Source of the DNA: an uncultured Verrucomicrobiota bacterium
GTDB taxonomy: Bacteria > Verrucomicrobiota > Kiritimatiellia > JAAZAB01
Length of the DNA stretch: 64,000 bases
Assembly (NCBI GenBank): GCA_964463985.1
Contig: CAYXEK010000004.1
Coordinates: 18,820-82,819 of the forward strand
Reading direction: 5' to 3'
In this document: piece by piece, positions 1 through 64,000 of the stretch
How positions within the stretch are numbered: position 1 is the first letter of the stretch
How the letters are laid out: each line of letters starts with the position of its first letter
Position numbers and translations under genes: made by a program
Notes under the pieces: generated by a model
What the model saw: the letters and a program-made list of their open reading frames with translations, nothing else
Database searches by the model: none
Told to the model about the DNA's origin: nothing

Positions 1-43
1 TTCCGCATCAAACGAATAGCGCCTTGGTTCCATAGAAGAAGAC

Positions 44-1231
44 ATGAAGAAGAAACGAAAAGAAACACTTGCTCGCAGGCTTGTCGAACTCATATCAGAG
101 CCACAGTTCATCAAGTTTGAGCACATGTTGAGTGAGCCAAACATATTCAAGATTGTTGGCCGAACCCATTATGAAAGATGGCATTCCTGTTTCTGGGGCT
201 GGCTTTTGGACGCTAACGGATCACACCTACTTTCCGACTACTCGCTGATTCGAATGTTGTTTTTGCTTGTTGATGACATGTGCCTGAAGGCAAAGAATCA
301 CGAAGCGCAGAATCTATGGAATTTACTTCCAACAATTGACTTTTCAGAGATAGAAGTCACCCCCAACGAGAACACATCTATCGAAACAAGCGTTGCCGGA
401 GTAGGACGATTCGACATTTTTTTGACAGCCAAGTTCACTGATGGCTTGGGTCGGCAAGGAAGACTCAATGTGATCATTGAAATGAAAATCGACTCCAAAC
501 CCAATGGGGAACAGTCCAAGAAATACGCTGACTGGCTTCTTAAGAATCATTCAGACGATGTCAACCTCTTGATCTACATAACCCCAAAATTGCTTGATAC
601 TTCAAAAGCTACCTCTGGCGATGACCGGTGGTACTGTCTCGACTATCAGTTACTCAACGACAGATTGCTACTTCTATTACTTGATCATCCGACACTGAAT
701 GATAAGGTCAAGCCGTTCATCGTTCAGTATGTGAAGAACCTGAAAATCAGATATAAGGGGATAAAGATGGCTATCACAAACGAAGAAAAACGTATGGCTG
801 TGGCGCTTTACGAAAAGTACAGCGATGTATTTGATTCGATCTATGATGCATTGGTATCGACAGGCACAATTGATCACAGCACTTCTGATGTTGTCCCCGA
901 TAACGGACGCGAATCGGGACGGCTTGCCGTAAAGATCCATGGCAAAGTGTTCTCAAACGAGACCCTCAAACAACTGTTGGAAGACGTTCTCAAGTACCTC
1001 GTAGATGCTAATCTTCTATCGAAATTGCCGTTACCTTGGGGAACCAGTAATCAACGCTATATTCTAACGAACAAAGAACCACCAAAACACCCCAACGGCA
1101 AAGACTTCTTCTACCCTGTAAGATACAAGGGATTCACGATGGAGAGCCACTATTCACGCGATCGGGGGATTCAGGTTTTGGGACATTTGTGCGGAAAACT
1201 GGAACTTGAGTTTGAGCAAATCGAAACATGA
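44..1231 (+). CDS. PD-(D/E)XK nuclease family protein (PDDEXK_4-like) with an extra C-terminal domain
   Basis: 395-aa ORF. It has the N-terminal ERWHSCFWGWLLD..GSH motif typical of PDDEXK_4 and the catalytic GRFDIF...IIEMKI...EQSKKY (D, ExK, QxxxY). Confidence 0.75.
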   Translation: MKKKRKETLARRLVELISEPQFIKFEHMLSEPNIFKIVGRTHYERWHSCFWGWLLDANGSHLLSDYSLIRMLFLLVDDMCLKAKNHEAQNLWNLLPTIDFSEIEVTPNENTSIETSVAGVGRFDIFLTAKFTDGLGRQGRLNVIIEMKIDSKPNGEQSKKYADWLLKNHSDDVNLLIYITPKLLDTSKATSGDDRWYCLDYQLLNDRLLLLLLDHPTLNDKVKPFIVQYVKNLKIRYKGIKMAITNEEKRMAVALYEKYSDVFDSIYDALVSTGTIDHSTSDVVPDNGRESGRLAVKIHGKVFSNETLKQLLEDVLKYLVDANLLSKLPLPWGTSNQRYILTNKEPPKHPNGKDFFYPVRYKGFTMESHYSRDRGIQVLGHLCGKLELEFEQIET

Positions 1232-1244
1232 CAGGAGACATGTA

Positions 1245-1445
1245 ATGAGAAAAGACAGAATCATATACTCGATCAACATCGAAGACGTGCAAAATGTGGC
1301 ACAACAAGAATTGGGCCGAGACCTAACCGATAGCGAATTGAAGATTGTGGAAGCCAAGATTGGAGACCAGTTCGACTGGTTCGAAGCAATTGCTTCCGTG
1401 ATAGGTGCATACATTGAACAAAACGAACCCGCACATTCTAACTGA
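1245..1445 (+). CDS. small acidic hypothetical protein (66 aa)
   Basis: AGGAGA at 1233-1238 precedes ATG 1245. The sequence MRKDRIIYSINIEDVQNVAQQELGRDLTDSE... looks protein-like. Confidence 0.6.
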   Translation: MRKDRIIYSINIEDVQNVAQQELGRDLTDSELKIVEAKIGDQFDWFEAIASVIGAYIEQNEPAHSN

Positions 1446-1461
1446 TTTTCCGGAGTCCCAC

Positions 1462-1644
1462 ATGTTGCAGAATGAATACGAAAAATTAGTTGAATATCTT
1501 GAAGAGATGATTTGCGATGGTTGTCAACTTGTGCATGGCGGGAACCTGCTTGACTGGCATGACACCAAAATCCTCAAAGTACTCCAGAAGATCAAGGCAC
1601 TCCGCGAGCGGGAATCCCCGGACACTCGGAAGACAAAGAAGTAA
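1462..1644 (+). CDS. small hypothetical protein (60 aa)
   Basis: GGAG at about 1452 precedes ATG 1462; the ORF is co-oriented with and closely spaced to the previous one. Confidence 0.45.
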   Translation: MLQNEYEKLVEYLEEMICDGCQLVHGGNLLDWHDTKILKVLQKIKALRERESPDTRKTKK

Positions 1645-1693
1645 GACAGGCATAACAAGAGGCGCTGCGCGCAGCACCCCGTTCGCCACGATG

Positions 1694-1775
1694 TAAAGGG
1701 ATGTGATGTAATGTATAAAGGGATGTGAATAAAGGGATGTATAAAGGGAAAAAGGGACGATCAGAAAAAGGGACG
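1694..1775. repeat. short direct-repeat cluster: TAAAGGGATGT x3, TAAAGGGA, AAAAAGGGACG x2
   Basis: Read directly: copies at 1694, 1716, 1730, 1742, about 1749 and 1765. Confidence 0.85.
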
Positions 1776-2093
1776 TTCCTTGTAAGATATTATTCATCAA
1801 AAGATTATCAATTAATTCACATCACGTGAAAAACATGGGGGCATGGTCAATTTTTTGATTTACCATCATTACGGCATGATCGCCGTCGAGCATGCCGAAG
1901 CAGAACGGCTAACTCGGAAAGTTCGCCCCACCCGTGAAAATAACATCATCGTGCAAAGCTGAACGGCATATTTTTGAACCATTGTAAAATCGGCCGGACG
2001 CTTACCCATTTTCGGCTGCCCCACAAAAATCTCCGCGCCAAGACCGCTAAATGCCGGGCGGATTGCTACTTGCCGGTTTTTTTAAATTTGTTG

Positions 2094-2136
2094 TTGACAA
2101 TCGCGTATTCGATAAATACATTCAACTATATTGAAT
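2094..2136 (+). promoter_or_regulatory. sigma70-type promoter with overlapping palindromic operator upstream of the IclR gene
   Basis: TTGACA (2094-2099), a 17-bp spacer, then TACATT (2117-2122). The palindrome ATTCAA-CTATA-TTGAAT at 2120-2136 overlaps the -10 and the predicted start site. Confidence 0.65.
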
Positions 2137-2155
2137 TTTTATTTGTTATTCTCGT

Positions 2156-3079
2156 ATGCTGGCAAGCACTAAATACGCCAATCAAGTCCGTCCGGAGCGC
2201 ACGCTGCAGTCGGTTTTGCGCGGTTTTCAAGTGCTGGAAATCGTGGCGGCCACCCATGGCGGCGCGGCGCTCAAGGATATTGCCGCACAGATGGGATTGA
2301 AGCCGCCCACCGCGCATATCCTTCTTAACACGCTGGTGGCGGGTGGATATCTGGCGCGCCGCCCGGGCGACATGCGCTACCGGCTGGGAGAAGCCTCGTT
2401 CCGGCTCACTGACCGCTACCTGGAAAACACACTGCGCCAGGGCGCCGAACAAGCCGTGCGCGCGGTGGCCGCCCAATTGCCCAAAGCCACGGTGATCTTT
2501 GTCGAACCCCGCGATTGCGATGTTTCCGTGTTGTTCCGGATGTCGCCCGACCGCCCCAGCATCATCCAGATGCCGCGCGAACGCCGCATGGCGCCATACC
2601 AGAGCGCCAGTGCGTTGGCCTGTCTGGCATTCCTGTCCCCTGAAGAACAACTGGCATTCCGGCAGCGCCATGATTTTCTGGAAGACGGCAAATCCGCTTG
2701 GGGTAGCGAAAAAAAACTAGAAGCATTTTTGAATAAATCACGCCGGCTGGGCTATGTTCTGCTGAATTTCTCCCGCAGCGGAGTGCGCGCCATGGCCGCG
2801 CCGGTTTTCAACCGCCGCGGCCAGTTGGCCGCCGCGCTGGGCGCCAGCATGCCCCCGGTTGATTTTAGCGCCATGGAAAAGCAAATTATTGAAATCGTAA
2901 CGGCCGCGGCCCGCAAGTTATCAGCGCCGGATTTTAACATACAATCCGCCGGGGTTTCCCCGAACCGAATTCAACACACAGACACGGAAGGGAAAGGACA
3001 TGACAGCATCGCAAAAATACGGAACGATCATCACCGGCATCATGAACAACATCCTGGAGCAGGAAGCCGGCCATATTGA
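2156..3079 (+). CDS. IclR family transcriptional regulator
   Basis: N-terminal HTH (QSVLRGFQVLE...LKDIAAQMGLKPPTAHILLNTL...GY...YRLG) and C-terminal effector domain (RRLGY...GVRAMAAPVFNRRGQLAAAL). An ~50-aa tail overlaps the next gene by 80 nt. Confidence 0.9.
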   Translation: MLASTKYANQVRPERTLQSVLRGFQVLEIVAATHGGAALKDIAAQMGLKPPTAHILLNTLVAGGYLARRPGDMRYRLGEASFRLTDRYLENTLRQGAEQAVRAVAAQLPKATVIFVEPRDCDVSVLFRMSPDRPSIIQMPRERRMAPYQSASALACLAFLSPEEQLAFRQRHDFLEDGKSAWGSEKKLEAFLNKSRRLGYVLLNFSRSGVRAMAAPVFNRRGQLAAALGASMPPVDFSAMEKQIIEIVTAAARKLSAPDFNIQSAGVSPNRIQHTDTEGKGHDSIAKIRNDHHRHHEQHPGAGSRPY

Positions 3080-3755
3080 CAAGGCCGCCGAACTGCTCGC
3101 CGGTTGCTATGCCGAGGACCGCCTGATCCACGTCTTCGGCGCGGGCGGCCACTCGGCCATCGGCGCGATGGAAATCTTCTGGCGCGCCGGCGGCCTGACC
3201 AAAATCAACGCCATGTTCCCGGTCGGCACAAACATCATCACCGCCAATCCAACCACCGCCAAAGTCACCGGACTGGCCCCGTTCATTCTGAACTATTACG
3301 AGGTCAAACCGGGCGATCCGCTGATTCTGGTCAACTTTTACGGACTGAACCCGGTCGCTGTGGACGTGGCGATCGCGGCGCACGAGCGCGGTGTCAAACT
3401 CGTCACCGTCAATTCGCATAAATTCGCCGCCACAGTGCCGGAGGACTTTAAATGGCGCCACCCATCCAAAAAAAACATTCATGACTTCGCCGACGTGGCG
3501 GTGGATAATCATGTCCCCTATCCTGACGCCGTTTTGCAGGTCCCGGGCGTGCCGGAACCGATCACACCCACGGCAACCATCGCTACCTGCTTTGCCTTGA
3601 ATTGCATCATGACCGAAACCATCGCCAAACTGCCGGGAAAGAACGTCAAGCCGGAAATATGGATCAGCAACAACATCCCCGGCTGCGACGAACACAATCA
3701 ACCCCTGGTGGAAAAATACCGGCATCGTATCCACCACCTGTATCCGGTGGTGTAA
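3000..3755 (+). CDS. SIS (sugar isomerase) domain protein, UPF0309-like
   Basis: IHVFGAGGHS...EIFWRAGGL, GDPLIL...GLN, DVAVDNHVPYPDA and TATIA motifs; GGA-rich RBS upstream. Confidence 0.85.
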   Translation: MTASQKYGTIITGIMNNILEQEAGHIDKAAELLAGCYAEDRLIHVFGAGGHSAIGAMEIFWRAGGLTKINAMFPVGTNIITANPTTAKVTGLAPFILNYYEVKPGDPLILVNFYGLNPVAVDVAIAAHERGVKLVTVNSHKFAATVPEDFKWRHPSKKNIHDFADVAVDNHVPYPDAVLQVPGVPEPITPTATIATCFALNCIMTETIAKLPGKNVKPEIWISNNIPGCDEHNQPLVEKYRHRIHHLYPVV

Positions 3756-3761
3756 CAAAAA

Positions 3762-3845
3762 GGGACAAAGGGGCAAAGGCACATAGTCACAAAGTCAGAT
3801 ATTAGCGGAGTTCCGGAATTCCGGCTTTGACACTTTGATCCTTTG
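3762..3845. repeat. imperfect palindrome built of 8-bp periodic units (xxCAAAGx / CTTTGxxx)
   Basis: Left arm gacaaagg ggcaaagg cacatagt cacaaagt; right arm ctttgaca ctttgatc ctttgagc. Confidence 0.65.
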
Positions 3846-3883
3846 AGCCTGTGCCACTTTCATCGGTAAATTGGAAAGGGGAA

Positions 3884-5044
3884 ATGAAAACCACAGAATT
3901 ACATGTGCCGGACCGTTACGCGATTGCCATCACATCCATCGCCCGGATCAAACGTAAAATTTATCTCGGTTTGACCGCCGGCGCCCGCTCGCTCGCCGTC
4001 TACGATATTGACCGGGAAGAAATCGGCATGGAGCCGGATATTTTCCCCTGGGTGGCCGGCCGGGGTTACTGCGCAAAAATTCATAATGCCATGGGCGCCT
4101 TGGATGACGGGACGTTGCTGCTGGGCGAAGGCAACCATTTTACCTGGGACGGCATCCCGGTCACGGTCAATTATTTCAACACCGAACTCCCGGAAAGCAT
4201 GCTCGGCCGCAAACGCGCGCAGGGTTTTCCCGACGTTAAATACACCGATTTCTGCCGTGAAAACCTGGACGGCTGGGATCGCACCGCAACCGATCCGGGC
4301 GGCAAAATCCTGCGTTACGATCCCGCCACCCAAAAGGCGGAATTGGTCGGCGAACTGCCAGAATTCCTGTATGCCCAATCCATGGTGGTGGACGCCAAAC
4401 GGCTGCGCGCTTTCGGGCATACCCTGCCGGACAATAATTTCTTTTACGTGGATGTCAGCCAAAAAACCATCCATAATTTCGGCCATATATCCGATTTCGC
4501 CCATCACAACATGGTGATCACCCCGGCCGGCGTCTGTTACGGCGGCTGGATTGACCGGGCCAACGGCTCTTTAAAACTCCTGAAATTCGACCCGGAAAAA
4601 CAACGGCTGGAATATCTGGACAAGGTGATCCTGCGCGACCCGGGCGCCAAGGTGGCCGGCAATCAGGGCATTGACTCCTGGATCGTCACCCGTGCGGGAG
4701 AAATTTTCATGGGTGCGGTCGCCAATTCCCTGCTGTTCCGATTCGATCCGGATACGGAAGAGTTTGAACTGATCGCCCAACTGGCCAAGGGCGGCCGGAT
4801 AACCTCGATGGACGAGGACGAAAACGGAATCATCTGGATTGGCGCGGATTATCCGCACATGCGCCTGATCCGGTTCGATCCGAAGTCCGGCGGCAAAAAC
4901 CGGGTCATAGATTGCGGCCGGGTGAACGACTCCTACCCCCGCTGCTATTTCCATGCCTCATGTTATTTCGAAGGCAAATTGTACCTGGGCGAAACCGACG
5001 GCTTTTCACCCTCATTGCACATTGTTGATTTGAATAAAATGTAG
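3884..5044 (+). CDS. hypothetical beta-propeller-like protein
   Basis: 386 aa with recurring blade-like motifs (LYLG, FDPE/YDP, GIIWIG, GKLYLG). No signal peptide evident. Confidence 0.7.
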   Translation: MKTTELHVPDRYAIAITSIARIKRKIYLGLTAGARSLAVYDIDREEIGMEPDIFPWVAGRGYCAKIHNAMGALDDGTLLLGEGNHFTWDGIPVTVNYFNTELPESMLGRKRAQGFPDVKYTDFCRENLDGWDRTATDPGGKILRYDPATQKAELVGELPEFLYAQSMVVDAKRLRAFGHTLPDNNFFYVDVSQKTIHNFGHISDFAHHNMVITPAGVCYGGWIDRANGSLKLLKFDPEKQRLEYLDKVILRDPGAKVAGNQGIDSWIVTRAGEIFMGAVANSLLFRFDPDTEEFELIAQLAKGGRITSMDEDENGIIWIGADYPHMRLIRFDPKSGGKNRVIDCGRVNDSYPRCYFHASCYFEGKLYLGETDGFSPSLHIVDLNKM

Positions 5045-5062
5045 TTCGATTAAAAACAATTC

Positions 5063-5150
5063 TCTCACAAAGCCACAAAGACACCAAGATGAACGAAAAC
5101 GAAATAGGGACAATTATAGTTTGCCTCCGTGCCTTTGTGGCTTTGTGAGA
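5063..5150. repeat. perfect 18-bp inverted repeat with 8-bp periodic arms
   Basis: TCTCACAAAGCCACAAAG (5063-5080) and CTTTGTGGCTTTGTGAGA (5133-5150). Confidence 0.9.
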
Positions 5151-5190
5151 AATTTTTCCGAAATTCCGACAACAGGTGAGTGGCAAACAT

Positions 5191-7995
5191 ATGCAACCAG
5201 AGGCAAGTTGTTTTGACCAGCCGGCGGCGCCTGATGCGGGAACACCAATCTCGTTTCGACCACTGGGCGCACCGGCCGATCCGGATCCGGCGCCGGTATA
5301 TTGGATGGCGCGCCGTTTTTTCACCCTGCCGGCAAAGCCGGTCAACGCACCCCTCGCAATCGCGGCTGACCGGCATTACGAAGTCTTCCTGAATCAGACG
5401 CAAGTGGCAACCTGCCGCAATTATTTCAGCGGCGACCGGTATCTCTGGCTCCAACGCCATGCCGGTAAGGATTTGCCGGTCGCCGCAATCGCCGGCAAAA
5501 ATGTCCTTGAAATCCTGGTTCGGTCAGACCCGCAGGCAAACAAGAACCATGTCCAATTCCATCCCATGCTCTGGTGCCATCTGCGTCTGGAAACGCCGGC
5601 CGGAACGATTGACGTGGCCACCGATAGCGATTGGGAAGTCGCCGCTATTTCCGGCTGGCGAACTTTACGCGCCTGCCAACTGACCATCGCTTACGAAACC
5701 TTGACCATCCAGCCGGCCGGCCGGTGCGGTGTGCGGGGCATTCCCAGCTTCCTGGAATACGGCCCCCCGGCGCTGCTGGACCCTCGCCAACTGCCGCCGA
5801 TTTACGAATGGACCGACACGCCGAAACGCGTTGACATTCACCATCCTGCAGCCGTAACCGCTGCGGGCACATGGACCGGTTCTTCGGAAAGCCTCTGTTT
5901 CAACCTGCATGATTTGTTCGGCGCCGGAGACGCCGGCGGCGCCGGCGTTGTTTTGCGTGCGGAGTTCAACGCGCCACGCGAACAGGATATCTGGATCGCG
6001 GCTTCGGGATTCTGCGACTGTGCCGTTGAGCTTAACAACTTTCAAATCTGCGCGCGCAACAACCTGCCGGGACCGGATTTAATGCGCCAGAAGAATTTTT
6101 TGGCGCCGCCCTGCCGCTGCCGCGTCCGGCGGGGGGCCAATGAAATTGCCGTGCGGTTCGGCAACGATCACCGGCGGTTCCTGGCCTGGCAGGCGCGCCT
6201 GGCGCAGCAACCGCTGGCGGCGGGGTTGTGGTTTCGGCTCCAAATTCAGGGGATTTCTTCGGCGGATTGGCGCTGGCTTAACAATGCCGGATCCGCCGTA
6301 AAACCGGTTCCCTGCCAGGGCAACCTGGAAGACATCCTGGGCGCCAAGGCCGCCAGTATGCCGCTGCCCGCCCTGACCGTCGGAAGCACTCCGGCCAAGT
6401 TCACCCTCCGCGGCTTGCGCGCCGGGGAAAAACCATTTGTCCTGCTCGACTTCAACGGCATCAAAAAAGGGCAACTTTCTTTCACCATCCAGGCGGACGC
6501 GCCCGGGCGGATTTATCTCGCCTACGGGTTCCTCGCCGAACAGGGTTCGGTGGATTGCGGACGCAACGGCAAAAAGGCTGTGGATATCATCAATGTCCCC
6601 GCCGGCTATTCGGAATACGAGGCGTTTGAAGACCGTACTTTCGTTTATCTGGACATGGCGTTCGAAAATTTCACGGGGTCGCTGGCCATCAACGACATTG
6701 CCCTCGCCGAACGCGTTTTTCTCGATGAGCAACGGACGCAATTCCAGTCACCCGACTCAACGCTGCCGGCTGTCTGGCGGGCATCGCTCCGCACCGCTCA
6801 AATCTGCTGCGATGAAATTTACATGGATAATGCCGAGCGAGAGCATTGCCAATGGCTCTGCAGCGCGCCGCCCAATATCGCCGCCGGCTATTACGCCTTC
6901 GGCGGTGAAATGCCCAAGGCCGCCAAAGTCCTGCTCGAATTCGCCCGGCACCAGCGTCCCAACGGAGAAATCCAGGGACATGCCCCGGGCAGGTGGGGCA
7001 ACCGGCCAATGTACCAGTGCCACATGGGCCTGTACGTCCGGGCAGTCTGGCGCGACTACCACTACCGGGGCGACATGAACCTGCTGCGGCGCCTGATGCC
7101 GCATCTGCACAAACTGCTGGCCTTCTGGAAAACGCACCGCAATCCGCGTGGATTGCTGGAAAACATTGAGACGGTCTGGGTTGATTGGGGCCAGCATCTT
7201 TATTCCTACGCGCCCGGAGGCATTCCCGGCGCCCAAGGCGCCGGCGGCGTATTGACGGCCATGAACGCCTATTACCTCGGGGCATTGCGCATGTGCGCCG
7301 AACTGGCCCGCGCCCTCGGCGAAGACCGTACGGCGGAACGCTACGACGCCATGGCGGATGAAACGGCTGCCGCCATGGCGCGCCTGTTGTTTGACCGCGA
7401 TAAAAAACTTTTCCGCGACGGACTCAACAACCCGGCGGCGGAAAAGAATTATTCCCAGGCGGCCAATGCCGCCGCCGCGCTTTACGGCGCGCTGCCGCCG
7501 GCGGAAGGCGCGGCTGCCCTGCGCGCCGCCTTTGAAACCGCGCAGCCATGGACGGAAATCATTCCCGCCAGCCCGCACTTCGGGCTGCTGGCGGGCGAAG
7601 CCTTGTTTGAAGCTGGCTTGGACGCCCTGGCGTACGCCTGGATCGGCCGGCATGCGCATATGTTGCAAGCTCCCGCCGGCACGATCTGGGAAACCTGGTC
7701 GCCGCATGTCGCGCATTGCCAGGGCATCGGCTCGGCCATCGCCTATCACCTGGCGCGTTACCATGCCGGAATTTATCCCGCGCGGCCGGGTTTCGCCGCC
7801 ATCGGCATCCGCCCGCAGGCCTGCGGCCAGTCCTGGCTGCGGATGCGGATGCATACGCCATGGGGCGCGGTCGGCGCGGCCTGGCAGCACACGGCCCGCG
7901 GCTTCGATTATGAATTAACACTGCCGCCGGCGCTCCAGGGCCGGCCGCTGGAGATCGCTCCCGCGGTACATTTAACCATGTCGTCTTCCCATTAA
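5191..7995 (+). CDS. GH78 alpha-L-rhamnosidase-like glycoside hydrolase
   Basis: N-terminal AADRHYEVFLN domain, LDFNG..KG, MDNAEREHCQW (DxPxRER-like), YSQAANAAA, PASPHF, TIWETW, HCQG and GFAAIGIRP...TPWG C-terminus. ATG at 5191. Confidence 0.8.
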   Translation: MQPEASCFDQPAAPDAGTPISFRPLGAPADPDPAPVYWMARRFFTLPAKPVNAPLAIAADRHYEVFLNQTQVATCRNYFSGDRYLWLQRHAGKDLPVAAIAGKNVLEILVRSDPQANKNHVQFHPMLWCHLRLETPAGTIDVATDSDWEVAAISGWRTLRACQLTIAYETLTIQPAGRCGVRGIPSFLEYGPPALLDPRQLPPIYEWTDTPKRVDIHHPAAVTAAGTWTGSSESLCFNLHDLFGAGDAGGAGVVLRAEFNAPREQDIWIAASGFCDCAVELNNFQICARNNLPGPDLMRQKNFLAPPCRCRVRRGANEIAVRFGNDHRRFLAWQARLAQQPLAAGLWFRLQIQGISSADWRWLNNAGSAVKPVPCQGNLEDILGAKAASMPLPALTVGSTPAKFTLRGLRAGEKPFVLLDFNGIKKGQLSFTIQADAPGRIYLAYGFLAEQGSVDCGRNGKKAVDIINVPAGYSEYEAFEDRTFVYLDMAFENFTGSLAINDIALAERVFLDEQRTQFQSPDSTLPAVWRASLRTAQICCDEIYMDNAEREHCQWLCSAPPNIAAGYYAFGGEMPKAAKVLLEFARHQRPNGEIQGHAPGRWGNRPMYQCHMGLYVRAVWRDYHYRGDMNLLRRLMPHLHKLLAFWKTHRNPRGLLENIETVWVDWGQHLYSYAPGGIPGAQGAGGVLTAMNAYYLGALRMCAELARALGEDRTAERYDAMADETAAAMARLLFDRDKKLFRDGLNNPAAEKNYSQAANAAAALYGALPPAEGAAALRAAFETAQPWTEIIPASPHFGLLAGEALFEAGLDALAYAWIGRHAHMLQAPAGTIWETWSPHVAHCQGIGSAIAYHLARYHAGIYPARPGFAAIGIRPQACGQSWLRMRMHTPWGAVGAAWQHTARGFDYELTLPPALQGRPLEIAPAVHLTMSSSH

Positions 7996-8015
7996 CCGTA
8001 CACCGAGGAATCAGC

Positions 8016-9971
8016 ATGCAAGCCAGATTATTCGCCGCGCCCCAGGTGATGAACATGGGGTTCCATTACACCCTGCAATTCAGCCGCCGCACCCGCATCA
8101 ACGTCGTCGGCCTGGTAGATCAGAGCACGGATGAATGGAAAGAATGGTATTTGAAAACCCACCAGCCGCCGGCATTGCGCGAAATGGCCGATGCCGGTTA
8201 CACCCTGATCGAAATCCATTTCCTGTACGGGTTCGGCCTGGAAGGCGAGCGCGAGGAATGGGAACGCGCGCGCGATATGGCGCGCCATGCCCACGACGCC
8301 GGCCTCAAAGTGCAGGGGTATTTCCAGTTTTTCTCGGTGCAGCAGGAACTTTTTTTCCTGGAAAATCCATGGGCGAAAGACTGCATCCAGGTCAACGCCG
8401 AGGGTAAATCTATCCGCTTCCGTTACGACCGTCCGGCCCTATGCTTTACCAACGAACGCGTGCGCCGGTATTACCTGGACGGAGTTGAACTGGGCTTGAA
8501 AACCTGCGATCTGGACGGCATCCGGCTGGACAACGATTATTTCAAGGGCTGTTACTGCCCGAAATGCCAGGATGCGTTCCGCGCATGGCTGCGGGAAAAA
8601 TTCCCCGCGCCGGACGACGTCCGCCGGGTGTTCGGCCTGCCGACGACTGGCGGCATGGAACTGGCGCCGATCCCGATGCCGCGCGATCCGCTCTGGCACG
8701 CCACCGTGCTCTTCCGCCAGGAACAGCGCCAGCAGATGATGCGCCAGATATCCGAAAAAATCCGCGCCATCAAGCCGGACGCCATCCTCGGCGGCAACCC
8801 CGGCATCAACCGGCGCTTTGACGATGCTTACCGCATCCACATTTACACGCCCGACCTGGCCGAGACACATCACCTGGTCTGCGCGGAGAACATCCGCTAC
8901 CCCGCCCGCACCGGGGACACTTTCCGCCACCAGGCGCTGCTGTACAAGCATGGCCAGGCCGGCAACTTCGCCGTCTTTGCCAGCCATCACCTGCACAATG
9001 CGCAAGGCCGAATCCGCTGGCCGGAAACGCTGGAGGAATGCGCACTCTCGCTGTGCGAGGCGCTGGCCTTCGGCGGCCACCCCGTCTGCACCACCTGGGG
9101 TATCCGCATGGATGCCGGCGGCAAAATGCTCTATCAACGCCCGCTGTTCCGCCGGGCGCTGGACCCGGTTACAGCATTTCTGAAAGAACACGGCAATATT
9201 TACCGCGGCGCAAAGTGCAACGCGGCCGTCGGTGTTTACCAGAACCGGGAAAGCCTTTGCGGCGATTCGCCCAACTCGTGGCTTTCATTGCAAGGCGCCT
9301 TACAGGTGCTGCTCCAGCGCCAGATTCCGTTCCGCTTGGCGGATCGCGACCTGGACGAGCTGCTGGAAGGCATAAAACTGCTGATCGTGCCGGACATGCA
9401 GCTTATCAGCGATGCGCAAATGGACCGCCTGCATGAATTTGCCGGCGGCGGCGGCAAACTGCTCTGGACCGGTCAAGCCGGCCGGTTTGACGACTGGCGT
9501 TTGAAACGCGATGCCGGCCGGCTGGAACTCTGGCTCGGCCATGCCAACATCGCGCGGCTGCCGGAAGCGCCGGAAAAAATCTCGCCGGCCTCCGAGCATG
9601 AAAACGACCGGCAATTTGCAGGGGATGCGGGCAACGCCTGGTACATGAACCTGCCCATGCCCGCCGGCGCGGAAGATTTTGCCGCGGCCGTCCGCCAACT
9701 GGCCCCGGCGCCCGCGGTCACTGTCAGCGGATCGCCCTTTGTCGCCGTGGATACATTTGTCAATGACCAAGGCGAAAATTTTGCCCACCTGCTGAATTAC
9801 GACAATGCCCGGCCGTGCGATCTGACGATTGAGATTGCCGGCGCCGCCCGCGCGGAATGCCTGATGCCGGCTGGTCTCGGGACGCAAAGCACCCCGGAAA
9901 TACGTTCGACAAACCAAAACACAACCATCGGGCTGAAAGGATTGCACACCTACTGCGTTATTAAATATTGA
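8016..9971 (+). CDS. GH42-like / GHL6-like TIM-barrel protein with class-I GATase-like (trimerization) domain
   Basis: CFTNERVRRYY...LDGIRLDNDY..GCYCPKCQDAFRAWL, VCAEN, and C-terminal LLIVPDMQLISD...GGKLLWTG. Confidence 0.65.
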   Translation: MQARLFAAPQVMNMGFHYTLQFSRRTRINVVGLVDQSTDEWKEWYLKTHQPPALREMADAGYTLIEIHFLYGFGLEGEREEWERARDMARHAHDAGLKVQGYFQFFSVQQELFFLENPWAKDCIQVNAEGKSIRFRYDRPALCFTNERVRRYYLDGVELGLKTCDLDGIRLDNDYFKGCYCPKCQDAFRAWLREKFPAPDDVRRVFGLPTTGGMELAPIPMPRDPLWHATVLFRQEQRQQMMRQISEKIRAIKPDAILGGNPGINRRFDDAYRIHIYTPDLAETHHLVCAENIRYPARTGDTFRHQALLYKHGQAGNFAVFASHHLHNAQGRIRWPETLEECALSLCEALAFGGHPVCTTWGIRMDAGGKMLYQRPLFRRALDPVTAFLKEHGNIYRGAKCNAAVGVYQNRESLCGDSPNSWLSLQGALQVLLQRQIPFRLADRDLDELLEGIKLLIVPDMQLISDAQMDRLHEFAGGGGKLLWTGQAGRFDDWRLKRDAGRLELWLGHANIARLPEAPEKISPASEHENDRQFAGDAGNAWYMNLPMPAGAEDFAAAVRQLAPAPAVTVSGSPFVAVDTFVNDQGENFAHLLNYDNARPCDLTIEIAGAARAECLMPAGLGTQSTPEIRSTNQNTTIGLKGLHTYCVIKY

Positions 9972-10145
9972 TGGCGCCGCATCCGTTCACATTCACGGCG
10001 CATGTGAAATGATGCGTGCTTTTAGTATCAACCGGATGGTCTTTGACAGCCGCGCCCGCGTGGCGCGGACTTTCCGGAACAGAGGTTACCCCCCCCCGCT
10101 GCCATAAAAACAACAGCGGAGAACCAAGCACAGGAGCAAGAATAG

Positions 10146-11216
10146 ATGCAAGCGACGCAACATCAAACATCCAATACCAACGCGCAATCCCGCGCGGACA
10201 CCACCCGCGAGATCAAGAAACTCGCCAAATCGCTCGGCGCCGACCTGGTCGGCATCGCCTCGATGGACCGCTTTGACGGCGCGCCGATCCAGATGGACCC
10301 CCGCTACATCATGCCGGAGGCCAAGTCCTGCATCGTGGTCGGGTTCCGCGTCCTGCGCGGCTCGCTGCGCGGCATTGAAGAGGGCACATTCTTCAGCAAT
10401 TATTCCTCCATGGGCTATGGCGGCATAACTTATATCTTTATGCCGATCACCGTCATGAACCTCGCGCGCCACATTGAAGACATGGGGTACGAGGCTTTCC
10501 CGATGGGACATCAAAGCGACTGGCGCGCGATTGACAATGAAGGCCGGATGCGCGCCGGCTTCAGCAAGCCGGTGGCCCCCGGCAAGCCGGCGCCGGACAT
10601 CATGGTGCACCTGCGCCTGGCGGCCTTCGCCGCCGGCCTGGGAGAAATCGGCTGGAGCAAAATGCTGATCACGCCGGAATTCGGTCCGGCCGTGCGCGTC
10701 GGCCTGGTGTTGACCGAGTTGGAACTCGATCCCGACCCGCTTTACAGCGGCCCCAGGCTCTGCAACAAATGCATGGCCTGCGTCCGCGCCTGCCCGGGAA
10801 AGGCCATCAGCGCCGACAAAAGCATCAAGGTGACAGTAGCCGGCCAGGCGCTGGAATGGGCGGAAATAGACATGGACGCCTGCGATGTTGCCTTCCGCGG
10901 CGCCGATGAAATCAAAAATGGGCCAGGCAAAGGCTATTACATTGAAGGATTTGACAGTTTCCGTCCGAATCATGTCTCGCCGTTTTATAACGCGCCGCCC
11001 AAACTTTACAATGCCGGCAAGGCAATCGGCGGCGCCGACGGTTGCATCAGGGCCTGTCTGGCCAGCCTGGAAGCGCGCGACCTGTTGACGCATAAATTCA
11101 AACAGAAGTTCCGCCGGCGCAAACCGTGGACCGTGGACTGGTCGCATTATGAAGAAGAAATCGCCCATGCGCCATCGGGCACCATCGGCATCAACACCCG
11201 CCTGGACACGGATTAA
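10146..11216 (+). CDS. QueG / reductive-dehalogenase-like cobalamin-binding Fe-S protein
   Basis: KLAKSLGADLVGIA...P.YIMPEAKSCIV; RLAAFAAGLGEIGWSKMLITPEFGPAVR..LVLT; CNKCMACVRACP; later DAC and GCIRAC. No Tat leader. Confidence 0.8.
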   Translation: MQATQHQTSNTNAQSRADTTREIKKLAKSLGADLVGIASMDRFDGAPIQMDPRYIMPEAKSCIVVGFRVLRGSLRGIEEGTFFSNYSSMGYGGITYIFMPITVMNLARHIEDMGYEAFPMGHQSDWRAIDNEGRMRAGFSKPVAPGKPAPDIMVHLRLAAFAAGLGEIGWSKMLITPEFGPAVRVGLVLTELELDPDPLYSGPRLCNKCMACVRACPGKAISADKSIKVTVAGQALEWAEIDMDACDVAFRGADEIKNGPGKGYYIEGFDSFRPNHVSPFYNAPPKLYNAGKAIGGADGCIRACLASLEARDLLTHKFKQKFRRRKPWTVDWSHYEEEIAHAPSGTIGINTRLDTD

Positions 11217-11325
11217 ATGGAGAAAGGCACATAAGAAGAAAGGAACAAAGAGGCAGAGCCGGAAAATTCTCCGCGAAAGGACACAAGGATCGCAAAGAAA
11301 AAGAATTTCCGGCAGAACCAAATGT

Positions 11326-11529
11326 TTCTCACAAAGACACCAAGACACAAAGGGCGAACGGATTTACAGATGCTGAAGGAAAACATGTCGCTATGCGGCA
11401 GTTCCGTTAAACGGAACCCCGTTCTTGGAAACAGCACAAAGCAAAAACCGTTTTGCGATTTGCCCTGTTTCCAAGAACGGTCATGTTTTCCTGCTGGTTC
11501 TTTCTTGGTGGCTTTGTGACTTTGCGGGA
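11326..11529. repeat. third 8-bp periodic imperfect palindrome in the same gene cluster
   Basis: TTCTCACAAAGACACCAAGACACAAAG (11326-11352) versus CTTGGTGGCTTTGTGACTTTGCGGGAA (about 11504-11530). It shares TCTCACAAAG with the element at 5063. Confidence 0.7.
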
Positions 11530-11705
11530 AAATATTCCGGATTCCGAAAGTTTGCCCATTGCGCGGGCACGCGGCTTTGCCGGATTCGTGTGATTCACGG
11601 TTAGAAAATCCGGGGCAGCTTTCCCTTTTTAATATGGTTTTTGCAATCTTTTGTGGATAATTTATTCCGACTTGGGTTGCGGTAAGCGCCCGTATTGGTA
11701 AAATA

Positions 11706-13721
11706 ATGAATACAAAACTCAAAAAACATTTCGGATCGAAACCAATCGTATGGGTGGCCGCCTGGGGCATATCCAAACTGCGCAAGCGCGGCGGACAGTT
11801 TGCCGGTTCGATCAACGGCGCGGCCGTCTGGTATGATGACTGGTATGACCGGGTCATGTCGAAGGAAACCGCCGTCAAGCTGGCGGAACTGGGAGTCAAC
11901 TTGATCATCCTGCCGTTTTCCGTGGGCGGCAGCGCGCGCATGGAACAAGCGGAACGCGACGATTTCGAACGCATGACCCGTACGCTGCACAAGTGCGGCA
12001 TAATCTCGCTGCCTTACCTGCAATACCAGAACATACTGCAGGAAGATTTCACCTTCAAAGACACGGTCTGGGGGGTCAGACTCGACGGCAGCCGCAAGCA
12101 ATTCGCTTACTGGCGGCGCACGGTCTGCCAATCCTCCCCGGCATTCCGCGAATATTTCAAGGGATTGATATCCGACGCCCTGCGGCGCGGCGCCGACGGC
12201 ATCTGGATTGACAATACCCACCGTGTCCCCTGCCGGTGCGACCTGTGCATCCGGCGCTTCAAACAATGGCTATATGCTAACCGGCGCGAATTGCTGGCCG
12301 AACTCCGCCTTGAGAATTTTGACCGGATTGAAATGCCGCCATTCGCCGGCGGCGCCGATCCTATCACCCAGGCCCTGCTGGACTTTAATTGCAGGGCGAA
12401 TCTGGACATTTTGTCCGAATTTAAAAATCACATGCTGTCAATCAAGCCGGACGCCCTGTTCGCATCCAATCCCGGCATCGGCCGCGGCAGCAGCAATTAC
12501 GACCGCGGCATTGATCTGCGGCCGTTGCTGGAACTGCACGACCTGATGTATCTGGAAAACAAATTTTTTCCAAGTGTTGCCGACGGCCAGACCACCGGTA
12601 ATTTCCACGGATTCATCAGTTGCGAGGCTGCCGGCTCAATGGGCATTCCCGGCGCATGGAAACGGCATGATTTTGACGATACGGCCTCAAAAACCGCCAC
12701 CGGCATGCCGGAAACCGAGCCGGAAATCCGGCGGGTGATCTTTGAAGCCGCCGCCTGCGGCGGCGCGCCGGGCATGCTCTGGGCCATCCGCACCCGGCCG
12801 GAACACATGTGCGACAAGCCCGCCGACCTGCTGACCATGTATTTCGAGCATCCGCTGATTTATTCCGGCATGAAAAAGGCCCTGGACTTTGTCCGCTCCC
12901 TGCCGGTATTCGGCGATTCCCGCAACATCGCCAACATCGCCGTGCTGCATCACCGCGCCAGCCTGGCCTTTGACCCGCAAAACGCCTGGCCGGCCATGCA
13001 TACCGCGGAAGAGTTTTTACACAACGCCGGATTGCCTTACAACGTTTTGTATTCCGAAGATTGCGCCGCCCAAGCTGGCGGGTACAAAGCGATCATCCTT
13101 GCCGGCGTCAGCGCGATGAGCCAGCAGGACGCGGATGCCCTGAAAGGTTACGTTGAACGCGGCGGACGGCTGCTGGTCCTGGGCGATTGCGGACTTTACG
13201 ACGAACGCCGGCATGAGCGTACCGAATTCATCCTGCGGGATGTTTTGGGCGCCAGCCGCTTCCGGCGCGTCCAGGAATTTATTTTCAACCGCTACGGCGC
13301 GGGCATCTGCGCGACCCTGCCCATGGCTGGCGTATCTGATAAAATGCTCAACAACATCATGCAAGCCGAACCCAGGAATTATCTGCCTGCCTGGCATATC
13401 CGCCGTTCCGAGGTTATGCATGCGCTCGATGCGTTGCTGGGCGGCGACCGGCAAATCCGGATGACTGACATGGCGAATGTCGCGGTTACTCTGCGCCGGA
13501 CGGAGTCCGGCGCAACCGCCGCGCATTTCGTGGCATACGCTCCTTGCCCCGACGCGCAGGCATTGACCATCCAAATCCATTGCAGTTTGGCGCACGCGAA
13601 ACAAGCCGTTTGGCATACGCCGGGAGCCGGGGCGCAGCCGGCGGAACATGGCGCCGGGGCGGCGGGTTATAACTCATACCGCCTGCCGGGCTTGATTGAT
13701 TACGGCGTGTTGATCATATAG
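11706..13721 (+). CDS. second GH42-like / GHL6-like protein (architecture paralog of 8016-9971)
   Basis: CQSSPAFREY...ADGIWIDNTH..PCRCDLCIRRFKQWL, MYLEN, and AIILAGVSAMS...YVERGGRLLVLG. Confidence 0.65.
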   Translation: MNTKLKKHFGSKPIVWVAAWGISKLRKRGGQFAGSINGAAVWYDDWYDRVMSKETAVKLAELGVNLIILPFSVGGSARMEQAERDDFERMTRTLHKCGIISLPYLQYQNILQEDFTFKDTVWGVRLDGSRKQFAYWRRTVCQSSPAFREYFKGLISDALRRGADGIWIDNTHRVPCRCDLCIRRFKQWLYANRRELLAELRLENFDRIEMPPFAGGADPITQALLDFNCRANLDILSEFKNHMLSIKPDALFASNPGIGRGSSNYDRGIDLRPLLELHDLMYLENKFFPSVADGQTTGNFHGFISCEAAGSMGIPGAWKRHDFDDTASKTATGMPETEPEIRRVIFEAAACGGAPGMLWAIRTRPEHMCDKPADLLTMYFEHPLIYSGMKKALDFVRSLPVFGDSRNIANIAVLHHRASLAFDPQNAWPAMHTAEEFLHNAGLPYNVLYSEDCAAQAGGYKAIILAGVSAMSQQDADALKGYVERGGRLLVLGDCGLYDERRHERTEFILRDVLGASRFRRVQEFIFNRYGAGICATLPMAGVSDKMLNNIMQAEPRNYLPAWHIRRSEVMHALDALLGGDRQIRMTDMANVAVTLRRTESGATAAHFVAYAPCPDAQALTIQIHCSLAHAKQAVWHTPGAGAQPAEHGAGAAGYNSYRLPGLIDYGVLII

Positions 13722-13838
13722 CGCCGCGATCATCAACCGGATATTCCGGTTGAAAGCGCGGACTGCCCGCCAGGACCGGGGCTATGCGATTATAACCGGG
13801 GATTGACCTAAGCGCAACGTTTTGGCACACTGCCGGCC

Positions 13839-14744
13839 ATGAAGACCGCGGCGCCATTGATCAGCATCGGACTGGCTGCAATCATCCTGCTGGCGGGATG
13901 CGTCCGCCCAACGGATGTCATTGATGTCTCGGCCTACGACTACCGGGACACCAGGAACCTGGTGCGCATGGTGGCCGACGCCGCCCGCCTGCTTGAAGGC
14001 GAGGGCTTGCCCGCCCTCGATAGTTTACGGGAGCGCTGCTCCCCTTCCGGCGAATATTATCTTTACGTTTACGATGCGGAAGATATCTGCCTCTACCATG
14101 CGGGCATGCCGGAACTGGTCAATCAATGCCTGGCGGACATCAAGGATATTGACGGGAAATCCATTTCACGCCTGATCCGGGAAGCCCTGAACAACCCCGA
14201 TAATCCGCACGGCTGGGTACATTACACCTGGTGGGAACCGGGAAAATTTTACCCGGTGCCGAAGTCCTCCTGCCACTTCCGGATTCGCCTGCCCGACGGA
14301 CGTAAAATCTACGTCGGCGGAGGATTGAACCATCCGCACGAGGAACGCGAATTCATCCGCATTTCGGTTGACAGCGCTGCCAGGCTGATCCAGGCCCGGG
14401 GCGCGGACGCCCTGCCGGCCATCGCCGATCCGCTGGCCTCCTACAATTTCCGCGACGTGCGGGTGTTCGCGTTCCGCGAAGACGGGCGCATGCTGATTTC
14501 TCCGGTGCTGGGCGACAACCGGATCGGGCTGGATTTGCGCCGGTGCGTGGATGCCGCCGGCAACCGCCCCTTCGACCGCGCGCTGAGTTTGCTGGAAACG
14601 CAGGCCTCCGTCTGGCAGGCATTCATTGACTACAGCCGGGACGAACGCCAACCCGTGAAGAAAACTCTGTATATACGGCGCACCGTCTTGAATAATGAGC
14701 CGGTTTATCTGGGCGCCATAACGGATCTGCCCCATCCGCCTTGA
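13839..14744 (+). CDS. lipoprotein consisting of two tandem sCache_2-like domains, with no TM or signalling output
   Basis: Lipobox LAGC. Domain 1: YYLYVYD...LYH...D.DGK...GWVHYTW.EPG...PK. Domain 2: VFAFREDG...D.AGN...KK.LY. The protein ends right after domain 2. Confidence 0.75.
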   Translation: MKTAAPLISIGLAAIILLAGCVRPTDVIDVSAYDYRDTRNLVRMVADAARLLEGEGLPALDSLRERCSPSGEYYLYVYDAEDICLYHAGMPELVNQCLADIKDIDGKSISRLIREALNNPDNPHGWVHYTWWEPGKFYPVPKSSCHFRIRLPDGRKIYVGGGLNHPHEEREFIRISVDSAARLIQARGADALPAIADPLASYNFRDVRVFAFREDGRMLISPVLGDNRIGLDLRRCVDAAGNRPFDRALSLLETQASVWQAFIDYSRDERQPVKKTLYIRRTVLNNEPVYLGAITDLPHPP

Positions 14745-14831
14745 TGCCCATCGGGCGGTGTCCGTCAAAAACATTGAATCGCCAGGTTGTGATGAACGCA
14801 AGCTGAGCAAACAGGGCGCAGGCACAGGAAT

Positions 14832-16202
14832 ATGCAAACCAAATACGAATACGGCGTCAATGAAGTGCCGCCTTTCCCGCATCTGATTGCTTTATCATTG
14901 CAGCATGTGATGCTGATGTTTGTTTCGCTTTCCCTGCCCGTGATTTTCGCCGCGCAGATCAACGCCTCGCTGGAGGTTACCGCCGCGCTGGTGGCGTTTT
15001 CCATGCTGGCGGGCGGCATCGGCTCAATTATGCAAGCCGTTAAATGGCCGTTTTTGGGATCGGGCTACCTCTGTCCCAATGTTTGCGGACCGTCCTATTT
15101 CAGCCTGTCATTATCAGCAGCCTGGACCGGCGGCATGCCGCTCATGCGCGGGATGACCATCCTGGCCGGGCTGGTGGAAGTGGTCATGGCGCCCATCGTC
15201 CAGAAATTAAAACATGTCTTTCCCAACTACATCGTCGGCCTGGTGGTGGCTTTGGTGGGCGTAAGCGTGATCACGCCGTCGGTAACTTCGCTGTTCGGCC
15301 TGGCATACCGCGGCGATGCGCTGGTGGTGGCCGACGGGCTGGTGGGATTCGCCACGCTGGCGGTGATGGTGCTTTGCAACGTCTGGGGAAAGGGCCCGGT
15401 GAAAGTGTACAGCCTGCTGATCGGCATGCTGGCCGGCTGGTTGGCGGCCTTGTGCGTCTCCCCGGAAAGCCGCTTGGCCCTGCATGCCTTGCACGGCACG
15501 GCCTGGGCGGCGCTGCCAAGCATGCCGTGGAAGCTCTGGGACCTGGCGTTCGACCCGCAACTGGCGCTGCCGTTCGTGGTCATCGGGATCAGCGGCTCGC
15601 TGAAGTCGTTCGGCAACCTGCTGGCCGCCCAACACATTTCGGAGCCGGAGTTAAAACGCCCGAATTTCAAGCCGCTGCGCAACGGCCTGATGGCGGACGG
15701 GCTTTCGACCATGCTGGCCGGCGCGCTCGGCGGAATGGCGGTGGACACATCCTCCAGCAATGTCGGCCTGGCGGCCTCCACCAAGGTGTTGAGCCGCTGG
15801 CTGAGCATGGCCGCCGGTGTAATCTTCATCCTGCTGGCCTTTTCACCGCGCCTGACAATATTTTTTTCGCTGATGCCGCAGCCGGTGCTGGGCGCATCCA
15901 TTATCTTCGCCGCCTGCTTCATGATCGTCATCGGCCTGCAACAGATGTTTGAAGAGCCATGGGAAACGCGCCGGACATTCGTGGTAGGCATATCGCTGTT
16001 TCTCGGACTGAGCACGGCTTTCCAACCGGGCTTGTACGCCCGGGCGCCTCACATCATCCAGGCCTTTTTCACTGATCCGCTGCCCACGGCCACGATCCTG
16101 GCCGTGGCGCTGCACCAACTGGTAAACCTGGACCGCACCGGCGCCGGTTTGGCGCGGCGCGCCGGATCGTTGCTCCGCCGCCAGCAAGATAAACGCCGAT
16201 AA
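14832..16202 (+). CDS. NCS2 (UraA/XanQ-type) permease with atypical binding site
   Basis: SLQHV in TM1, GLMADG in TM9, signature-like TSSSNVGLAASTK, P.PVLGA; highly hydrophobic, 456 aa. Confidence 0.85.
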   Translation: MQTKYEYGVNEVPPFPHLIALSLQHVMLMFVSLSLPVIFAAQINASLEVTAALVAFSMLAGGIGSIMQAVKWPFLGSGYLCPNVCGPSYFSLSLSAAWTGGMPLMRGMTILAGLVEVVMAPIVQKLKHVFPNYIVGLVVALVGVSVITPSVTSLFGLAYRGDALVVADGLVGFATLAVMVLCNVWGKGPVKVYSLLIGMLAGWLAALCVSPESRLALHALHGTAWAALPSMPWKLWDLAFDPQLALPFVVIGISGSLKSFGNLLAAQHISEPELKRPNFKPLRNGLMADGLSTMLAGALGGMAVDTSSSNVGLAASTKVLSRWLSMAAGVIFILLAFSPRLTIFFSLMPQPVLGASIIFAACFMIVIGLQQMFEEPWETRRTFVVGISLFLGLSTAFQPGLYARAPHIIQAFFTDPLPTATILAVALHQLVNLDRTGAGLARRAGSLLRRQQDKRR

Positions 16203-16207
16203 GAAGC

Positions 16208-17077
16208 ATGAAAAAACCGCTCTATCCGCGCGCCGACGCCATGCCCGCCTGCGCCGGCTTCATCATTGATTGCCATATCCATCCCGCGCTCAATGCCCGT
16301 ACCGACTTCAACTGGTTTGGCCCGGTCGGCGGTTTTGCCCGGCAGGTCGAGGACCTGCGCCGCGCCGGCATTTCCCGGGCCTGCGGCGCGCCCGTCGCGG
16401 CGGGCGCCCCGGAAACATTTTCCGCCATCAGGCAATTGAACGACCAGGCGCTGCGGCTGCGCGACCGGTTTCCGGACTTCTACCTGCCGGGCATCCAGGT
16501 CCACCCGCATTTCCCCGCGGAATCATGCCGGGAAATCGAACGCTGCTGCGGCCGGGAAAGCGTGCGGTGGATCGGCGAACTGGTCGGCTATATGATGGGT
16601 TACGGCGACGATTACGCCTCGGATGCCGCTTTGACGGTCATGCGCGCCGCATCGGAGCACGGCGCCGTGGTCAACCTGCACTGCCATAGCCTGGAGCCCC
16701 TTGACCGCCTCTGCGCGGCCCTGCCTGACCTGAAAATCGTATTGGCCCATCCGGGCGGCGGCAAGCAGGACGTGCTGGGGCGGCTGGACAAAGTGGCCCG
16801 TTATCCGAACCTGCACCTGGACATCTCCGGGTCGGGCATTGACCGGCTGGGCATCCTCCGCCATGCAATGGACATTGCCGGCAAGGACAAGTTGCTATTT
16901 GGGACGGATTACCCCGTCAACAACCCGGCCGTTTACGTTCAAGGCGCGCTTTATGAACGCCTGACCGGCGCCGAGCGCGCGGCGTTGTTTGCCGGAAATT
17001 TTCAGCGGCTGACGGATGCGGTTGCGCCGGGGGGATGCGCAAAAAAAATGCGCCATGGTGCCGGAGGAGGGAGTTGA
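16208..17077 (+). CDS. amidohydrolase family protein (Amidohydro_2)
   Basis: IIDCHIH, IGE, NLH, VLAHPGG, NLHLDIS, LLFGTDYP and GNF.RL motifs. Confidence 0.85.
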   Translation: MKKPLYPRADAMPACAGFIIDCHIHPALNARTDFNWFGPVGGFARQVEDLRRAGISRACGAPVAAGAPETFSAIRQLNDQALRLRDRFPDFYLPGIQVHPHFPAESCREIERCCGRESVRWIGELVGYMMGYGDDYASDAALTVMRAASEHGAVVNLHCHSLEPLDRLCAALPDLKIVLAHPGGGKQDVLGRLDKVARYPNLHLDISGSGIDRLGILRHAMDIAGKDKLLFGTDYPVNNPAVYVQGALYERLTGAERAALFAGNFQRLTDAVAPGGCAKKMRHGAGGGS

Positions 17078-17141
17078 ACCCTCATGGTGTTGCCACCGCT
17101 GGATTTTGAGTCCAGTGCGTCTGCCATTTCGCCACCCCGGC
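17056..17141 (-). tRNA. tRNA-Leu (anticodon CAA)
   Basis: The reverse complement reads GCCGGGG TGGCGAAATGGCAGACGCA CTGGA CTCAAAA TCCAG, a long variable arm, GAGGG TTCAACT CCCTC, CTCCGGC ACCA. The acceptor stem pairs and CCA is encoded. Confidence 0.97.
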
Positions 17142-17164
17142 GGATTGCGTCAAAACTGGGGGTT

Positions 17165-17193
17165 AAGCTATACCAAAAAACCTGTGGTTACAA
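17165..17193 (-). promoter_or_regulatory. putative promoter of tRNA-Leu
   Basis: Minus strand TTGTAA, 17 bp, TAGCTT, about 24 bp upstream of the tRNA 5' end. Confidence 0.5.
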
Positions 17194-17217
17194 GCAGAAA
17201 GTTGCCCCGGTCGGGCT

Positions 17218-17588
17218 GGGGGCGCACCTGCGATTAGGTGCAATCAAGCCGGCACAGGCAACACGCTTTCGTTGCTTTCTCAAAGTCTTCTGCCGCGAAG
17301 TGGCTTTGGAGTGCGGCGGCTTGACGCCGCTTTGAAAAGACCGGTCACGATGCAGCCGTCTTCTTTATGCCATCAAGCCGGGTAGCATCCCGCAGGATAC
17401 TCAGACCAGACTGAAGGCTGTAGACTATAGCGGGGTTTAACCTGCAGCCTACAGTCTAATAACCTGCAGCCTTGGCGTTCCTTATGGGACACCTGTGAAG
17501 CCGGGTGATTGTATATAATCCTTGTTGTATCTCCATGCCGCTTGGCGCGCGCCATGCGAAAGCGGCGTCAAGCCGCCGCACTCCAAAG
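17218..17588. repeat. REP/BIME-like composite element, copy A
   Basis: A perfect 30-bp inverted pair: CTTTGGAGTGCGGCGGCTTGACGCCGCTTT (17304-17333) and its reverse complement (17559-17588). The ~85-bp left flank is shared with 21928-22009. Confidence 0.85.
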
Positions 17589-17666
17589 CGGCTTCGCCAC
17601 GAAAGAGCGGCGGCAATCCCCTGGGACTGACTTGCGACCGCCGGCGGCATTTTGCCGGCAATATGC

Positions 17667-17696
17667 TTGACTAACGCCGCGGCTACCGGTTAGTAT
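17667..17696 (+). promoter_or_regulatory. putative sigma70 promoter for the small-peptide/rnd unit
   Basis: TTGACT (17667-17672), 18 bp, TAGTAT (17691-17696). Confidence 0.5.
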
Positions 17697-17753
17697 AAAC
17701 GCCTGTAAACCAGCGCCGCCATTATGCGGCGGAAGCAGCCGTGAACCCGCATT

Positions 17754-17843
17754 ATGTTCAACAACAACCTGATACTGATATTTATCCCCGTGGTGCTGGC
17801 CATCGCCCTGTGGGCGGCATACCATTTTCTGGAACGGAAATGA
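17754..17843 (+). CDS. 29-aa single-TM small protein, translationally coupled to rnd
   Basis: MFNNNLILIFIPVVLAIALWAAYHFLERK*. Its TGA overlaps the rnd ATG (ATGA at 17840-17843). It is below the ORF-track cut-off. Confidence 0.55.
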   Translation: MFNNNLILIFIPVVLAIALWAAYHFLERK

Positions 17844-18994
17844 CCGCGTCCGCCACTCCTTACGAATTGATCCGGTCTCCCGAGCAACTGCGCCTGGCTT
17901 TGCCCCTGCTGGAATCCGCGCCCTCCCTGGCGTTGGATATGGAGATGGAAAACCATTGCCATCTGTACGGCCTGCACATTGCCTTGATCCAACTATCCAC
18001 GCCGGACAACCGGCACTACATCATTGATCCGCTTTCCGGAATCGAACTGCAGCCACTCGGCGCAATTTTCAGCGATCCGGAGCGCCAGTTGATTCTGCAT
18101 GACGCCGATTTCGACCGCCGGGCGGCGCACCAGGTTTACGGCTGGAAACTGCATGGAGTGTTCGACACCAAGATCGCGGCGCAACTGTGCGGGCACCGCA
18201 AATTCGGACTGGGCAATTTGCTGTCGGAATATTTTAACGTCTCCACCAACAAGCGCTTTCAAACCATGAACTGGATGAAGCGGCCCATCTCCGAGGAAGC
18301 CCTGGCTTACGCGGCCGGAGACACATCGCACCTGCACGCCTTGCGCGATAAATTGTCGGCGCGCCTGGCGGAACTGGGGCGCGCTGCCTGGGCGGAAGAG
18401 GAGTTTGACTTCGCGGAACGCCAGGAAATGCGGCTGCCCGCCTCGCCCGCGCATCACCGCATGAAACGCAGCGCGCTGCTTACTCCGCGGCAACTGGCCG
18501 TGCTGGGAGCCCTCTCGGCATTCCGCGACAAACTGGCGCGCCAGGTCAACCGGCCGCTGCATTTCATCATGCGCAATGAAATCCTGCTGGAACTGGCGGC
18601 GCGGCCGCAACTTGACCTGGAATACCTGCGCGGATTGCGCGGCGTGCATCCGATCCTGCGCCAGTCCCATAACCTGGAGAAGCTGCTGGCGGCCTGGCGC
18701 GCCGGACAACAGGCGCGGGAGGAACAGCATCCCGCCCGGGCGCGCCGGCCGCGTTCGGCCCCGAACTACAAAACCCGGTTGAAAGACATGCAGCTTTGGC
18801 GCGCGGCCCTGGCGGAAAAATTCGACCTGGAGCCTTATCTGCTGCTGGATAATGACGTGCTTGGTTGGTGCGCAAATCATCCCCGGCAGGCTCCGACGCC
18901 GGAAATCGCCGCGCTCGTGCGCCGCTGGCAACGCGCGGTCACCTGGCCCGGATTCGCGGAAAAATTCGAGATTGCGTCGCCCCTGCCGGGCTAA
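17840..18994 (+). CDS. rnd: ribonuclease D (DEDDy 3'-5' exonuclease + HRDC)
   Basis: ALDMEME, LIQLS, LHDADFD, FDTKIAAQL, YAAGDT and the HRDC motif RD.LAR..NRP..FIM. Start moved to ATG 17840. Confidence 0.85.
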   Translation: MTASATPYELIRSPEQLRLALPLLESAPSLALDMEMENHCHLYGLHIALIQLSTPDNRHYIIDPLSGIELQPLGAIFSDPERQLILHDADFDRRAAHQVYGWKLHGVFDTKIAAQLCGHRKFGLGNLLSEYFNVSTNKRFQTMNWMKRPISEEALAYAAGDTSHLHALRDKLSARLAELGRAAWAEEEFDFAERQEMRLPASPAHHRMKRSALLTPRQLAVLGALSAFRDKLARQVNRPLHFIMRNEILLELAARPQLDLEYLRGLRGVHPILRQSHNLEKLLAAWRAGQQAREEQHPARARRPRSAPNYKTRLKDMQLWRAALAEKFDLEPYLLLDNDVLGWCANHPRQAPTPEIAALVRRWQRAVTWPGFAEKFEIASPLPG

Positions 18995-20004
18995 ACCAGC
19001 GGCTGCAGCAAATTGTACTTGTAAAGAATCCGCACCATTTCGACATCCAGGGCATGCCCGGACTTGTAGGAAATAACCTGCGCGGCCAGGCGCCCTTCCT
19101 CAACCAGCGCCAGCGCGGCCAGCAAATCCAGCGTGGCGCGGTGCCAGACCGCCTCCAGCGACTTGCCCGCGTGCAGCATTTGCGGTTCATTCAAATACCG
19201 GCGCTTGCCGGCAATCAGGATGTTGCTGTCCGTGTAGCCCAGGTTGCGGATGTCGGCAAACATTTTGCCGATGGTGTGGCAGTACAACTTCATGCCGGCG
19301 GTGGTGTTGGTGCGCGCCGGGGCGCCTTGGCGGAAGATTTGCCGGTTCAAGGTGAAGCGCAGGCGCTGGCGGCCAATGGCATTGGGAAAATCCGTCGCGC
19401 AATCCACCCGCAGCTCCGGGGCGGCGGCCGGCAATAAAGTCAGGAAACTGCCGTTGCCGCCGCCGACTGTCACCGGCTCGGACACGGTCAGCCAAACCGC
19501 CGGCTCGGCGGAAGCGGCCGTGCCGGCCGCTTCCAATGCTTCCACCAAGTCCAGGCTGCCCCGGTCAAACAGGGGCGGATCGCCCGAATCCACGCGGATC
19601 ACCAGGTTGTCAATCTGCATGCCCACCCGCAACGCAATGATATGCTCCACCATGCGCATGTAATTGTGCGGCGAACCGCTGCGCAGAACAATATTGCGCG
19701 CGGTAGTCCAGACATTGCGCACGGACACCCGGATCGGCAGCGAACCCGGCAGGTCGCGCCGCTCAAACCACCAGCCCGGCCGGTGGGACGGCTCAAAAAC
19801 CAGGGTCCGCTGTTCCTTGCCGAAAAACGTTCCGGGGCCGCTGACGGATTGACTGCGGGAGATCGTGGTCTGGCAGGATTCCACCGGGTCGGGCGGAACG
19901 GAAGAAAGATCCAAATCCACCGGCTGGCGCGCCCATTTGTCATAAGCGCGCCGGACGTCATCAATCACGCCATGCAATACCAGCCCAAACGGTTCATCGG
20001 ACAT
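18991..20004 (-). CDS. lpxC: divergent UDP-3-O-acyl-GlcNAc deacetylase
   Basis: QTTI....VSGPG.F.G, MVEHIIAL..G..IDNL, PPLFDRGS, ARTN, HRATLDLLAAL, and KSGHALD. Confidence 0.75.
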   Translation of the reverse strand: MSDEPFGLVLHGVIDDVRRAYDKWARQPVDLDLSSVPPDPVESCQTTISRSQSVSGPGTFFGKEQRTLVFEPSHRPGWWFERRDLPGSLPIRVSVRNVWTTARNIVLRSGSPHNYMRMVEHIIALRVGMQIDNLVIRVDSGDPPLFDRGSLDLVEALEAAGTAASAEPAVWLTVSEPVTVGGGNGSFLTLLPAAAPELRVDCATDFPNAIGRQRLRFTLNRQIFRQGAPARTNTTAGMKLYCHTIGKMFADIRNLGYTDSNILIAGKRRYLNEPQMLHAGKSLEAVWHRATLDLLAALALVEEGRLAAQVISYKSGHALDVEMVRILYKYNLLQPLV

Positions 20005-20061
20005 AATGCAATTCCTTGCCTGAAGCGGCGCGCCGGGCCGGCGCGCCCGGGGGCATCCTGG

Positions 20062-21708
20062 TCAAATGGTCACCAGCGGCGGATCATAGTCTTCCGGTGG
20101 AATGAAACCAAGCAAAGCCAGGCAGGTAGCCGCCAGACTGCTGATTCCCAGGTCCTGGCGCTCAGCCAGCCGCCAAGGGCTGTCCGGCGCGGGATCGTAA
20201 ACATGCACCGGCACGGGGTTGAGCGAATGGCTGGTCTTGGCCTTGGGCCGACCCGTATCCGGGTTGAGGATCACCGCGCCTTTTTTATCGTGTTCGTACA
20301 TATCGTCAGCATTGCCGTGATCGGCGGAAACCACCAGTATCCCCCGGGCGGCGCGCACGGCATCCATCAGCCGCGCCAGGCAGAGGTCCACCGTTTCCAC
20401 CGCAATCTGGGCAGCCTGGTAAACGCCGGTATGTCCCACCATGTCGCCGTTGGGATAATTCAACCTGATGAAAGGATACTTGTTGGCGGCGATTTCAACC
20501 GCCACGCGGTCGGTGATCTCGGCGGCTTTCATCCACGGACGTTGTTCAAAGGGTACGCGGTCGGATGGGATTTCCACGTATTCTTCCAGGGCTTCGTCAA
20601 ATTTACCCGACCGGTTGCCGTTAAAGAAATAGGTTACATGACCGAACTTCTGGGTTTCGCTGATCGCCAACTGGCGGACGCCGGCGCGGCACAGCAACTC
20701 GCCCATGGTGCGGCTGATGGACGGGGGACTGACCAGGAAAGACTTTGGGATTTGCAGGTCGCCGTCATACTGCATCATACCGGCGTAACACACCCGGGGG
20801 CGGCGGCCGCGGTCAAATCCATGGAAATCATCATCTTCAAAAGCGCGGCTGATTTCAATCCCGCGATCGCCGCGGAAGTTGAAAAAGATCACGCTGTCAT
20901 CATCCTCGACCGGCCCCACCGGCCGGCCGTTTTCGGCGATGACAAACGGCGGCAGGTCCTGGTCAATCACGCCGGGCTGAGCCTGGCGATGCGCCTGGAT
21001 CGCCGCGCGGGCGGAGGGAAACTGCGGGCCCCGGGCATGCACATGGATATCCCACCCGAGTTGGACCATGCCCCAGTCGGCATTGTAGCGGTCCATGGTA
21101 ATCCGCATCCGCCCGCCGCCGGACGCGATACGGTAATCCACGCCGCCAACATTGAGTTCCGCCAGAAATTTTTCAAATGGATCAACATAATCCAGGGCGG
21201 AAGTCTCGCCGACATCGCGGCCGTCCAGCAGGATATGCACCCGCGCGCGGCGGACGCCTTCCTGACGGGCCTGGCGCAGCATGGCGCGCAAATGGTCAAG
21301 ATGGCTGTGGACGTTGCCATCCGAAAACAAGCCGATAAAATGGAGGGTGGACTTGCGGGAGAGGCAGTTTTCAATCAAACCGCGCCAGACTTTCCCGCGG
21401 TACAGGTCGCCCGATTCAATGGCGGCATTCACCAGCATCGCGCCCTGGTCAAAAACGCGGCCGCACCCGATGGCATTATGGCCAACCTCGCTGTTGCCCA
21501 TGTCGCCATCGGAAGGCAAGCCGACCGCGCGCCCATGGGCCTTCAGGCGTCTGGTCAAGGCGTGCTGCGCCAGCCAATCCAGTTGCGGCGTCAACGCCGA
21601 GCGCACGGCGTCGCCCTCGGGATATTTGCCGATGCCTACGCCATCCATGATTGCCAGCACCACCGGACCCTTCGGCCCGGCCGCGCCGGATTTTTTCAGA
21701 TTTTCCAT
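20062..21708 (-). CDS. gpmI: 2,3-bisphosphoglycerate-independent phosphoglycerate mutase
   Basis: LAIMDGVG, GDMGNSEVGH, FSDGNVHSH, NFRGDR, SETQKFGHVT, NGDMVGHTG and ADHGNAD; AGGAGG RBS before ATG 21708. Confidence 0.96.
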   Translation of the reverse strand: MENLKKSGAAGPKGPVVLAIMDGVGIGKYPEGDAVRSALTPQLDWLAQHALTRRLKAHGRAVGLPSDGDMGNSEVGHNAIGCGRVFDQGAMLVNAAIESGDLYRGKVWRGLIENCLSRKSTLHFIGLFSDGNVHSHLDHLRAMLRQARQEGVRRARVHILLDGRDVGETSALDYVDPFEKFLAELNVGGVDYRIASGGGRMRITMDRYNADWGMVQLGWDIHVHARGPQFPSARAAIQAHRQAQPGVIDQDLPPFVIAENGRPVGPVEDDDSVIFFNFRGDRGIEISRAFEDDDFHGFDRGRRPRVCYAGMMQYDGDLQIPKSFLVSPPSISRTMGELLCRAGVRQLAISETQKFGHVTYFFNGNRSGKFDEALEEYVEIPSDRVPFEQRPWMKAAEITDRVAVEIAANKYPFIRLNYPNGDMVGHTGVYQAAQIAVETVDLCLARLMDAVRAARGILVVSADHGNADDMYEHDKKGAVILNPDTGRPKAKTSHSLNPVPVHVYDPAPDSPWRLAERQDLGISSLAATCLALLGFIPPEDYDPPLVTI

Positions 21709-21803
21709 ATCGCCGCCTCCTGCCATGCTTTAAAAAACTGAGTGTTACAGGATACACTGACCGGCGCCAAATGAAAACATTTTTTATCCCCGGAAAGAAT
21801 TTC

Positions 21804-22009
21804 GGGGCGCATCTGCGATTAGGTTTATTCGGCGAAGCGCAACTTTTTGGAGTGCGTCCGGCTACGCCGGATTTTGCTGGTTAAACGCAAGCCTGTAAAA
21901 GCGCAGTCGGGCCTGCGCACTCCAAAGCCGCTTCGCGGCAGAAGACTGCGCGAAAGCAACGAAAGCATGTTGCCTGCGCCGGCTTGATTGCACCGAATCG
22001 CAGGCGCCC
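21804..22009. repeat. REP/BIME-like composite element, copy B
   Basis: Facing GGAG-hairpins TTTGGAGTGCG-TCCGG-CTACG-CCGGA-TTTT (21846-21875) and the reverse complement of CTTTGGAGTGCGCAG-GCCCGA-CTGCGC-TTT (21898-21927). 21928-22009 is an inverted near-copy of 17219-17303. Confidence 0.85.
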
Positions 22010-22091
22010 GAATTTCGCCGGACGCGGATTTGCATTGCCTGGCGCGGGATAAATGTTATGATTGAGTCGCTTAAAAAGGCAAGGAGCATCC

Positions 22092-22274
22092 ATGCATAAA
22101 AAAATGATTGCCGCACTGGCGATATTGCTGCTGACAGCCCTGGTGCTGGTGTTCAACGCCAAGGGACCGGAAGTTGAAGTCAATTTGATTTTCACTGCCA
22201 TACAGGGGATCAAGTCCATCGTGTTTCTCGGCTTTATCGCCGTCGGCGTGGCCATCGGCCTGCTGTTAAAATGA
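22092..22274 (+). CDS. small two-TM membrane protein (LapA/DUF1049-like topology)
   Basis: AAGGAG RBS; TM-N..EV.VNLIF-TM pattern; ATGA overlap with the next gene. Confidence 0.65.
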   Translation: MHKKMIAALAILLLTALVLVFNAKGPEVEVNLIFTAIQGIKSIVFLGFIAVGVAIGLLLK

Positions 22275-23308
22275 GCGCGGATGCCGAATTCCTGGAACGT
22301 CTGCAAGCGGTCCTGCCAGCCCGCGGACGGGTATGGATCATTACCCACGATTATCCCGATCCCGACGCCCTGGCCTCGGCCGCCGCCCTGCAATTACTCC
22401 TGCGGAAACGCTGGCAACTCAACGGACGGATTGTTTTCCGCGGCGGCGTGTCCCGCCCGGAAAACCGGGAATTGCTCCGGCATTTCCGCTATCGCACCGA
22501 CTCCGACCTGAAAACCGCGCCGGGCGGCCGGCCCCAGCCGGCGATTTTCACTGATGTTCTGCCGTGGGGCGGCAATGTGACACTGCCCGCCGGCTTCCGG
22601 CCGGTAGCGGTTTTCGACCATCACCTGCGGCTGGCCCGCCGCTCCGCGCCGCCCGCCGGCCTGCTGTTGGACATCCATCCCAACCTGGGCGCCACGACCA
22701 CCCGCCTGCATGAACTGCTGGCAGCGGCGCAAATTGCTCCGCCGCCCTGGCTGGCGACCATCATGGCTTATGCCATTGCCACGGAAACCATGGAATTCAC
22801 CCATGGCGCCACCGCGCGGGACATTGCCGCGCACACGGCGTTGCTGGCGGGATGCAACCTGCGGCTGCTGGGACGCATCCGGCAGGCCCCGCTTCCGCGG
22901 GAATATTATGCCTTCCTGGCTGAAGGCATGCGCCAGGCGCGCACCTACCGCAGCGTCGCCTGGTCCCACCTGGCGGAAACGCCCCAACCCGAAATCGTGG
23001 CGGAACTGGCCGACCTGCTGTTGCGCATGGAACGGATCAGCTGGGCATTCTGCACCGCCGGCATGGGCGACCGCCTGCTGGTTTCCATCCGCAGCAAAAC
23101 CGGAGCGGATTGCGGCCGGTATTTGCGCAGGATAACCCGGCGCCGGACGGGGTCCTTCGGGGGGCACAGCCATGCCGCCGCGGGGTATCTTGATTTAACC
23201 GGTCTGGCGCCTGACCAGCGCGTTCAATGCAAAAATGACCTGGTGGAAGATTTGGTAACCGGATTAACCGGCCAGACCGGCAATGACGCCCGGCAACTGG
23301 TTGAATGA
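22271..23308 (+). CDS. DHH/DHHA1 phosphoesterase (NrnA-like)
   Basis: THDYPDPDALAS, TD, FDHH, TET and GGH.HAAAG motifs. Confidence 0.9.
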   Translation: MSADAEFLERLQAVLPARGRVWIITHDYPDPDALASAAALQLLLRKRWQLNGRIVFRGGVSRPENRELLRHFRYRTDSDLKTAPGGRPQPAIFTDVLPWGGNVTLPAGFRPVAVFDHHLRLARRSAPPAGLLLDIHPNLGATTTRLHELLAAAQIAPPPWLATIMAYAIATETMEFTHGATARDIAAHTALLAGCNLRLLGRIRQAPLPREYYAFLAEGMRQARTYRSVAWSHLAETPQPEIVAELADLLLRMERISWAFCTAGMGDRLLVSIRSKTGADCGRYLRRITRRRTGSFGGHSHAAAGYLDLTGLAPDQRVQCKNDLVEDLVTGLTGQTGNDARQLVE

Positions 23309-23387
23309 CGGCTTATTGACGAGCCGCGCCGGCGTTTCGTGCTGGTGACGCTTGACCGATGCAGCGCAACGGCGGTCCCCGGCTGTC

Positions 23388-24179
23388 TCAGCGCGCGGCC
23401 GGCGGCGCGTCCGGCGCGCTTTCCCGCGCCGATTCATCCGCCGGGGCCGCCAGCACCTGCATGTCCTCGATCCGCAACAGGGTGCGGTGCGACAATCCCA
23501 CGGAGCGCATTTCCAGGTCCTTCACCATCCACTGGCCGTCAATCTTTTTGAAACTGCGGACCATCAGCCGCCGCGCCGGCCGGCCGGCCAGCCAGACTTC
23601 CATCTGCAAAAAAACATGCATTTTTTCATCCACCCACAACCGGCATGTTTCCGGCAGAATGGCGGCGGGATCGTCCGGCGCGGCCGGCGCCGTCCCCGGC
23701 GGCGCCAGTTCCACCACCACGCAATCGCGGCCGCGGAATGTATCGCGTCCGACCATCCGCAACGCGGGCCACCACAGGAAAGACAACATCAAATCGCTCC
23801 AGGTAACATCGGTGGACTGGATGCTGGCATGCGGCGGAGGAAGCTTGTCGGACATCGCCTGCGCGCCCTGGGCATACCGCGCATCCACATCCGCCGGCCC
23901 GTGCCGCAGCACGAACAACTGCTCCAGCAAGCCGCCGAAACTGTCGCGCAGAACATAGTCCGCCGTCATGGGCTGCCGGCTGAAATCCAGCCGGATCTCA
24001 ACGGAATAATCATGTTCGAACCCGCCCTGCAAAGGCCCGCTCCGCAATTGACCGCGCATCAGCACCGGCGCCTGGGGCAGGTTGGCTCGCACTTGGCGCA
24101 TGATCTCCCCGGCGGCGGGCTCCCGGGCATCTTCCGCCGCCCGCAATATTCCGCCGGCAAGCAGCAGCGGCAGCAGCAT
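23388..24179 (-). CDS. exported LolA-like / outer-membrane lipoprotein-sorting protein
   Basis: Hydrophobic signal (MLLPLLLAGGILRAAE); STDVTWSDL, GRDC.VVEL, LWVDE and KKIDGQWMVKDLEM typical of the LolA_like fold. Start uncertain. Confidence 0.65.
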   Translation of the reverse strand: MLLPLLLAGGILRAAEDAREPAAGEIMRQVRANLPQAPVLMRGQLRSGPLQGGFEHDYSVEIRLDFSRQPMTADYVLRDSFGGLLEQLFVLRHGPADVDARYAQGAQAMSDKLPPPHASIQSTDVTWSDLMLSFLWWPALRMVGRDTFRGRDCVVVELAPPGTAPAAPDDPAAILPETCRLWVDEKMHVFLQMEVWLAGRPARRLMVRSFKKIDGQWMVKDLEMRSVGLSHRTLLRIEDMQVLAAPADESARESAPDAPPAAR

Positions 24180-24302
24180 CGCGAGCCGCGCGCCGCCGTG
24201 CCGGTTGCCGGCGTGAGGGATTCGCCCTGATCCGCCAAGGAATGATTGATGTTGCACACTCTTCACAGATGTCCTTATACCGGATACAACACCGGCACCG
24301 AA

Positions 24303-24342
24303 ATCGGTATCGCTACCGGGCGAGCCCGATTGCGATACCGAT
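24303..24342. repeat. hairpin with 11-bp arms in a 6-bp periodic repeat
   Basis: ATCGGTATCGC-tacc-GGGC-ga-GCCC-gatt-GCGATACCGAT. Confidence 0.7.
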
Positions 24343-24382
24343 AGCTATACCGCATAAAATCGAATCTTCATCGGATCAGGCG

Positions 24383-25330
24383 CTAGCCGGTATCCACCAG
24401 GGCAAAACTGATCTCGGCATCCACGGCCAATGCGCCGTTGACGCGGATGGCGCCGCGCGCGCGTCCGGCGCGGCTGCGCAATGAAAGCAGCTGCGCGGTG
24501 ATCAGCAACTGGCAGCCCGGCTGGATTGGCCGGCGGAACCGCACGCGGTCCACGCCCATGAAATAAACCAGTTTGCCGCGGTGCGGCGGCTGCTGCAGGA
24601 TGTAGACTGCGCCGGCCTGGGCCATTGACTCCAGCAGCAGCGATCCGGGCATAACCGGCGGGCCGGGGAAATGCCCCCGGAAGAAAGGCTCGTTGCCGGA
24701 AACATTTTTTACGGCGGTGAGTGTGTCGCCTTCGATCTTCAGGATGGCGTCCACCATGAGCATGGGATGGCGATGGGGTATGATTGACAATATTTTATCG
24801 GCGGTCAGCAGCGGTTCGCCGGCGGCTGCCGGCAGCGGGATGAACGGCGGCGGCATCAAGGGACAGCGGCTGATGGTGATTTCCGCCTGGCAGGCGATTT
24901 GATCGCGCACCGCGGCGGACGCCGAAAACACCGCCGTCCGCGGCCGCAAGGAGCGCAACCGGGCGCGCAATTGGAGCAGATCGCCGGGAATGACCGGGCG
25001 CCGGAACTTGATTTTACGCATGGCGCTAACCATCGGTTCGCCGTTGCCGGGCGCCGCCAGTTGGTGCAGCACCAGACCGGCATTCTGCAACATGGCTTCC
25101 AGGATCAGAACCCCGGGCATAACCGGCCGGCCGGGGAAATGGCCGGGGAAAAAAGGCTCGTCCGCCGCCACGCATTTCCAAGCTTCGCCGCACTGCTCGG
25201 CCGGCAGCCATTGGGCGTAATCCAGCATGAGCATCGGATAACGATGCGGAAGAATCCGCTTGATGGCGGATAAATCGAGCTGGACGGCCCGGTCCCGCCC
25301 GGCGTTGCGGTCAGGTTGCGTGGAATTCAT
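24383..25330 (-). CDS. fabZ: tandem double-hotdog FabZ (3-hydroxyacyl-ACP dehydratase x2)
   Basis: Two copies of the FabZ signature: LPHRYPML..D / FF.GHFP..PVMPGVL.LEAM.Q and IPHRHPML.VD / FFRGHFP..PVMPGSL.LESMAQ. Confidence 0.88.
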   Translation of the reverse strand: MNSTQPDRNAGRDRAVQLDLSAIKRILPHRYPMLMLDYAQWLPAEQCGEAWKCVAADEPFFPGHFPGRPVMPGVLILEAMLQNAGLVLHQLAAPGNGEPMVSAMRKIKFRRPVIPGDLLQLRARLRSLRPRTAVFSASAAVRDQIACQAEITISRCPLMPPPFIPLPAAAGEPLLTADKILSIIPHRHPMLMVDAILKIEGDTLTAVKNVSGNEPFFRGHFPGPPVMPGSLLLESMAQAGAVYILQQPPHRGKLVYFMGVDRVRFRRPIQPGCQLLITAQLLSLRSRAGRARGAIRVNGALAVDAEISFALVDTG

Positions 25331-26997
25331 GGTGATATGCCGCTGTCCTTTAATTCCTGCAGCCGCTGGACGGCGGCCGCCCGCACTTCCCGGATGGGAT
25401 CATGGTCGCGAATGCGCGCCAGCAATTCCAGGTCTGTCAGCAGGCGCAAAGCCGTCTCGCGCACCATGGCGTCCGTGTCCGACGCCGCCGCATCGGCGAT
25501 GACCTGCGGATCGTGCGTGCGCGTGACCGCCGCGCGGCGGACATCCGCGAGCGGATCGTTGCGGGCGATATCCGCCAGGACCGCCTGGTCGTTCAGCCTG
25601 GACACAGCCGACAGGCGCACATGTTGATTATCCGATCTGGACAGTTGCGCCAGCAGGGTCTGATCGGTGATCCGGCCCGCCGCCAGCACGCGCACATCGC
25701 GGTGAACATCGTGCAAGGCCACAGTCTGCAGCACCCGCTGGTCAACCAGGCGTTCCACGGCGGCCGCCCGCACGGCGGGATCGGGGTCGCGGAGTGCGGC
25801 GGCTTCCACCGCGGCCTGGTCGGTGATGCGGCGCAGGGCCGCCTGCCGCACCGCGGGATCCGCGTCCGCGCGGGCGATGACGGCAAGCACGGATTGATTT
25901 TTTAATTTTTCAACCGCCGCCTGCCGCACCTGCGCATCCGCGTCCTTGACAGCCGCTTCCTCCAGCGCGCCGGATGCAGCCAGGGGATCAAGCTGGATGA
26001 CGGCCAGGCGGCGCACTTCCGGGTCGGCATCCTGCAGCGCCACGCGCGCCAGGGTATGGCCCTGCAGGCGGGCAACGGCGGCCCGCCGCACCCGCGGCTC
26101 GGTTTCGTGCCGCACCAGTTCCGCCAGCGCGGCCTGATCGGCAATCCGTTCCACCGCCGCTTCGCGCACCATCGGCGTCCGATCGGAACGCGCCAGGCGC
26201 AGGAGGATGCTTTGATCAGTCAGCTTGCGCACCGCAAGGCAGCGGATGACATCATCCGTCTCCCGGTCGGCGATGGCGCCCAGCACCGCCTGGTCGGCGA
26301 TCAATTCCACCGCCATTTTGCGCACGTCCCGGTCCCCGGGATTCGCCGCCACCTCCGCCAGCAGGCGCGGATCTTTGATGCCGCGCAGAGCCGTGCGCCG
26401 CACCAACTGGTCCCCGCTGCCGCGAAATACCTGTAACAGATAATCCTGGCGGGTCAAGCGCGCCGCCGCCGCCGCCCGGATGAAGTCATCGTCGTTTTGC
26501 AAAGCAATCTCGCGCAATATTCCCTCGCTGCGGATGCGCTCAACGGCGGCGCGCCGGACCATGCGGTCGGTATTGGCCGCGCAAATTTCCGCCAACACCG
26601 CCTGACTCTCGACTTTGTCCACCGCGGCCAGCCGGGCCATCGGTTCGGTGTTATCCATGGCCGCCATCCGCAAGGCGCGCTGGTCAGTCAACTGCTCCAC
26701 CGCAGCCACGCGCACCGCCGCCACCGGATCGGCGCGGGCGATGGAAAAAAGCGTAGTCTGGTCGGAAAGCTTCCGCACGGCGGCCCGCCGCACATCCCAG
26801 TCCTCATCGCCGCGGGCGATTTCGGTAATCCGCGCCGGGTCGCGGGTGGTAATCACCACTTCCCTCGTGTCCGATCCCGGCGCATAATCGCCAAGCACGC
26901 GCAATCCCCGGTCTTCGCGCAGCACCGGCGCGCACCCGGCCATAAAAACCAGGGCGCAAAGCGCGGCGCCCGCCATGCATGTTGTATTCGAGCCCAT
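25327..26997 (-). CDS. HEAT/LRV-like alpha-solenoid lipoprotein with 19 repeats of about 26 aa
   Basis: Lipobox-like MAGC, then repeats DQ..L..IA..D.D..VR.AAV.RL.; ATGA overlap with fabZ. Confidence 0.8.
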   Translation of the reverse strand: MGSNTTCMAGAALCALVFMAGCAPVLREDRGLRVLGDYAPGSDTREVVITTRDPARITEIARGDEDWDVRRAAVRKLSDQTTLFSIARADPVAAVRVAAVEQLTDQRALRMAAMDNTEPMARLAAVDKVESQAVLAEICAANTDRMVRRAAVERIRSEGILREIALQNDDDFIRAAAAARLTRQDYLLQVFRGSGDQLVRRTALRGIKDPRLLAEVAANPGDRDVRKMAVELIADQAVLGAIADRETDDVIRCLAVRKLTDQSILLRLARSDRTPMVREAAVERIADQAALAELVRHETEPRVRRAAVARLQGHTLARVALQDADPEVRRLAVIQLDPLAASGALEEAAVKDADAQVRQAAVEKLKNQSVLAVIARADADPAVRQAALRRITDQAAVEAAALRDPDPAVRAAAVERLVDQRVLQTVALHDVHRDVRVLAAGRITDQTLLAQLSRSDNQHVRLSAVSRLNDQAVLADIARNDPLADVRRAAVTRTHDPQVIADAAASDTDAMVRETALRLLTDLELLARIRDHDPIREVRAAAVQRLQELKDSGISP

Positions 26998-27101
26998 GTA
27001 TGATTTCCAAAAACCGCCGGCGCCTTGCAGTAAAATTTACGATTGCCTGCCGGCGCGCAGGCATGAAATTTACCGCCGGGCCCCCCGGCGGCAGTCTACA
27101 T

Positions 27102-27989
27102 TCAACTCCGTAGAATTTTGCGTCCTTCGCACTTGTGGTATGCCAGCAATTTTGCCCCCAGGCGTGCGGCCGTGTATTCGGCCACAACCATGCCCGGCAC
27201 GGGTGCGGTTTCCACGATATCCGCCGCCACCACCGCGCGCCGCCGGCACACCCGGCGCAGCAGGCGCGTTACCGCCAGCCACGACAAACCTCCCGGCTCC
27301 GGCGTGCCCGTGCCGGGCATCAGGCCGGGATCCAGCACATCCACGTCAAGGCTGATATAAACCCGATCGCCCAGGCGCTCCAGCACAGCGTCCATCCAGG
27401 CGCCGCCGGCATCCTGCGCCAGGTCGCGCCACCAGCATACCGGCAAATGCCGTCCGCTGACAAGACTATATTCTTCGGCGCAGACGCTGCGGATGCCGAC
27501 ATGCACGGACGGGATATTCATTTCCAACACGCGGCGCATGACGCAGGCATGCGACTGCGGGTCGCCATGGTATTGATCGCGCAAATCCAGATGAGCATCC
27601 AAGTGGAGGACCGACAGACCGGGATGCGCCCTGGCGGCGGCCGCCACCAGCGGCGCCGTGATCGAGTGTTCTCCGCCCAGGGCCAGCAGAAAACGCCCGG
27701 CGTCCAGTTCCGGCGCCGCGGCGGCGCCGATGCGCGCCAGGATTTGCGCGGCGTCTCCGTTTCGACAATCCGGCGCCGGCAGGGTATGCACGGCCAGAGC
27801 CGGAGCCAGCAACAATTCTTCGTCAAACATTTCAATTTGCGTGCTGGCGGCCAGGATGGCGGCCGGCGCCGCGCCGGTGCCGCGCCCATAACTCACCGAA
27901 CGTTCGTAAGGCACGGGCAGCACCGCGTAGGGCGCATCCGGAGTCTGCGCATAATCCGCGCCGTTTTCGAGAAAATGTCCTAAATTCAT
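27102..27989 (-). CDS. speB: agmatinase
   Basis: LGGEHSIT, HLDAHLDLRD, GIRS, ISLDVDVLDP..MPGTGTPEPGG; directly downstream of speA. Confidence 0.92.
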   Translation of the reverse strand: MNLGHFLENGADYAQTPDAPYAVLPVPYERSVSYGRGTGAAPAAILAASTQIEMFDEELLLAPALAVHTLPAPDCRNGDAAQILARIGAAAAPELDAGRFLLALGGEHSITAPLVAAAARAHPGLSVLHLDAHLDLRDQYHGDPQSHACVMRRVLEMNIPSVHVGIRSVCAEEYSLVSGRHLPVCWWRDLAQDAGGAWMDAVLERLGDRVYISLDVDVLDPGLMPGTGTPEPGGLSWLAVTRLLRRVCRRRAVVAADIVETAPVPGMVVAEYTAARLGAKLLAYHKCEGRKILRS

Positions 27990-28087
27990 GGCAGGCTCGA
28001 TTCCCGGCTTAACAGCGGAACGGAGGGACGCCGGCGTTTCACCGCGCCGGCCGCCGCAGGCTGCGGGCCGGGCACGACCGGCCGGCA

Positions 28088-30004
<1,917 letters not shown>

Positions 30005-30103
30005 CGCACCTCCTCTCACAACCGCCCGCACGCCCGCCGGCCGGCCGATTTCAAGCCTACGACCGGCGCAAGCCTCCCGCATGCGCCAGTAAGCAAGCGG
30101 GGA

Positions 30104-30132
30104 ATTCTGCGATGAATTGCGTTTATTTGCAA
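30104..30132 (-). promoter_or_regulatory. putative speA promoter
   Basis: Minus strand TTGCAA, 17 bp, CAGAAT, about 100 bp upstream of the speA start. Confidence 0.45.
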
Positions 30133-30281
30133 GCAGATTATTGACGATTTCCGCGGCGGGACAGCGTCAGCGTCATACCCGGAGGCTCAGGCGGTTTGCC
30201 TTAATTTTTATGGCAGTTTTCAGAGTTTAAGGCGCTAATTTTTAAAGGATATTGCCGTCAAAATGTCCGGGCGGACACGGA

Positions 30282-31187
30282 TCAGGCGCCGGGGCGGCGG
30301 CCGAAAAACACGGTAATCGCCAGGCCGGAGAGGATGCAGAAGCTACCGAGCACCATGAACAGGTTAAGTTCCTCGCCCAGCCAGAGAACCGCCAGCAGCG
30401 AGGCGAGCACGGGTTTTAAAAAAAACGTCATGGACGCCTGGAATGCGGTGCAATGATGCAGGCCGTAGTAATACAAACCGTACGCCAAGGTGGTGCCGGC
30501 CAGCGCCAGCGCCAGCACCAGCGGCCACGCGTCCAGCAGCCCCGCCGGCCCGGTCCGCCACAGGCTCCACGCCGCCCAGGGCAGCACCATCAAGCTTCCG
30601 AACAAGGTTGTAAATCCCGTCAGGATAAATACGCCGTAGCGGTGGATGACCCGGCGTGCAATGCAAATTCCCGCCGAAAACAGCAGCGCGGAAGCGGCGA
30701 TCAACCCCAGCGCCTGCAGCGACTGAAGCGTGAAGGCGCCCGATTCCCACGCAAAAAAAGCCACGCCGACCCCGCCGCTCAGGACGGCCGCCGCCTTGGG
30801 CCAACTCAGCGGCTCGCGGTTGATAAATCGCGCCAGCAGCATGACAAAAATGGGATTGGCGCTGAAGACCACCGCGCAGGAAGCCGCCTTTTCAAACACC
30901 AGCAAAGCCAGGTGAAACAGCGAAATTGCAACGGCAATGCTGACAAAACCATTGAAGGCAAACAGTCCGTAATCACGCCCGGTCAAGGCCGCCAGGCGCC
31001 GGGGCAAATCGCGGCCCACCAGCGCCAGCAGCACCAGGCCGGTGATGAAAAAACGCAGAAAAACCAGCAGCCAGGGCGACACCCGCGTCCCGATCAGCTT
31101 GGATAAGACTTCCACCGTGCTGAACAAAGCCACGCCGGCTATCAGCGTCATAAACCCTAAAACCGGCTTGTCCACTTTATGCTGCAT
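30282..31187 (-). CDS. DMT/EamA family transporter
   Basis: About 10 TM segments, LRFF, PIFV.LLA.FI.REPLS and L.PVLA.LLA.L.LGE motifs. Confidence 0.88.
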   Translation of the reverse strand: MQHKVDKPVLGFMTLIAGVALFSTVEVLSKLIGTRVSPWLLVFLRFFITGLVLLALVGRDLPRRLAALTGRDYGLFAFNGFVSIAVAISLFHLALLVFEKAASCAVVFSANPIFVMLLARFINREPLSWPKAAAVLSGGVGVAFFAWESGAFTLQSLQALGLIAASALLFSAGICIARRVIHRYGVFILTGFTTLFGSLMVLPWAAWSLWRTGPAGLLDAWPLVLALALAGTTLAYGLYYYGLHHCTAFQASMTFFLKPVLASLLAVLWLGEELNLFMVLGSFCILSGLAITVFFGRRPGA

Positions 31188-31285
31188 TTGCGCATTATTC
31201 CGGAGTGCCGCAAGCGCCATCAGTTGCCGGCAGGCATGCGGCCAGGCCGCCCCGCAGCAAACCGGCGGATGTAAATTGGCGGCGC

Positions 31286-32677
31286 TCAGCCGGTTGGCTG
31301 CTGTTCCATCTTGGCGGCGATGTCGCGGTAAGATATGTCGGCCTGGTAGATTTCCTTGTAAAAGCGCTGGACCGCTTCCTGCGTTTTCCCCTGCTGTTCC
31401 AGGATTTCGCCCATCTGGTAATAAACGTCTTTCTTGAGGTCGTTCATTTCCGTCAATTCCGCCGCGACTTTCTCAAACTGCTCGCTGGCCAGGTCCAACT
31501 GGCCTTTCTGCTTGAAGCACAGGGCCATGTTGAACATGGCGCGCAGGCGGAACTGGGGATTGCGCTGCGCCAGTTGAAACTGCTGGATGGCCTCGTTCAA
31601 CTGACCGCCTTCCAGCAACAGGCTGCCGAACTCGAACCGCAACGCCCAATCGTTCGGATAACGCTCAACCCGCGACTGCACATCCTTGAAGAGGAAGTCC
31701 GCCCGCGCGGCCTGGCGGGCGGCCACGCCGTCCTTGTCGCCGTTTTCCCGGGCCTGCTCGATCTCGAAGTCGAACTCTTTCAGGCGCACCTGCGCCAAGG
31801 CCTGGTCAATCTGGGGGTCGCCGGCGCTGCTGCGGCGCGCTTCTTCCAGCGTCCGAATGGCGTCGTCGAACCGGTTGCCTTGCGCATACAGGTTAGCCAA
31901 TTGACGCCGGAAATTGACGTTGTCGGGATTGTGCTTCACCTTATCCAGCATATCGTTCAGCAGCAATTCCAGGCTGTGGGCGTCCTGCACGGCGCGGGAG
32001 CCCTGTTCCAGGATGGTGGCTGCGCGCGCATCCTTGATCACGTTGCGGTAAGATCCGCCGTCGCGCGCGGCATCGGTCCATCCGCCCTTGGCCATGGTTT
32101 CCCGCGCCATGACGTCTTTCAGGGCATTGACGACGCGAGCGTCGTTCGGAAGCATTGAGGCCGCTTTTTCCAGGCATTCCTTGGCCTCGGCCAGTTGGTT
32201 GGCATCGGCCAGCAGGCGTCCGAGCCGCACAATCAAGTCAACGTCTTCCGGCGCGTATTCGCGGGCCGCCGTGAAAGTCTGGATGGCCACCTCCGGCATG
32301 CCGGCAGCCACCGCCGCCTGCTCCAGCACGCGCAGGAAAACCGGATGGAGCGGGTCCAGCTTCATCAAGGCTTCCGCCGCCCGCAAGGCTTGGGCGCCCT
32401 GTTTCATCTGCAAGCGCAGGGTAGCAACGATCAGCTGCGGCAAGCCGGCCAGCAAGGCCATGGCGTGCCGCACGGCGCCGCCGCCGCGGTCGTTAAACTG
32501 CTTGATTTCGGCGGCGCGCAGATAATTGCGGGCATTTAAAAACCGCGGCTCAATTTCCACGGCGGCAAAAAACATCTCAATGGCGTAGACCAGATTGTTG
32601 CGTTCCATGGCCGTTTGCCCCTTGACGAACAATTCGCGCGCCCGCTTGGAAATATTTACTTCGCTAATTTCAGCCAT
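31286..32677 (-). CDS. tetratricopeptide repeat protein
   Basis: Multiple TPR-like helix pairs (AIEMF..AVEIEP, LG.LL..A...AEAKECLEKA, EAIQQFQ.A..NP); AAGGAG RBS. Confidence 0.8.
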   Translation of the reverse strand: MAEISEVNISKRARELFVKGQTAMERNNLVYAIEMFFAAVEIEPRFLNARNYLRAAEIKQFNDRGGGAVRHAMALLAGLPQLIVATLRLQMKQGAQALRAAEALMKLDPLHPVFLRVLEQAAVAAGMPEVAIQTFTAAREYAPEDVDLIVRLGRLLADANQLAEAKECLEKAASMLPNDARVVNALKDVMARETMAKGGWTDAARDGGSYRNVIKDARAATILEQGSRAVQDAHSLELLLNDMLDKVKHNPDNVNFRRQLANLYAQGNRFDDAIRTLEEARRSSAGDPQIDQALAQVRLKEFDFEIEQARENGDKDGVAARQAARADFLFKDVQSRVERYPNDWALRFEFGSLLLEGGQLNEAIQQFQLAQRNPQFRLRAMFNMALCFKQKGQLDLASEQFEKVAAELTEMNDLKKDVYYQMGEILEQQGKTQEAVQRFYKEIYQADISYRDIAAKMEQQPTG

Positions 32678-32795
32678 GACAAAAACTCCTTTTTTTTTCT
32701 GAAAGCATAGTTTATACTATGTGAATATAGGTGTCAATCCGCCGCCGCGGACTGCATAACATAATTTACAGACTGAAAGGCGCCGCGCAACCAAG

Positions 32796-33788
32796 TTGAA
32801 TATCCTCCGCCACCTTTCCCGCCCGCTCCTGGCCGCCGCCCTCCTGGCGGCATGCTGCGCGGACGTCCTCCCCGCCGCCGCGGCCCCGGCGCCGTTAATC
32901 ACGCTGAGCAAGTTTGCGCGCGCCCATGGTTTCACGGAGTTCAAGGTGCACGGCAAAGCCATTATCCTGGCCTGCCGGTTTCACTCGTTTACCCTGGAAG
33001 GCGACAGCCGGCGCGGAACCTACAATGGCGTGACCATCTGGCTTAATCACCCGGTAACCAGGCTTCGCGGAGCATGGGCCTTGTCCAGGACCGACGCGGA
33101 CAAGACCCTGCTGCCGTTGATGTTTCCCCATCGTGGTCTGACCGCGGCCGGGCGGCAGGTGGTCGTGCTGGATGCCGGCCACGGCGGCCGGGACAAAGGC
33201 GCCGTTTCACCCCGCCAGGTTGAAGAAAAGCGCGTCACGCTCTACCTGGCGCGCAAGGTGCGCGATCTCCTGCGCCAAAAAGGACTGCGGGCGCGCCTGA
33301 CCCGCGAAGGCGACCGTTACCTGTCGCTGGACGATCGCTGCCGGTTGGCGGAGCGCTGGGACGCCGATGTGTTCATCAGCATCCATATGAACGCCGCCGC
33401 GTCCCGCGACGCCGCGGGCATCGAAACGCATGTGCTCCCCCCCGCCGGCTGCCCGATCACCGCCCAGGGCAAGGTTGAAGGACGCGACCGGCTGGCGTAC
33501 GCCGGCAACCGGTACGACATCGCCAACATGTATCTGGGCTACGCCCTGCAGCGCCGGCTGTTGCAGTTTTCCGGCGCCGGCGACCGCGGCGTAAGGCGTT
33601 CGCGCTTTTACGTCATACGCAACGTTCCCTGCCCCGCGGCCCTGGTTGAAGGCGGGTTTATCTCCAATCCCGGCGAGGAGCACAAAATCATCCAAAAAGC
33701 CTACCGCGACAAACTGGCGCAAGGCATTGCCGACGGCATTCTGAACTACCTGGAAGCCGTGCGGAACGCACACCGGATGATGCAATGA
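32796..33788 (+). CDS. N-acetylmuramoyl-L-alanine amidase (Amidase_3)
   Basis: Signal peptide; VVLDAGHGGRDKGA, EK.VTL, TREGDRYLSL..R, FISIHMNA and ALVEGGFISNP.E. Confidence 0.92.
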   Translation: MNILRHLSRPLLAAALLAACCADVLPAAAAPAPLITLSKFARAHGFTEFKVHGKAIILACRFHSFTLEGDSRRGTYNGVTIWLNHPVTRLRGAWALSRTDADKTLLPLMFPHRGLTAAGRQVVVLDAGHGGRDKGAVSPRQVEEKRVTLYLARKVRDLLRQKGLRARLTREGDRYLSLDDRCRLAERWDADVFISIHMNAAASRDAAGIETHVLPPAGCPITAQGKVEGRDRLAYAGNRYDIANMYLGYALQRRLLQFSGAGDRGVRRSRFYVIRNVPCPAALVEGGFISNPGEEHKIIQKAYRDKLAQGIADGILNYLEAVRNAHRMMQ

Positions 33789-34612
33789 ACACCGCCTTTA
33801 CGCATCTGCCCGATATAATTTCCATGGGCGACAAGATTTTCGAGCCGCATTGGGCCGTCCACAACCATCAATCCGGACACTGCGAACTGCTGCTGGTGAT
33901 GGAAGGCTGGGTGCGGACGGTTTTTTACCGCCGCCGGAGTTTCACCACCGCGCCCGGCGGCTTCGTGCTGATTCCCGCCGGCATCCGCCACCGCGATGAA
34001 TTCGACCTGGCGCTGGGAATGAAAGTTTTCATGGTCGTCTTCCGCTGGCAGCATGACCGCGATTATTTCCAGCTTCTGCCGCTCGACGCCTGCCGCGCCG
34101 CCTCCCCCGCCGCCCGGCGCGCGGTCGCCGCGCTATGCGACCAGCTGCGCGACCGCCTGGCCGCCGGCACCGACGCCGACCGGCTGCTGGCGCGCGCCCA
34201 TCTGCTGACGATTCTGCTGACCGTCCTCCACTCGCTTTTGACCGGCGGCGCGGCTGCCCGCCGGCGGACGCCGCCCGGGGCCAACCATGCCCGCGCCTTG
34301 ATGCTGCAGGCCCGCGCCTATCTGAACGCGCATTACGCCGATGAAATTTCCCTGGAACAAATCGCCCGGCACCTGCGCATCAGCCCGTTTTACCTCTCCC
34401 ATCTTTTCAGCCGTGAAAATGATTTCTCGCTCCTGGAATACCTGACCAACCGGCGCATGCAGCAGGCCAAGCTGCTGCTGCAATCGGGAAAGCACTCGAT
34501 CAAGGAAGCCGCCCATGCCGTCGGTTACCATGACGGCAATTACTTTTCCAAGGTATTCCACCGCCACTTCGGGTTCGCCCCCAGGGATTTGCGCTATGCC
34601 GCCCGCCATTAA
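33785..34612 (+). CDS. AraC family regulator (cupin + double HTH)
   Basis: HNH...ELL cupin; ISLEQIA..L.ISPFYLSHLF...EYL...RM..AK.LL...SIKE.A.AVGY.D.NYFSKVF. Confidence 0.92.
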   Translation: MNTAFTHLPDIISMGDKIFEPHWAVHNHQSGHCELLLVMEGWVRTVFYRRRSFTTAPGGFVLIPAGIRHRDEFDLALGMKVFMVVFRWQHDRDYFQLLPLDACRAASPAARRAVAALCDQLRDRLAAGTDADRLLARAHLLTILLTVLHSLLTGGAAARRRTPPGANHARALMLQARAYLNAHYADEISLEQIARHLRISPFYLSHLFSRENDFSLLEYLTNRRMQQAKLLLQSGKHSIKEAAHAVGYHDGNYFSKVFHRHFGFAPRDLRYAARH

Positions 34613-34676
34613 GCATGGCCGTGCAGCCGGCCGTCGCAAATACGCTTCCGCCGGCGCGAGCGGCCCGGCTGGATGC

Positions 34677-34739
34677 GCAATATTTTACCCGTAATAGCAA
34701 ATTCCTACTCTTGCATTTGCCGGCCCGCCGGGGCAGAAT
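34677..34739 (+). promoter_or_regulatory. putative AraC-type activated promoter
   Basis: Direct repeats GCAATATTTTAC (34677) and GCAAATTCCTAC (34697), 20 bp apart, lie just upstream of TTGCAT-17bp-CAGAAT (34711-34739). Confidence 0.45.
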
Positions 34740-34817
34740 CACCCCCCAACAAGCGCAACCGGAATGCCGTTCGTGGCCGCCCGGGTTTCGCGCCAGCAAC
34801 CAAGGAAGGATGCAACC

Positions 34818-35639
34818 ATGCCGAACGCCAAGCTAGCTTATGCCGTCTGGCCCTGGGGACTGAAGGAAAAAGCGCAAATGATCGCCGCCTTGAAGGACAT
34901 GCAGTCCATCGGCTGCAAATATTTTGAGAGCGTGGCCACGGCAGTGGACCTGTTCCGCGACAGCCTCAGGGAATTCCAGGATATCGTCAACGATCACCAG
35001 GTGTTCCCGGTGAGTTTTTATTTCTGGAACCGGGGTGACAGGCAGAATGACGTGGCGACGGTGGAAAGATCGCTGGAATTCCTGGCCGCAAACAACATCC
35101 AGCGCATGAACGTGCAAGCGGCCGGCAAAAAAGGCGGCGGCGCCACGCCGGAAGAACTGCGCCTGACGCTGGAAACCCTGCAGGCCATCGGCAAGGTTGC
35201 CCGGCCTTACGGGATTCTGCCCTGCATTCACCCGCACGCCAACACCCTGGTCATGTTCGAAAACGAAATTGACTTCATCATGCAGAATACCGATCCGGCG
35301 GAAATCGGCTTCGGGCCGGATACTGCGCACATGACCGTCGGCAAATGCGACCCGGTGGCCGTCACCAAACGCTACGCCCGGCGCGTCGGCTTTACGCACA
35401 TCAAGGACGTGCGCAAGGAGCAGAAAGCCGAAGGCGATTTCGGCAGCGTCCGCGGTTTCGAAGTCTTCAGCTCGTTCCTGGAACTCGGCCAGGGCGAGGT
35501 GGATATTCCGGGATTTGTAAAAGTTCTGGAAGATGCCGGGTACGGCGGCTACCTGACTATCGAACTGGACAAGGCCCCGGTATCAAACCGGGAAAGCGCG
35601 GCGGCCAACATGGCCTACATGCGGAAACTGGGATATTAA
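34818..35639 (+). CDS. IolE/MocC-like sugar phosphate isomerase/epimerase TIM barrel
   Basis: HPHANT....NEID.IM..TDP......DTAH....GKCDP...Y..RV.FTHIKD, ELGQGEVD and Y.GYLTIELD. Confidence 0.8.
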   Translation: MPNAKLAYAVWPWGLKEKAQMIAALKDMQSIGCKYFESVATAVDLFRDSLREFQDIVNDHQVFPVSFYFWNRGDRQNDVATVERSLEFLAANNIQRMNVQAAGKKGGGATPEELRLTLETLQAIGKVARPYGILPCIHPHANTLVMFENEIDFIMQNTDPAEIGFGPDTAHMTVGKCDPVAVTKRYARRVGFTHIKDVRKEQKAEGDFGSVRGFEVFSSFLELGQGEVDIPGFVKVLEDAGYGGYLTIELDKAPVSNRESAAANMAYMRKLGY

Positions 35640-35666
35640 GGCGGGGAGCGTCACCAAGCGAATAAC

Positions 35667-35778
35667 GTGTCGGGTGTCGCGTGTCGGGTGTCGGGTGTCG
35701 GGTGTCGCGTGTCGGGTGTCGCGTGTCGCGTGTCGCGTGTCGGGTGTCGCGTGTCGCGTGTCGGGTGTCGCGTGTCGG
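35667..35778. repeat. heptamer tandem repeat (GTGTCG[G/C]) x16
   Basis: 112 bp: 8 GTGTCGG and 8 GTGTCGC units. One inverted copy, CCGACACCCG, at 35818-35827. Confidence 0.97.
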
Positions 35779-35893
35779 AAGGGGATGAAAGTGTTGTGTC
35801 TTACATTCCGCGCGCCGCCGACACCCGTCACCTGGGACGTATAATTTTTTATAGCAGTATCGCAAACACTTAACAATCACAGGAGCGTAAATA

Positions 35894-37186
35894 ATGCAAT
35901 CCGACACACTGGCAATCAATGGCGGCAAACCGGCAATTCCCGCAGGACTGATCAAGGGTTGGCCGCCGATTGACGCAATCGACCGCAAACTCGTGATGGC
36001 TTCCCTGGAGGGCGGTGTGCACACTTTCGGCCCCAATGCCAAGGCATTCCAGGAGGAATTCGCCGCCTGGAACGGCAATCAATACGCCATATACACCAAC
36101 AGCGGCACCGGCGCCCTGCACATGGGGCTGGTGGGCTGCGGCTTGAGCGCCGGCGATCACGTGCTGGTGCCGGCCTATTCCTGGAGTTCCAGCGCCACCT
36201 GCATCCTGCACAACAATTGCATTCCGGTCTTTGTGGACATTGACTTTGACACCATCAACATTGACGTCAAAAAAATCGAGGCGGCCATCACCAGGAAGAC
36301 CCGGGCAATCGTCGTCGTGCACCTGCACGGGTTGACGGTCAACATGGACGCGGTCATGAAAATCGCCCGCAAGCACAATTTGTTCGTCATTGAAGACGCC
36401 TGCCAGGCCCATGGGGCGCTTTTCAAGGGGCGCAAGGCCGGCACGCTGGGCCATTGCGCCGCCTTCAGCTTCAATCAGAACAAATGCCTGTGCGCCGGGG
36501 AAGGCGGCATGTTCGTCACTGACGACATGGAAATCTGGAACAAGGCCAAAATGCTCTGGTCGTTCGGCGAAACGCGCACCCCTATGGAATCGCGCGATTA
36601 CCATGCCTACGCCCTCGGCTGGATGTACCGCGGCAACGACCTGACCGCCGCCTTCGGCCGCGCCCAACTCACCAAGATGGACCGCTACCTCAAGGTGCAG
36701 CGGGAAAACGCCGCCCTGCTGCTGGATTTGCTGAAGGGCACGCCCGCGCTGATCCTGCCGACCGAACCCCGAGGCCACACGCATAACTGGTACAATTTTA
36801 CCAGCCGGATTGACATGCGCGCGGCGCGCTGGACGGGCGACAAAAAAATGTTCCGCAACGCCGTGATGGCGGCGCTCAAGGCCGAAGGCGCGCTGGTGGG
36901 CGTTTGGCAGAATTTCATCCTGCCGGAAATGACGGTCTTCCAGGCGCAGAACGCCTACGGCCACGGGTGTCCCTGGCGCTGTCCGCTGACCGAGCCGGTC
37001 AAATACGATCCCAAAGCCTATCCCGTGGCGCAAAGGCACACCGAGACGCATTTCGGCATGACCTACCCGTTGCGCGCTCCGAACGGCAAAAGCACGGTGC
37101 GCGCCACCGCCCGCGCCTTCCAGAAAGTGTTTAACAATCTGAATCAACTGGACGTGGAAAAACTCTGCGCGCCGAAGAAGAAATAA
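35894..37186 (+). CDS. DegT/DnrJ/EryC1/StrS PLP aminotransferase
   Basis: NSGTGAL, PVFVDID, VVHLHG, IEDACQAHGA, FSFNQNK (PLP Lys), GEGG and GWMYR; TATAAT at 35840 and AGGAG RBS. Confidence 0.93.
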   Translation: MQSDTLAINGGKPAIPAGLIKGWPPIDAIDRKLVMASLEGGVHTFGPNAKAFQEEFAAWNGNQYAIYTNSGTGALHMGLVGCGLSAGDHVLVPAYSWSSSATCILHNNCIPVFVDIDFDTINIDVKKIEAAITRKTRAIVVVHLHGLTVNMDAVMKIARKHNLFVIEDACQAHGALFKGRKAGTLGHCAAFSFNQNKCLCAGEGGMFVTDDMEIWNKAKMLWSFGETRTPMESRDYHAYALGWMYRGNDLTAAFGRAQLTKMDRYLKVQRENAALLLDLLKGTPALILPTEPRGHTHNWYNFTSRIDMRAARWTGDKKMFRNAVMAALKAEGALVGVWQNFILPEMTVFQAQNAYGHGCPWRCPLTEPVKYDPKAYPVAQRHTETHFGMTYPLRAPNGKSTVRATARAFQKVFNNLNQLDVEKLCAPKKK

Positions 37187-37187
37187 A

Positions 37188-38444
37188 ATGCAAGCCGGAT
37201 TTGCGGAAATTGACATCACCCCCCCGCCGGGCACCCGCAAAATCGGGTGGCTGAAGGAAGTCATCGGCGAACGCGCCCTGGATCCATTGTACGCGCGCGC
37301 AGCGGTCTTTGACAACGGCGCCGCCAGGTTGGGATTCATCCAACTGGATCTGCTCAGCATCCGCGCGGCCCAGGTGGACCAGATTCGTCAACGCATCGCC
37401 GGCGAATGCGGATTCCCCGGCGCCAATGTCATGGTTTCGGCCACGCACAATCACGCCGGTCCGGCCGTGGCCAACCTTGGCGACGTGCCGCGGGATGAAG
37501 CTTACACCGCGGAATTGGTTAACCGCTGCGTGGCTGTGTTCGGGTCGGCGCTGCGCAACCTGGCGGATGCCGGAATTGGGTTCGGCCGCGGCATTGAAAC
37601 CGGCCTGTCATTCAACCGCCGGATGATCATGCGCGACGGCACGGTCAAAACCCAGGTCGCCATCTCCCCCGACGCCTTGTGCGTTGAGGGGCCGGCCGAC
37701 CCGGAAGTCGGCCTGCTGGCGGCCCGCGGCAAGGACGGCCGCCTGCTTGGCTGCATGGTGAATTTTGCCTGCCACCCTGTGCACCATGGCGGCGAAAATG
37801 TTTTTTCGGCCGGTTACCCCGGAGTGCTGGCCAAAGTCATGAAACAGCGCGGCTGCCCGGTGACCCTGTTCATGAACGGCGCCTGCGGCAATTTGATTAA
37901 CTGGGACTTCCTGAACCCGGGAGTCAATCATTCCATGCAGGCGCTGGGATTCCGGCTGGCCGACCGCGCGACCATCATGCTCGCCGAATTGAACTGGCGC
38001 GGCCGGGTGGCAATGCGCGCGGCATCTGCAACCCTGCAACTGCCTTTCCGCAATCCGACCGAGGCGGAAATCAAGGGGACGATCCGCGGCGCCCAACGGT
38101 TTATTGATCCTGAAATTTACGAACGCGGCATGCCGGCGCTTTGCGAGAAAATCCGCGTTCGCAAGACCAATCCGGCCGAAGTCCAGGTGTTGTTCATGGA
38201 CGAATACGCCTGGGTTGGCATTCCCGCCGAGTATTTCGTCGAACACGGCCTGCGCATCAAGGAAAAATCCCATCCAACCCGCGCCTGGATCGTGGGGCAT
38301 GCCAACGGCATGCTGGGATATGTGCCGACGCGCCAGGCGTTCGAACGCGGCGGATACGAAACCACTTTCGCCGGGTCAAGCCAGATGGCGCCGGAGACCG
38401 GCGACCTGCTGGCGGAGGCCGCGATCGGCCTGATCAAAGGATAA
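37188..38444 (+). CDS. neutral/alkaline ceramidase-fold metallo-hydrolase, paralog 1
   Basis: DPLYARA, SATHNHAGP, FNRR, NFACHP, GACGN, IPAEYF and GGYET. Confidence 0.75.
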   Translation: MQAGFAEIDITPPPGTRKIGWLKEVIGERALDPLYARAAVFDNGAARLGFIQLDLLSIRAAQVDQIRQRIAGECGFPGANVMVSATHNHAGPAVANLGDVPRDEAYTAELVNRCVAVFGSALRNLADAGIGFGRGIETGLSFNRRMIMRDGTVKTQVAISPDALCVEGPADPEVGLLAARGKDGRLLGCMVNFACHPVHHGGENVFSAGYPGVLAKVMKQRGCPVTLFMNGACGNLINWDFLNPGVNHSMQALGFRLADRATIMLAELNWRGRVAMRAASATLQLPFRNPTEAEIKGTIRGAQRFIDPEIYERGMPALCEKIRVRKTNPAEVQVLFMDEYAWVGIPAEYFVEHGLRIKEKSHPTRAWIVGHANGMLGYVPTRQAFERGGYETTFAGSSQMAPETGDLLAEAAIGLIKG

Positions 38445-38449
38445 ACCAA

Positions 38450-39967
38450 ATGGAAAAATCGAACTCATCTCTCAAAATCGGCTGGGGTTCGGCCGATATC
38501 ACGCCGGACAGGACGGTGATGGTCGCCGGCCAGTTCCACGCCCGGGTGTCCGAGGGCGTTATGGATCCGATCACCGCCACCGCGCTGGCGCTTGAGTCCG
38601 ACGGGGGCGGCCAGCGCGCCATTATGGTCAGTTGCGACCTGGTCGCCATTCCCGACAACCTTTTGGAAGCCGTCCGCGCGCAAATCAAGCAGTGTTTGCC
38701 GGAACTGGATCCTTTGACCGTCTTTCTGAACGCCACGCATACCCATGCCGCGCCCGAGGTCCGGGCGGACGGCATGTCCAAATTCGGCGGCGGCAATGTG
38801 CCCACGCGCGTGGGTGTGGAACTGGATGTGATGGATCCGGCGGAATATGTTGATTTTGCGGCAATGCGCATTGCGGAAGCCGCAGCGTCGGCCTGGCGGT
38901 CCCGCGCGCCCGGCGGAATCGGCTTCGGCCTGGGGCAGGCGGTGGTCGGCCGCAACCGCCGCATTTCTTATTATACCGGCGAAACCCGAATGTACGGCAA
39001 GACCAACGATCGGGAATTCAGCCATGTCGAAGGGTACGAAGATCATGCGGTGAACCTGCTGTGCGCCTATGATGCGGATAAAAAGCTTTCCGGCATGGTG
39101 GTCAACCTGGCCTGTCCGTCGCAGGTCAGCGAAAATTCCTACCAGCTCAGCGCGGATTACTGGCATGACGTCCGGCAGGAACTGCGCCGGAGGTTCGGCG
39201 GCAACCTGTTCATCCTGCCGCAAAACAGCGCGTCCGGCGACCAATCGCCGCACGTGCTGATCAACCAGGCCGCCGAAGCGCGCATGCTTCATTTGAAGGG
39301 CTTGACGGATCAACTGCCGGAAAAACCGGACGGCAACCTGGGCGCGCCCGGCGCCTTGCGCCGGGAAATCGCTTTGCGGATCGCCGACACCATCGGCGTA
39401 ATCGTGCCGGCGGTGAACCGGGATGTTGACATGGCCCCGGCATTCCGCCATCTGGCGCAAATCGTGGAGCTTCCGCGCCGCAACCTTACCCGGGCAGACG
39501 TGGACGAGGCGCTGGCGGAAGCGCAAAAAATGCGGGCGCGCTACGAGGAACTGCGCGCCGACCTGGCGGCGCATCCGGAAAAGAAGCAGGCGCCCCGCTG
39601 GTATGTCAGCATCACGTCCGCCTACCGACGCGTGAAGTGGTTCGAAGGTGTGGCCGAACGCTACGCCATGCAGCAGCAACAGCCCCGGCTGCCGATTGAG
39701 GCGCATGTGTTGCGCCTGGGCGGAGTCGCGCTGGCGACCAATCCTTTCGAATATTACCTGGATTTCGGCATGCAGATCAAGGCGCGCAGCGCGGCCACGC
39801 AGACGTTTCTGGTGCAGCATGTCGGCGCGGGGACCTACCTGCCGTCCGACCGCGCCGTGGCCGGCAAGAGCTACGGCGCCGTTCCCGCCAGCACCCCCGT
39901 GGGCCCGGAAGGCGGAAGGGAACTGGCGGACTGGACGATCAACACCATCAATAAACTGTGGGCATAA
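38450..39967 (+). CDS. ceramidase-fold hydrolase, paralog 2
   Basis: DPITATALA, NATHTHAAP, GRNRR, NLACPSQ, SADYW, SGDQSP, NPFEYY and YLPS. True start is ATG 38450. Confidence 0.72.
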   Translation: MEKSNSSLKIGWGSADITPDRTVMVAGQFHARVSEGVMDPITATALALESDGGGQRAIMVSCDLVAIPDNLLEAVRAQIKQCLPELDPLTVFLNATHTHAAPEVRADGMSKFGGGNVPTRVGVELDVMDPAEYVDFAAMRIAEAAASAWRSRAPGGIGFGLGQAVVGRNRRISYYTGETRMYGKTNDREFSHVEGYEDHAVNLLCAYDADKKLSGMVVNLACPSQVSENSYQLSADYWHDVRQELRRRFGGNLFILPQNSASGDQSPHVLINQAAEARMLHLKGLTDQLPEKPDGNLGAPGALRREIALRIADTIGVIVPAVNRDVDMAPAFRHLAQIVELPRRNLTRADVDEALAEAQKMRARYEELRADLAAHPEKKQAPRWYVSITSAYRRVKWFEGVAERYAMQQQQPRLPIEAHVLRLGGVALATNPFEYYLDFGMQIKARSAATQTFLVQHVGAGTYLPSDRAVAGKSYGAVPASTPVGPEGGRELADWTINTINKLWA

Positions 39968-40032
39968 CTACCGGCCGCGGATGCTCCCGCGCGGCCCTGC
40001 CCGGCCGTTTGGAGACGGCCACGAATCAAGCC

Positions 40033-40860
40033 ATGACAACAGAATCTTCCGCCAAAGCAAGCTTGCCCCTGGCCATTCAGCTTTACAGCGTGCGTTCCCT
40101 GATGCAGGAAAAATTCCGGGAAACCCTGCTGGCGCTGGCGGACATCGGCTTTGACAGCATCGAATGGTCGGGGGCTTACGGCGGCATGACCCCGTCGCAA
40201 TTGGCGGAGTTCCTACGTCAAGCGGGATTGCGTGTTTCCGGCATGTTTGCCAACGCGCCCGGACTGCTTGACGCCGGCAGCCCCGTTTACGCTTTCGCCC
40301 GCGTGTTAAAACCTGAATACCTGGCGGTCAGCCTGAATTTTGCGCCGGATAATTTCAAGGAAGTGCTGGGAAAACTGCGATCCATAAAGAAGACTGCGGC
40401 CGGACAGGGATTTGACCTGACTTACCACAACCATGCCAATGAGTTTCAGAAACTCCCGGACGGGCGGATGATCCTGGAGGCCCTCCTGGAGGAAACCGCC
40501 GGCGACGGCCAGCAATTTCTGTTCGACACATTTTTCGCATATTACGCCGGGTGCGATCCGTGCGCGCATCTCAGAAAATATACCGGACGCATCCCGCAGA
40601 TTCATTTCAACGACATGGACCCGGCCGGGCATTCCAGCCCGCCGCCGGCCGGCAACAGCCAGGAATTTTCCACCGAACTTGGCGCCGGCATCATGGATTT
40701 GCCGGCAATCTACCGGACCGCCGCCGGCGCCGGCGTCCGCTGGTTGGTCCTCGAACAACACAGCCAACGGGACAATCCGCTGGACAGCGCCCGCCGGAAT
40801 TTTGCGTATTGCCGGAAGATGATGCTCAATGCGGAAGACGAGATGCTGGCCGGGAACTGA
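40033..40860 (+). CDS. sugar phosphate isomerase/epimerase TIM barrel
   Basis: AIQLYSVR, YHNHANEF, FDTFF, IHFNDM, ELGAG..DL and VLEQ. Confidence 0.85.
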   Translation: MTTESSAKASLPLAIQLYSVRSLMQEKFRETLLALADIGFDSIEWSGAYGGMTPSQLAEFLRQAGLRVSGMFANAPGLLDAGSPVYAFARVLKPEYLAVSLNFAPDNFKEVLGKLRSIKKTAAGQGFDLTYHNHANEFQKLPDGRMILEALLEETAGDGQQFLFDTFFAYYAGCDPCAHLRKYTGRIPQIHFNDMDPAGHSSPPPAGNSQEFSTELGAGIMDLPAIYRTAAGAGVRWLVLEQHSQRDNPLDSARRNFAYCRKMMLNAEDEMLAGN

Positions 40861-40897
40861 TCCCTGCGCCGCATCAAATAATTAAGGAAACCACACC

Positions 40898-41734
40898 ATG
40901 AAACTATCCGTCATGTCCTACACCCTCGGCCGCACCGGCTGGTTTAAAGACAACAAACCCGAAGACCTGAAAAGAATCTGCAGCCTGGCGGCCGAGATTG
41001 GCACGGACGGCATTGACTGGGTGACTACCCACGGCATGGACCCCAAGGAAATCCGGCAAGCCATGAATGACCATGGCTTGAAGACCGTCTGCTATACCTT
41101 CGGCGCCGCCGGCTTGAACCGCGATGCGTTCGCCGAACGCTGCGCCGGCGTGGATACCGCGCGCGTCACGATAGAAACCGCCGTCACGCTGGGCGCCGAC
41201 AAGGTCATGCTGGTTACACCCGGCAACCCCAAAATCCCCCGCGACATCAGCCGCCGCAATTACATCCGCGGTCTGCAGGAATGCGCCGGCTTCGCCCGCC
41301 AGGCCGGCGTGACCATGACCATTGAGAATTTCCCGGGCAGCGACAGTCCCTTCGTCATCTCCAGCGATATCCTCGAAGCCGTCCGGGAAGTGCCAGGCTT
41401 GAAACTTACCTACGACAACGGCAACACCGCGCTGGGCGGGGAAGACCCGGCCGTATCGTTTACCCGCTGCGCCGCCCATGCCGCGCATGCGCATTTCAAG
41501 GATTGGGACCGGATGCCCCCGGAACAGGGCCGCGAAGCACTGGACGGCCGCCGCTACATGCCGGCGCTGATCGGGGAAGGCATGATTGATCACCAGAGTT
41601 GCCTGGCCGCCATGCAAGCCGCCGGCTACCAGGGCTACATCAACATCGAGTATGAAAACAACAAGTACCCGGCCGATGAAGCCACCCGCCGCGCCGCGAA
41701 ATACCTGCAGAACCTCATGCGGCCAACGGGCTGA
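40898..41734 (+). CDS. sugar phosphate isomerase/epimerase TIM barrel
   Basis: MTIENF, YDNGN, HAHFKD, GEGMIDH and Y.GYINIEYE. Confidence 0.85.
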   Translation: MKLSVMSYTLGRTGWFKDNKPEDLKRICSLAAEIGTDGIDWVTTHGMDPKEIRQAMNDHGLKTVCYTFGAAGLNRDAFAERCAGVDTARVTIETAVTLGADKVMLVTPGNPKIPRDISRRNYIRGLQECAGFARQAGVTMTIENFPGSDSPFVISSDILEAVREVPGLKLTYDNGNTALGGEDPAVSFTRCAAHAAHAHFKDWDRMPPEQGREALDGRRYMPALIGEGMIDHQSCLAAMQAAGYQGYINIEYENNKYPADEATRRAAKYLQNLMRPTG

Positions 41735-41845
41735 CCAGGCGGACGGCCGCACCGCCGGCGGGGAATGCAAAGCTGGCAATGACCGGCGGAGTATGCTAAT
41801 TTCCGGATTGCAGACGAGTTGGTTGCAAATATTACAGGAGCCACC

Positions 41846-43321
41846 ATGAGCGCGCAAATTCCTTCCATCCTGAAAATCGGTTGGGCGGCGGCCGACATCA
41901 CTCCCAGCCGGCCCGTGAACCTTCAGGGCCAGTTTCACATGCGGATTTCTCAAGGCGTCAAGGATCCCCTCACGGCCACCGCGCTGGCATTGGAAGGCGG
42001 CGGCGGCGCCGTGGTTTTCCTTTCGGTGGATGGAGGATTTTTCCCGGCCCCCGTGGTTGACGGCATCCGCGCCGCCGTCAAAGGGCAGATTCCAACGCTT
42101 GACCCCATGTCCATCATCATCAATGCCACCCATACGCATACGGCGCCGATGCTGGAGGACGGCATGTATCCGCCCGTGCCGGCCGGCGTCATGACCGGCA
42201 AGGCTTACGCCAATTTCCTGGTCGAGCGCGTGGCGCAAGCGATCGTCAAAGCCTGGCGCGACCGCGCGCCGGGCAAGGCAGCCTGGGCGCTCGGGCATGC
42301 GGTTGTCGGACGGAATCGCCGGGCGGTTTATTTCGACGACCTGTCCCAGCGTCCCGGATACAAAGATCACCCCGGCCATTGCACCACCCGCAACGCCGCC
42401 ATGTATGGCCGGACGGACGATCCGATGTTCAGCCATATCGAGGGCTACGAAGATCATTCCGTGGACTTGCTTTACGCCTGGGATGAACGGGACCAACTCA
42501 CCGGCATTGTCGTCAACCTCGCCTGCCCGTCCCAGGAAACCGAAGGACTATCCGTCATTTCCGCCGATTTCTGGCATGACGTCCGCGTCGCCCTCCGCCG
42601 GCAGCTGGGGGAAAAATTATTCTTCCTCCCGCAAAGCTCCGCCGCCGGCGACCAGTCGCCGCATCCATTGTGGTACAAAACCGCGGAAAAGCGCATGCTG
42701 GAACTGCGCGGCATTGACAGCCGCGCCGAAATCGCCCGGCGCATCAGTCAAACCGTGGCGGAAGTCCTGCCGCTGGCCCGCCAGGACCGGCATGGCAGCG
42801 TGATCCTGCAACATTCCAGCCGGCTGGCGCAACTGCCGCGGCGGATGATTACCGATGCCGAAGCCGCCATGTTGCGCGCCGGCATCGCCGAACTGGAAAA
42901 ACGGCCGGCCTCCGCCGATCCGGATCCCGACAAGCGGCTGCGGGCCGATTCGGTGCGGGTCACCGAGATGGCCCGTTGCAAACTGGCGCTGCGCCGATAC
43001 GAAACGCAGAAAAAAAACCCTGCTTTCTCCGCCCGGATTAATACCGTCCGACTGGGCGATATCGCCTTTGCCTGCATACCCTTCGAATTGTTCCTGGATT
43101 ATGGCATCAGGATCAAGGCGCGCAGCCCGGCCATCCAGACCTTCATCGTGCAGTTGGCCGATGCCTGCCCGGGATGGGACGGCAATTACCTGCCGACCGC
43201 CCGCGCCGAACAGGGACAAAGCTACAGCGCCAACTGCTACTGTAACAGCGTGGGATCCCAGGGCGGCCAGGCGTTGGTGGAAACGATCCTGCAGGACTTG
43301 CACCAGGCCTGGGCCAAGTAA
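41846..43321 (+). CDS. ceramidase-fold hydrolase, paralog 3
   Basis: DPLTATALA, NATHTHTAP, GRNRR, NLACPSQ, SADFW, AGDQSP, IPFELF and YLPT; AGGAG RBS. Confidence 0.72.
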   Translation: MSAQIPSILKIGWAAADITPSRPVNLQGQFHMRISQGVKDPLTATALALEGGGGAVVFLSVDGGFFPAPVVDGIRAAVKGQIPTLDPMSIIINATHTHTAPMLEDGMYPPVPAGVMTGKAYANFLVERVAQAIVKAWRDRAPGKAAWALGHAVVGRNRRAVYFDDLSQRPGYKDHPGHCTTRNAAMYGRTDDPMFSHIEGYEDHSVDLLYAWDERDQLTGIVVNLACPSQETEGLSVISADFWHDVRVALRRQLGEKLFFLPQSSAAGDQSPHPLWYKTAEKRMLELRGIDSRAEIARRISQTVAEVLPLARQDRHGSVILQHSSRLAQLPRRMITDAEAAMLRAGIAELEKRPASADPDPDKRLRADSVRVTEMARCKLALRRYETQKKNPAFSARINTVRLGDIAFACIPFELFLDYGIRIKARSPAIQTFIVQLADACPGWDGNYLPTARAEQGQSYSANCYCNSVGSQGGQALVETILQDLHQAWAK

Positions 43322-43363
43322 AATGTGCTTGACTCACGCCACAGCATGCTTAAATATTCAAGC

Positions 43364-44785
43364 ATGCAAATGCAAAATTTTTGCGAGCATTATTTCCGCC
43401 TGTCCGAGAACCGCACCTCCATCCGCACGGAACTGACGGCGGGGCTCACCACTTTCCTGACGATGGCGTACATTATTTTCGTCCAGCCATCGGTGTTGTC
43501 GGGCGCCATGTCCGGGCAAAGCACGGGGATGGATTTCGGCGCCCTGACCACCGCCACCTGCATGACGGCCGCGCTGGCCACGGCCATCATGGGCCTTTAT
43601 GCCCGTTACCCCATCGCCCTGGCGCCGGGCATGGGCGAAAATTTCTTTTTCGTATTCACCGCGATTCCCGCGGCGGCCGCCGCCGGCAGCGCCATCCCCT
43701 GGCAGACGGCGCTGGGAGCGGTGTTCATTTCCGGAATTGTTTTCATGGCAATTTCCCTGGCCGGCGCCCGGGAATTGCTGTTGAATGCCGTGAGTCCCAG
43801 CCTGAAAAACGGCATTGCGGTGGGCATCGGATTTTTTATCGCCTTCATTGGACTGCGAAATGCCGGCTTGATTATCCCGGATGCCGGCACGATGGTCAAA
43901 CTCAACCCGAATTTTGCCTCCCTGGATTTGCTGGTGTTTTTTGCCGGTTTCATCACCACCAGCGTCCTTTTCGCGCGCGGGGTTAAAGGCGCCATCCTCT
44001 GGGGCATCGCCGCCGCCGCCGCGCTGGCGCTGGGATTGCACTGCCTGGCGCCGCACCTGCCCGAAAGCCTGGTCCAGATGCCGGCCTTCCGGGACTCGCT
44101 GCTGCTGCAGCGTTTTCAACCCGCGCGCCGGCTGTTTTCGATTCCGCCGTCCATCGCGCCGATTTTCCTGAAACTTGACCTGCGCGGCGCCCTTTCATCC
44201 GCCATGCTGCCAATGATCGTCATTTTCCTGTTCATGGATGTTTTCGACACCATGGGCACACTCATCGGCGTCAGCGGGCGGGCGGGCTTGATCCGGGACA
44301 ACCGGCTCCCGCGCGCCGACCGGGCCTTCATGGCGGATGCGATCGGCACCGTAGCCGGCGCCACTTGCGGCATGAGCACGGTCACCAGTTTTGTGGAAAG
44401 CGCCGCGGGCGTGGAGCATGGCGGACGCACCGGCTTGACCAGCCTGGCGGCGGCCGGCTTGTTCCTGCTGGCGCCGTTTTTTGCGCCGGTTATCGCCATG
44501 ATCGGCAGTTTCCCTCCAATCACCGCGCCGGCGCTGGTGATCGTAGGCTTCATGATGATGCAGAATATCCGTCAGATCGCCTGGGAAGATTACAGCGAAT
44601 CCGTGCCCGCCGGCCTGATCATGATCGGGGTTCCGCTCTGCTATTCCATCGCCGACGGTCTGGCGCTGGGATTTATCGCCTACCCCGCCATCAAGCTGCT
44701 GAGCGGACGGCGGCGGGAATCTTCCTGGGTGCTCTACGCCGTCGGCCTGGTTTTGCTGGTTTACTTCATCACGATCCGCCGTTGA
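43364..44785 (+). CDS. AzgA/PbuG-like purine permease (NCS2 COG2252 clade)
   Basis: TE..AGLTTFLTMAYI, APGMG.N.FF, FMDVFDTMGT, SFVESAAGV..GGRTGLT and SIADG..LGFI. Confidence 0.92.
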   Translation: MQMQNFCEHYFRLSENRTSIRTELTAGLTTFLTMAYIIFVQPSVLSGAMSGQSTGMDFGALTTATCMTAALATAIMGLYARYPIALAPGMGENFFFVFTAIPAAAAAGSAIPWQTALGAVFISGIVFMAISLAGARELLLNAVSPSLKNGIAVGIGFFIAFIGLRNAGLIIPDAGTMVKLNPNFASLDLLVFFAGFITTSVLFARGVKGAILWGIAAAAALALGLHCLAPHLPESLVQMPAFRDSLLLQRFQPARRLFSIPPSIAPIFLKLDLRGALSSAMLPMIVIFLFMDVFDTMGTLIGVSGRAGLIRDNRLPRADRAFMADAIGTVAGATCGMSTVTSFVESAAGVEHGGRTGLTSLAAAGLFLLAPFFAPVIAMIGSFPPITAPALVIVGFMMMQNIRQIAWEDYSESVPAGLIMIGVPLCYSIADGLALGFIAYPAIKLLSGRRRESSWVLYAVGLVLLVYFITIRR

Positions 44786-44850
44786 CCGGCGCCGGCCGGC
44801 CTTCCGGATACGCATCACGGGGATCGCCTGCGGAATATCTCGAAAATCGC

Positions 44851-45711
44851 TCAGGGCCGTTTCTGCTTCAGCCCGGCCGGCGGCGCGGCCGGCAGCAGCG
44901 GCGGCGGCGGTTCCACCAATTCCACCCGCCCGCCTTCGCCGCGCTGCAAACGCACTTCGCCATGCGGAACGGCGGCGGCCGTTTCCCGGAACAAAGGCAC
45001 GCCGTAAGGGGTGAAACTGGCGTGGACTAAAACCATGTTTTTCGATTGAAACAGCACGTGAATGTTCGTGGCCTCGTCCAGCACCAGCTCCGGCGTCCGG
45101 GTGCGAACCAGCGCCCCCAGGTCGAAGACGCCGTAAACCGTTTTGGTTTTTTCGTCCTCGATGCGCAGGTACAAATTCTCCCCCTGGGCTGTCTGGAGGT
45201 ATTCGAGCGCATACGACCGCAAGGCGTCAACATCGCCCGCCACGCCCGCCCTCAGCCGCGCCAATTCAAACCCCCGCACCACCGCCAGGGTAGCATCGGC
45301 CGAAGCGGATTGCATCCGTCCCAGGTCCACCACGGCGCGGATTTTGTACGAACCGCAGGCATGCAAGGCAAACAGGCTCATCAAGTCAATTTCAAAACTC
45401 CTCGTTTCGCCGGACATGATTTCGACGCCTTCCGCCAGCGGCCGCGGAGACAAGGGCGGCAGAATGCGCCCATCGGCGCGTTCGACCTCCATGCGCAAAT
45501 CCGCCCCCAGGCGCCCGCCATCCAGCAGCAGCACCTGGCCGCTGTTGTTGAGCACCGTGACCTGGGCGCGCAGCGGGGCATGCAGGAGGGTTTGCATCGC
45601 GGGCAAGCGGCACCGCACTTCCACCTGCCCCGCAGACGGCCACGCCGCCATAAGACCCGCAGCCAACATCCAGATTATCGCGCGCCTGATCACACATCCT
45701 CCTGCATTCAA
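44851..45711 (-). CDS. exported hypothetical protein
   Basis: 286-aa ORF with signal-peptide-like N-terminus and a beta-rich body; no family recognised. Confidence 0.6.
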   Translation of the reverse strand: MNAGGCVIRRAIIWMLAAGLMAAWPSAGQVEVRCRLPAMQTLLHAPLRAQVTVLNNSGQVLLLDGGRLGADLRMEVERADGRILPPLSPRPLAEGVEIMSGETRSFEIDLMSLFALHACGSYKIRAVVDLGRMQSASADATLAVVRGFELARLRAGVAGDVDALRSYALEYLQTAQGENLYLRIEDEKTKTVYGVFDLGALVRTRTPELVLDEATNIHVLFQSKNMVLVHASFTPYGVPLFRETAAAVPHGEVRLQRGEGGRVELVEPPPPLLPAAPPAGLKQKRP

Positions 45712-45845
45712 AGCTTTACATACACCGGGCCACTTGGTAATTTATGTAGCATATTTTGTTGAAAAAGGCAAAGATATATCCCGCTATTTCAGCCGGCGCG
45801 CATAGCGCCCGGAGATTGACTGTCCGGCGGAACAGGCTGAACTAT

Positions 45846-47762
45846 ATGGAACAGACACCCTGCGCAAACGATTACGGATGGTTGAACGATTTATTCCGCA
45901 ATTCGCCGGATGCGATCGTCATCCAGTCCCATGACGGGCGCATCCTGGACGCCAACCTCGCCATGAGCCGGCTGACCGGGCTGCCCCTGGCCGTTTTGAC
46001 CGGCAAGGCAATGGAAGAACTGCTGGCGAACGCGTATCGCCCGGCATGGAAACACGATTTTGAAATGCTGGCGTCCGGCAAATGGAACATGCTGGAGACG
46101 GCCATCATAGACGCGCGCAATGAGCACGCCACGCCGGTGGTGGCAACTATGATTTCCCGCAGCCAGCGCCGTCAACAAACGGTGATTATCATCCATTTCC
46201 ACGATTCCTCCATCTATCACACCGTGGAAAAGGCTCTAATGGCTTCCCAGGCGCAATGGGAGATGTCTTTCGACGCCATCACCGACTGCATGTGCATCCT
46301 TGACCACGAAGGCCGGATCCTGCGGGTCAACCGCGCCATGAGCCATCGTTTCAATCCGCACGTCCAGGGAGGTTTGTGCAACCGGAACTTCAGCGAAGTC
46401 CTGCGGCCGGCGGACGGACCGGACAAGACCCCGCTGCCTCACCCCGTGCGCAACGCGCCGTTTGTGCTTGGGAAAACCGCTTTTCAGGACATAGCGGGGT
46501 GGTTCAGCGCCACCGCTTATCCACTGCGCAACCAGGAGCAGACTCTGTTGGGGGGGGTGCTTATTCTCCATGACATCACCGCCCAACTGCATACCGAAGA
46601 GGCTTTGCAGAAAAGCCAAAACGCGCTGCGCCAGGCGGCCAAGATGGAAGCCGTCGGACGCCTGGCCGGCGGGATTGCCCACGATTTCAACAATATGCTG
46701 ACTTCCGTCCTGGGCTACAGTTCAATGATCGCCAAGAAAGTGCCGCCCGAAAGCGACATCTCTGGGGAAATTGAGGAAATCATGCATGCGGCGGAACGCG
46801 CCGCCGCCCTGACCCGCCAATTGCTGAATTTCAGCCATGAACGCGCCATCGAAACTCAGGTGATAAACATAAATTCCGTCATCACCAATCTCTCCAAGTT
46901 CATCCGCCACACCATCGGCGAAACCGTCGCGCTCAGCCTGGACCTGTCGCCGGAATTGGCTCCCGTCCAGGCCGACGTCTGCCGCCTGGAACAAATCCTG
47001 GTCAACCTGGCGATCAATGCCCGCGACGCCATGCCGGGCGGCGGCAAATTGATTATTGAAACGGCTGATTTCACCGCCAGCAGCAAATTCTGCGAGTCGC
47101 ATCCCCAGATTTTGCCGGGCGATTATGTTTTGCTGCAAGTCAGCGACACGGGGCAAGGCATGCCGCCCCATGTGCTGGAACACATTTTCGAGCCGTTTTT
47201 CACCACCAAACCCCGCGGCAAGGGCACCGGCCTGGGTTTGACCACGATCTACGGCATAGTCAAGCAGTTCGGAGGGTTCATCCTGTGTTATTCGGAAGTC
47301 AACCAGGGCACAACGTTTAAAATATACCTGCCGCAGTCCGCCGCACACCAGCCGGCCACGGAAATCAAAACCGAAACGGCGGAATTTCCGGGCGGCGCGG
47401 AAACCATCCTGGTGGTGGATGATGAAGAGTATATTGTCAAGCTGATCAACCAGATTCTGACCAAGCTCGGATATACCGTGCTGGCCACCACATCCTGCCG
47501 GGAAGCGCAGGAAATCTGCGGCAACGACCGGCGTATCGACCTGGTATTGACGGATATTGTCATGCCGGAAATGCACGGCATGGCGTTGCTTAAGCAATTG
47601 CGCCTGTGCCAGCCGCAGGTCAAAGCCGTCTTGATGTCAGGCTACACCAGCAATGCCGCCATGCAGATTGAAAAACTCCCGGAGAATATCGCCTTCCTGC
47701 AAAAACCTTTCAATTTAGAATCGCTGGCCAAAAGCGTCCGGAAGGCGCTGGCCGCCAAATGA
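45846..47762 (+). CDS. PAS-PAS hybrid sensor histidine kinase with receiver domain (CckA-like)
   Basis: KMEAVGRLAGGIAHDFNNML (H-box), QILVNLAINARDAM, SDTGQGM, FEPFFTTK...GTGLGL, and REC ILVVDD...DIVMPEM.G...MSGY...KPF. Confidence 0.93.
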   Translation: MEQTPCANDYGWLNDLFRNSPDAIVIQSHDGRILDANLAMSRLTGLPLAVLTGKAMEELLANAYRPAWKHDFEMLASGKWNMLETAIIDARNEHATPVVATMISRSQRRQQTVIIIHFHDSSIYHTVEKALMASQAQWEMSFDAITDCMCILDHEGRILRVNRAMSHRFNPHVQGGLCNRNFSEVLRPADGPDKTPLPHPVRNAPFVLGKTAFQDIAGWFSATAYPLRNQEQTLLGGVLILHDITAQLHTEEALQKSQNALRQAAKMEAVGRLAGGIAHDFNNMLTSVLGYSSMIAKKVPPESDISGEIEEIMHAAERAAALTRQLLNFSHERAIETQVININSVITNLSKFIRHTIGETVALSLDLSPELAPVQADVCRLEQILVNLAINARDAMPGGGKLIIETADFTASSKFCESHPQILPGDYVLLQVSDTGQGMPPHVLEHIFEPFFTTKPRGKGTGLGLTTIYGIVKQFGGFILCYSEVNQGTTFKIYLPQSAAHQPATEIKTETAEFPGGAETILVVDDEEYIVKLINQILTKLGYTVLATTSCREAQEICGNDRRIDLVLTDIVMPEMHGMALLKQLRLCQPQVKAVLMSGYTSNAAMQIEKLPENIAFLQKPFNLESLAKSVRKALAAK

Positions 47763-47802
47763 CTGATGATTTTTAACGCCGAAACGAAAGGACGCCGCCA
47801 TT

Positions 47803-49308
47803 ATGAACCAGCGACGGGCAGTGGAAACATTCATGGAGGCCTTTCCTCATGACGGCATTACGTTTGACGATGTGTCCCTCGTGCCGGATTATGCGGATTT
47901 CCTTCCGCATGAAGCGGATGTTGCCGCCCGGCTGACCAAGCGCATCGGCTTGAACATACCGTTTCTCAGCGCCGCCATGGATACGGTGACGGAAAGCCGC
48001 ATGGCCATCGGCATGGCCATGCAGGGCGGCATAGGCATTATCCACAAAAACATGGACATCTCCCGGCAATGCCGCGAGGTGGAAATCGTCAAGCACCATT
48101 TGAACGGCCTGATCCGCACCCCCATCACCTTCAAGCCCGCCGACACCCTGCGCTATGTCATGGAATACAAGGCCAGCCACGGATTTGCCTTCTCCGGCTT
48201 CCCGATCGTTGACGGCGACCAGCGGCTGGCGGGAATCTTAACCGCTGCCGACATTAAATTCGTGCGCGACCAGGATGTCCCCGTATCCGAAATCATGACC
48301 CGCAAGGTGATTACCGCCGGCCCGGCCACCACGCTGGAAGAAGCCTACGCCATCATGCAACGCGAAAAAGTCGGAAAGCTTCCGTTGGTGGAAAACGGCA
48401 AGCTGGTCGGCCTGTACAGCTTTTCCGATGTCCACACCCTGATCGAAAATGCCCGCCCGCTCTTCAACCGCGACCAGCGCCACCGCCTGCGGGTGGGCGC
48501 CGCCATCGGCGCAGGCGATCATGAGCGGGCCCAGGCGCTGGCGGAAAAAAACGCGGATGTGCTGGTCGTTGACACGGCCCACGGCCACAGCCGCAACGTG
48601 CTGGAAATGTGCCGATGGATTAAAAGCCATTTTCCCGATTTGGATGTGATCGCCGGCAATATCGCCACCGCCGAAGCCGCCCTGGCCCTCCGCGACGCCG
48701 GGGCGGACGGCATCAAGGTCGGCATCGGACCGGGCTCGATTTGCACCACGCGCGTGGTGGCCGGCGTGGGCATTCCGCAAATTTCCGCCATTTACCGCTG
48801 CGCCCAGGCTCTGCGCGGCAGCGTCCCCTTGATCGCCGACGGCGGCATCCGCTTTTCCGGCGACGTTCCCAAGGCCATTGTGGCCGGGGCCGACTCGGTG
48901 ATGATGGGCTCAATTCTGGCAGGCACCGAAGAAAGCCCCGGCGAAAAAACCATCTACCAGGGACGGCAATACGTGGTTTACCGCGGCATGGGCAGCCTGA
49001 CGGCCATGCAATCCTCCCGCGGCAGCCGGGAACGCTACGGACAGGCGGACACGCCCGAAGCCGACTTGATTCCCCAGGGTATTGAGGGCATTGTTCCTTT
49101 TTCCGGCAAGCTGGAAAAAGTGCTGACGCAATTCTGCGGCGGCCTGCGCGCCGCCTGCGGCTACTGCGGCTGCCGCACGATCGCCGACTTGCAACAACGG
49201 GGGCGGCTGGTGCGCGTGAGTTTTGCAGGCGTGCGCGAAGCGCATCCGCACGACGTGAAAATCATGAAGGAAGCGCCCAACTACACCTTGAACAATCCGC
49301 AACTTTAA
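47803..49308 (+). CDS. guaB: IMP dehydrogenase
   Basis: [17 protein letters not shown] pair, [29 protein letters not shown] and PQGIEG. Confidence 0.97.
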
Positions 49309-49309
49309 G

Positions 49310-50260
49310 TTAAAGCGCGCCGAAAAGAATACTGGTAAATGTCACCAGCGGCGAAGTCTCGCGGATATCGTCCAGGGTCTTGCGGGCATCGCCCAGCGTT
49401 GCCATGGTTTCGGCATACAGGCCGTCTTCGTTGACCAGTTTGCCCAGGGTGCCTTCGCCGCGGTTGATCTTGGCGGCAATGCCCTCCAGGTTGCCGGCGG
49501 CTCCGTCCAGCTTGGACAGCAGCCCGCCCTCCCCCGCCGCCTGCTTGAGCTGCGCCATCAAGTCCCGCGCATCGTTGTACAAAGCTTCATCCGCCACCAG
49601 TTTTCCCAGCGTGCCTTCCCCGGCGCGGACCTTGGCCGTGATCTCCTCCAGGTTGCCGGCGGCTCCGTCCAGCTTGGACAGCAGCCCGCCCTCCCCTGCC
49701 GCCTGCTTGAGCTGCGCCATCAAGTCCCGCGCATCGTTGTACAACGCTTCATCCGCCACCAGTTTTCCCAGCGTGCCTTCCCCGGCGCGGACCTTGGCCG
49801 TGATCTCGCGGAAATCGGCGACAACGTCAGCCGCCAGCACCATAAAATCGCGGGGCGTTTCGCCGCGCAGCAAAGCGTCCGGCGGCATTTCCGCGCCGGT
49901 CCGGCCCTCGTCCACCTGCAAATAACGCCCGCCCAGCACGGAAGTGGAAACCACCCGGACGGCGTAATCCTCCTTCAGGCGCAACGGGCGCCGCAGCGTG
50001 GCGGTAATATGCACGCCATCCTCGCGCAATTCCAACTGTTTCACCTTGCCGACCGTCATGCCGCGGATAACCACGTTGTCGCCGTCGCGCAATCCCATGA
50101 CATCCTCGAAGACCACTTCCAGCGGGTAAGTCCGGGCCAGGTAATTTTCCCGGCTGAGAATGATGGTGAAAAACGCCAGGCTTAAAAGCACCACAAACAT
50201 AAAAGCGCCGACCAGCATCTCCAGAAACAGTTCCCGCGCTCGATTGCTGATGCGTTTCAT
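49310..50260 (-). CDS. mlaD: MlaD/MCE family protein with extended helical region
   Basis: N-terminal TM, F.DV.GL..GD.V..RG..VG.V, S.LGGRYL and repeated GEGTLGKLV.DE.LY. Confidence 0.88.
   Translation of the reverse strand: MKRISNRARELFLEMLVGAFMFVVLLSLAFFTIILSRENYLARTYPLEVVFEDVMGLRDGDNVVIRGMTVGKVKQLELREDGVHITATLRRPLRLKEDYAVRVVSTSVLGGRYLQVDEGRTGAEMPPDALLRGETPRDFMVLAADVVADFREITAKVRAGEGTLGKLVADEALYNDARDLMAQLKQAAGEGGLLSKLDGAAGNLEEITAKVRAGEGTLGKLVADEALYNDARDLMAQLKQAAGEGGLLSKLDGAAGNLEGIAAKINRGEGTLGKLVNEDGLYAETMATLGDARKTLDDIRETSPLVTFTSILFGAL
49484..49807. repeat. in-frame 162-bp tandem duplication inside mlaD
   Basis: 49484-49645 versus 49646-49807 differ at 2 positions, both synonymous Ala codons. 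Confidence 0.95.
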
Positions 50261-51015
50261 GCCAGCTCCTCCCAAGGACCTTTTTTGGTAATATACTGCG
50301 CGTCCAGAAAATCACGCACTTCCGGACGGCGCGACCTGACAAATTCCGCCGGCGGCGCCACCTCGACGAACCGGCCCTGGTGAATCATCGCAATGCGGGT
50401 GCCGATGGCCAGCGCGCTGAACAAGTCATGCGTGACCACCACCCCCGTGACTTTGAGTTCCCGGCGCAGCCGGTCAATCAACTGGTCAATTGCACGGGAA
50501 GTCACCGGGTCCAGGCCGGAGGTCGGCTCGTCATACAAAATGATTTCAGGATTGGTGACTATGGCGCGGGCCAGTCCGACGCGCTTACGCATGCCGCCGG
50601 ACAAATCGGAGGGCCGGGCGTCATAAACATCTTCCAGATTGACCAGGCTCAGTGTTTCCCGCACGCGCCGGCGGATTTCCCCGTCGGGCATTCTGGTTTT
50701 TTCGCGCAAGGGCAGCGCCACGTTCTCCCCGACAGTCAGCCATTCCAGCAGGGCGGCTCCCTGAAAAAGCAATCCGAACCGCTCGCGCAACCGCACGAGT
50801 TCGCGGGTGCCGGCATGGCTGATGTCGGCGCCGTCAATCCAGACCGTCCCGCGGTCGGGCGTCAGCAGCCGGATCATATGCTTGAGCGAAACGCTTTTCC
50901 CGGCGCCGGAAAACCCGACAATGACGAAGGTCTCTCCCTGCCGCACCTCAAAATCAAGGTCATCCAGCACCTTCCGCGGTCCGAAATACTTGGTCACATG
51001 TTCAAAACGGATCAT
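50257..51015 (-). CDS. mlaF: MlaF-type ABC ATPase
   Basis: GFSGAGKS, LFQGAAL, LSGGMRKRVGLARA, LYDEPTSGLDP and VVTHD. Confidence 0.92.
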   Translation of the reverse strand: MIRFEHVTKYFGPRKVLDDLDFEVRQGETFVIVGFSGAGKSVSLKHMIRLLTPDRGTVWIDGADISHAGTRELVRLRERFGLLFQGAALLEWLTVGENVALPLREKTRMPDGEIRRRVRETLSLVNLEDVYDARPSDLSGGMRKRVGLARAIVTNPEIILYDEPTSGLDPVTSRAIDQLIDRLRRELKVTGVVVTHDLFSALAIGTRIAMIHQGRFVEVAPPAEFVRSRRPEVRDFLDAQYITKKGPWEELA

Positions 51016-51824
51016 ACGTAAAACAGGCGGGTAATGATGTAGCCGACGATCAAGATTGACAGAAACGAAATAATCACGCTGCGCCGGGTGGCCCGACCCA
51101 CGCCCACCGCCCCTTCGGTGGTCGCGAAACCCTGGTGGCAGGAGACCGTCGTGATCATGATGCCGAACACGAACGACTTGAACAGGCCGACATACAGGTC
51201 CTTGTTCTCCGCAAAACGGGTGGCGTTATCCATGTAGGCCGGCAAGGCCACGCCCAACTGCGTTACGCCCACGATTGCGCCCCCGACGACGCCCAGCATG
51301 CAGGCGTAAAATGTCATCAGGGGCGTCATTACCATCATCGCCGCCAGGCGGGGCATTACCAGGAAGCGCACCGGCGGAATGGACATGACTTCCAGCGCGG
51401 CGATTTCCTCGGAAACCACCATCGTCCCCAGTTCGGCGGCCATCGCCGAACCCACGCTGGCGGCCAGGATCAAAGCGGTCATGAACGGGCCCATTTCGCG
51501 CAGCAGCGAAATCATCACCGCCGCCCCGATGTTGACTTCCTGGCCGAATTTCCGCAACTCCAGCCCGGTCTGCAAGGCCAGGATCATGCCGGTAAACATC
51601 GCCACCACCGAAATCACGCCAATGCTTTTTATGCCGGTGACATATAGCTGGTACACCACTTCGGGCCAGGCGCGCGCGCCGAACATGAAGCGCAGGTCCA
51701 GCAGGGCCTCCCATAACATCAGGAGCGCCCGGCCGGCATTCCGGCAGGAAATCCAGACCTGGCGCCCCAGCCATCCAAACCAGTTGATGGGAGGCGGATA
51801 AAATTCCGGTTCGCGGGTTAACAT
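51012..51824 (-). CDS. mlaE: MlaE family permease
   Basis: FTGMILALQ, REMGP..TA..LA..VGS..AAELGTM...EEI.AL and GAVGVGRAT..SV. Confidence 0.92.
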   Translation of the reverse strand: MLTREPEFYPPPINWFGWLGRQVWISCRNAGRALLMLWEALLDLRFMFGARAWPEVVYQLYVTGIKSIGVISVVAMFTGMILALQTGLELRKFGQEVNIGAAVMISLLREMGPFMTALILAASVGSAMAAELGTMVVSEEIAALEVMSIPPVRFLVMPRLAAMMVMTPLMTFYACMLGVVGGAIVGVTQLGVALPAYMDNATRFAENKDLYVGLFKSFVFGIMITTVSCHQGFATTEGAVGVGRATRRSVIISFLSILIVGYIITRLFYV

Positions 51825-51890
51825 AAGCAGATTAAACCAATTTCCGGAACCAGCCGCAAACAAATTTGCGCGGCGGGTAGCTGAAATGTA

Positions 51891-53357
51891 TCAAGGGCTC
51901 GCGGTTGCCGGCGCCGGCGCCGTTTTACCGCCGTCCGCCAGCGGCCATCTGATAAAATACAGCAAACGCAGGCGCCGGCCGGCCGCGGTGCGGGTATAAC
52001 CGAAAGCCCCCCCCAGCACCGACCAATCCAGCGCGCCTTCCGCCGGCCGCGCGGCATACCGGGCCAGGGGGAACAACGAGTAGCGCCGGCTGCCGTCCGC
52101 GCCGCGCCGGTGGCGGAAAACACCCCACAGGCATTCCTGCTCCATGGCGTCCGGCGTGGTTTCGCGGCGATAGAGTGTCCATAACGGCGCGTAATTGCGG
52201 TCAACCTGCTCCCAGTCCTTGAACGGCAGCAATGTCGGCGCCCGCAGCAGACTCCGCCCGTTTTCTTCCCGCCGGGTAAACAGCGGCCAGATTTTACGCA
52301 CCCGGCGTTCGATGCCCGGAGCCGGCCTTGTTTGTTTCTCATCGGTGCAATAAACAAACGGCAGCACCCAGCTGCGTTGCCGGTCGTTATGCGGAGAAAT
52401 CTGCCGGGTGCGCATGCAGATCGGCCAGGCAATAAATCCATGCGCATAACCGCCGGCGGTTTTCCGGCCCCAGAGCGGCCAGAAATATGTCTGGTCCACG
52501 ACGCCGCGGCTGACCTGGATCAACGGCCAGGGGGCATACACCTGGTTCAACCGGCCGCCGCGTGAAAAGCGGAAAAAGGGCGGCAGGAACATCCAGGACG
52601 ACTGGTCTTCCAACTGCACGCGTCCGAACAAGGGGAACAGGGCATAACCTGTTCCCGCGGCGCCGGCATAACCGTAACGCGCATGATTCCAAACCGGCCA
52701 TAAAACGAAATATTTTTCAAAATCATCGCGGCGCCTGGAATATCCGTAAAGCGGGAAGAACCGATGCCGCTCGATTTCCGCATTCCAACTGCGGGAGATT
52801 ACCGGCCACAGGCAAAACCAGCCCTGCAGGTCGTCCACGCGCGTGCGGCCAAACAGCGGAAACAGCCAGAACTGCACCTGGTCGTAGAACAGGAAATCGC
52901 GGATCGTGCCGCCCAGGGGAAACAACGCCCAGTAAGGCCGGCCGGCGTCATCCCGGCCCTGGAAATAAAAAGGCAAAGCCCGGAAAGAATAGCGGGCGCG
53001 CGGATCGTTAATGTCATCGTCCCGCCAGGAGACCAGCAGCAGGCAACGCCATTGAGCGGCCGTCCCATCCCAGGCTTTTGCATTCCAGACCGGCCAGAGC
53101 ACATCCTGGACCACTTTGCGCTCGGCCGGGTCGTGCTCGCGGCTGTACAGGGGCCGGACCGCGGCCAGACGGCAGCCGTTCGTACCGGCGCGGAATTCCA
53201 CCAAAGGGCCCAGGGCGCGCCAACGGGTTTCGCCGGAAAGGGTGGTATCCCGCGCCAGCAGCGGGCCCCAGTCCAATGCCGCCGCGCCGGCGGCCGGGAG
53301 GACGGCCAGGAGGCAGATTGCGGCCCAAAGCCTCGCGCGCATGGATAAACTTGACAT
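51891..53357 (-). CDS. exported Trp/Phe/Pro-rich repeat protein, probably outer-membrane beta-structure
   Basis: Signal peptide followed by many WP/FPL(F/Y) motifs spaced about 17-20 aa apart. Confidence 0.65.
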   Translation of the reverse strand: MSSLSMRARLWAAICLLAVLPAAGAAALDWGPLLARDTTLSGETRWRALGPLVEFRAGTNGCRLAAVRPLYSREHDPAERKVVQDVLWPVWNAKAWDGTAAQWRCLLLVSWRDDDINDPRARYSFRALPFYFQGRDDAGRPYWALFPLGGTIRDFLFYDQVQFWLFPLFGRTRVDDLQGWFCLWPVISRSWNAEIERHRFFPLYGYSRRRDDFEKYFVLWPVWNHARYGYAGAAGTGYALFPLFGRVQLEDQSSWMFLPPFFRFSRGGRLNQVYAPWPLIQVSRGVVDQTYFWPLWGRKTAGGYAHGFIAWPICMRTRQISPHNDRQRSWVLPFVYCTDEKQTRPAPGIERRVRKIWPLFTRREENGRSLLRAPTLLPFKDWEQVDRNYAPLWTLYRRETTPDAMEQECLWGVFRHRRGADGSRRYSLFPLARYAARPAEGALDWSVLGGAFGYTRTAAGRRLRLLYFIRWPLADGGKTAPAPATASP

Positions 53358-53417
53358 GTCGTAAATTATACCAGCCCCCGGGAAATCCGCCAGACAATTA
53401 GACCGCCTGCGCAAGGT

Positions 53418-54785
53418 TTACCCGCCGGCGGTCGGCGCCTGCAAGGCGCGCTGTGTGCGCCGTATCCAATAGATGCCGATGCCGCCCGCGGCCAGGTCCG
53501 CCGCCAAACGTCCCCAGAATATTCCGCGGACTCCGCCGAGACGCGCGCCGAGATACACCAGCGGAATCAGCAGGGCCACCACGCGCACGGCATTGAGCAT
53601 GGCCGCCGACACCGGACGATGGACGCCGGCAAGATAAAAGCTGCAATAGCGGTGCGCTTCCATCATCCCGTACCCGAAGGCAATAATGCGGATATAAGCC
53701 ACAATAATCTCCACCACGCGGGGATCGCGGCTGAACACCTTGGCCATCCACGGGGCGCAGCCGAAAAACACCACCGCCACTGCCAGGCCGTACAGCAGCG
53801 CAAAACCCAGGCTGAGCCGCATGGCTTCCCGGATGCGGTCCAGCCGGCCGGCGCCGTAATTCTGGCTGACAAACGGCGTCAGGGAAATCCCCAACGCCAT
53901 CGGAATGACAAACGCAAACATTTCCAGGCGGCCGGCCGCGCCGCTGGCCGCCACGGCTTCGCGGCCGAAGCCGCCCAGCAACCGGGTGATGATGGCGGCG
54001 GACACCGGCATTAAAATCATGCTCAGGATATTGGGCACGCTGAATGACATGATTTTGCGGAACGAATCCAGCCAGTCGCGCGCCCGCCAGCGCGCCCATG
54101 CCAGCAACCGGTGTTCCCGCATCAGGAGGCGCAACAACCAAACCGCCGCCACGGCCTGTGCCAGCACGGTCGCCAGGGCCGCCCCCCGGATGCCCATGGC
54201 CGGCGCTCCGCCCCAGCCGAAAATCAAGACCGGGTCAAGGATGGTGTTCAGGATTGGACCCAGCAGCATCATCCGGGCCGCCCGGCACGAATCGCCGGCG
54301 GCGATCAGCAAGCCGTTCCCCAGCATCGGCAAAGCCATGAACACAGCGCCCAGGTACCAGATGCGCATGTAACCCGCCACCAGCGGCATGGTTTGCGCAT
54401 CCGCGCCCAGGCGGCGGAAAATGGCATCAATGCTGCCGCAGCCCACCGCGGACATCACGCCCGCCACCGCCAGCATCAAAAGCACACCATGGGTAACAAT
54501 CCGGGCGGCAGCGCCGGGCGCCAGCCGGCCGAGCGCGTGCGACGCCAGTGTCGCCACCCCGTTCCCGATACCGCTGGCGACACAGGTGAGCAGCATGACC
54601 ACCGGAAAACTGAATCCCATCGCGGCCAGCGGCGCCGTCCCCAAACGCGAAACGAACCAGGTGTCGGTCAGGTGGTAGGCATTCATGGCGAATGTGCCTG
54701 CCAACATCGGGAAGGCCATGCTGAACATGGTGCGCTTGACGCTCTGGCGGACCAGTGCGGATGCTGCCTGTTTCGGCTCGCTCAT
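53418..54785 (-). CDS. MATE family efflux transporter
   Basis: TDT.FV..LGT..LAA.G..FP, A.GD...A...M...LN.ILDP.LIFG..G.P.MGI.GAALAT. Confidence 0.92.
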   Translation of the reverse strand: MSEPKQAASALVRQSVKRTMFSMAFPMLAGTFAMNAYHLTDTWFVSRLGTAPLAAMGFSFPVVMLLTCVASGIGNGVATLASHALGRLAPGAAARIVTHGVLLMLAVAGVMSAVGCGSIDAIFRRLGADAQTMPLVAGYMRIWYLGAVFMALPMLGNGLLIAAGDSCRAARMMLLGPILNTILDPVLIFGWGGAPAMGIRGAALATVLAQAVAAVWLLRLLMREHRLLAWARWRARDWLDSFRKIMSFSVPNILSMILMPVSAAIITRLLGGFGREAVAASGAAGRLEMFAFVIPMALGISLTPFVSQNYGAGRLDRIREAMRLSLGFALLYGLAVAVVFFGCAPWMAKVFSRDPRVVEIIVAYIRIIAFGYGMMEAHRYCSFYLAGVHRPVSAAMLNAVRVVALLIPLVYLGARLGGVRGIFWGRLAADLAAGGIGIYWIRRTQRALQAPTAGG

Positions 54786-55056
54786 GGCCGCGCGCGCCCG
54801 CCGGTCCGGCGGCCGGCGTCGGCGGCGGGCGGTTCGGATGGCGCGGTTCTGGTTGAGAGACAGGACATGGTTGCTCCGGCTGTTGAATTCAAACGGCTTT
54901 TTAATATCGCCGTTTGAATTTGTCAATGACCTTTTGCGCCAGACGCGCGGTTGTGCATTGCAGCCAGGCAGTTTTCCGGTTAGGCTTGCCTTCGGACACG
55001 GTTAAGCGGAGGGATATCATCCGTGTTTCGAGCAAAATGCAAGGCCGGCGGACGGA

Positions 55057-56778
55057 TCAAGTTGTACCAACCAGGCTTTTTTGGAGCGCCTGCAGCAAGG
55101 CCGGCGCATCGGATGCCTGCCGGAGATTTTCGCGCGTACCTTCCCGCAGCATGCCCGCCGCGATGGCGGCCAGCAGTTGCACGTGTATGTCCTCGGCGCC
55201 GACGGGCGTAGCCAGCAGGAACACGCTGTCAACAGGCAACCCGTCCGGCGCATCCCAATCAATTCCGTCCCGCGCCCGCCCGAATGCCAGCACGGGATTT
55301 TTCAAGCCTTCAATGCGCGCATGCGGAATGGCCACTCCCGCGCCGACCGCCGTGCCGAATTCGCGCTCGCGTTGCAGGATTTGTTCTTCCAGCCGGCTCT
55401 GCCCGGCCGGCCCCATGCGGTTCGCCAGGGCGCCGGCAATTTCGCGGATGGCGTCTTCCCGATTGGAAGCGGCCAGTTCCGGCAGCACAGCGTCCGCCGC
55501 CAGGAAATGCGCCGGCGCCGCCGCGGCCCGGCGCGCCAGGGACCGCGCCATCCAGGGACCCACCAGTATCGAAGAAAAAACGGCGCTGAACACAATCGCC
55601 ACGAATACCGTGGAGGTGATCAAGCCGGCTTCCATGGCCAGGAGCGCCACCACGATTTCCATCATGCCGCCAGGGGTGTGGGCGATGGCGATCAGGTCGC
55701 GGTTGATGCGCGGCAAGCGGGCGGCGGCCACGCCCAGCCATGCTCCCAGGTAACGTCCGGCGATGCCCACCCCGCACATCAAGGCCACCAGCGGCGCGTC
55801 GAAATCGGCAATGAAGTCAATCTTCAACCCGATATTGGCAAAAAACAACGGCACAAACAGGGCGTGCACCATTTGCGAAATCACGCCGCGGGTCTGCTCG
55901 GAAAGACTCTTGGCTTCGCCGATCACCACGCCGGCGATGAAAAAGCCGAACAAGGCGTGAATGCCGAGTTTCTGGGTTAAAGCCCCGAAAAGCAGGCCCA
56001 GCAGCACCGTAATCGTTAACGAGACGGCGGGATCGGCCAGGCGGCGGCGCTTTAAATAATCAAAGGCGCGGGTCGAAATTTTCCGCCCCAGTGTGAGCGC
56101 GAGGGCGGCAAATCCCACCGTGCTGGCGAAAACCAAAACCACGGCGCCGGCATTCATGGCAGCCTGGGTAAAAACACCCATGATGATTGTGAACAACACC
56201 CAGCCCACAATGTCGTTGACCGTCAGAGCGGACATGATGAGGAAACCGAGGTCGGCTTTCAGCAACTTGAGATCGTGCAGCACCCTGGCGGCGACCGGCA
56301 TGGCGCTGATCGTCATCACGGCGGCCATGAACAAGGCAAAAACGATGCGCCGCCCGGGATTGACCATGTAGCTTCCCGGCAGCCATATAACCGCGGCGAA
56401 AGCCGCCGCCATCGGAATGACAATGTCAAAAACCGCGATGATGAATGCGCTGCCGCGCTGCCGCCAGGCAATTGAAAAGTCCATTTCCAGACCCGTGTCC
56501 AGCAGCAGCAGCAGGACGCCGATCCAGGCGACAGTATCCAGCATGGCCTGCTGCACGGCCTCGGCGGGGAACAACGCCTGCTGGAGACCTGGAGCTAAAC
56601 GGCCGAGCACGGTCGGTCCGAGCAGAATGCCTACTAAAATTTCCGCCGTCAATGCCGGCTGTTTCCAGCGGCGCAGCCATTCGCCCAGGCCGCGCGCGCA
56701 CCCCATCAGGATCAACAACTGCAGCAGAAACAGGTAAATATGCGTTTCGTCCAGGTAATGCATGCAATGCTCCGACAT
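55057..56778 (-). CDS. cation:proton antiporter fused to a C-terminal PTS EIIA(2) domain
   Basis: QP.L.AEIL.GILLGP, ISAMPV.ARVL, ALTVND, FVPLFF..IG; C-terminal RE..FGTAVG.GVAIPHAR...WDAPDG.PV..VFLL...H..LLAAIA. Confidence 0.88.
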   Translation of the reverse strand: MSEHCMHYLDETHIYLFLLQLLILMGCARGLGEWLRRWKQPALTAEILVGILLGPTVLGRLAPGLQQALFPAEAVQQAMLDTVAWIGVLLLLLDTGLEMDFSIAWRQRGSAFIIAVFDIVIPMAAAFAAVIWLPGSYMVNPGRRIVFALFMAAVMTISAMPVAARVLHDLKLLKADLGFLIMSALTVNDIVGWVLFTIIMGVFTQAAMNAGAVVLVFASTVGFAALALTLGRKISTRAFDYLKRRRLADPAVSLTITVLLGLLFGALTQKLGIHALFGFFIAGVVIGEAKSLSEQTRGVISQMVHALFVPLFFANIGLKIDFIADFDAPLVALMCGVGIAGRYLGAWLGVAAARLPRINRDLIAIAHTPGGMMEIVVALLAMEAGLITSTVFVAIVFSAVFSSILVGPWMARSLARRAAAAPAHFLAADAVLPELAASNREDAIREIAGALANRMGPAGQSRLEEQILQREREFGTAVGAGVAIPHARIEGLKNPVLAFGRARDGIDWDAPDGLPVDSVFLLATPVGAEDIHVQLLAAIAAGMLREGTRENLRQASDAPALLQALQKSLVGTT

Positions 56779-56841
56779 CCCCCGGCCATTTCAAGTCCAT
56801 GATTTTTAGACAGGCGCCGCACCGCGCGGCGACATTGCCCT

Positions 56842-57822
56842 TTATCCCGCCAGGATCGCCTCGGCGGCGGCGCCGGCAGACGCAAGCCGGCAGACGCCGA
56901 CGGCAGCGGGCAGAAAAACCGAACTGCCGGCGGGCAATTCGCTTTTCCATCCACCCGGCGCCGTCAGCAGCACTGCGCCGGAAACGACAAACAGCGCCTG
57001 GCAGCGGTCCGATTCCGGCAAAGCCGCAGGCGGATCAGCCGCAGCCAGGACCAGCCGTCCAAGATCAAAAAACGGCGTATGGAGGAGAGTCTGCCAATGG
57101 CCGGCGGGCGCCGCCGCCGCGCGCACGATTTCAGGACGCGCCTTCCATTGCAGCGCGCGCAGGGCCTGCTCGACATGCAATTCCCGGGGCTGGCCGTCCG
57201 CGCCCAAACGGCCCCAATCGTACACCCGGTAAGTCGTATTGGAATTCTGCTGGACCTCGAGCAACAGGCAACCGGCGCCGATGGCATGCGCCAGGCCGCC
57301 GGGCACGAAAATCAAATCGCCGCGGGCCACCGGCACTTTTTCCAGCAGATTTTCCACGCTGGCATCGGCCAGGGCACGCCGCAAAGCCGGCTCGCGCACG
57401 CCGGGCTTGAAGCCGGCGTAAACCACGCCGCCCGGGGCGGCGTCCAGAACGTACCAGGCTTCGGTTTTAGGCTCTCCGCCGTGCGCCTCGGCGGCGCGGC
57501 GGTCCGGATGCACCTGGACGCTTAAACGCTCACGGGCGTCAATCAGTTTGATCAGCCAAGGGCATCGCCCGGCCGCCATGGCTGCGCCGAGCGCGTCTGA
57601 TCCGTAGTTGCGAATTATTCGATTCAGCGTCAATCCCGCCAGTGCGCCATCCGCCACCACGCTCGGACCCTCGGGTCGGTCGGATACTTCCCATGATTCG
57701 GCATAAATGCCGGGCGGCAAATCCCGGTGAAAAATTTCCGGAATGCGGCTCCCGCCCCAGACGTAATGCTGGTAAGCAGGCCGCAGCCTCAATGGATACA
57801 GAGCATGGGGGTGTGTTTTCAT
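56842..57822 (-). CDS. manA: class I mannose-6-phosphate isomerase (short bacterial type)
   Basis: VWGG, ESWE.S, LIKLIDA...LSVQVHP, KTEAWY, G..HAIG and EVQQNS..TYR.YD. Confidence 0.88.
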   Translation of the reverse strand: MKTHPHALYPLRLRPAYQHYVWGGSRIPEIFHRDLPPGIYAESWEVSDRPEGPSVVADGALAGLTLNRIIRNYGSDALGAAMAAGRCPWLIKLIDARERLSVQVHPDRRAAEAHGGEPKTEAWYVLDAAPGGVVYAGFKPGVREPALRRALADASVENLLEKVPVARGDLIFVPGGLAHAIGAGCLLLEVQQNSNTTYRVYDWGRLGADGQPRELHVEQALRALQWKARPEIVRAAAAPAGHWQTLLHTPFFDLGRLVLAAADPPAALPESDRCQALFVVSGAVLLTAPGGWKSELPAGSSVFLPAAVGVCRLASAGAAAEAILAG

Positions 57823-58226
57823 CCAGCAGCGTCTCCTCCCGGCGCGGGGCCGGCATGCAATTCAGCGGCGAAAGCGTTCTCCATGGATACGATTTCAAAA
57901 TTCACGTTTTGAGAGAAACCAGCATGCAGGCGTCAGTATCCGGCATCAATGCCAACGGTTTTAGCTCAATGCATTGCCTTGCCGTGAAATGCTGGCTGCC
58001 GTCTGCTGAATGCTGCTTTCAATATCTGACTTTTTAAAGCGACTCCGTTAATTCCAACCCGCCTCGCGCAGATTCGTTAAAATGCGCCGGCGGGGCGTAC
58101 GCAAGTCCGCTGGCCGGATGAGCGCTCCTATGATACAGGTTGAGTTTTTATTTGCAACAGCAGCTTTAAACTGATTTAATCAATTTGATTTTCCCGGCGG
58201 CGCGTTTTTGCGAGGAGGAAGCAGGC

Positions 58227-59087
58227 ATGCGGCACGTTTACCATAAATTCGTTGCTGAACAAGCGCGGTTATTGAATGAAGGCGTATCGTCACGCGGTCC
58301 GCGTCCCGCTCCGGCGGCAGGACGCAAACCGCCGGCGGCGACGGCGCCGCGGGCGTTGATTTTCGCCCCGCATCCGGATGACGAATGCATCATCGGCGCC
58401 CTGCCGTTGCGGCTGTTGCGGGAACTGAGGATGAGCGTGACCGACATCGCCGTCACCCTGGGCAGCCGGAAGGACCGCCGCCAGGAACGCTGGCAGGAAT
58501 TGCGCCAGGCCTGTGATTTCCTGGGATTTGAAACGATCCTGGCCGCGCCGGGCGGCCTGGAGAAAATCAACCTGGACCAACGCCGGCAGCAACCGGACGC
58601 CTGGCGGCAAGCCGTGAAGATCATTGCCGGCCTGCTGTGCCGGCAGCAGCCGCGGGTGATTTTCTTCCCGCACGACGGCGATGCCAACAGCACCCATATC
58701 GGCGTCAACTCCCTGTTAAACGACGCCTTGGCCGAGTCCGGCAAGGATTTCTGCTGCTGGGTATGCGAAACCGAATATTGGGCGCCGCTGGCCAAGCCGA
58801 ATTTAATGATCGAATCCAGCGTGGCGGATGCGGCCGACCTGGTGGCCGCCCTGTCGTTGCACGCCGGCGAGGTCCAGCGCAATCCCTACCACCTGCGCCT
58901 GCCGGCGTGGATGGTTGACAATGTGCGCCGCGGCGGAGAACTGGTGGGCAGCCAGGGCGGCGAACCGCCGCCATTCACCTTCGCCACGCTGTACCGCCTG
59001 CGCAAATGGGTGCATGGCCGCTACGAAGACAGCGCCGGCGGCAGGATGGTGTCCGCCAACGATTCCCTGGAAGAATTTTTCGGGTAA
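58227..59087 (+). CDS. PIG-L/LmbE family Zn-dependent de-N-acetylase
   Basis: FAPHPDDE.I, R..E...AC..LG, FPH..D...TH and L.LH..EV; GAGGAGG upstream. Confidence 0.85.
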   Translation: MRHVYHKFVAEQARLLNEGVSSRGPRPAPAAGRKPPAATAPRALIFAPHPDDECIIGALPLRLLRELRMSVTDIAVTLGSRKDRRQERWQELRQACDFLGFETILAAPGGLEKINLDQRRQQPDAWRQAVKIIAGLLCRQQPRVIFFPHDGDANSTHIGVNSLLNDALAESGKDFCCWVCETEYWAPLAKPNLMIESSVADAADLVAALSLHAGEVQRNPYHLRLPAWMVDNVRRGGELVGSQGGEPPPFTFATLYRLRKWVHGRYEDSAGGRMVSANDSLEEFFG

Positions 59088-59117
59088 AACCGCGCTCGGG
59101 CCCAAGCCGGGAACCGG

Positions 59118-60575
59118 CTATCCGGATACCGCGTTGGCCGCCAGGTAACGCCGATAGGCGGCAGTATATTCCGCTGCGGGGGCGGCCGCGGGATGGAAAA
59201 CTCGTCCGGCACGGTAGAGACTGGCGCTGATTTCCGCCAAGTCCGTTCCCGGCCCGCCCGCGCCGGCCATAGCCAGCATGGCCGCCCCCAGCGCCGCGGC
59301 TTCGGTCGAGGCCGGTCTTTCAATGTCCCGCTCCGATATATCCGCCTGCATTTGCATCCAGAAATCATTGCCGGCGCCGCCGCCGATCACCCGCACAATT
59401 TCCGCCGGCAGCCCATGCCGGCTGAACAATTCCAGGTTCTCGCGCAGGCAAAAAGCCAGCGCTTCCAGCAAGGCCCGGTAAACATCGCCCCGGGTATGCC
59501 GCAGTGTAAGATGCAACACCGCCCCGCGCATGGCGCCATCCGGCGCCGGTGAAATCCGCCCGTCAAAGTGCGGACAGACGGTCAACCCCCGGCTGCCGGG
59601 CGGCACAGCCTGAGCGGCGGCATTTAATTCGTTGAAAGTTAAATGTCCGCCTAATTCGCGCCGGAACCAATCCAGCAGCACCCCGGCGGTTTTGGCGAAC
59701 GCCAGCCGGTAACGCAAATCCGGCAAGGGGAACTTGCCGTCAAAAATTCCCGGCGGCAGCAGGCCGGACGGACCGCGCGCCAGGGTCAGCAATGCCAGAC
59801 AGGTGCCGAAGGTCACGGTGACAATGCCGGGGCGGCAATTGCCGGCGCCCAGCGCCCCGGCATACTGGTCATTGGTGCCGACCACCAGCAAGGTTTCCGG
59901 CGACAGTCCCCAATCCGCGGCGCGGTCCGGCAGGATCAGGCCCACTGGCGTGCCGGGCGGCGCGACTTCCGACATCTGTCCGCGGGCGATGCCGCAGGCT
60001 GCCAGAGCCGCCGCGCTGAAATCGGCGTTTTTTTCCAGATACAAACCTGTGGAACCGGCGGTATTATCGTCCACCATCGCCCGGCCCGCGAGGTGATAGG
60101 CAAAATAATCCGGCAGCAAGAGATAACGCCGCGCTCGGCGCAGGCGTTCGGGGAAATGCTCCTTCAGCCACATGATCTTGGCCACGGTGGCAATTGGCGC
60201 GACGCCTTCAATGCCGACCCGCCGGGCGGCGAAAAGCGCGGTCAATTGCTCCGCCTGCGCCGTGGCGCGGCTGTCGTACCACATGATAGCCGGGTACAGC
60301 GGCCGGTCCGCTTCGTCCAAAGCCGCGAACGTCTGCCCCTGGGAGGAAACCGCCATGGCCCTTACCGCCCCCCCGGACCCGCGCAATGCCGAGCGCACCG
60401 CTGCCTGCGCCGCCGCGTGGATGGCTTCTATCGGCGCCTCCGCCCAACCGGCGGCGGGAGCGGCGGGCGCATAGACGGCGCGGCCGAATCCCCGCGCGCG
60501 GCCGGCGCGGTCAAAGGCCGCCGCCTTGGCGCTGGTGCCGCCCAAATCCAGTCCCAGGTATAATTCGGATTTCAA
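59118..60575 (-). CDS. FGGY family carbohydrate kinase
   Basis: LGLDLGGTSAKA, SSQG, WYDSR, K..WL, GTNDQYAG, TFGT and GGGA.ND.WMQ..ADI. TTG start lies inside a heptamer repeat. Confidence 0.9.
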   Translation of the reverse strand: MKSELYLGLDLGGTSAKAAAFDRAGRARGFGRAVYAPAAPAAGWAEAPIEAIHAAAQAAVRSALRGSGGAVRAMAVSSQGQTFAALDEADRPLYPAIMWYDSRATAQAEQLTALFAARRVGIEGVAPIATVAKIMWLKEHFPERLRRARRYLLLPDYFAYHLAGRAMVDDNTAGSTGLYLEKNADFSAAALAACGIARGQMSEVAPPGTPVGLILPDRAADWGLSPETLLVVGTNDQYAGALGAGNCRPGIVTVTFGTCLALLTLARGPSGLLPPGIFDGKFPLPDLRYRLAFAKTAGVLLDWFRRELGGHLTFNELNAAAQAVPPGSRGLTVCPHFDGRISPAPDGAMRGAVLHLTLRHTRGDVYRALLEALAFCLRENLELFSRHGLPAEIVRVIGGGAGNDFWMQMQADISERDIERPASTEAAALGAAMLAMAGAGGPGTDLAEISASLYRAGRVFHPAAAPAAEYTAAYRRYLAANAVSG

Positions 60576-60598
60576 ATCTCAGATCTCAAATTTCAGAT
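60564..60598. repeat. five imperfect heptamers (TTCGGAT TTCAAAT CTCAGAT CTCAAAT TTCAGAT)
   Basis: Read directly. They span the isomerase stop, the 17-bp spacer and the kinase start. Confidence 0.8.
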
Positions 60599-61981
60599 AT
60601 CCGCAACGTCCCAGCCCATTTCCGCGCCGAAACCGTTTAACACATCCACTTGCGCCCCATATACCAGGGCGGCATGATGCGTGCCGCCGGCGCGGCTGTA
60701 TGCGGCTAAAAATTCCGGCAAAGGCGGCTGGGGATGATACCATCCATGCACCGTACCGGCCAGGGCATCGCGCCCGCGGGGCGCCATCATCCGGCCCGGG
60801 GCCAGAATCAATCGGAATCTGCCGGAACCGAGCGGAGCCAGATTGACGAAAACGGCGGAGCCGCTCCTGAAACAGCCTACCGGCCGAACCGGGTTGGCCG
60901 CGCGGCCGAAGGTGAAATCATACTCCTCCAGGCGCGGCCGGCGGGCGGCCAGCCGGATGTTCCATTCGCCCATGTGGCTCAGAAAAACCCGGTTGCCTTT
61001 CCAGTCCGGGCAAAACATTTCCGTAAACGTGGTGTCAGGGTAGACGCGCAGCAAGGCTCCCACCAGCGCCGCGGTCAGGACGTCCCCCTCCCCGGCGTAA
61101 CCGGTCCCCCGCCCCATGGCCAGGCCGGCTTCCAGAAACGGCATGACCGCCAAGCTCCGGCCGGGGCCCACCGCCAGAAAATTAACGCTGAACGCTGAAA
61201 GGTTTTCCTGTTCCAGCCAGCGCCGCACGGCCAGGCCGGCATGCACGGAACGCCGGTGCGCCGCGGCCGCCGCAGGTTCGATTTGGAAGAGCTTGCCATG
61301 CGCTGCAATCTCCCGGTTGACAGCCGCGGCGGAAACGCCGCGCGCCAACCTTTGCAAAACTCCCGGGCGGGCGTTGACCACCGTGATGCCCGGCTGCCTG
61401 CGCAATTCCTTTTCCGGCACGCAAAAATCGCCCATGCCCCTGAACGGCGTCCCGATCCGCCCGACGCGCGCCCGGCGCAGGCTGCCGGCGATGGCGGCCG
61501 CGCGCAACCGCGCGGCCACGCGGTCCAGCACGTCGGATTTCCGCCAGTGTCCGGCTTCAATGGCGAACCGCTTGCCGCGGCGCAACAGCAAATTGCACAT
61601 ATCCTGCACACCGTGAATGCCGTGGTTGCGCATGATCGCCGCAGGCTTTTGCAACGGCCCGAAATCCCAGTCAGGGGTGGTATCCAAAACGATGATCGGC
61701 AGACTGGTGGCCGCCAAGGTCGCCGCCGATTCCAAAGACGGCGAATAGGCCAGGTGCAAAGTCACCAGCGCGTCCGCCCCTGCGGCTTCAAAAGCCTTCA
61801 CCGCGCGGCGGAATTCCGGCGCCAACCGGCAGACCGGCGCGGTGACGACATCCAATCCCTTATGCCTCAGCGCTTCCGCCACGTTATGATAATATTGCTC
61901 CAGCGCCGGACGGAGAGCGGGCGCCGCCCGGTCATATAATTCCAGGTAAAACGGCAACAGTCCGATTTTCATGCGTTGCAT
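60593..61981 (-). CDS. L-arabinose/L-fucose isomerase-like protein
   Basis: GYAGEGD, TFTEM, LSHMGE and GTHH match the AraA-type catalytic and metal residues. Confidence 0.78.
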   Translation of the reverse strand: MQRMKIGLLPFYLELYDRAAPALRPALEQYYHNVAEALRHKGLDVVTAPVCRLAPEFRRAVKAFEAAGADALVTLHLAYSPSLESAATLAATSLPIIVLDTTPDWDFGPLQKPAAIMRNHGIHGVQDMCNLLLRRGKRFAIEAGHWRKSDVLDRVAARLRAAAIAGSLRRARVGRIGTPFRGMGDFCVPEKELRRQPGITVVNARPGVLQRLARGVSAAAVNREIAAHGKLFQIEPAAAAAHRRSVHAGLAVRRWLEQENLSAFSVNFLAVGPGRSLAVMPFLEAGLAMGRGTGYAGEGDVLTAALVGALLRVYPDTTFTEMFCPDWKGNRVFLSHMGEWNIRLAARRPRLEEYDFTFGRAANPVRPVGCFRSGSAVFVNLAPLGSGRFRLILAPGRMMAPRGRDALAGTVHGWYHPQPPLPEFLAAYSRAGGTHHAALVYGAQVDVLNGFGAEMGWDVADI

Positions 61982-62025
61982 CTCCCCATCTGCGTTAATT
62001 TGCGCAATCTGCGGACGTCATTCGG

Positions 62026-63279
62026 TCAGGCCGGCGCATCCCCCCAGTCCGGCACATCCAGCGCGGCGCCGTCCTGCAAAGCCGACTTATGCGCCATGAC
62101 GCCCATGGCCATGTAACGCGCGGCTTCCCAGATATTGATAGCCGGCTGGCGTCCATGCGCCACCGCATCCACGAATTCATGCACCAGATAAGGATGAGAT
62201 CCGCCGTGGCCCTGGGGCACAAAATCCATGTTTTGCAGGTCGTTGGCATTGAGTTGCTGATGCATGGCGCATTTGAAGGCCGCCTGCACTTCCAACGGCA
62301 GCGGGTCGCGCATTTCTTCCGCCTTCAAAACCACGCTGACGGCTTTTGGCAGATGCTCCAGGTCAATCCGATCCATCGCCGGCCTTTGAATCTCATACCA
62401 GCGGTTTTCGGAGAAAGTTCCCAGCGTCCCCTTGATCCGGAAGGTTTCCGGTTCCTGCCCCAGCAAACCGGGAGACTCCCGCATTTCGGCGATGCGCACC
62501 GCGGCGCCATTGCTCATTTTGAACAATGCCACTTCGTTGCTGAAGGCATCCTTGGCGAAAAACGGATCCTGGTTGCGGTTCCGATAACCGTAAGCGGTAA
62601 CCTTGACCGCATGCGCCTGCATCACGCACACCGGGCCGGAAGTGGAATGCGTCGGATAATGCATCGGCCCGCCTTTGATGCCGCGTTCCCGATATTGCCG
62701 GCTGAGCGTTTCCCATTCCCGGCCCGCGGCGCTGGCGCCGCGGCTGGCATACACCTTTCTCAAATTGCAGCCCGCGTCAACATCGTGGCAATATTCGCCT
62801 TCGGCGTAAACGAAATCGCCGAAGGCGCCGGCCGCGGCCTTCCGGCGGCAGAACATGGCTTGCGGATGGTAGAAGGTCGTCTCGCCCAGCATGTAGCGCA
62901 TGCCGGTGCGGCGGCAGGTCTCTATCAACTTGTCGCACCATCCCAGAATCTCGTCGTCATCCGGAATGGTGATGATCGGCACGGCGCTGTAAACATGCTT
63001 GCCGCTTTCCATGGCCTGCACGCACTGGGGCGCATGCAGCCAGGGCTGGGTGATGATCACCAGGGCGTCCAGGTCGCTTTTGCAGATTGCATCCAGCGAT
63101 GTAAAAGCATCGCGCGGATTGAACTTATCCCGGAAAAATGGATCTGCGGCGAATTTTCTGATCCGTTCCGGCTCGCGATCGCACAGCGCGATGCGGTCCA
63201 CCAGCGGATGGCTCTTGAACAAAGGGGCGAACGCCTTGCCGAAATCCCCCAACCCAACCAATCCCAGACTGATCCCCAT
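62026..63279 (-). CDS. Gfo/Idh/MocA family oxidoreductase
   Basis: GLVGLG.FG Rossmann motif, H......GKHVYS..P, M.GET and Y.TH; GGAG RBS 7 nt before ATG 63279. Confidence 0.88.
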   Translation of the reverse strand: MGISLGLVGLGDFGKAFAPLFKSHPLVDRIALCDREPERIRKFAADPFFRDKFNPRDAFTSLDAICKSDLDALVIITQPWLHAPQCVQAMESGKHVYSAVPIITIPDDDEILGWCDKLIETCRRTGMRYMLGETTFYHPQAMFCRRKAAAGAFGDFVYAEGEYCHDVDAGCNLRKVYASRGASAAGREWETLSRQYRERGIKGGPMHYPTHSTSGPVCVMQAHAVKVTAYGYRNRNQDPFFAKDAFSNEVALFKMSNGAAVRIAEMRESPGLLGQEPETFRIKGTLGTFSENRWYEIQRPAMDRIDLEHLPKAVSVVLKAEEMRDPLPLEVQAAFKCAMHQQLNANDLQNMDFVPQGHGGSHPYLVHEFVDAVAHGRQPAINIWEAARYMAMGVMAHKSALQDGAALDVPDWGDAPA

Positions 63280-63359
63280 GTGCATTCTCCTTCCTGGCGG
63301 CCTTGCGGCCGCGTCCCGGCTTTCTCCTCCGGCCGTATCGGAGCATCAATGCCGGCGCG

Positions 63360-64000
63360 TCAAACTGGCGGCGCCGTCAGGTAATCGTGCGTTTCGGACG
63401 TAAATTGCGACTGCAGTAATTCCGCGTACTTCTGCCGGGAAATCAAGGGCGGGGTATCCTCGATGATGCGCGCAGCGACGCGGGCATCTCCGCCGAGCAG
63501 GTCAATCGCGCACATGGCCAGCAACTTGGCCGGCGTCACGTAAGCCAATTCCTGGTCCACAATGCGGAAATCCGCGGCATGGGCCCGGCCGGCCGCGCCG
63601 CCCAGCCCCGGATGGATGGCCGGCATGATTTGCGTCACATCGCCCATGTCGGTGGAAGACGAACGGTGGGGCAAGAGAGTAATATTGTCAGCGCCGACAA
63701 AGCCGCTTGCATTGCGCTTGAATATTTCCGCCATCGGCTGGCAATCGTGCAGCGGCAGGTAGCCCGGCAGCGACTCTATGACCACTTTTGCGCCCACGGC
63801 CAGGGCGCCGGCATGGTAGGAACGCCGGGTCTTGGCCGCCGCGTCCATTACCGCCTCGAGAATTTTGGCGCGCACCATGGTTTCAATATCCACCCGGCCC
63901 GGCACGGTGCTGACCGATTCGCCGGCCTTCCGGATGACAGGATGAACGCGGACATGATCTTCATCCTTGAATGTTTCCCGTTGCGCGTGAATGGCCTGCA
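63360..64000 (-). CDS. M20 family amidohydrolase, C-terminal part (5' end beyond window)
   Basis: The open frame runs off the right end: AQRETF......RVHP.I.K.G..V..VP, SSTDMGDV....PAIHP, AHAADF. Confidence 0.82.
   Translation of the reverse strand, partial: QAIHAQRETFKDEDHVRVHPVIRKAGESVSTVPGRVDIETMVRAKILEAVMDAAAKTRRSYHAGALAVGAKVVIESLPGYLPLHDCQPMAEIFKRNASGFVGADNITLLPHRSSSTDMGDVTQIMPAIHPGLGGAAGRAHAADFRIVDQELAYVTPAKLLAMCAIDLLGGDARVAARIIEDTPPLISRQKYAELLQSQFTSETHDYLTAPPV

Follow-up and report, generated by a model that had tools for sequence, protein, structure and literature searches.

An unstudied RdhA/QueG-superfamily protein in a putative IclR-controlled glycoside block of a Kiritimatiellia genome

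The window, a 64,000-nucleotide stretch of contig CAYXEK010000004.1 from an uncultured member of the Kiritimatiellia (GCA_964463985.1), carries a block of co-oriented genes in which a predicted corrinoid/Fe-S-type protein of the RdhA/QueG superfamily (Rdh; P0001; positions 10146-11216, plus strand) is encoded among proteins of the glycoside hydrolase (GH) type. On balance, and with modest confidence, we favor the reading that this is an IclR-controlled cytoplasmic block acting on a glycoside or oligosaccharide, extending from about 2094 to 17077 and comprised of two modules, in which Rdh and a U32-like protein would provide a reductive step. This reading is built on the observed gene content, fold assignments, co-conservation and a common promoter/operator. 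The initial annotation, which proposed an intracellular pathway that strips sugars from a modified glycoside and includes a B12-type reductase, is partly supported: Rdh is not QueG, is conserved together with a GH-type gene and has a cytoplasmic setting, whereas the proposed gene combination and the sugar stripping need correcting.

All seven ORFs described previously between 2156 and 13721 are present on the plus strand in the same orientation. The first encodes an IclR-family regulator (2156-3079) with matches to Pfam HTH_IclR and IclR_C, both above their cut-offs; its homology stops near 2953, and the final ~40 codons, which overlap the start of the next gene, are unconserved. That gene encodes a UPF0309-type SIS-domain protein (SIS_2; 3000-3755; NCBIfam NF002805, 206 bits, cut-off 135), which is probably an isomerase acting on a phosphosugar or an enzyme of the dehydratase type. 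It resembles the GlcNAc-6-phosphate dehydratase NagS (SCO4393; PDB 9eol, E = 9e-29) in consisting of a SIS domain along its whole length and in its NCBIfam subfamily; however, NagS homologs from outside the Streptomycetaceae (26-36% identity) are reported to lack GlcNAc-6P dehydration activity (PMC12680351), so that GlcNAc-6P cannot be assumed as the substrate of the window protein. The beta-propeller protein (3851-5044), with a weak Kelch_6 match and no PDB sequence match, belongs to a small family of ~110 members; because the homologs are 386 aa long, its true start is probably at 3884. It is followed by a GH78-like six-hairpin glycosidase of the alpha-L-rhamnosidase type (5176-7995; Bac_rhamnosid6H, 76.6 bits; Bac_rhamnosid_C, 27.3 bits), for which known enzymes such as RhaB (PDB 2okx, E = 1.6e-20) are only distant relatives and whose orthologs were found only in three related loci (L005-L007). 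Two GH42-fold proteins, “a” (8016-9971) and “b” (11706-13721), are encoded on either side of Rdh.

None of the seven proteins possesses an N-terminal hydrophobic segment, an RR motif or a Tat leader, with the adjoining Cache lipoprotein as a positive control; the reported absence of signal peptides is thus confirmed, and the cytoplasmic location proposed for the block proteins and their pathway is supported by these predictions. Likewise, no transporter gene lies within 2156-13721, as had been noted, although a Cache lipoprotein and NCS2-type permease pair (13839-16202, plus strand) is located directly downstream, between “b” and an amidohydrolase gene. This pair occupies the same position in L006 and is missing there in L005 and L007. 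The amidohydrolase is an Amidohydro_2 protein of the lactonase/decarboxylase metal hydrolase type (16208-17077, plus strand; PF04909, 104 bits), and its gene is bounded by a tRNA on the minus strand (17059-17141). Since an Amidohydro_2 gene follows the block in each of the three related loci, and in L005 lies directly 3′ of “b” without the intervening pair, the block end originally placed at 13721 is probably too early; the amidohydrolase gene is probably the last gene of the block, with the Cache/NCS2 pair inserted before it.

At the head of the block, a promoter scan identified a promoter-like site, TTGACA-17-TACATT, with an overlapping palindrome (2094-2136, plus strand). The palindrome, ATTCAA-N5-TTGAAT (2120-2136), is a candidate IclR operator that occurs only once in the window and is found again 20 nt 5′ of the IclR start at all three related loci (L005-L007); approximately 80 nt around the promoter and palindrome are conserved, and the sequence farther upstream diverges in L005 and L007. 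One conserved promoter with its palindrome stands at the head of each of the four Kiritimatiellia loci, an arrangement from which we infer co-transcription of the block genes. The gap between “a” and the Rdh start is ~24 nt in L007 and is filled in L006 by a URO-D-like gene that overlaps the Rdh start. Spacers of 174 nt and 489 nt with stable hairpins separate Rdh from its neighbors in the window, in view of which the block genes may belong to separate transcripts.

The complete seven-gene order was found in only four closely related Kiritimatiellia genomes (the window, L005, L006 and L007), with 77-96% protein identity for most of the genes, so that the shared gene order may be of recent origin and not a result of selection. 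The combination noted earlier, restricted to these relatives, joins two modules that are found apart in other genomes. Module A consists of the propeller and “a”, between which the window has the GH78-like gene, with the UPF0309 SIS gene in front; module B consists of IclR, Rdh and “b”. A propeller and “a”-type pair is present in L116 and L117, accompanied by GH20 genes, and in L036; “a” is 46-47% identical to the gene 3′ of the propeller in L116 and L117, and L036 (Clostridiaceae) encodes a propeller, a GH42-fold protein, Rdh and a U32-like protein consecutively. In many PVC loci, IclR genes of one cluster (c4) lie immediately 5′ of Rdh.

The two GH42-fold proteins depart from the enzymes they resemble. 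Protein “a” gives borderline matches to Pfam GH42, GH42M and GHL10, whereas “b” has no Pfam GH42 match and only a weak one to GLMA_2nd. The predicted model of “b” (pLDDT 88.6, pTM 0.92) nevertheless superposes on the GH42/GH151/GH164 fold with TM scores of 0.60-0.68, and it matches the three-domain architecture of GH42 beta-galactosidases/alpha-L-arabinopyranosidases (PDB 3tts, 5xb7 and 4oif), GH151 and GH164, although its identity to these structures is just 11-16%. Common to “b” and GH42 and its relatives are a Zn-type cysteine cluster and an invariant Glu on the presumed nucleophile strand (C141, C176, C178, C181 and E284, all invariant). By contrast, the canonical acid/base Glu of the GH42 N-E motif is missing from both proteins, being replaced by Asp in “a” (DND) and by Thr in “b” (DNT); relatives have Asn or Ser there. 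Thus, the sugar stripping proposed earlier is not assured for “a” and “b”.

The family of “b” is narrow (~65 unnamed proteins), and most of its members adjoin Rdh. Among 17 complete loci of the PVC/Spirochaete clade, defined as those in which Rdh has 2.5 kb or more of sequence on either side, “b” lies within two genes of Rdh in 15, with a median gap of 22 nt. In a phylogenetic tree, the window Rdh falls inside a supported clade of 21 rows, 18 of which have a GH42-fold gene adjoining Rdh. Across 401 genomes of the phylum, and ignoring kinship, an ortholog of “b” was found in all seven genomes with an Rdh of at least 70% identity and in 1 of the 394 genomes without one, where it lies at a contig edge. 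The suggestion that Rdh is co-conserved with the GH genes consequently holds for “b”.

The most constant partner of Rdh is a Cys-rich, distantly U32-like protein encoded outside the window. Of 28 complete clostridial loci, 24 have its gene next to Rdh (median gap 2 nt), and the protein is present in 36/36 of the 401 genomes in which Rdh occurs at 50% identity or more, kinship again being ignored. The genome under study encodes an intact copy with all eight invariant cysteines (G000:C22:24009-25136), unlinked to Rdh and located among housekeeping genes on another contig; as read from the translations only, it adjoins a TrmH-type methyltransferase-like ORF and an aspartyl-tRNA synthetase. The protein resembles the U32 Fe-S proteins UbiU/UbiV, RlhA and TrhP weakly through PF01136 (20.4 bits, below the cut-off of 22.4) and has no PDB sequence match; it differs from them in an extra C-terminal CxxxCxxCxxC motif. 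An invariant C-x3-C and further cysteines suggest that it binds an Fe-S cluster, and Rdh most likely works with this protein supplied in trans. A feasible model may be that a modified glycoside, once imported, is trimmed by the GH-type proteins, that a sugar-derived moiety is delivered or released by “b”, and that Rdh and its U32-like partner would then carry out a two-electron reduction of this moiety with loss of a leaving group, namely a reductive cleavage, at a C-O or C-X bond, of the type performed by QueG and RdhA.

Rdh and the U32-like protein might instead form a pair of enzymes that is complete in itself and acts on a small metabolite other than a glycoside. The GH neighborhood would then reflect shared regulation or hitch-hiking in glycan-rich genomes, with no substrate passed to Rdh by the GH42-fold proteins; we regard this as a serious alternative, albeit an unlikely one. 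It would account for the fact that the constant partner family-wide is the U32-like gene and no GH gene: most members of the Rdh family are clostridial and lack a GH42-fold neighbor, which was found in just 1 of 28 complete Bacillota loci. Moreover, the orthologs of “b” in L120 and L121 have no Rdh within 10 kb, the ortholog in L122 is accompanied by the U32-like gene only, and the neighbors past the Rdh core vary (GH35, GH28, GH20, sulfatases, ulvan lyase and esterases). On the other hand, these neighbors are nearly all carbohydrate-active and the regulators at Rdh loci are of the AraC, IclR and LacI types. The coupling of Rdh and “b” is also tight in the PVC group, where the two genes are -1 to 75 nt apart in twelve loci, and they are jointly present in the seven genomes mentioned above, and distant GH42-fold paralogs likewise lie near Rdh or U32-like paralogs (G328:C3, G353:C11, G194:C80 and G019:C15).

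Within the corrinoid/iron-sulfur (RdhA/QueG) fold, Rdh represents an unstudied, highly conserved branch, on which no papers were found in the literature. Its profile matches PceA (8q4h) with E = 2e-15, and the best 46 Foldseek matches of its predicted model are all RdhA or QueG, although the model is of moderate quality (pLDDT 73; TM 0.43-0.49 to known structures). Rdh shares with RdhA (PceA, 4uqu/8q4h; NpRdhA, 4ras/6zxu) the predicted corrinoid-binding core fold and a ferredoxin-type module with one Fer4 motif; a conserved segment, AGLGE(I)G...PEFGP...R, can be aligned with the core of PceA, and the catalytic pair Tyr246/Arg305 of PceA aligns with Y96 (78/79 family members) and R184 (79/79). 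The window protein retains seven of the eight family cluster cysteines and has Gly295 where 77/79 members have Cys. We infer corrinoid binding by Rdh, as well as the substrate and reaction of the above model. The genome, which is 92% complete, encodes QueG and three PF02310 B12-binding proteins, in keeping with corrinoid use; against it, no CobS, CbiC or B12 riboswitch was found.

Conservation of the Tyr/Arg pair and the PceA- and NpRdhA-type top profile and fold matches would fit a catabolic cytoplasmic dehalogenase like NpRdhA or BhbA that acts on a halogenated glycoside or aglycone, as would the lack of a Tat leader and of RdhB, which is shared with catabolic RdhAs; like Rdh, NpRdhA is cytoplasmic. 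Such a function is nevertheless improbable. Rdh scores only 61.4 bits against TIGR02486 (cut-off 160.35). It also differs from RdhA in that it is shorter (~350 aa) than the matched RdhA PDB chains (464-725 aa), lacks a fused reductase and carries ~45 residues inserted within its second cluster motif. RdhAs are normally very divergent, whereas more than 3000 Rdh homologs are 60-83% identical across Kiritimatiellia, Lentisphaerota, Planctomycetota, Spirochaetota and Bacillota. The family is frequent in MAGs from the rumen, gut, digesters and groundwater, where organohalogens are scarce, and, to our knowledge, no known dehalogenase has an obligate U32-like partner or the sugar-type regulators of these glycan loci.

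The earlier annotation would fail if Rdh were the genuine tRNA epoxyqueuosine reductase of the genome, which is not so: Rdh gives 38.5-41.7 bits against TIGR00276 (cut-off 200), whereas a true QueG on another contig (G000:C84:14489-15412) gives 224.8 bits. With QueG (PDB 5d6s and 5d08), Rdh has in common its superfamily, size range, cytoplasmic location and two Fe-S motifs. Rdh might be a QueG paralog that serves as a second enzyme of RNA modification, perhaps together with the U32-like protein in the manner of RlhA or TrhP; this is highly improbable, even though characterized U32 proteins include RNA hydroxylases and the U32-like gene lies beside the RNA-related ORFs described above, since a complete QueG is present, Rdh has no QueG-specific Pfam domain, its genes are under AraC or IclR control within glycan loci, and its patchy spread (36/401 genomes at 50% identity or more) is unlike that of a housekeeping modification enzyme.

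Some structural features of the intergenic DNA may be added. In the 489-nt spacer downstream of Rdh (11217-11705; fold z = -6.2), a strong hairpin (11419-11480) is accompanied by other stems. Neither a credible ORF, RdhB-like or otherwise, nor an Rfam match was found in this spacer. A long hairpin of CACAAAG-type 8-bp periods (5058-5155; fold z = -5.3), which is not followed by a U-tract, lies between the propeller and GH78-like genes, and units related to these repeats are located at 3759-3802 and 11215-11353.

The block at 2156-13721 comprises seven co-oriented genes, all of which are present where the initial annotation had placed them. It begins with an IclR regulator gene (2156-3079) containing both family domains (HTH_IclR, 49.6 bits against a cut-off of 22; IclR_C, 49.6 against 24), followed by genes for a UPF0309-type SIS protein (3000-3755; NF002805, 206 bits against a cut-off of 135), a propeller with only a weak Kelch motif (3851-5044), a GH78-like six-hairpin protein (5176-7995), the GH42-fold protein 'a' (8016-9971), the RdhA/QueG-superfamily protein Rdh (P0001; 10146-11216) and the GH42-fold protein 'b' (11706-13721), all on the forward strand. 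All seven proteins lack both a hydrophobic N-terminus and an RR motif, with the adjoining Cache lipoprotein serving as a positive control, which bears out the claim that signal peptides are absent. The IclR reading frame is about 40 codons longer at its 3' end (2954-3079) than its homologues, and its last 80 nt overlap the start of the SIS gene; in three closely related Kiritimatiellia loci with the same block (L005-L007), these two genes lie 9-380 nt apart. Downstream, 'b' is directly followed by a co-oriented Cache lipoprotein and NCS2 permease pair (13839-16202) and then by an Amidohydro_2 gene (16208-17077; PF04909, 104 bits). The pair is absent from L005, in which the Amidohydro_2 gene comes immediately after 'b'. 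Since this gene trails 'b' in all three related loci, the block probably ends at 17077, where a tRNA gene on the reverse strand (17059-17141) bounds it and housekeeping genes lie beyond. Upstream, the block abuts an AT-richer segment (1-2000; GC 0.44 versus about 0.6) that contains a PD-(D/E)XK nuclease gene (44-1231); given this flank and the tRNA boundary, the block may belong to a variable or island-like part of the genome.

The head of the block has a sigma-70-like promoter (2094-2122) and, overlapping it, the palindrome ATTCAA-N5-TTGAAT (2120-2136), which occurs only once in the window. In each of the four Kiritimatiellia loci, this palindrome is found 20 nt upstream of the IclR start, within about 80 conserved bases; the sequence farther upstream diverges in L005 and L007. 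No second copy of this palindrome was found ahead of Rdh or 'b'. The spacers flanking Rdh in the window measure 174 and 489 nt. In L007, the gap from 'a' to Rdh is only about 24 nt, and in L006 a URO-D-like gene occupies the gap between the two and overlaps the Rdh start. Because of the conserved promoter and palindrome, the short gap in L007 and the overlap in L006, we favor the view that the block is one operon, whose genes would be co-transcribed. Intrinsic terminators are not in excess (28 sites versus 22 ± 4 in shuffled sequence), and none between the genes is convincing. An Rfam scan detected no riboswitch in the block, the cobalamin riboswitch included, and matched the tRNA at 17059-17141; a marginal match, M23 (7452-7500), is regarded as chance. 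The spacer ahead of Rdh also contains an inverted repeat, TTCACAT-N9-ATGTGAA (9986-10008), present just once in the window (0 expected); a weak promoter-like site overlaps it. Three spacers (3759-3802, 5058-5155, 11215-11353 and 11419-11540) share CACAAAG/CTTTGTG palindromic units with an 8-bp period, which form long hairpins (z = -5.3 and -6.2) lacking a U-tract and may represent a REP-like element family or structures that process or stabilize mRNA.

The explanation that we consider the most probable, and somewhat more likely than not, is that the block is an IclR-controlled cytoplasmic unit for glycoside processing, in which Rdh and an unlinked U32-like partner reductively cleave a sugar-derived moiety handled by 'b'. 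The block would act as a single unit under IclR control, 'b' would handle the moiety on which Rdh acts, and Rdh together with the U32-like Fe-S protein would carry out a two-electron reductive cleavage. The neighborhood of Rdh was surveyed in 80 fetched genome loci encoding its relatives, in which open reading frames were selected with a GC3-weighted picker and all proteins were clustered; loci with at least 2.5 kb on both sides of Rdh were classed as complete. A GH42-fold gene (cluster c3) is located no more than two genes from Rdh in 15 of the 17 complete loci of the PVC/Spirochaete clade, so that the proposed co-conservation of Rdh with a glycoside hydrolase gene holds. The gap between the two genes ranges from -79 to 75 nt in Lentisphaerota and from 252 to 509 nt in the four Kiritimatiellia loci. 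In a maximum-likelihood tree, the window Rdh falls inside a supported clade of 21 rows (100/89), 18 of which have a GH42-fold gene adjoining Rdh, with the Kiritimatiellia sequences grouped next to one from Victivallales. In many PVC loci, Rdh is directly preceded by an IclR gene from the cluster that includes the window regulator, which here heads the whole block. A MAG of Victivallis vadensis (L026) has 'b', Rdh, the U32-like gene and IclR as consecutive genes. Only in the window and its close relatives L005-L007 do the SIS, propeller, GH78-like and 'a' genes occur alongside Rdh.

This association was also visible at the genome level. Among 401 genomes drawn evenly from the phylum and searched for orthologues of 'b', Rdh and the U32-like protein, 'b'-type orthologues (E < 1e-100) were found in eight and Rdh orthologues (at least 70% identity) in seven, all of which are among those eight (Fisher p 3e-14, uncorrected for phylogeny). 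The eighth 'b' gene, in the genome without such an Rdh, begins at a contig edge. With the window's own genome excluded, Rdh adjoins 'b' in five of the six genomes that have both; in the sixth (G166), the genes are divergent and 1.6 kb apart. A check from the side of 'b' in four further metagenomic contigs found Rdh adjacent in one (L123), the U32-like gene alone adjacent in another (L122), and neither within 10 kb in the remaining two (L120 and L121). Thus, the link from 'b' to Rdh is strong, not absolute.

The main rival explanation, to which we give a distinctly smaller share of belief, is that Rdh and the U32-like protein form a system of their own, which simply happens to be encoded in glycan loci. 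The U32-like protein (cluster c2) is about 340 aa in length, has eight invariant cysteines, a C-terminal CxxxCxxCxxC motif and a sub-threshold Peptidase_U32 match; a sequence search of the PDB gave no useful match. Its gene is directly 3' of Rdh in 24 of 28 complete Bacillota-type loci, with a median gap of 2 nt and usually a divergent AraC gene upstream, and it is present in all 36 sampled genomes with an Rdh of at least 50% identity, versus 55 of the 365 others. The two genes are on separate contigs in the window's own genome and in its congener G221. The copy in the own genome (contig C22, 24009-25136) is intact and beside an HTH/PTS-EIIA-type regulator gene; other neighbors resemble a TrmH-type methyltransferase and an aspartyl-tRNA synthetase, judging from a reading of their translations only. 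Clostridial loci additionally contain GH35, GH28, pairs of Gfo/Idh/MocA and AP_endonuc_2 genes, a small ferredoxin, S9-type esterases, sulfatases and an ulvan lyase, which are no more than hints to the substrate of Rdh. In three Lentisphaeria loci (L012, L013 and L016), an arylamine N-acetyltransferase-family gene (PF00797, 154 bits) adjoins the U32-like gene as a recurrent neighbor, divergent from the IclR-Rdh-GH42-fold operon.

Rdh belongs to the superfamily but falls short of what defines either of its named families. It scores 61.4 bits on the RdhA model TIGR02486 (cut-off 160.35) and 38.5-41.7 bits on the QueG model TIGR00276 (cut-off 200), and both models match residues 159-227 only. Its 356 residues include no Tat leader, RR motif, hydrophobic N-terminus, fused reductase or extra domain, and no RdhB-like small membrane ORF is present in either flank; the 489-nt spacer, searched for an RdhB anchor or a decayed gene, contains no credible ORF. 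Respiratory RdhA proteins have a Tat signal and an RdhB anchor and self-sufficient catabolic RdhA proteins have a fused reductase, whereas Rdh has neither set. Organohalide reduction by Rdh is improbable in our estimate, even though a profile of 23 Rdh homologues is closest to PceA-type RdhA (E 2e-15), followed by NpRdhA (9e-9) and QueG (3e-6). By HMMER alignment, Tyr246 and Arg305 of PceA correspond to Y96 (kept in 78 of 79) and R184 (79 of 79) of the Rdh family. RNA modification by Rdh is more improbable still: the genome has a separate QueG (contig C84, 14489-15412), which scores 224.8 bits on TIGR00276, and Rdh is thus distinct from it, as the initial interpretation requires. The AlphaFold model of Rdh is of moderate confidence (pLDDT 73), and its top 46 PDB matches (Foldseek) are all RdhA or QueG with a TM-score of only 0.43-0.49, followed by MMACHC; all of the matched proteins are corrinoid-binding. 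Rdh has more than 3000 homologues, with 60-83% identity across Kiritimatiellia, Lentisphaerota, Planctomycetota, Spirochaetota and Bacillota, which are mostly unnamed or else labeled "ferredoxin" or "4Fe-4S binding protein"; literature searches turned up no publication on them.

Eight cysteines are conserved in the Rdh family. The window protein has a complete first motif, CxxCxxCxxxCP, whereas its second motif is interrupted by about 45 residues and retains three of the four family cysteines. Codon 295 (about 11028-11030) is GGC (Gly), one base different from the Cys found in 77 of 79 relatives, including a same-genus orthologue, at the position of the eighth presumed Fe-S ligand. Gly295 may be a true variant, leaving a cluster with only three Cys ligands, or an assembly error. 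Elsewhere in the genome (contig C215, 67-3158), two Rdh-like paralogues (287 and 370 aa; 41-46% identical to Rdh) are arranged in tandem behind a second IclR gene; many genomes of the phylum have the same tandem pair, with no U32-like gene beside it.

The own genome (92% complete) encodes QueG and three PF02310 B12-binding proteins, and no CobS, CbiC or cobalamin riboswitch was found in it; the organism looks like a corrinoid user that depends on cofactor import. A URO-D-like gene (PF01208, E 4e-12; 8805-9938 in L006) directly precedes Rdh in L005 and L006 and prompted corrinoid methyl transfer as a candidate activity, which was rejected. The gene is missing from the window block, L007 and other loci, and therefore is not part of the core. 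About nine URO-D-like paralogues are present in the own genome, two of them near PF02310 B12-binding proteins (contigs C7 and C65).

The GH42-fold proteins themselves are atypical. Protein 'a' has borderline GH42, GH42M and GHL10 matches (PF02449, 21.6 bits against a cut-off of 21, spanning 82 residues only), and 'b', with almost no Pfam signal, has no PF02449 match in the Pfam scan. The confident model of 'b' (pLDDT 88.6, pTM 0.92) best matches GH42 (E 4e-22), GH151 and GH164 structures (TM 0.60-0.68), and 'b' is thus predicted to have the GH42 architecture of a TIM barrel, a trimerization-type domain and a beta-sandwich. A Zn-type Cys cluster is invariant in the family, as is E284 (L-E-N or A-E-N) in 22 sequences, the equivalence of which to the GH42 nucleophile is by motif position only. 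In GH42 enzymes, the acid/base is the Glu of an N-E motif six residues ahead of the C-x-C-xx-C cluster. By contrast, profile alignment places WIDN-T/x-Y of the GH42-fold proteins opposite HVSN-E-Y of 4oif, with Thr at this position in 'b', Asp in 'a', N, S, T or D in relatives, and Glu in one sequence. Since both proteins lack this Glu, retaining hydrolysis of the usual kind should not be taken for granted; they may act on a substrate with a good leaving group, use a catalytic acid located elsewhere or have a role other than hydrolysis. Several DUF4838 proteins are encoded around GH42-fold 'b' genes (L120, L122, and cluster c9 in L011, L020 and L025), and one c9 protein, whose Q-N-D ... C-x-C-xx-C motif is like that of GH42-fold proteins, may be distantly related to them.

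It is also tempting to speculate, with less confidence than for the IclR-controlled glycoside block, that Rdh, its U32-like partner and, in PVC bacteria, the acid/base-less 'b' form a new multi-component cobalamin/Fe-S enzyme system acting on a carbohydrate-derived substrate, for example by reductive sugar deoxygenation, desulfonation or desulfation, or epoxide-to-alkene reduction. To our knowledge, the RdhA/QueG fold performs only two reactions, namely organohalide and epoxyqueuosine reduction; such a system would therefore represent a third functional branch and would give anaerobic glycan catabolism a reductive step not known before. The branch is very conserved and widespread, with many homologues in MAGs from rumen, gut, digesters and sediment, and is placed under sugar-type regulators within glycan loci. 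If its substrate is sugar-derived, a B12-dependent reductive step would be added to anaerobic polysaccharide breakdown, and corrinoid cross-feeding would be tied to glycan use, since the own genome appears unable to make corrinoids. The present locus is the most explicit link so far from Rdh to particular glycosidase-fold partners and narrows the search for its substrate.

Among the other block proteins, the GH78-like protein has both GH78 domains above the Pfam cut-offs (PF17389, 76.6 versus 24.5 bits; PF17390, 27.3 versus 22.1) and matches RhaB 2okx (E 1.6e-20), and scores 40.9 bits on the NCBIfam equivalog NF041573 (cut-off 1720). The SIS protein resembles NagS (PDB 9eol, E 9e-29) at the family level only; a role as a NagS-like GlcNAc-6P dehydratase was dropped because distant homologues, namely those outside Streptomycetaceae, do not dehydrate GlcNAc-6P (PMC12680351). 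The propeller is part of a small family, with about 110 members of 386 aa, of which one is annotated as a lactonase in one source and another as an NHL-repeat protein in a second source; a PDB sequence search gave no useful match for the propeller. In two Victivallales loci (L116 and L117), an 'a'-type gene (46-47% identical) directly follows the propeller gene alongside GH20 hexosaminidases and ABC transporters. In this light, the window block is a fusion of two modules that are separate elsewhere, propeller with 'a' and IclR with Rdh and 'b'. A Clostridiaceae locus (L036) has in one row an esterase, a Gfo/Idh/MocA oxidoreductase, a propeller (60% identical), a GH42-fold gene, Rdh and the U32-like gene.

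Follow-up and report, generated by a model that had tools for sequence, protein, structure and literature searches.

The window considered here is the whole 64-kb stretch of DNA, and its subject is a genuine open reading frame on the plus strand encoding 356 amino acids. The features of the locus are as follows.

2156 to 3079, plus strand: IclR-family regulator heading a co-directional gene row (Pfam HTH_IclR and IclR_C)
8016 to 9971, plus strand: 651-aa divergent paralogue, also GH42-like, immediately upstream (weak Pfam GH42 and GH42M matches)
10146 to 11216, plus strand: cytoplasmic RdhA/QueG-superfamily protein (class-III corrinoid/Fe-S fold), 356 aa (open reading frame, HMM, PDB matches, AF2 model and Foldseek)
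10431 to 10433, plus strand: Tyr96, candidate counterpart of the RdhA active-site Tyr (family-invariant; weak alignment)
10614 to 10715, plus strand: conserved core RLAAFAAGLGEIGWSKMLITPEFGPAVRVGLVLT, residues 157-190 (best-scoring stretch aligned against PceA, NpRdhA and QueG)
10761 to 10796, plus strand: first Fe-S motif CNKCMACVRACP, C206-x2-C209-x2-C212-x3-C216-P (all four Cys invariant in 113/113)
10881 to 10883, plus strand: Cys246 (DMDACDV), putative proximal-cluster ligand (invariant in 113/113 and across the broader clade)
11028 to 11057, plus strand: remodelled loop GGADGCIRAC, G295-G-A-D298-G-C300-I301-R-A-C304 (sequence against relatives)
11706 to 13721, plus strand: GH42-like three-domain protein, 671 aa (AF2 pLDDT 92.6; Foldseek matches to GH42 and GH164 enzymes, TMq 0.6-0.69)

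Gene neighbourhood

In Kiritimatiellia, Lentisphaeria, Victivallales and Planctomycetota the RdhA-like gene recurrently has the 671-aa GH42-like protein next to it, with orthologues of that protein adjoining in loci L001, L005 and L008; the 651-aa paralogue, 24% identical to the 671-aa protein, is syntenic in L008-L011. A GH78-like enzyme also belongs to the window neighbourhood. IclR regulator genes flank the RdhA-like gene at L001, L003 and L006, the window IclR being 31% identical to the L006 copy. Across 45 well-flanked family loci, a U32-like gene is found within 3.5 kb in 31, a GH42-like gene in 15 and an IclR/AraC regulator in 30; the window carries both the PVC-group version of the GH42-like partner (about 672 aa) and a regulator of this kind. 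Clostridia loci have mostly AraC regulators and carbohydrate-active enzymes as neighbours, and no third metabolic partner is conserved among them, where only the AraC regulators recur (33 of 142 neighbour ORFs). The glycosidase-like surroundings described in an earlier note on this DNA thus hold up, in that 11706-13721 is a recurrent partner in PVC-group bacteria; the note's further step, that these glycosidases supply the substrate, remains guilt by association.

At the same time, the window lacks partners seen elsewhere. The U32-like Fe-S protein (about 341 aa) is absent from all 64 kb (tblastn, four queries, best E 0.07), as are a URO-D-like gene and a second RdhA-like paralogue. A URO-D-like gene adjoins the RdhA-like gene in two close relatives, L009 and L010. 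Eight cysteines are invariant in the U32-like partner itself, and the 341-aa protein shows no BLAST similarity to either the 344-aa URO-D-like or the GH42-like protein. Since both the U32-like and the URO-D-like partners are missing from the window, its RdhA-like copy could be an orphan.

Superfamily placement and the cofactor-binding core

Sequence and predicted structure place the 356-aa protein in the RdhA/QueG superfamily. Its PDB sequence matches are PceA, QueG and NpRdhA, and HMM and PDB matches to RdhA, QueG and NpRdhA span residues 157-230. Searched with Foldseek, the AF2 model (pLDDT 85.9) returns PceA, NpRdhA and QueG at probability 1.0, followed by CblC at 0.99, with E about 1e-10 against the RdhAs (PceA 4uqu/4ur3 and 8q4h; NpRdhA 4ras and 6zxx) and TM-scores against the solved RdhAs that are moderate, at 0.43-0.47. 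The model and these matches give the domain order of the superfamily, a nitroreductase-like B12-binding core and then a bacterial-ferredoxin-like domain. The earlier note had proposed this membership, and had described the protein as cytoplasmic with neither Tat leader nor rdhB anchor; both proposals are borne out, the second by an N-terminus (MQATQHQTSNTNAQSRADTTREIKK...) containing neither a twin-arginine motif nor a hydrophobic stretch, and by flanking ORFs among which there is no rdhB-like small membrane protein.

The core RLAAFAAGLGEIGWSKMLITPEFGPAVRVGLVLT is the stretch common to RdhA and QueG, and it matches their cofactor-binding region; judged by sequence, then, what the window protein shares with both enzymes is the cofactor-binding core, and by homology the protein is predicted to bind a cobamide. 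It might instead be a cobamide-free Fe-S protein built on the RdhA/QueG scaffold, supporting the U32-like or GH42-like partner as a subunit for electron transfer or in an accessory role. Homology is the source of the cobamide prediction; U32-family hydroxylases require an electron sink, and the U32-like partner's eight invariant cysteines would accord with such an arrangement. Between 17 and 48 kb the ORFs of the window include no cobamide gene, and likewise no queG, tgt or queA, and an RNA search of the window returned only a tRNA and a borderline M23 match, with no cobalamin riboswitch. We nonetheless consider the cobamide-free reading rather unlikely. Of what is shared with RdhA and QueG, the best conserved stretch is the cofactor-binding core; about 90 residues outside the ferredoxin domain are invariant, including H122, D125, W126, R127, D151, R157, E167, K172 and R184, and therefore favour a catalytic pocket over a simple wire; and the window copy is under purifying selection despite having no U32-like gene nearby.

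An eight-cysteine family and the loop at position 295

The window protein lies inside a tight clade (support 98) and is 60-83% identical to its 112 other members, and the relatives in this identity range number more than 3000. Genomes of at least 402 species, all of them anaerobes, encode one. The clade is unnamed, very strongly conserved and found in anaerobic degraders of sugar polymers, and our literature search returned no paper that describes it or that connects U32 proteins and RdhA/QueG-like proteins. A survey of cold-seep RdhAs required the second motif CxxCxxxCP, which the family does not have (PMC12219181).

The cysteines of the window protein are residues 62, 206, 209, 212, 216, 246, 300 and 304. 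Cys62 lies outside the cluster domain and is not conserved, being Met in 58 of 113 relatives, which leaves seven in the cluster domain. With ligands assigned on the model of the B. subtilis QueG structure (PMC5175355), the distal cluster would have C206, C209 and C212 among its ligands and the proximal one C216; Cys246 is the counterpart of Cys214 in the QueG motif given there; and Cys295 of the relatives would, by analogy with QueG, be a ligand of the Fe-S cluster beside the corrinoid. The family set is thus eight (C206, 209, 212, 216, 246, 295, 300 and 304), and the window copy has Gly at 295, its loop reading GGADGCIRAC where relatives read CGAxGCTRAC. Fifty-three residues separate Cys246 from Cys300, 48 of them up to position 295.

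The count of seven in the earlier note, taken from CxxCxxCxxxCP, the lone Cys246 and GGADGCIRAC, is therefore correct, while its treatment of seven as a feature of the enzyme type is not. Cys295 is present in 112 of 113 aligned proteins and in all 80 species-representative genomes, which rules out seven cysteines as the family design; Gly295 and Asp298 each occur in the window copy only, and Asp298 in none of the 80. The seven-cysteine state is a trait of the window lineage and not of the family. Codon 295 is GGC (Gly) in place of TGC (Cys), and since nucleotides 11028-11030 are identical in contigs from three independent metagenome studies (X1, X3 and X4), the change is not a sequencing or assembly error. 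C295G is the sole departure of the window copy from columns invariant in all other members. With G298D and T301I it makes up three of the eight window-only substitutions, although the crowding of the three into one loop reaches only marginal significance (p about 0.05). In sister subfamilies the position is Glu (P0125, P0126 and P0131), Asp (P0151) or Gly (P0128), and 295 is for that reason an evolutionarily labile ligand position.

Regardless of how the loop arose, one must ask whether the window copy is inactive or decaying, with the lost ligand and the absent U32-like and URO-D-like neighbours as signs of a module on its way out. Cys295Gly is unique, the window has neither of these genes whereas L009 and L010 keep the URO-D-like one, and the terminal branch of the window copy is about 2.5 times the length of its sister's, with relative-rate tests for faster evolution mostly not significant (p 0.03-0.58). 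In QueG, moreover, all Cys-to-Ala changes but one abolished activity in vivo (PMC5175355). Against this, the reading frame is intact, and comparison with three orthologues gives a dN/dS of 0.16-0.20, close to that of neighbouring genes; every other family-invariant residue is retained; all three studies show this allele as fixed, and a sludge metatranscriptome contig matches nucleotides 10440-10632 exactly; L011 also has no URO-D-like gene and yet retains Cys295; and the sister subfamilies manage with Glu, Asp or Gly there. Decay thus seems improbable to us. The natural occurrence of these residues at 295 in sister subfamilies argues, by analogy, that the window enzyme is probably still active.

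Relation to RdhA and QueG, and a proposed mechanism

The clade of the window protein is, on the evidence of profiles, domains and phylogeny, neither QueG nor canonical RdhA. NCBIfam RDH (TIGR02486) gives 61.4 bits against a subfamily cut-off of 160.35, and QueG (TIGR00276) 41.7 bits against an equivalog cut-off of 200, over residues 159-227 only. The chain stops about 50 residues past the last cysteine, no DUF1730 (PF08331) or HEAT domain is found in it, and Pfam reports only weak Fer4 matches. In the tree the window protein falls outside both the QueG and the RdhA clades (SH-aLRT at least 98): QueG, represented by the two sequences from E. coli and L. curvatus, forms its own clade (98), and the window protein sits in another of 37 rows (98). 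On two RdhAs the family HMM reaches 58.5 and 56.5 bits, while two QueGs give 37.3 and 21.4. Of the two RdhA motifs, CxxCxxCxxxCP is present and CxxCxxxCP is not, its place being taken by GxxxxCxxxC in the window protein, with no Pro, and by CxxxxCxxxC in the family; the Tat signal and adjacent rdhB of a respiratory RdhA are likewise missing.

The likeness to RdhA is nevertheless considerable. The predicted fold is that of PceA of Sulfurospirillum multivorans (4uqu/4ur3), of the PceA in the RDH complex (8q4h) and of the catabolic NpRdhA (4ras, 6zxx); the core AGLGE-G...ITPEFGPxxR followed by CxxCxxCxxxCP is common to both; the second Fe-S motif is interrupted by an insert in both; and NpRdhA, like the window protein, is cytoplasmic and has no RdhB. 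In significant segments, Arg184 (nucleotides 10695-10697), invariant in 113/113, pairs with the PceA Arg in 'GPNVR' and with NpRdhA Lys488, which the K488Q entry 6zy0 alters, whereas QueG has GSYxY in place of GPxxR. Tyr96 pairs with PceA 4uqu Tyr246, and with the equivalent Tyr in a Sulfurospirillum RdhA, only through HMM segments that are collinear but weak (4-6 bits), and it is not conserved in the sister subfamilies. The window protein differs in its 356-aa length, without Tat signal, vestigial second B12 domain or reductase fusion, and in its second motif, which in the family runs C-x48-C-x4-C-x3-C with no trailing Pro.

Could it then be a genuine catabolic RdhA, a minimal catalytic module for cytoplasmic dehalogenation of natural organohalides in the manner of NpRdhA/BhbA? 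RdhAs are its best matches in sequence and fold, the Arg/Lys position of the active site is conserved, and cytosolic rdhA-like genes linked to IclR/MarR regulators have been described (PMC12219181). We regard the proposal as having poor odds, given the shortfall against the 160-bit TIGR02486 cut-off, the separate clade, identities of 60-83% across phyla in a family far better conserved than the highly diversified RdhAs, and the fixed pairing with U32-like or GH42-like and sugar-polymer genes, which has no counterpart in dehalogenase loci. Gut and rumen Clostridia are not known to use organohalides, and this family has no known tie to halogenated substrates.

QueG, too, shares the superfamily and fold (B. 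subtilis 5d08/5t8y, S. thermophilus 5d6s, E. coli b4166), is soluble and monomer-sized, and follows the same eight-cysteine logic, with a lone Cys between the motifs (Cys214 in QueG, Cys246 in the window protein). That the gene encodes the epoxyqueuosine reductase of this organism, a name borne by some relatives' database records and in line with the weak similarity to QueG structures, has next to no chance of being right in view of the 41.7 bits against 200, the missing DUF1730 and tRNA-binding HEAT domains, GPxxR where QueG has GSYxY, and a setting of IclR/AraC-type regulation and sugar-polymer genes, regulated and catabolic rather than housekeeping. The earlier note had already set the protein apart from QueG, and a grouping with QueG, sought in the tree, was not seen there.

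Overall, we favour, at a probability of roughly 60%, a soluble cytoplasmic enzyme of an unnamed class-III corrinoid/Fe-S clade, reductive in its presumed mechanism and with an altered proximal cluster. Homology, fold, the cysteine pattern and its uniqueness, purifying selection and gene context are observed directly. From them we infer cobamide binding, an electron path, a chemistry and a substrate class, and a general scheme can be outlined. A low-potential donor, for example ferredoxin, would reduce the distal [4Fe-4S] cluster (Cys206, 209, 212 and 304), from which the electron would pass to the proximal cluster (Cys216, 246 and 300, with Cys295 in relatives) and on to a cobamide in the base-off state. 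Its cobalt, once reduced, would then attack a small, polar and probably glycan-derived substrate, whose leaving group would be lost by reductive elimination with cleavage of a bond of the C-O or C-halogen type, Arg184 and perhaps Tyr96 acting in the role of the RdhA Arg/Lys-Tyr pair. Putative pocket residues are H122, D125, W126, R127, D151, H155, R157, Y96 and R184. In the window lineage the predicted proximal ligand Cys295 has been replaced by Gly, alongside Gly298Asp and Thr301Ile, leaving three cysteines at the proximal site, which should then hold a [3Fe-4S] cluster or a [4Fe-4S] cluster with Asp298 or solvent as fourth ligand.

A bolder version of this scheme is one we advance only tentatively: that class III has in this clade a third functional branch, devoted to the reduction of glycan metabolites with a U32-like and/or GH42-like partner, in which position 295 is a tuning point (Cys, Glu, Asp or Gly, depending on the lineage) and the window copy a recent, functional Cys-to-Gly switch for which Asp298 may compensate. 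To our knowledge, reductive dehalogenation and epoxyqueuosine reduction are the only established functions of enzymes that couple two Fe-S clusters to B12 in the role of reductant. A third clade, substrate-regulated, 60-83% identical across phyla and found in no fewer than 402 species that degrade polysaccharides anaerobically, would suggest that the anaerobic breakdown of carbohydrates or plant metabolites includes an as yet undescribed and probably common step. If this is true, hundreds of gut, rumen, digester and sediment anaerobes would carry out a reductive step missing from current descriptions, and gut and digester communities would have a new cobamide demand; if there is no cobamide, or if the copy is inactive, the window protein would matter no more than any uncharacterised Fe-S protein.

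Two comparisons bear on the altered cluster. CprA of Desulfitobacterium dehalogenans is an RDase reportedly containing one [4Fe-4S] and one [3Fe-4S] cluster, and its second Fe-S motif is one Cys short like that of the window protein; CprA, however, is a Tat-exported respiratory enzyme, whereas the shortfall in the window is a private substitution in an eight-cysteine family. The other comparison is with the cassette of RdhA/QueG-like and U32-like genes: the window protein is 60-66% identical to the members in L002, L003, L006 and L007, which have the U32-like partner directly downstream, and shares with this cassette an IclR-type regulator, differing in its GH42-like 671-aa partner and in the loss of one proximal-cluster cysteine. 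With a natural three-cysteine proximal site on one side, and an eight-cysteine orthologue and the Glu, Asp and Gly sisters on the other, the role of ligand 295 is directly testable. If the bolder reading is right, the window protein and this orthologue, which is 83% identical to it, would form a natural variant pair for the control of cobalt reduction by the proximal cluster.

The RdhA-like protein and its family

An AGGAG ribosome-binding site precedes the ATG of the gene under study by 9 nt, and the upstream gene ends in a hairpin and then a T-run. The RdhA-like product carries cysteines at residues 62, 206, 209, 212, 216, 246, 300 and 304.

The RdhA-like gene and its cluster motifs
10146-11216, +, open reading frame of the RdhA-like protein, 356 residues
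nt 10761-10796, +, first Fe-S motif, CNKCMACVRACP
nt 10881-10883, +, lone Cys246, in DMDACDV
nt 11028-11057, +, GGADGCIRAC loop, with 48 residues between Cys246 and position 295 and 53 between Cys246 and Cys300

Because the Cys62 column is Met in most relatives (113-sequence alignment), seven cysteines are left for the cluster domain, the count given in the earlier note. That note had also placed the protein in the RdhA/QueG superfamily as a cytoplasmic member lacking both a Tat leader and rdhB, and all of this stands: a twin-arginine motif is missing from the N-terminus, no small membrane ORF resembling rdhB lies on either side of the gene, and sequence matches and predicted fold agree on the superfamily. 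Pfam returned only ferredoxin motifs, below threshold, and the NCBIfam models for reductive dehalogenase (TIGR02486, 61.4 bits vs a cut-off of 160) and QueG (TIGR00276, 41.7 vs 200) matched residues 159-227 only. The top PDB sequence matches, PceA (8q4h, 4uqu), QueG (5d6s, 5d08) and NpRdhA (4ras), were confined to the core AGLGEIG...ITPEFGP...CxxCxxCxxxCP. An AlphaFold2 model with 113 relatives as input (pLDDT 85.9, pTM 0.87) retrieved PceA and NpRdhA in Foldseek at E ~1e-10, then QueG (1e-8) and CblC/MMACHC (1e-3), all with probability of at least 0.99 and TM-scores of ~0.45; these matches assign the modelled protein to the class-III cobalamin enzyme fold.

Within that superfamily, the RdhA-like protein falls outside both QueG and the canonical RdhAs. 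In a tree of 52 sequences, which included E. coli QueG (locus L089), Latilactobacillus QueG and the Trichlorobacter and Sulfurospirillum plasmid RdhAs, the window protein belongs to a tight clade (support 98) nested in a larger one of 37 rows, all uncharacterised proteins (98), which in turn adjoins a clade of ~770-aa tandem-duplicated forms, and long branches set both of these larger clades off from the QueG (98) and RdhA (99) clades. The family profile scores two RdhAs at 58.5 and 56.5 bits and two QueGs at 37.3 and 21.4 bits. Arg184, invariant within the family in a GPxxR motif, lines up with the PceA Arg (GPNVR) and NpRdhA Lys488, the residue altered in the K488Q structure 6zy0, whereas QueG has GSYxY at this site. 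The invariant Tyr96 aligns with PceA Tyr246, and since the supporting collinear segments are weak we treat it as a lead to a possible counterpart. The earlier view that this is not a QueG is thus upheld by the tree, where the protein does not group with either of the two QueGs included; QueG identity is rejected on its position outside that clade, its TIGR00276 score and its GPxxR motif.

The tandem forms are numerous, and their N- and C-terminal halves separate within their own clade. One example, a 768-aa protein with two RdhA/QueG-like halves (contig L001 of a Victivallales genome, 3396-5702, minus strand), has as neighbours an IclR gene and a member of the family with a single domain.

More than 3189 relatives came out of a word-indexed search; the top 120 share 60-83% identity and belong to Kiritimatiellia, Lentisphaerae/Victivallales, Planctomycetota, Spirochaetes and many Clostridia. 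Their database names are 'ferredoxin', '4Fe-4S binding protein', 'hypothetical' and 'epoxyqueuosine reductase', the last wrongly applied. An exhaustive search of 50%-identity representatives gave 155 clusters at E <=1e-30 and 879 at E <=1e-10, and a scan of species-representative genomes found a relative in 402, all of anaerobes, from gut, rumen, digester, sediment and groundwater. The window population is from an anaerobic digester or bioreactor, and its closest named relatives are Kiritimatiellia MAGs. A literature search found no paper describing the clade or its partner pairing. Overall, the gene represents a lineage-specific form within a widespread clade that has no name.

Residue 295 and the state of the window copy

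The seven cysteines C206, C209, C212, C216, C246, C300 and C304 are invariant in the 113-sequence alignment. At position 295, Cys is found in 112 of the 113 proteins and Gly in the window copy alone; at 298, Asp is likewise peculiar to the window copy, the others having Gly, Arg, Lys, Met, Ala or Ser. Species genomes give the same picture (Cys295 in 80/80, Asp298 in 0/80). Therefore the family motif, as aligned, has eight cysteines, CxxCxxCxxxCP...C...CxxxxCxxxC, and the earlier note is wrong to take seven cysteines for the design of the enzyme. The substitution itself (codon GGC) is spanned by contigs of three independent studies with zero differences.

In QueG, Cys198, 214, 240 and 243 are ligands of the cobalamin-proximal cluster and Cys188, 191, 194 and 247 of the distal cluster, an arrangement said to be conserved in RDHs (PMC5175355). 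By motif position, the proximal ligands here would be C216, C246, [295] and C300, and the distal ones C206, C209, C212 and C304; on this analogy the lost residue 295 would thus be one that binds the cluster from which the corrinoid receives electrons.

Is the window copy decaying? Three observations point to continuing constraint: Cys295Gly is its sole departure from columns invariant in all other members; its dN/dS against three orthologues is 0.16-0.20, similar to that of neighbouring genes (0.11-0.28); and one contig of a sludge metatranscriptome is identical to nt 10440-10632, which is weak evidence of transcription. Against three concordant outgroups it has eight unique substitutions, of which C295G, G298D and T301I fall in a seven-residue loop; in simulations, changes this closely grouped arise somewhere in the protein with p ~0.05. 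Relative-rate tests on the window copy were mostly not significant. The most telling evidence comes from the nearest sister subfamilies, which have Glu (relatives P0125, P0126, P0131), Asp (P0151) or Gly (P0128) at 295; therefore this position is an evolutionarily labile ligand. The cysteines invariant across the broader clade are exactly the seven of the window copy, which has re-acquired a state tolerated by other subfamilies. We read it as a working enzyme whose three-Cys proximal site would carry either a [3Fe-4S] cluster or a [4Fe-4S] one in which Asp298 or solvent supplies the fourth ligand. Some RDases have a 3Fe cluster, as the earlier note remarked and as is reported of CprA.

Gene neighbourhood and a working model

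Neighbourhoods were compared in 8 looked-up contigs and 80 genome loci, with counts taken on the 45 loci having at least 3 kb on both sides.

Genes <=3.5 kb from the RdhA-like gene
Cys-rich U32-like protein, ~341 aa: 31/45 loci
GH42-like protein, ~672 aa: 15/45 loci
U32-like or GH42-like protein: 40/45 loci
IclR or AraC regulator: 30/45 loci

The U32 assignment is weak, with a below-threshold Pfam match (PF01136, E 3.5e-4) and, for the profile, the U32 protein 5d88 as sole PDB match (E 0.69). All three genes occur together in Lentisphaeria and Victivallales, and in one MAG (L006) an IclR, RdhA-like and U32-like trio is otherwise surrounded only by housekeeping genes. At Clostridia loci, AraC regulators make up 33 of the 142 nearest other ORFs, the remaining neighbours being ABC permeases, esterases and GH28, GH39, GH20 and SASA enzymes. 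The window has the co-directional Kiritimatiellia layout and holds no U32-like gene.

Gene row in the window
2156-3079, +, IclR
3851-5044, +, Kelch protein
5176-7995, +, GH78-like protein
8016-9971, +, GH42-like protein, 651 aa
10146-11216, +, RdhA-like protein
11706-13721, +, GH42-like protein, 671 aa

A URO-D-like gene lies directly upstream of the RdhA-like gene in the close relatives L009 and L010; none stands beside it in the window or L011. This 344-aa URO-D-family gene (PF01208, E 1.8e-11; L008/L009 6980-8014, L010 ~6980-8008, L012 3599-4468) adjoins the RdhA-like gene in close Kiritimatiellia and Lentisphaerae relatives, where the window has a mere 175-bp gap. Corrinoid-dependent methyltransferases are among the relatives of URO-D.

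In the working model that we consider most likely, a low-potential donor would reduce the distal cluster, the electron would pass through the proximal cluster to a putative base-off cobamide, and the reduced cobamide would carry out reductive elimination on a small polar substrate, with Arg184, and possibly Tyr96, acting on the leaving group; cobamide binding, substrate and partner roles are inferred. Candidate substrate determinants are the family-specific invariant polar residues without counterpart in sister subfamilies (H122, S124, D125, W126, R127, D151, H155, R157, E167, K172). The extreme conservation and dedicated regulators suggest one common substrate, which might be linked to breakdown of pectin-like or other plant or host glycans.

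GH42-like neighbours and flanking sequences

The two GH42-like paralogues are 24% identical. The 671-aa protein (model pLDDT 92.6; GH42 and GH164 structure matches at TMq 0.6-0.69) has a predicted full three-domain GH42/GH164 fold, with invariant Asp169-Asn170 in place of the Asn-Glu of GH42, a CxCxxC site at 176-181, and invariant Glu284-Asn285. Only 69 proteins make up its family, all of them in PVC-group bacteria and mostly encoded beside an RdhA-like gene; this could be a glycosidase family not yet classified or a relative without hydrolytic activity.

Further 3', window 13839-17077 encodes a Cache-domain protein, a xanthine/uracil-family permease and a PF04909 amidohydrolase, the last syntenic in L008-L011 too; a tRNA gene lies at 17059-17141 (minus strand). 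Within the coding region of the GH78-like protein, a match to the Rfam M23 sRNA (7452-7500, minus strand; 41.4 bits vs gathering 41.2) is probably chance.

A nine-C run at 10089-10097, ~50 nt 5' of the RdhA-like start codon, has eight C in X3 and X4, contigs from two other studies, which also carry an 8-nt insertion, GAAGAAAG, after 11234; these differences could be promoter or leader length variation, or a homopolymer artefact. The 490-bp spacer after the gene (11217-11705) contains a perfect 16-bp inverted repeat, CCGTTCTTGGAAACAG and CTGTTTCCAAGAACGG separated by ~30 nt, with no second copy of the element within the window. Pieces of 11364-11546 occur on many other digester metagenome contigs at several-fold higher depth, and a sludge metatranscriptome contig spans 11447-11597; possible identities of the element are a dispersed repeat, a small RNA and a leader.

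Follow-up and report, generated by a model that had tools for sequence, protein, structure and literature searches.

Before 2025, soluble binding proteins were known to work with secondary carriers only in the TRAP and TTT transporters (PMC12344293). With the addition of TAXI-GltS, a class proposed from gene linkage and coupling, every secondary carrier so far known to use a binding protein is of the elevator type, and the authors of that proposal called for more classes, so as to learn whether the elevator mechanism is what makes the use of a binding protein possible (PMC12344293). The literature describes no binding-protein use by NCS2 carriers (PMC12344293), in agreement with an earlier note on the DNA analysed here, and our own searches found no paper on a Cache-NCS2 pairing. 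The locus reported here, part of a window of 64,000 nucleotides (the whole stretch analysed), encodes a stand-alone Cache lipoprotein and such a carrier. Like TRAP (DctPQM), TTT (TctABC) and TAXI-GltS, it places the gene of an extracytoplasmic, putatively ligand-binding protein beside a co-oriented gene for an elevator-type carrier, with organic acids as likely substrates; as for TAXI-GltS, the evidence is of the gene linkage and coupling kind. By contrast with all three systems, the candidate binding protein is Cache/PAS-like rather than a class II periplasmic binding protein of the DctP, TAXI or TctC families, and the carrier, with its NCS2/SLC23 7+7 fold, is no DctM, TctA or GltS protein. 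The pair also lacks the small DctQ/TctB subunit of TRAP and TTT, and the natural fusions that exist for TAXI-GltS were not found for it. Pfam detected no TRAP or TTT family (DctP/TAXI, TctC, DctQM, TctAB) in the three proteins of the locus or in their conserved neighbours. Our analysis suggests that the pair is a binding-protein-assisted transporter of a kind not described before, with a small carboxylic acid as its probable substrate.

Cooperation between a lipoprotein or Cache domain and a membrane transport protein has precedents built from other parts. In mycobacteria, the two-gene operon LprG-Rv1410c (P55) encodes a ligand-binding lipoprotein and an MFS secondary transporter that work together; the operon resembles the pair in this arrangement, but both of its parts have other folds, and it handles lipids in the export direction. 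In the DcuS-DctA/DcuB and CitA-type complexes, a periplasmic Cache/PDC-type carboxylate domain works with a carboxylate carrier, but there the Cache domain is part of a histidine kinase and the carrier is a co-sensor, whereas the pair has no kinase, either within the protein or conserved nearby. The alpha2-delta subunits of voltage-gated calcium channels are lipid-anchored extracellular Cache proteins without signalling output, which associate with a membrane transport protein and bind small carboxylate-bearing ligands (amino acids, gabapentin). They resemble the lipoprotein in anchoring, in the Cache fold and in the missing signalling output, and differ in being eukaryotic, in combining dCache with VWA, in having an ion channel as partner and in serving regulation and trafficking rather than delivery; nothing points to a common descent of the two pairings.

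The features of the locus are collected in Table 1. The gene trio, its open reading frames, the gaps of 87 and 5 nt (the latter between permease and amidohydrolase) and the domain assignments all proved to be as the earlier note had given them when checked by ORF and Pfam analysis. Its broader proposal stood in part: the Cache-carrier pairing and an anionic solute are supported, the role given to the amidohydrolase is not.

Table 1. Features of the Cache-carrier locus, in coordinates of the window.
Feature	Position	Strand	Details and basis
Two-gene cassette: Cache lipoprotein and carrier, with own upstream spacer	13722..16207	+	Comparison with sister genome L180
Cache lipoprotein gene	13839-14744	+	301 aa ORF; Pfam sCache_2 and dCache_2
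Signal peptide and lipobox L-A-G-C	13839..13901	+	Lipidated Cys21 at 13899-13901; translation LLAGCVRP
Cache domain 1, aa 36-165	13944..14333	+	sCache_2 module with complete short-chain-carboxylate pocket; profile matches, alignment
Cache domain 2, aa 166-301	14334..14741	+	Duplicated module, degenerate pocket; hhalign against domain 1
Cache-carrier spacer	14745..14831	+	87 nt; 13-50 nt in most relatives
NCS2/NAT-fold carrier (permease) gene, distinct clade	14832-16202	+	456 aa; Xan_ur_permease E = 7e-53
Loop TM3-TM4, aa 93-103	15108..15140	+	AAWxGGxPL; predicted periplasmic, nearly invariant; conservation
TM8 motif K258-S-F-G-N262	15603..15617	+	Alignments to 3QE7, 8OMZ, 5I6C; translation
TM10 motif D305-T-S-S-S309	15744..15758	+	Same structure alignments; translation
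Loop TM13-TM14, aa 399-417	16026..16082	+	LYARAPxxIQxFFTDPLP; predicted periplasmic, nearly invariant; conservation
Amidohydro_2 enzyme gene	16208-17077	+	E = 1.5e-29; adjoins pair, outside conserved module

The lipoprotein and carrier genes are strictly linked. Among genome loci found from the Cache side, the carrier lay directly downstream in 78/78 testable cases, and among metagenome loci found from the carrier side, the Cache gene lay directly upstream in 79/79; these counts cover testable loci only, 157 in total. The paired genes share a strand and occur in more than 10 bacterial phyla, and the mostly short gaps between them (13-50 nt) suggest co-expression, a property neutral between delivery and regulation. 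Carriers with the same motifs also follow divergent Cache representatives (187-305 bits against the family profile) drawn from other 50%-identity clusters, and the pairwise distances of Cache and carrier proteins correlate with r = 0.84 over 132 pairs. Around the pair, the surveyed loci share no further conserved neighbour; in particular, no kinase or chemoreceptor, the rival partners named in the earlier note, is consistently nearby. The same note had offered as a check the joint occurrence of Cache-only proteins and this NCS2 clade, and the outcome is as strongly positive as a comparison of genomes can make it. For its other suggestion, fusion of the two proteins, a non-exhaustive search gave no example: none in the 120 closest carrier homologues and, on the Cache side, none in the 10 longest sequences out of the 150 best profile representatives, the ones examined with Pfam. 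Taken together, these data show that lipoprotein and carrier are inherited together as an obligate unit of two genes, present in anaerobic diderms from more than 10 phyla, and that the pair moves as a unit between unrelated genomic contexts.

The lipoprotein was described from its sequence as two sCache_2-like domains with no transmembrane helix, kinase or MCP output, and both Pfam and structure prediction bear this out. The ORF matches Pfam sCache_2 (PF17200; E = 1.1e-9, 38.8 bits, cut-off 25) and dCache_2 (E = 4.2e-8, 33.1 bits, cut-off 26.5), and its AF2 model (pLDDT 85, pTM 0.81) consists solely of a signal helix and two modules, each made of a helix and a PAS fold; these match the Cache layout, in which a PAS-like sheet of five strands comes after a long N-terminal helix. 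Neither Pfam nor the model contains a second transmembrane helix or an output domain within the 301 residues, and the architecture differs from that of receptors, in which a TM-flanked Cache domain is linked to a cytoplasmic MCP, histidine kinase or cyclase output. Foldseek matches of the model were sCache_2 and tandem PAS/dCache sensors, and structure and profile comparisons together led to 4K08, 4EXO and 2QHK. Output domains are also absent from the 361 homologues (~300 aa), the closest 120 of which span 288-344 aa and hold Cache domains only. Cys21 of the lipobox is kept in 130/132 homologues, the remaining two being alignment gaps; this signature marks the protein as exported and lipid-anchored, be it in the inner or in the outer membrane. 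The two domains are mutually homologous (hhalign probability 97.5%, E = 7.5e-12), and some relatives of the lipoprotein are fused to ABC-type binding-protein domains (Bmp, ABC_sub_bind), a precedent for a binding-protein role.

Domain 1 has the fold of the sCache_2 chemoreceptors (PscD, 5G4Y/5G4Z; Adeh_3718, 4K08; the V. parahaemolyticus protein 4EXO; McpP) and shares their Tyr/His/Tyr/Lys hydrogen-bonding set and aromatic sandwich. Its profile matches, at E = 2e-8 to 6e-7, are 4K08 (acetate), 4EXO/2QHK (pyruvate) and 5G4Y (PscD), with acetate-, pyruvate- and propionate-bound sCache_2 structures among them. The pocket consists of Tyr74, Tyr76, Tyr78, His87, Tyr129, Trp131 and Lys142; all of these except Tyr78 align, in order, with PscD Tyr90, Trp92, His103, Tyr143, Trp145 and Lys156. 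Tyr74, His87, Tyr129 and Lys142 correspond to the carboxylate-binding Tyr/His/Tyr/Lys of 4K08, 4EXO and PscD, which confirms the four residues assigned to this domain from the sequence (PMC5062169); the roles of pocket residues in sCache_2 domains are documented (PMC5062169, PMC12415202). These four are conserved at 97-100%, in at least 129/132 non-redundant homologues, and the six residues aligned with PscD in 126-132 of the 132. Domain 1 conforms to the subgroup motif Tyr / aromatic / His / Tyr(Phe) / aromatic / Lys and retains all residues by which sCache_2 sensors hold the carboxylate of acetate, propionate or pyruvate, its His being the mark of the pyruvate/acetate type as opposed to the lactate type. 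At the equivalent positions, domain 2 has Asp206, Ser221, Phe262 and Lys275 and so lacks the His, as had been claimed; the N-terminal helix of this domain is the most conserved stretch of the lipoprotein in a comparison by region. Unlike the chemoreceptors, the lipoprotein has no TM2, HAMP, MCP, kinase or cyclase, is lipid-anchored, adds the pocket-degenerate second Cache domain and is always encoded with a carrier.

The carrier matches Xan_ur_permease (PF00860, SLC23) with 180 bits against a cut-off of 27, and its AF2 model (pLDDT 83, pTM 0.85) shows the same 14-TM, 7+7 core/gate architecture as UraA and UapA. The top Foldseek matches were UraA, SVCT1 and UapA, with TM-scores of 0.6-0.74, followed by the SLC26/SLC4 anion carriers. 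Proteins of this clade are 58-93% identical across phyla and carry the specific motifs GSGYLCPNVCGPSY and FFTDPLPT. The NAT signature is [Q/E/P]-N-x-G-x-x-x-x-T-[R/K/G] in TM10, where the carrier reads S-N-V-G-L-A-A-S-T-K, fitting at every signature position except the first, Ser. The carrier keeps, like UraA, UapA, XanQ and SVCT1, the core/gate fold and the N-x-G-x-x-x-x-T-K part of the signature, and differs from them in Lys258, Asn262 and Ser309, in the clade motifs and in having an obligate periplasmic partner gene. Lys258 replaces UraA Glu241 and UapA Glu356, Asn262 replaces UraA His245 and UapA Asp360, and Ser309 replaces UraA Glu290 and UapA Gln408; these three residues and Asp305 are each present in 132/132 homologues. 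In UraA, Glu241 and His245, together with the TM10 Glu, have roles in nucleobase and proton binding (PMC5539350). The permease had been called atypical, and these replacements, together with the family scores given below, give the term a specific meaning.

Two loops of the carrier stand out. With the topology taken from hydropathy and the positive-inside rule, loops TM3-TM4 and TM13-TM14 are predicted to face the periplasm, and 55% and 47% of their positions, respectively, are at least 97% conserved, the former value comparing with 0-33% in cytoplasmic loops. They match the substrate site in degree of conservation, and loop TM13-TM14 diverges in the same distant pairs as the C-terminal GAITDLPxPP motif of the Cache protein. 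We infer that both loops are candidate docking surfaces.

A carboxylate would fit both the domain 1 pocket and the invariant Lys258 in the substrate site of the carrier, as expected from the anionic solute proposed in the earlier note. The carrier site has shifted towards an anion, in step with the carboxylate pocket of its partner; most simply, both would handle the same molecule. The reading that we prefer, with a probability of about one half, is that of a secondary carrier for a small carboxylate, assisted (or gated) by a binding protein, with physical interaction, ligand and hand-over inferred from the features above. Slightly short of even odds, in our estimate, is the more specific version in which the lipid-anchored tandem-Cache protein captures the carboxylate and hands it to an SLC23/NCS2-fold elevator carrier whose proton-coupling Glu has become Lys. 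In such a mechanism, the periplasmic ligand captured by the lipoprotein would be a small monocarboxylate or a 2-oxo acid, with pyruvate, acetate or propionate-like acids as leading candidates and aryl-acetic or aryl-pyruvic acids possible in some lineages. The loaded lipoprotein would dock on the conserved periplasmic loops and pass the anion to the Lys258 site, and the core domain would then ferry it through the membrane in the elevator fashion established for this fold. Some gene neighbourhoods hint at such substrates: a FadD-like acyl-CoA ligase gene lies directly downstream of the pair in 7 Chlorobium-type loci, an IorA-IorB-PaaK-like ligase-ACT-aminotransferase series lies downstream in L176, and 2-oxoacid:ferredoxin oxidoreductase genes adjoin the pair in L002 and L091/L092. 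Such hints are absent from most pair loci, and those in this minority may be chance in anaerobes rich in these enzymes.

Delivery is not the only role that an obligate partner might have. The lipoprotein could instead be an auxiliary or regulatory subunit, which senses a periplasmic carboxylate and switches or stabilises the carrier through the loops, the transported solute being possibly a different one; such an arrangement would be akin to that of the alpha2-delta subunits. All characterised Cache domains are sensors, and we know of none that releases its ligand to a partner, a point against delivery. Two further points count against delivery: the Venus-flytrap shape that marks classical binding proteins is missing from Cache domains, and the carrier substrate could be distinct from the Cache ligand. 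The conserved loops lie on the core (TM3-TM4) and on the gate (TM13-TM14), so that a partner could clamp the elevator movement; the strict pairing fits regulation equally well, and the lack of fusion proteins in both homologue sets favours it. Against it, the carrier site has changed in favour of an anion in parallel with the carboxylate pocket of the partner. On balance, we regard a purely regulatory role as rather unlikely.

A nucleobase substrate fares worse. Source records name homologues 'xanthine permease' or 'purine/pyrimidine permease', the carrier passes the NCBIfam NCS2_1 model, and some dCache_1 domains bind purines or uracil, all of which would suit an ordinary xanthine/uracil permease whose Cache partner binds purines or pyrimidines. 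However, the carrier scores below the cut-offs for nucleobase:cation symporters (TIGR00801, 177.6 against 291.8) and for pbuX (TIGR03173, 230.7 against 414.15), and the three UraA residues for uracil and protons, with their UapA equivalents, are replaced in 132/132 homologues, the TM8 Glu by Lys. Moreover, the Cache module is an sCache_2 with a carboxylate motif and not of the purine- or uracil-binding dCache_1 type; no riboswitch, purine or other, was found upstream of the pair, and no nucleobase salvage genes lie near it in the surveyed loci. Such a permease is improbable.

Finally, the lipoprotein, the carrier and the amidohydrolase had been read as a single catabolic unit that imports a solute for the amidohydrolase to process. 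Carboxylates and lactones are substrates of Amidohydro_2 enzymes, and the 5-nt, same-strand gap recurs in L001/L006, of the same Kiritimatiellia lineage as the window. However, the enzyme gene adjoins the pair only there, and is absent beside it in the other 157 loci. In the sister genome L180, orthologues of the 671-aa GH-like gene (77% identity) and of the amidohydrolase (77%) are separated by 14 nt with neither Cache nor permease gene between them, which contradicts the catabolic unit as a general statement; in Lentisphaeria, the amidohydrolase travels with URO-D and sugar genes, following URO-D in the sugar cluster of L182/L183. Because the 671-aa gene and the amidohydrolase are contiguous in L180, the pair is a two-gene insertion in the Kiritimatiellia lineage, placed between these two genes of a glycan-utilisation-type operon; no flanking repeats were found around the cassette. 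We conclude that the amidohydrolase lies outside the Cache-carrier module and is a member of the upstream GH-like/Fe-S, glycan-type cluster, and we hold a catabolic role tied to the pair to be very improbable. A chance or purely syntenic adjacency without functional link is rejected by the pairing in 157/157 testable loci, from both search directions, in variable contexts and more than 10 phyla.

If the preferred reading of a binding-protein-assisted carrier is true, the pair is a binding-protein-dependent secondary transporter made from parts not used in this way before, and gives a stand-alone bacterial Cache protein its first transport role. The emerging rule by which only elevator-type carriers have binding proteins as partners would be extended and could be tested on a third elevator fold (SLC4/23/26), joined here to a binding protein of the Cache sensor superfamily. 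The pair would also define a non-nucleobase clade among proteins now named, where records name them, 'xanthine' or 'purine/pyrimidine permease'. For the bacteria that carry it, among them green sulfur bacteria, syntrophs, Cloacimonadota and PVC bacteria, the pair may serve to take up acids of the pyruvate, acetate or propionate type.

Three genes lie in the window exactly where the earlier note had placed them, encoding a lipoprotein with two Cache modules, a carrier of the NCS2 fold and an amidohydrolase. When the Cache family alignment was scanned against one genome per GTDB species, 80 loci were recovered, from Kiritimatiellia, Verrucomicrobiota, Lentisphaera, Cloacimonadota, Chlorobi (16), Desulfobacterota/Syntrophales (about 29), Bacteroidales, Omnitrophota, Fermentibacterales, Sumerlaeota, Caldisericota, Muiribacteriota and others. 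In 78 of them, a co-oriented carrier homologue, 58-93% identical to that of the window, starts 13-227 nt downstream of the Cache gene, and in the remaining two the contig terminates at the Cache stop codon. In the reverse test, a metagenome scan seeded with the carrier, the Cache gene was directly upstream of the carrier in all 79 loci with sufficient upstream sequence, the lone exception having merely 54 nt of it. The co-occurrence that the earlier note had suggested looking for, between Cache-only proteins and this NCS2 clade, is thus present at every testable locus (78/78 and 79/79), which excludes chance adjacency. Pairwise divergences of the lipoprotein and of the carrier are correlated (r=0.84, 132 non-redundant pairs), and a Xan_ur_permease gene also follows in four further cases in which the Cache protein falls into another 50%-identity cluster (family-profile scores of 187-305 bits).

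Features of the window and conserved residues of the Cache lipoprotein
Feature	Position in the window	Orientation	Evidence or conservation
Cache lipoprotein ORF, 301 aa	13839-14744	co-oriented with the other two ORFs	Pfam sCache_2 E=1.1e-9, dCache_2 E=4.2e-8
Carrier ORF, 456 aa	14832-16202, 87 nt after the Cache ORF	same strand	Pfam Xan_ur_permease E=7e-53
Amidohydrolase ORF, 289 aa	16208-17077, 5 nt after the carrier ORF	same strand	Pfam Amidohydro_2 E=1.5e-29
tRNA-Leu (anticodon CAA)	17056-17141	-	Rfam
Spacer, 174 nt	9972-10145		
4Fe-4S protein, 356 aa	10146-11216	+	4Fe-4S motif
Lipoprotein Tyr74			129/132 non-redundant homologues
Lipoprotein Tyr76			130/132 non-redundant homologues
Lipoprotein Tyr78			129/132 non-redundant homologues
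Lipoprotein His87			132/132 non-redundant homologues
Lipoprotein Tyr129			126/132 non-redundant homologues, and 6 Phe
Lipoprotein Trp131			131/132 non-redundant homologues
Lipoprotein Lys142			132/132 non-redundant homologues

No further conserved neighbour emerged when 700 flanking ORFs were clustered all against all and 121 immediately flanking genes were searched with Pfam, no family being present in more than seven loci. The lipoprotein and carrier genes together make up an autonomous unit. A kinase or chemoreceptor as conserved partner was rejected, PAS or response-regulator genes occupying only 3 of 121 flanking positions. Cache-carrier fusions, also suggested earlier as a check, were not found among the top 120 carrier matches or the 10 long Cache-profile representatives checked; P0358 (759 aa) has a C-terminal Cache and 476 N-terminal aa without Pfam match. 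Variations on the arrangement were observed. In Chlorobiaceae contigs, one or two additional carrier paralogues, 50-53% identical and with the same Lys/Ser motifs, are arranged in tandem ahead of a lone Cache gene (L077 7035-12248, L070 81-3904). Isolate genomes of Prosthecochloris (L003/L004 and L021) have the pair as well. The pair is also carried by a 3.3-kb contig binned as a Thermoplasmata archaeon (L080, JAUSPR010000220), perhaps as a result of faulty binning or of gene transfer to an archaeal host. For one double-Cache lipoprotein of greater distance (160 bits; L094/L095 5001-8489), the next gene encodes not a carrier but an FGGY sugar kinase, with an Amidohydro_2 gene and a sulfatase nearby, indicating that other partners exist in the wider superfamily.

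The N-terminal signal peptide of the lipoprotein closes with a lipobox, L-A-G-C. Its AlphaFold2 model (32-sequence alignment; pLDDT 85, pTM 0.81) consists of the signal helix and two modules, with no further parts, each module comprising a long helix and a PAS-like sheet, and Foldseek matched it to sCache_2 domains and tandem PAS/dCache sensors. Domains 1 and 2 are duplicates of each other (profile-profile comparison, probability 97.5%, E=7.5e-12). Together with the Pfam matches, these data bear out the earlier description of a protein made of two sCache_2-like domains alone. The family is well conserved and made up of stand-alone proteins of about 300 aa (361 clusters); the best 120 of these clusters are 47-87% identical to the window protein and contain Cache domains only (120/120). 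One source labels a Cache homologue 'calcium:proton antiporter'.

The family profile matches four solved sCache_2 domains, all within domain 1 (E=2e-8 to 6e-7), the structures being those of Adeh_3718 with acetate (4K08), a Vibrio parahaemolyticus protein with pyruvate (4EXO/2QHK) and PscD with propionate (5G4Y/5G4Z). In PscD, Tyr90, His103, Tyr143 and Lys156 hold the carboxylate, and Trp92 and Trp145 form a sandwich (PMC5062169). These six residues align with Tyr74, His87, Tyr129, Lys142, Tyr76 and Trp131 of the lipoprotein, respectively, and Tyr78 corresponds to the tyrosine through which the Vibrio domain touches the 2-oxo group of its pyruvate. The Tyr/His/Tyr/Lys set recognized earlier in domain 1 therefore coincides with that of PscD, with an invariant His and Lys. 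The histidine is a mark of pyruvate/acetate-type pockets, lactate sensors having Leu at this position (2025 study, PMC12415202). Domain 2 was rightly noted to lack the His: its four hydrogen-bonding positions are filled by Asp, Ser, Phe and Lys, and Ala stands where domain 1 has Trp131, indicating that its pocket is not of the domain 1 carboxylate type. From these alignments, the ligand of the lipoprotein is predicted to be a small carboxylate or a 2-oxo acid.

The AlphaFold2 model of the carrier (pLDDT 83, pTM 0.85) best matched UraA, SVCT1 and UapA, followed by the SLC26 and SLC4 anion carriers, which have the same fold. In sequence alignments, Lys258 replaces Glu241 of UraA and Glu356 of UapA, Asn262 replaces His245 and Asp360, and Ser309 replaces Glu290 and Gln408. 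Uracil binding by UraA requires both Glu241 and Glu290; the candidates for proton coupling are Glu241 and His245, and transport involves an elevator-like motion of the core domain (PMC5539350). Lys258, Asn262, Ser309 and Asp305 are present in 132/132 carriers, and are also kept in 42-53%-identical carriers, whether these are neighbours of divergent Cache proteins or additional paralogues. Against the ncs2 and pbuX models, the carrier stays under the curated cut-off, and conservation within its clade is unusually high (mean column identity of 72% across phyla). Topology was assigned by hydropathy and the positive-inside rule. In the predicted periplasmic loops 93-103 and 399-417, 55% and 47% of positions, respectively, are at least 97% conserved, an invariance equal to that of the substrate site; the corresponding fraction in the cytoplasmic loops is 0-33%. 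A positive charge at the substrate site and conserved loops predicted to face outwards would be in keeping with an anion carrier that has a partner in the periplasm.

Where metabolic genes follow the pair on the same strand, they concern carboxylic-acid activation or conversion; most loci give no metabolic hint. A FadD-like acyl-CoA ligase lies downstream in seven Chlorobium-type loci, and IorA-IorB, a PaaK-like ligase, an ACT protein and an aminotransferase follow the pair in locus L176. 2-oxoacid:ferredoxin oxidoreductase genes adjoin it in L002 and L091/L092, and ADP-forming acetyl-CoA-synthetase-like genes are at most three genes away in four loci. These contexts, a minority that may have arisen by chance in anaerobes, weakly support a carboxylate substrate; since no flanking family recurs beyond seven loci, the substrate is not readable from context. 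Upstream of the Cache gene, Rfam searches (gathering threshold for 15 loci; E-value threshold for window 11000-18000) gave neither a riboswitch nor any other RNA; the sole matches were the tRNA-Leu of the window and a fluoride riboswitch in an Omnitrophota contig. The latter, scoring 45 bits against a cut-off of 34 (L072 3637-3707, +), stands ahead of a gene of the Na+/H+-exchanger family located immediately upstream of the pair. A Na_H_Exchanger gene also overlaps the Cache start codon in L093 (3875-5011), and Kef/Trk/Mrp genes are found near the pair in Chlorobi loci. The promoter scan found no sigma-70-like site, and terminator-like matches stayed at background level in the terminator scan.

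Taken together, these results make it very probable that the lipoprotein and the carrier are functional partners, whatever the mechanism. The explanation that we judge most likely, with a probability of about 0.5, is that the lipoprotein would take up a small carboxylate in the periplasm, dock on the conserved loops of the carrier and presumably hand the anion over to the Lys258 site, from which the core domain would move it across the membrane. The main rival, possible but clearly less probable, is that the lipoprotein acts as an auxiliary or regulatory subunit, sensing the carboxylate and gating or stabilizing the carrier, a role comparable to that of the Cache-containing alpha2-delta subunit of calcium channels. 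It is improbable that the carrier is an ordinary nucleobase permease whose partner binds nucleobases, since the binding residues of UraA and UapA are replaced in the carrier and the lipoprotein pocket is of the carboxylate type. A catabolic unit of three genes, in which the amidohydrolase would process the imported solute as proposed earlier, is contradicted by the lack of linkage to the pair in 157 other loci and by an orthologue without the pair in a sister Kiritimatiellia genome (L180). Hence, co-occurrence and binding-site features lend strong support to the earlier idea that a Cache-only lipoprotein and this NCS2 clade together handle an anionic solute, and the amidohydrolase part of that idea is refuted.

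Beside the pair, an amidohydrolase homologue is absent from the other 157 loci and occurs only in an 87%-identical Kiritimatiellia relative (L001/L006); the closest relative of the window, which itself most probably derives from a Kiritimatiellia bacterium, is an anaerobic-bioreactor MAG (87-93% protein identity). The cluster upstream of the pair has a counterpart in L180, encoding orthologues of the GH42M-like protein (85% identity), of the Fe-S protein (83%) and of the 671-aa GH-like protein (77%). In L180 this cluster is preceded by an extra rhamnosidase gene, and a URO-D-like gene separates its GH42M-like gene from its Fe-S gene. There, the amidohydrolase (77%) begins 14 nt after the 671-aa gene, with neither Cache gene nor carrier in between, and in Lentisphaeria it lies downstream of a URO-D-like gene within a sugar cluster. 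These contexts assign the amidohydrolase to the upstream glycan-type operon. We conclude that the Cache-carrier cassette (about 13722-16207) is an insertion ahead of the amidohydrolase in the lineage of the window; no meaningful flanking repeats were found at the insertion. A PDB sequence search with the amidohydrolase gave no match at E<=0.01. Its homologues are about 256-266 aa long and cover 87% of the ORF, whose ends are therefore possibly over-extended, and the tRNA-Leu overlaps its final 22 nt. Where the window has only the 174-nt spacer, both Kiritimatiellia relatives carry a URO-D-like gene (L001 3580-4614, L180 2370-3404), placed between the GH42M-like and RDH/QueG-like Fe-S genes, and no URO-D homologue was found anywhere in the 64-kb window. 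The adjacent 4Fe-4S protein is weakly similar to reductive dehalogenase and epoxyqueuosine reductase models (TIGR02486 E=1e-16, far under cut-off) and is encoded within a cluster of two paralogous GH42-like/GHL10-like proteins, an unusual combination.

Before the TAXI-GltS proposal, TRAP and TTT were the only carriers known to use a soluble binding protein; all three are of the elevator type, and further classes have been called for (2025 paper, PMC12344293). Our full-text literature search retrieved no paper joining Cache with NCS2 or Xan_ur_permease and no Cache-type binding protein for a secondary carrier, in agreement with the earlier statement that NCS2 carriers are not known to use binding proteins. 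The pair belongs to none of the three systems, since none of their families is present (Pfam), although it would work alike. Natural fusions are a supporting feature of TAXI-GltS, whereas the sets checked here contained none. The double-Cache superfamily comprises 95 representative clusters at E<=1e-30. Among double-Cache relatives, which include giant proteins with 7-13 Cache-like stretches (P0247, 2099 aa; P0324, 2142 aa), fusions to ABC-type binding-protein domains occur, Bmp (PnrA-like) in P0304 and ABC_sub_bind in P0282, showing that the double-Cache module is used in periplasmic solute-binding settings. If the proposed mechanism is true, the pair would represent binding-protein-assisted secondary transport built from components new to that role.
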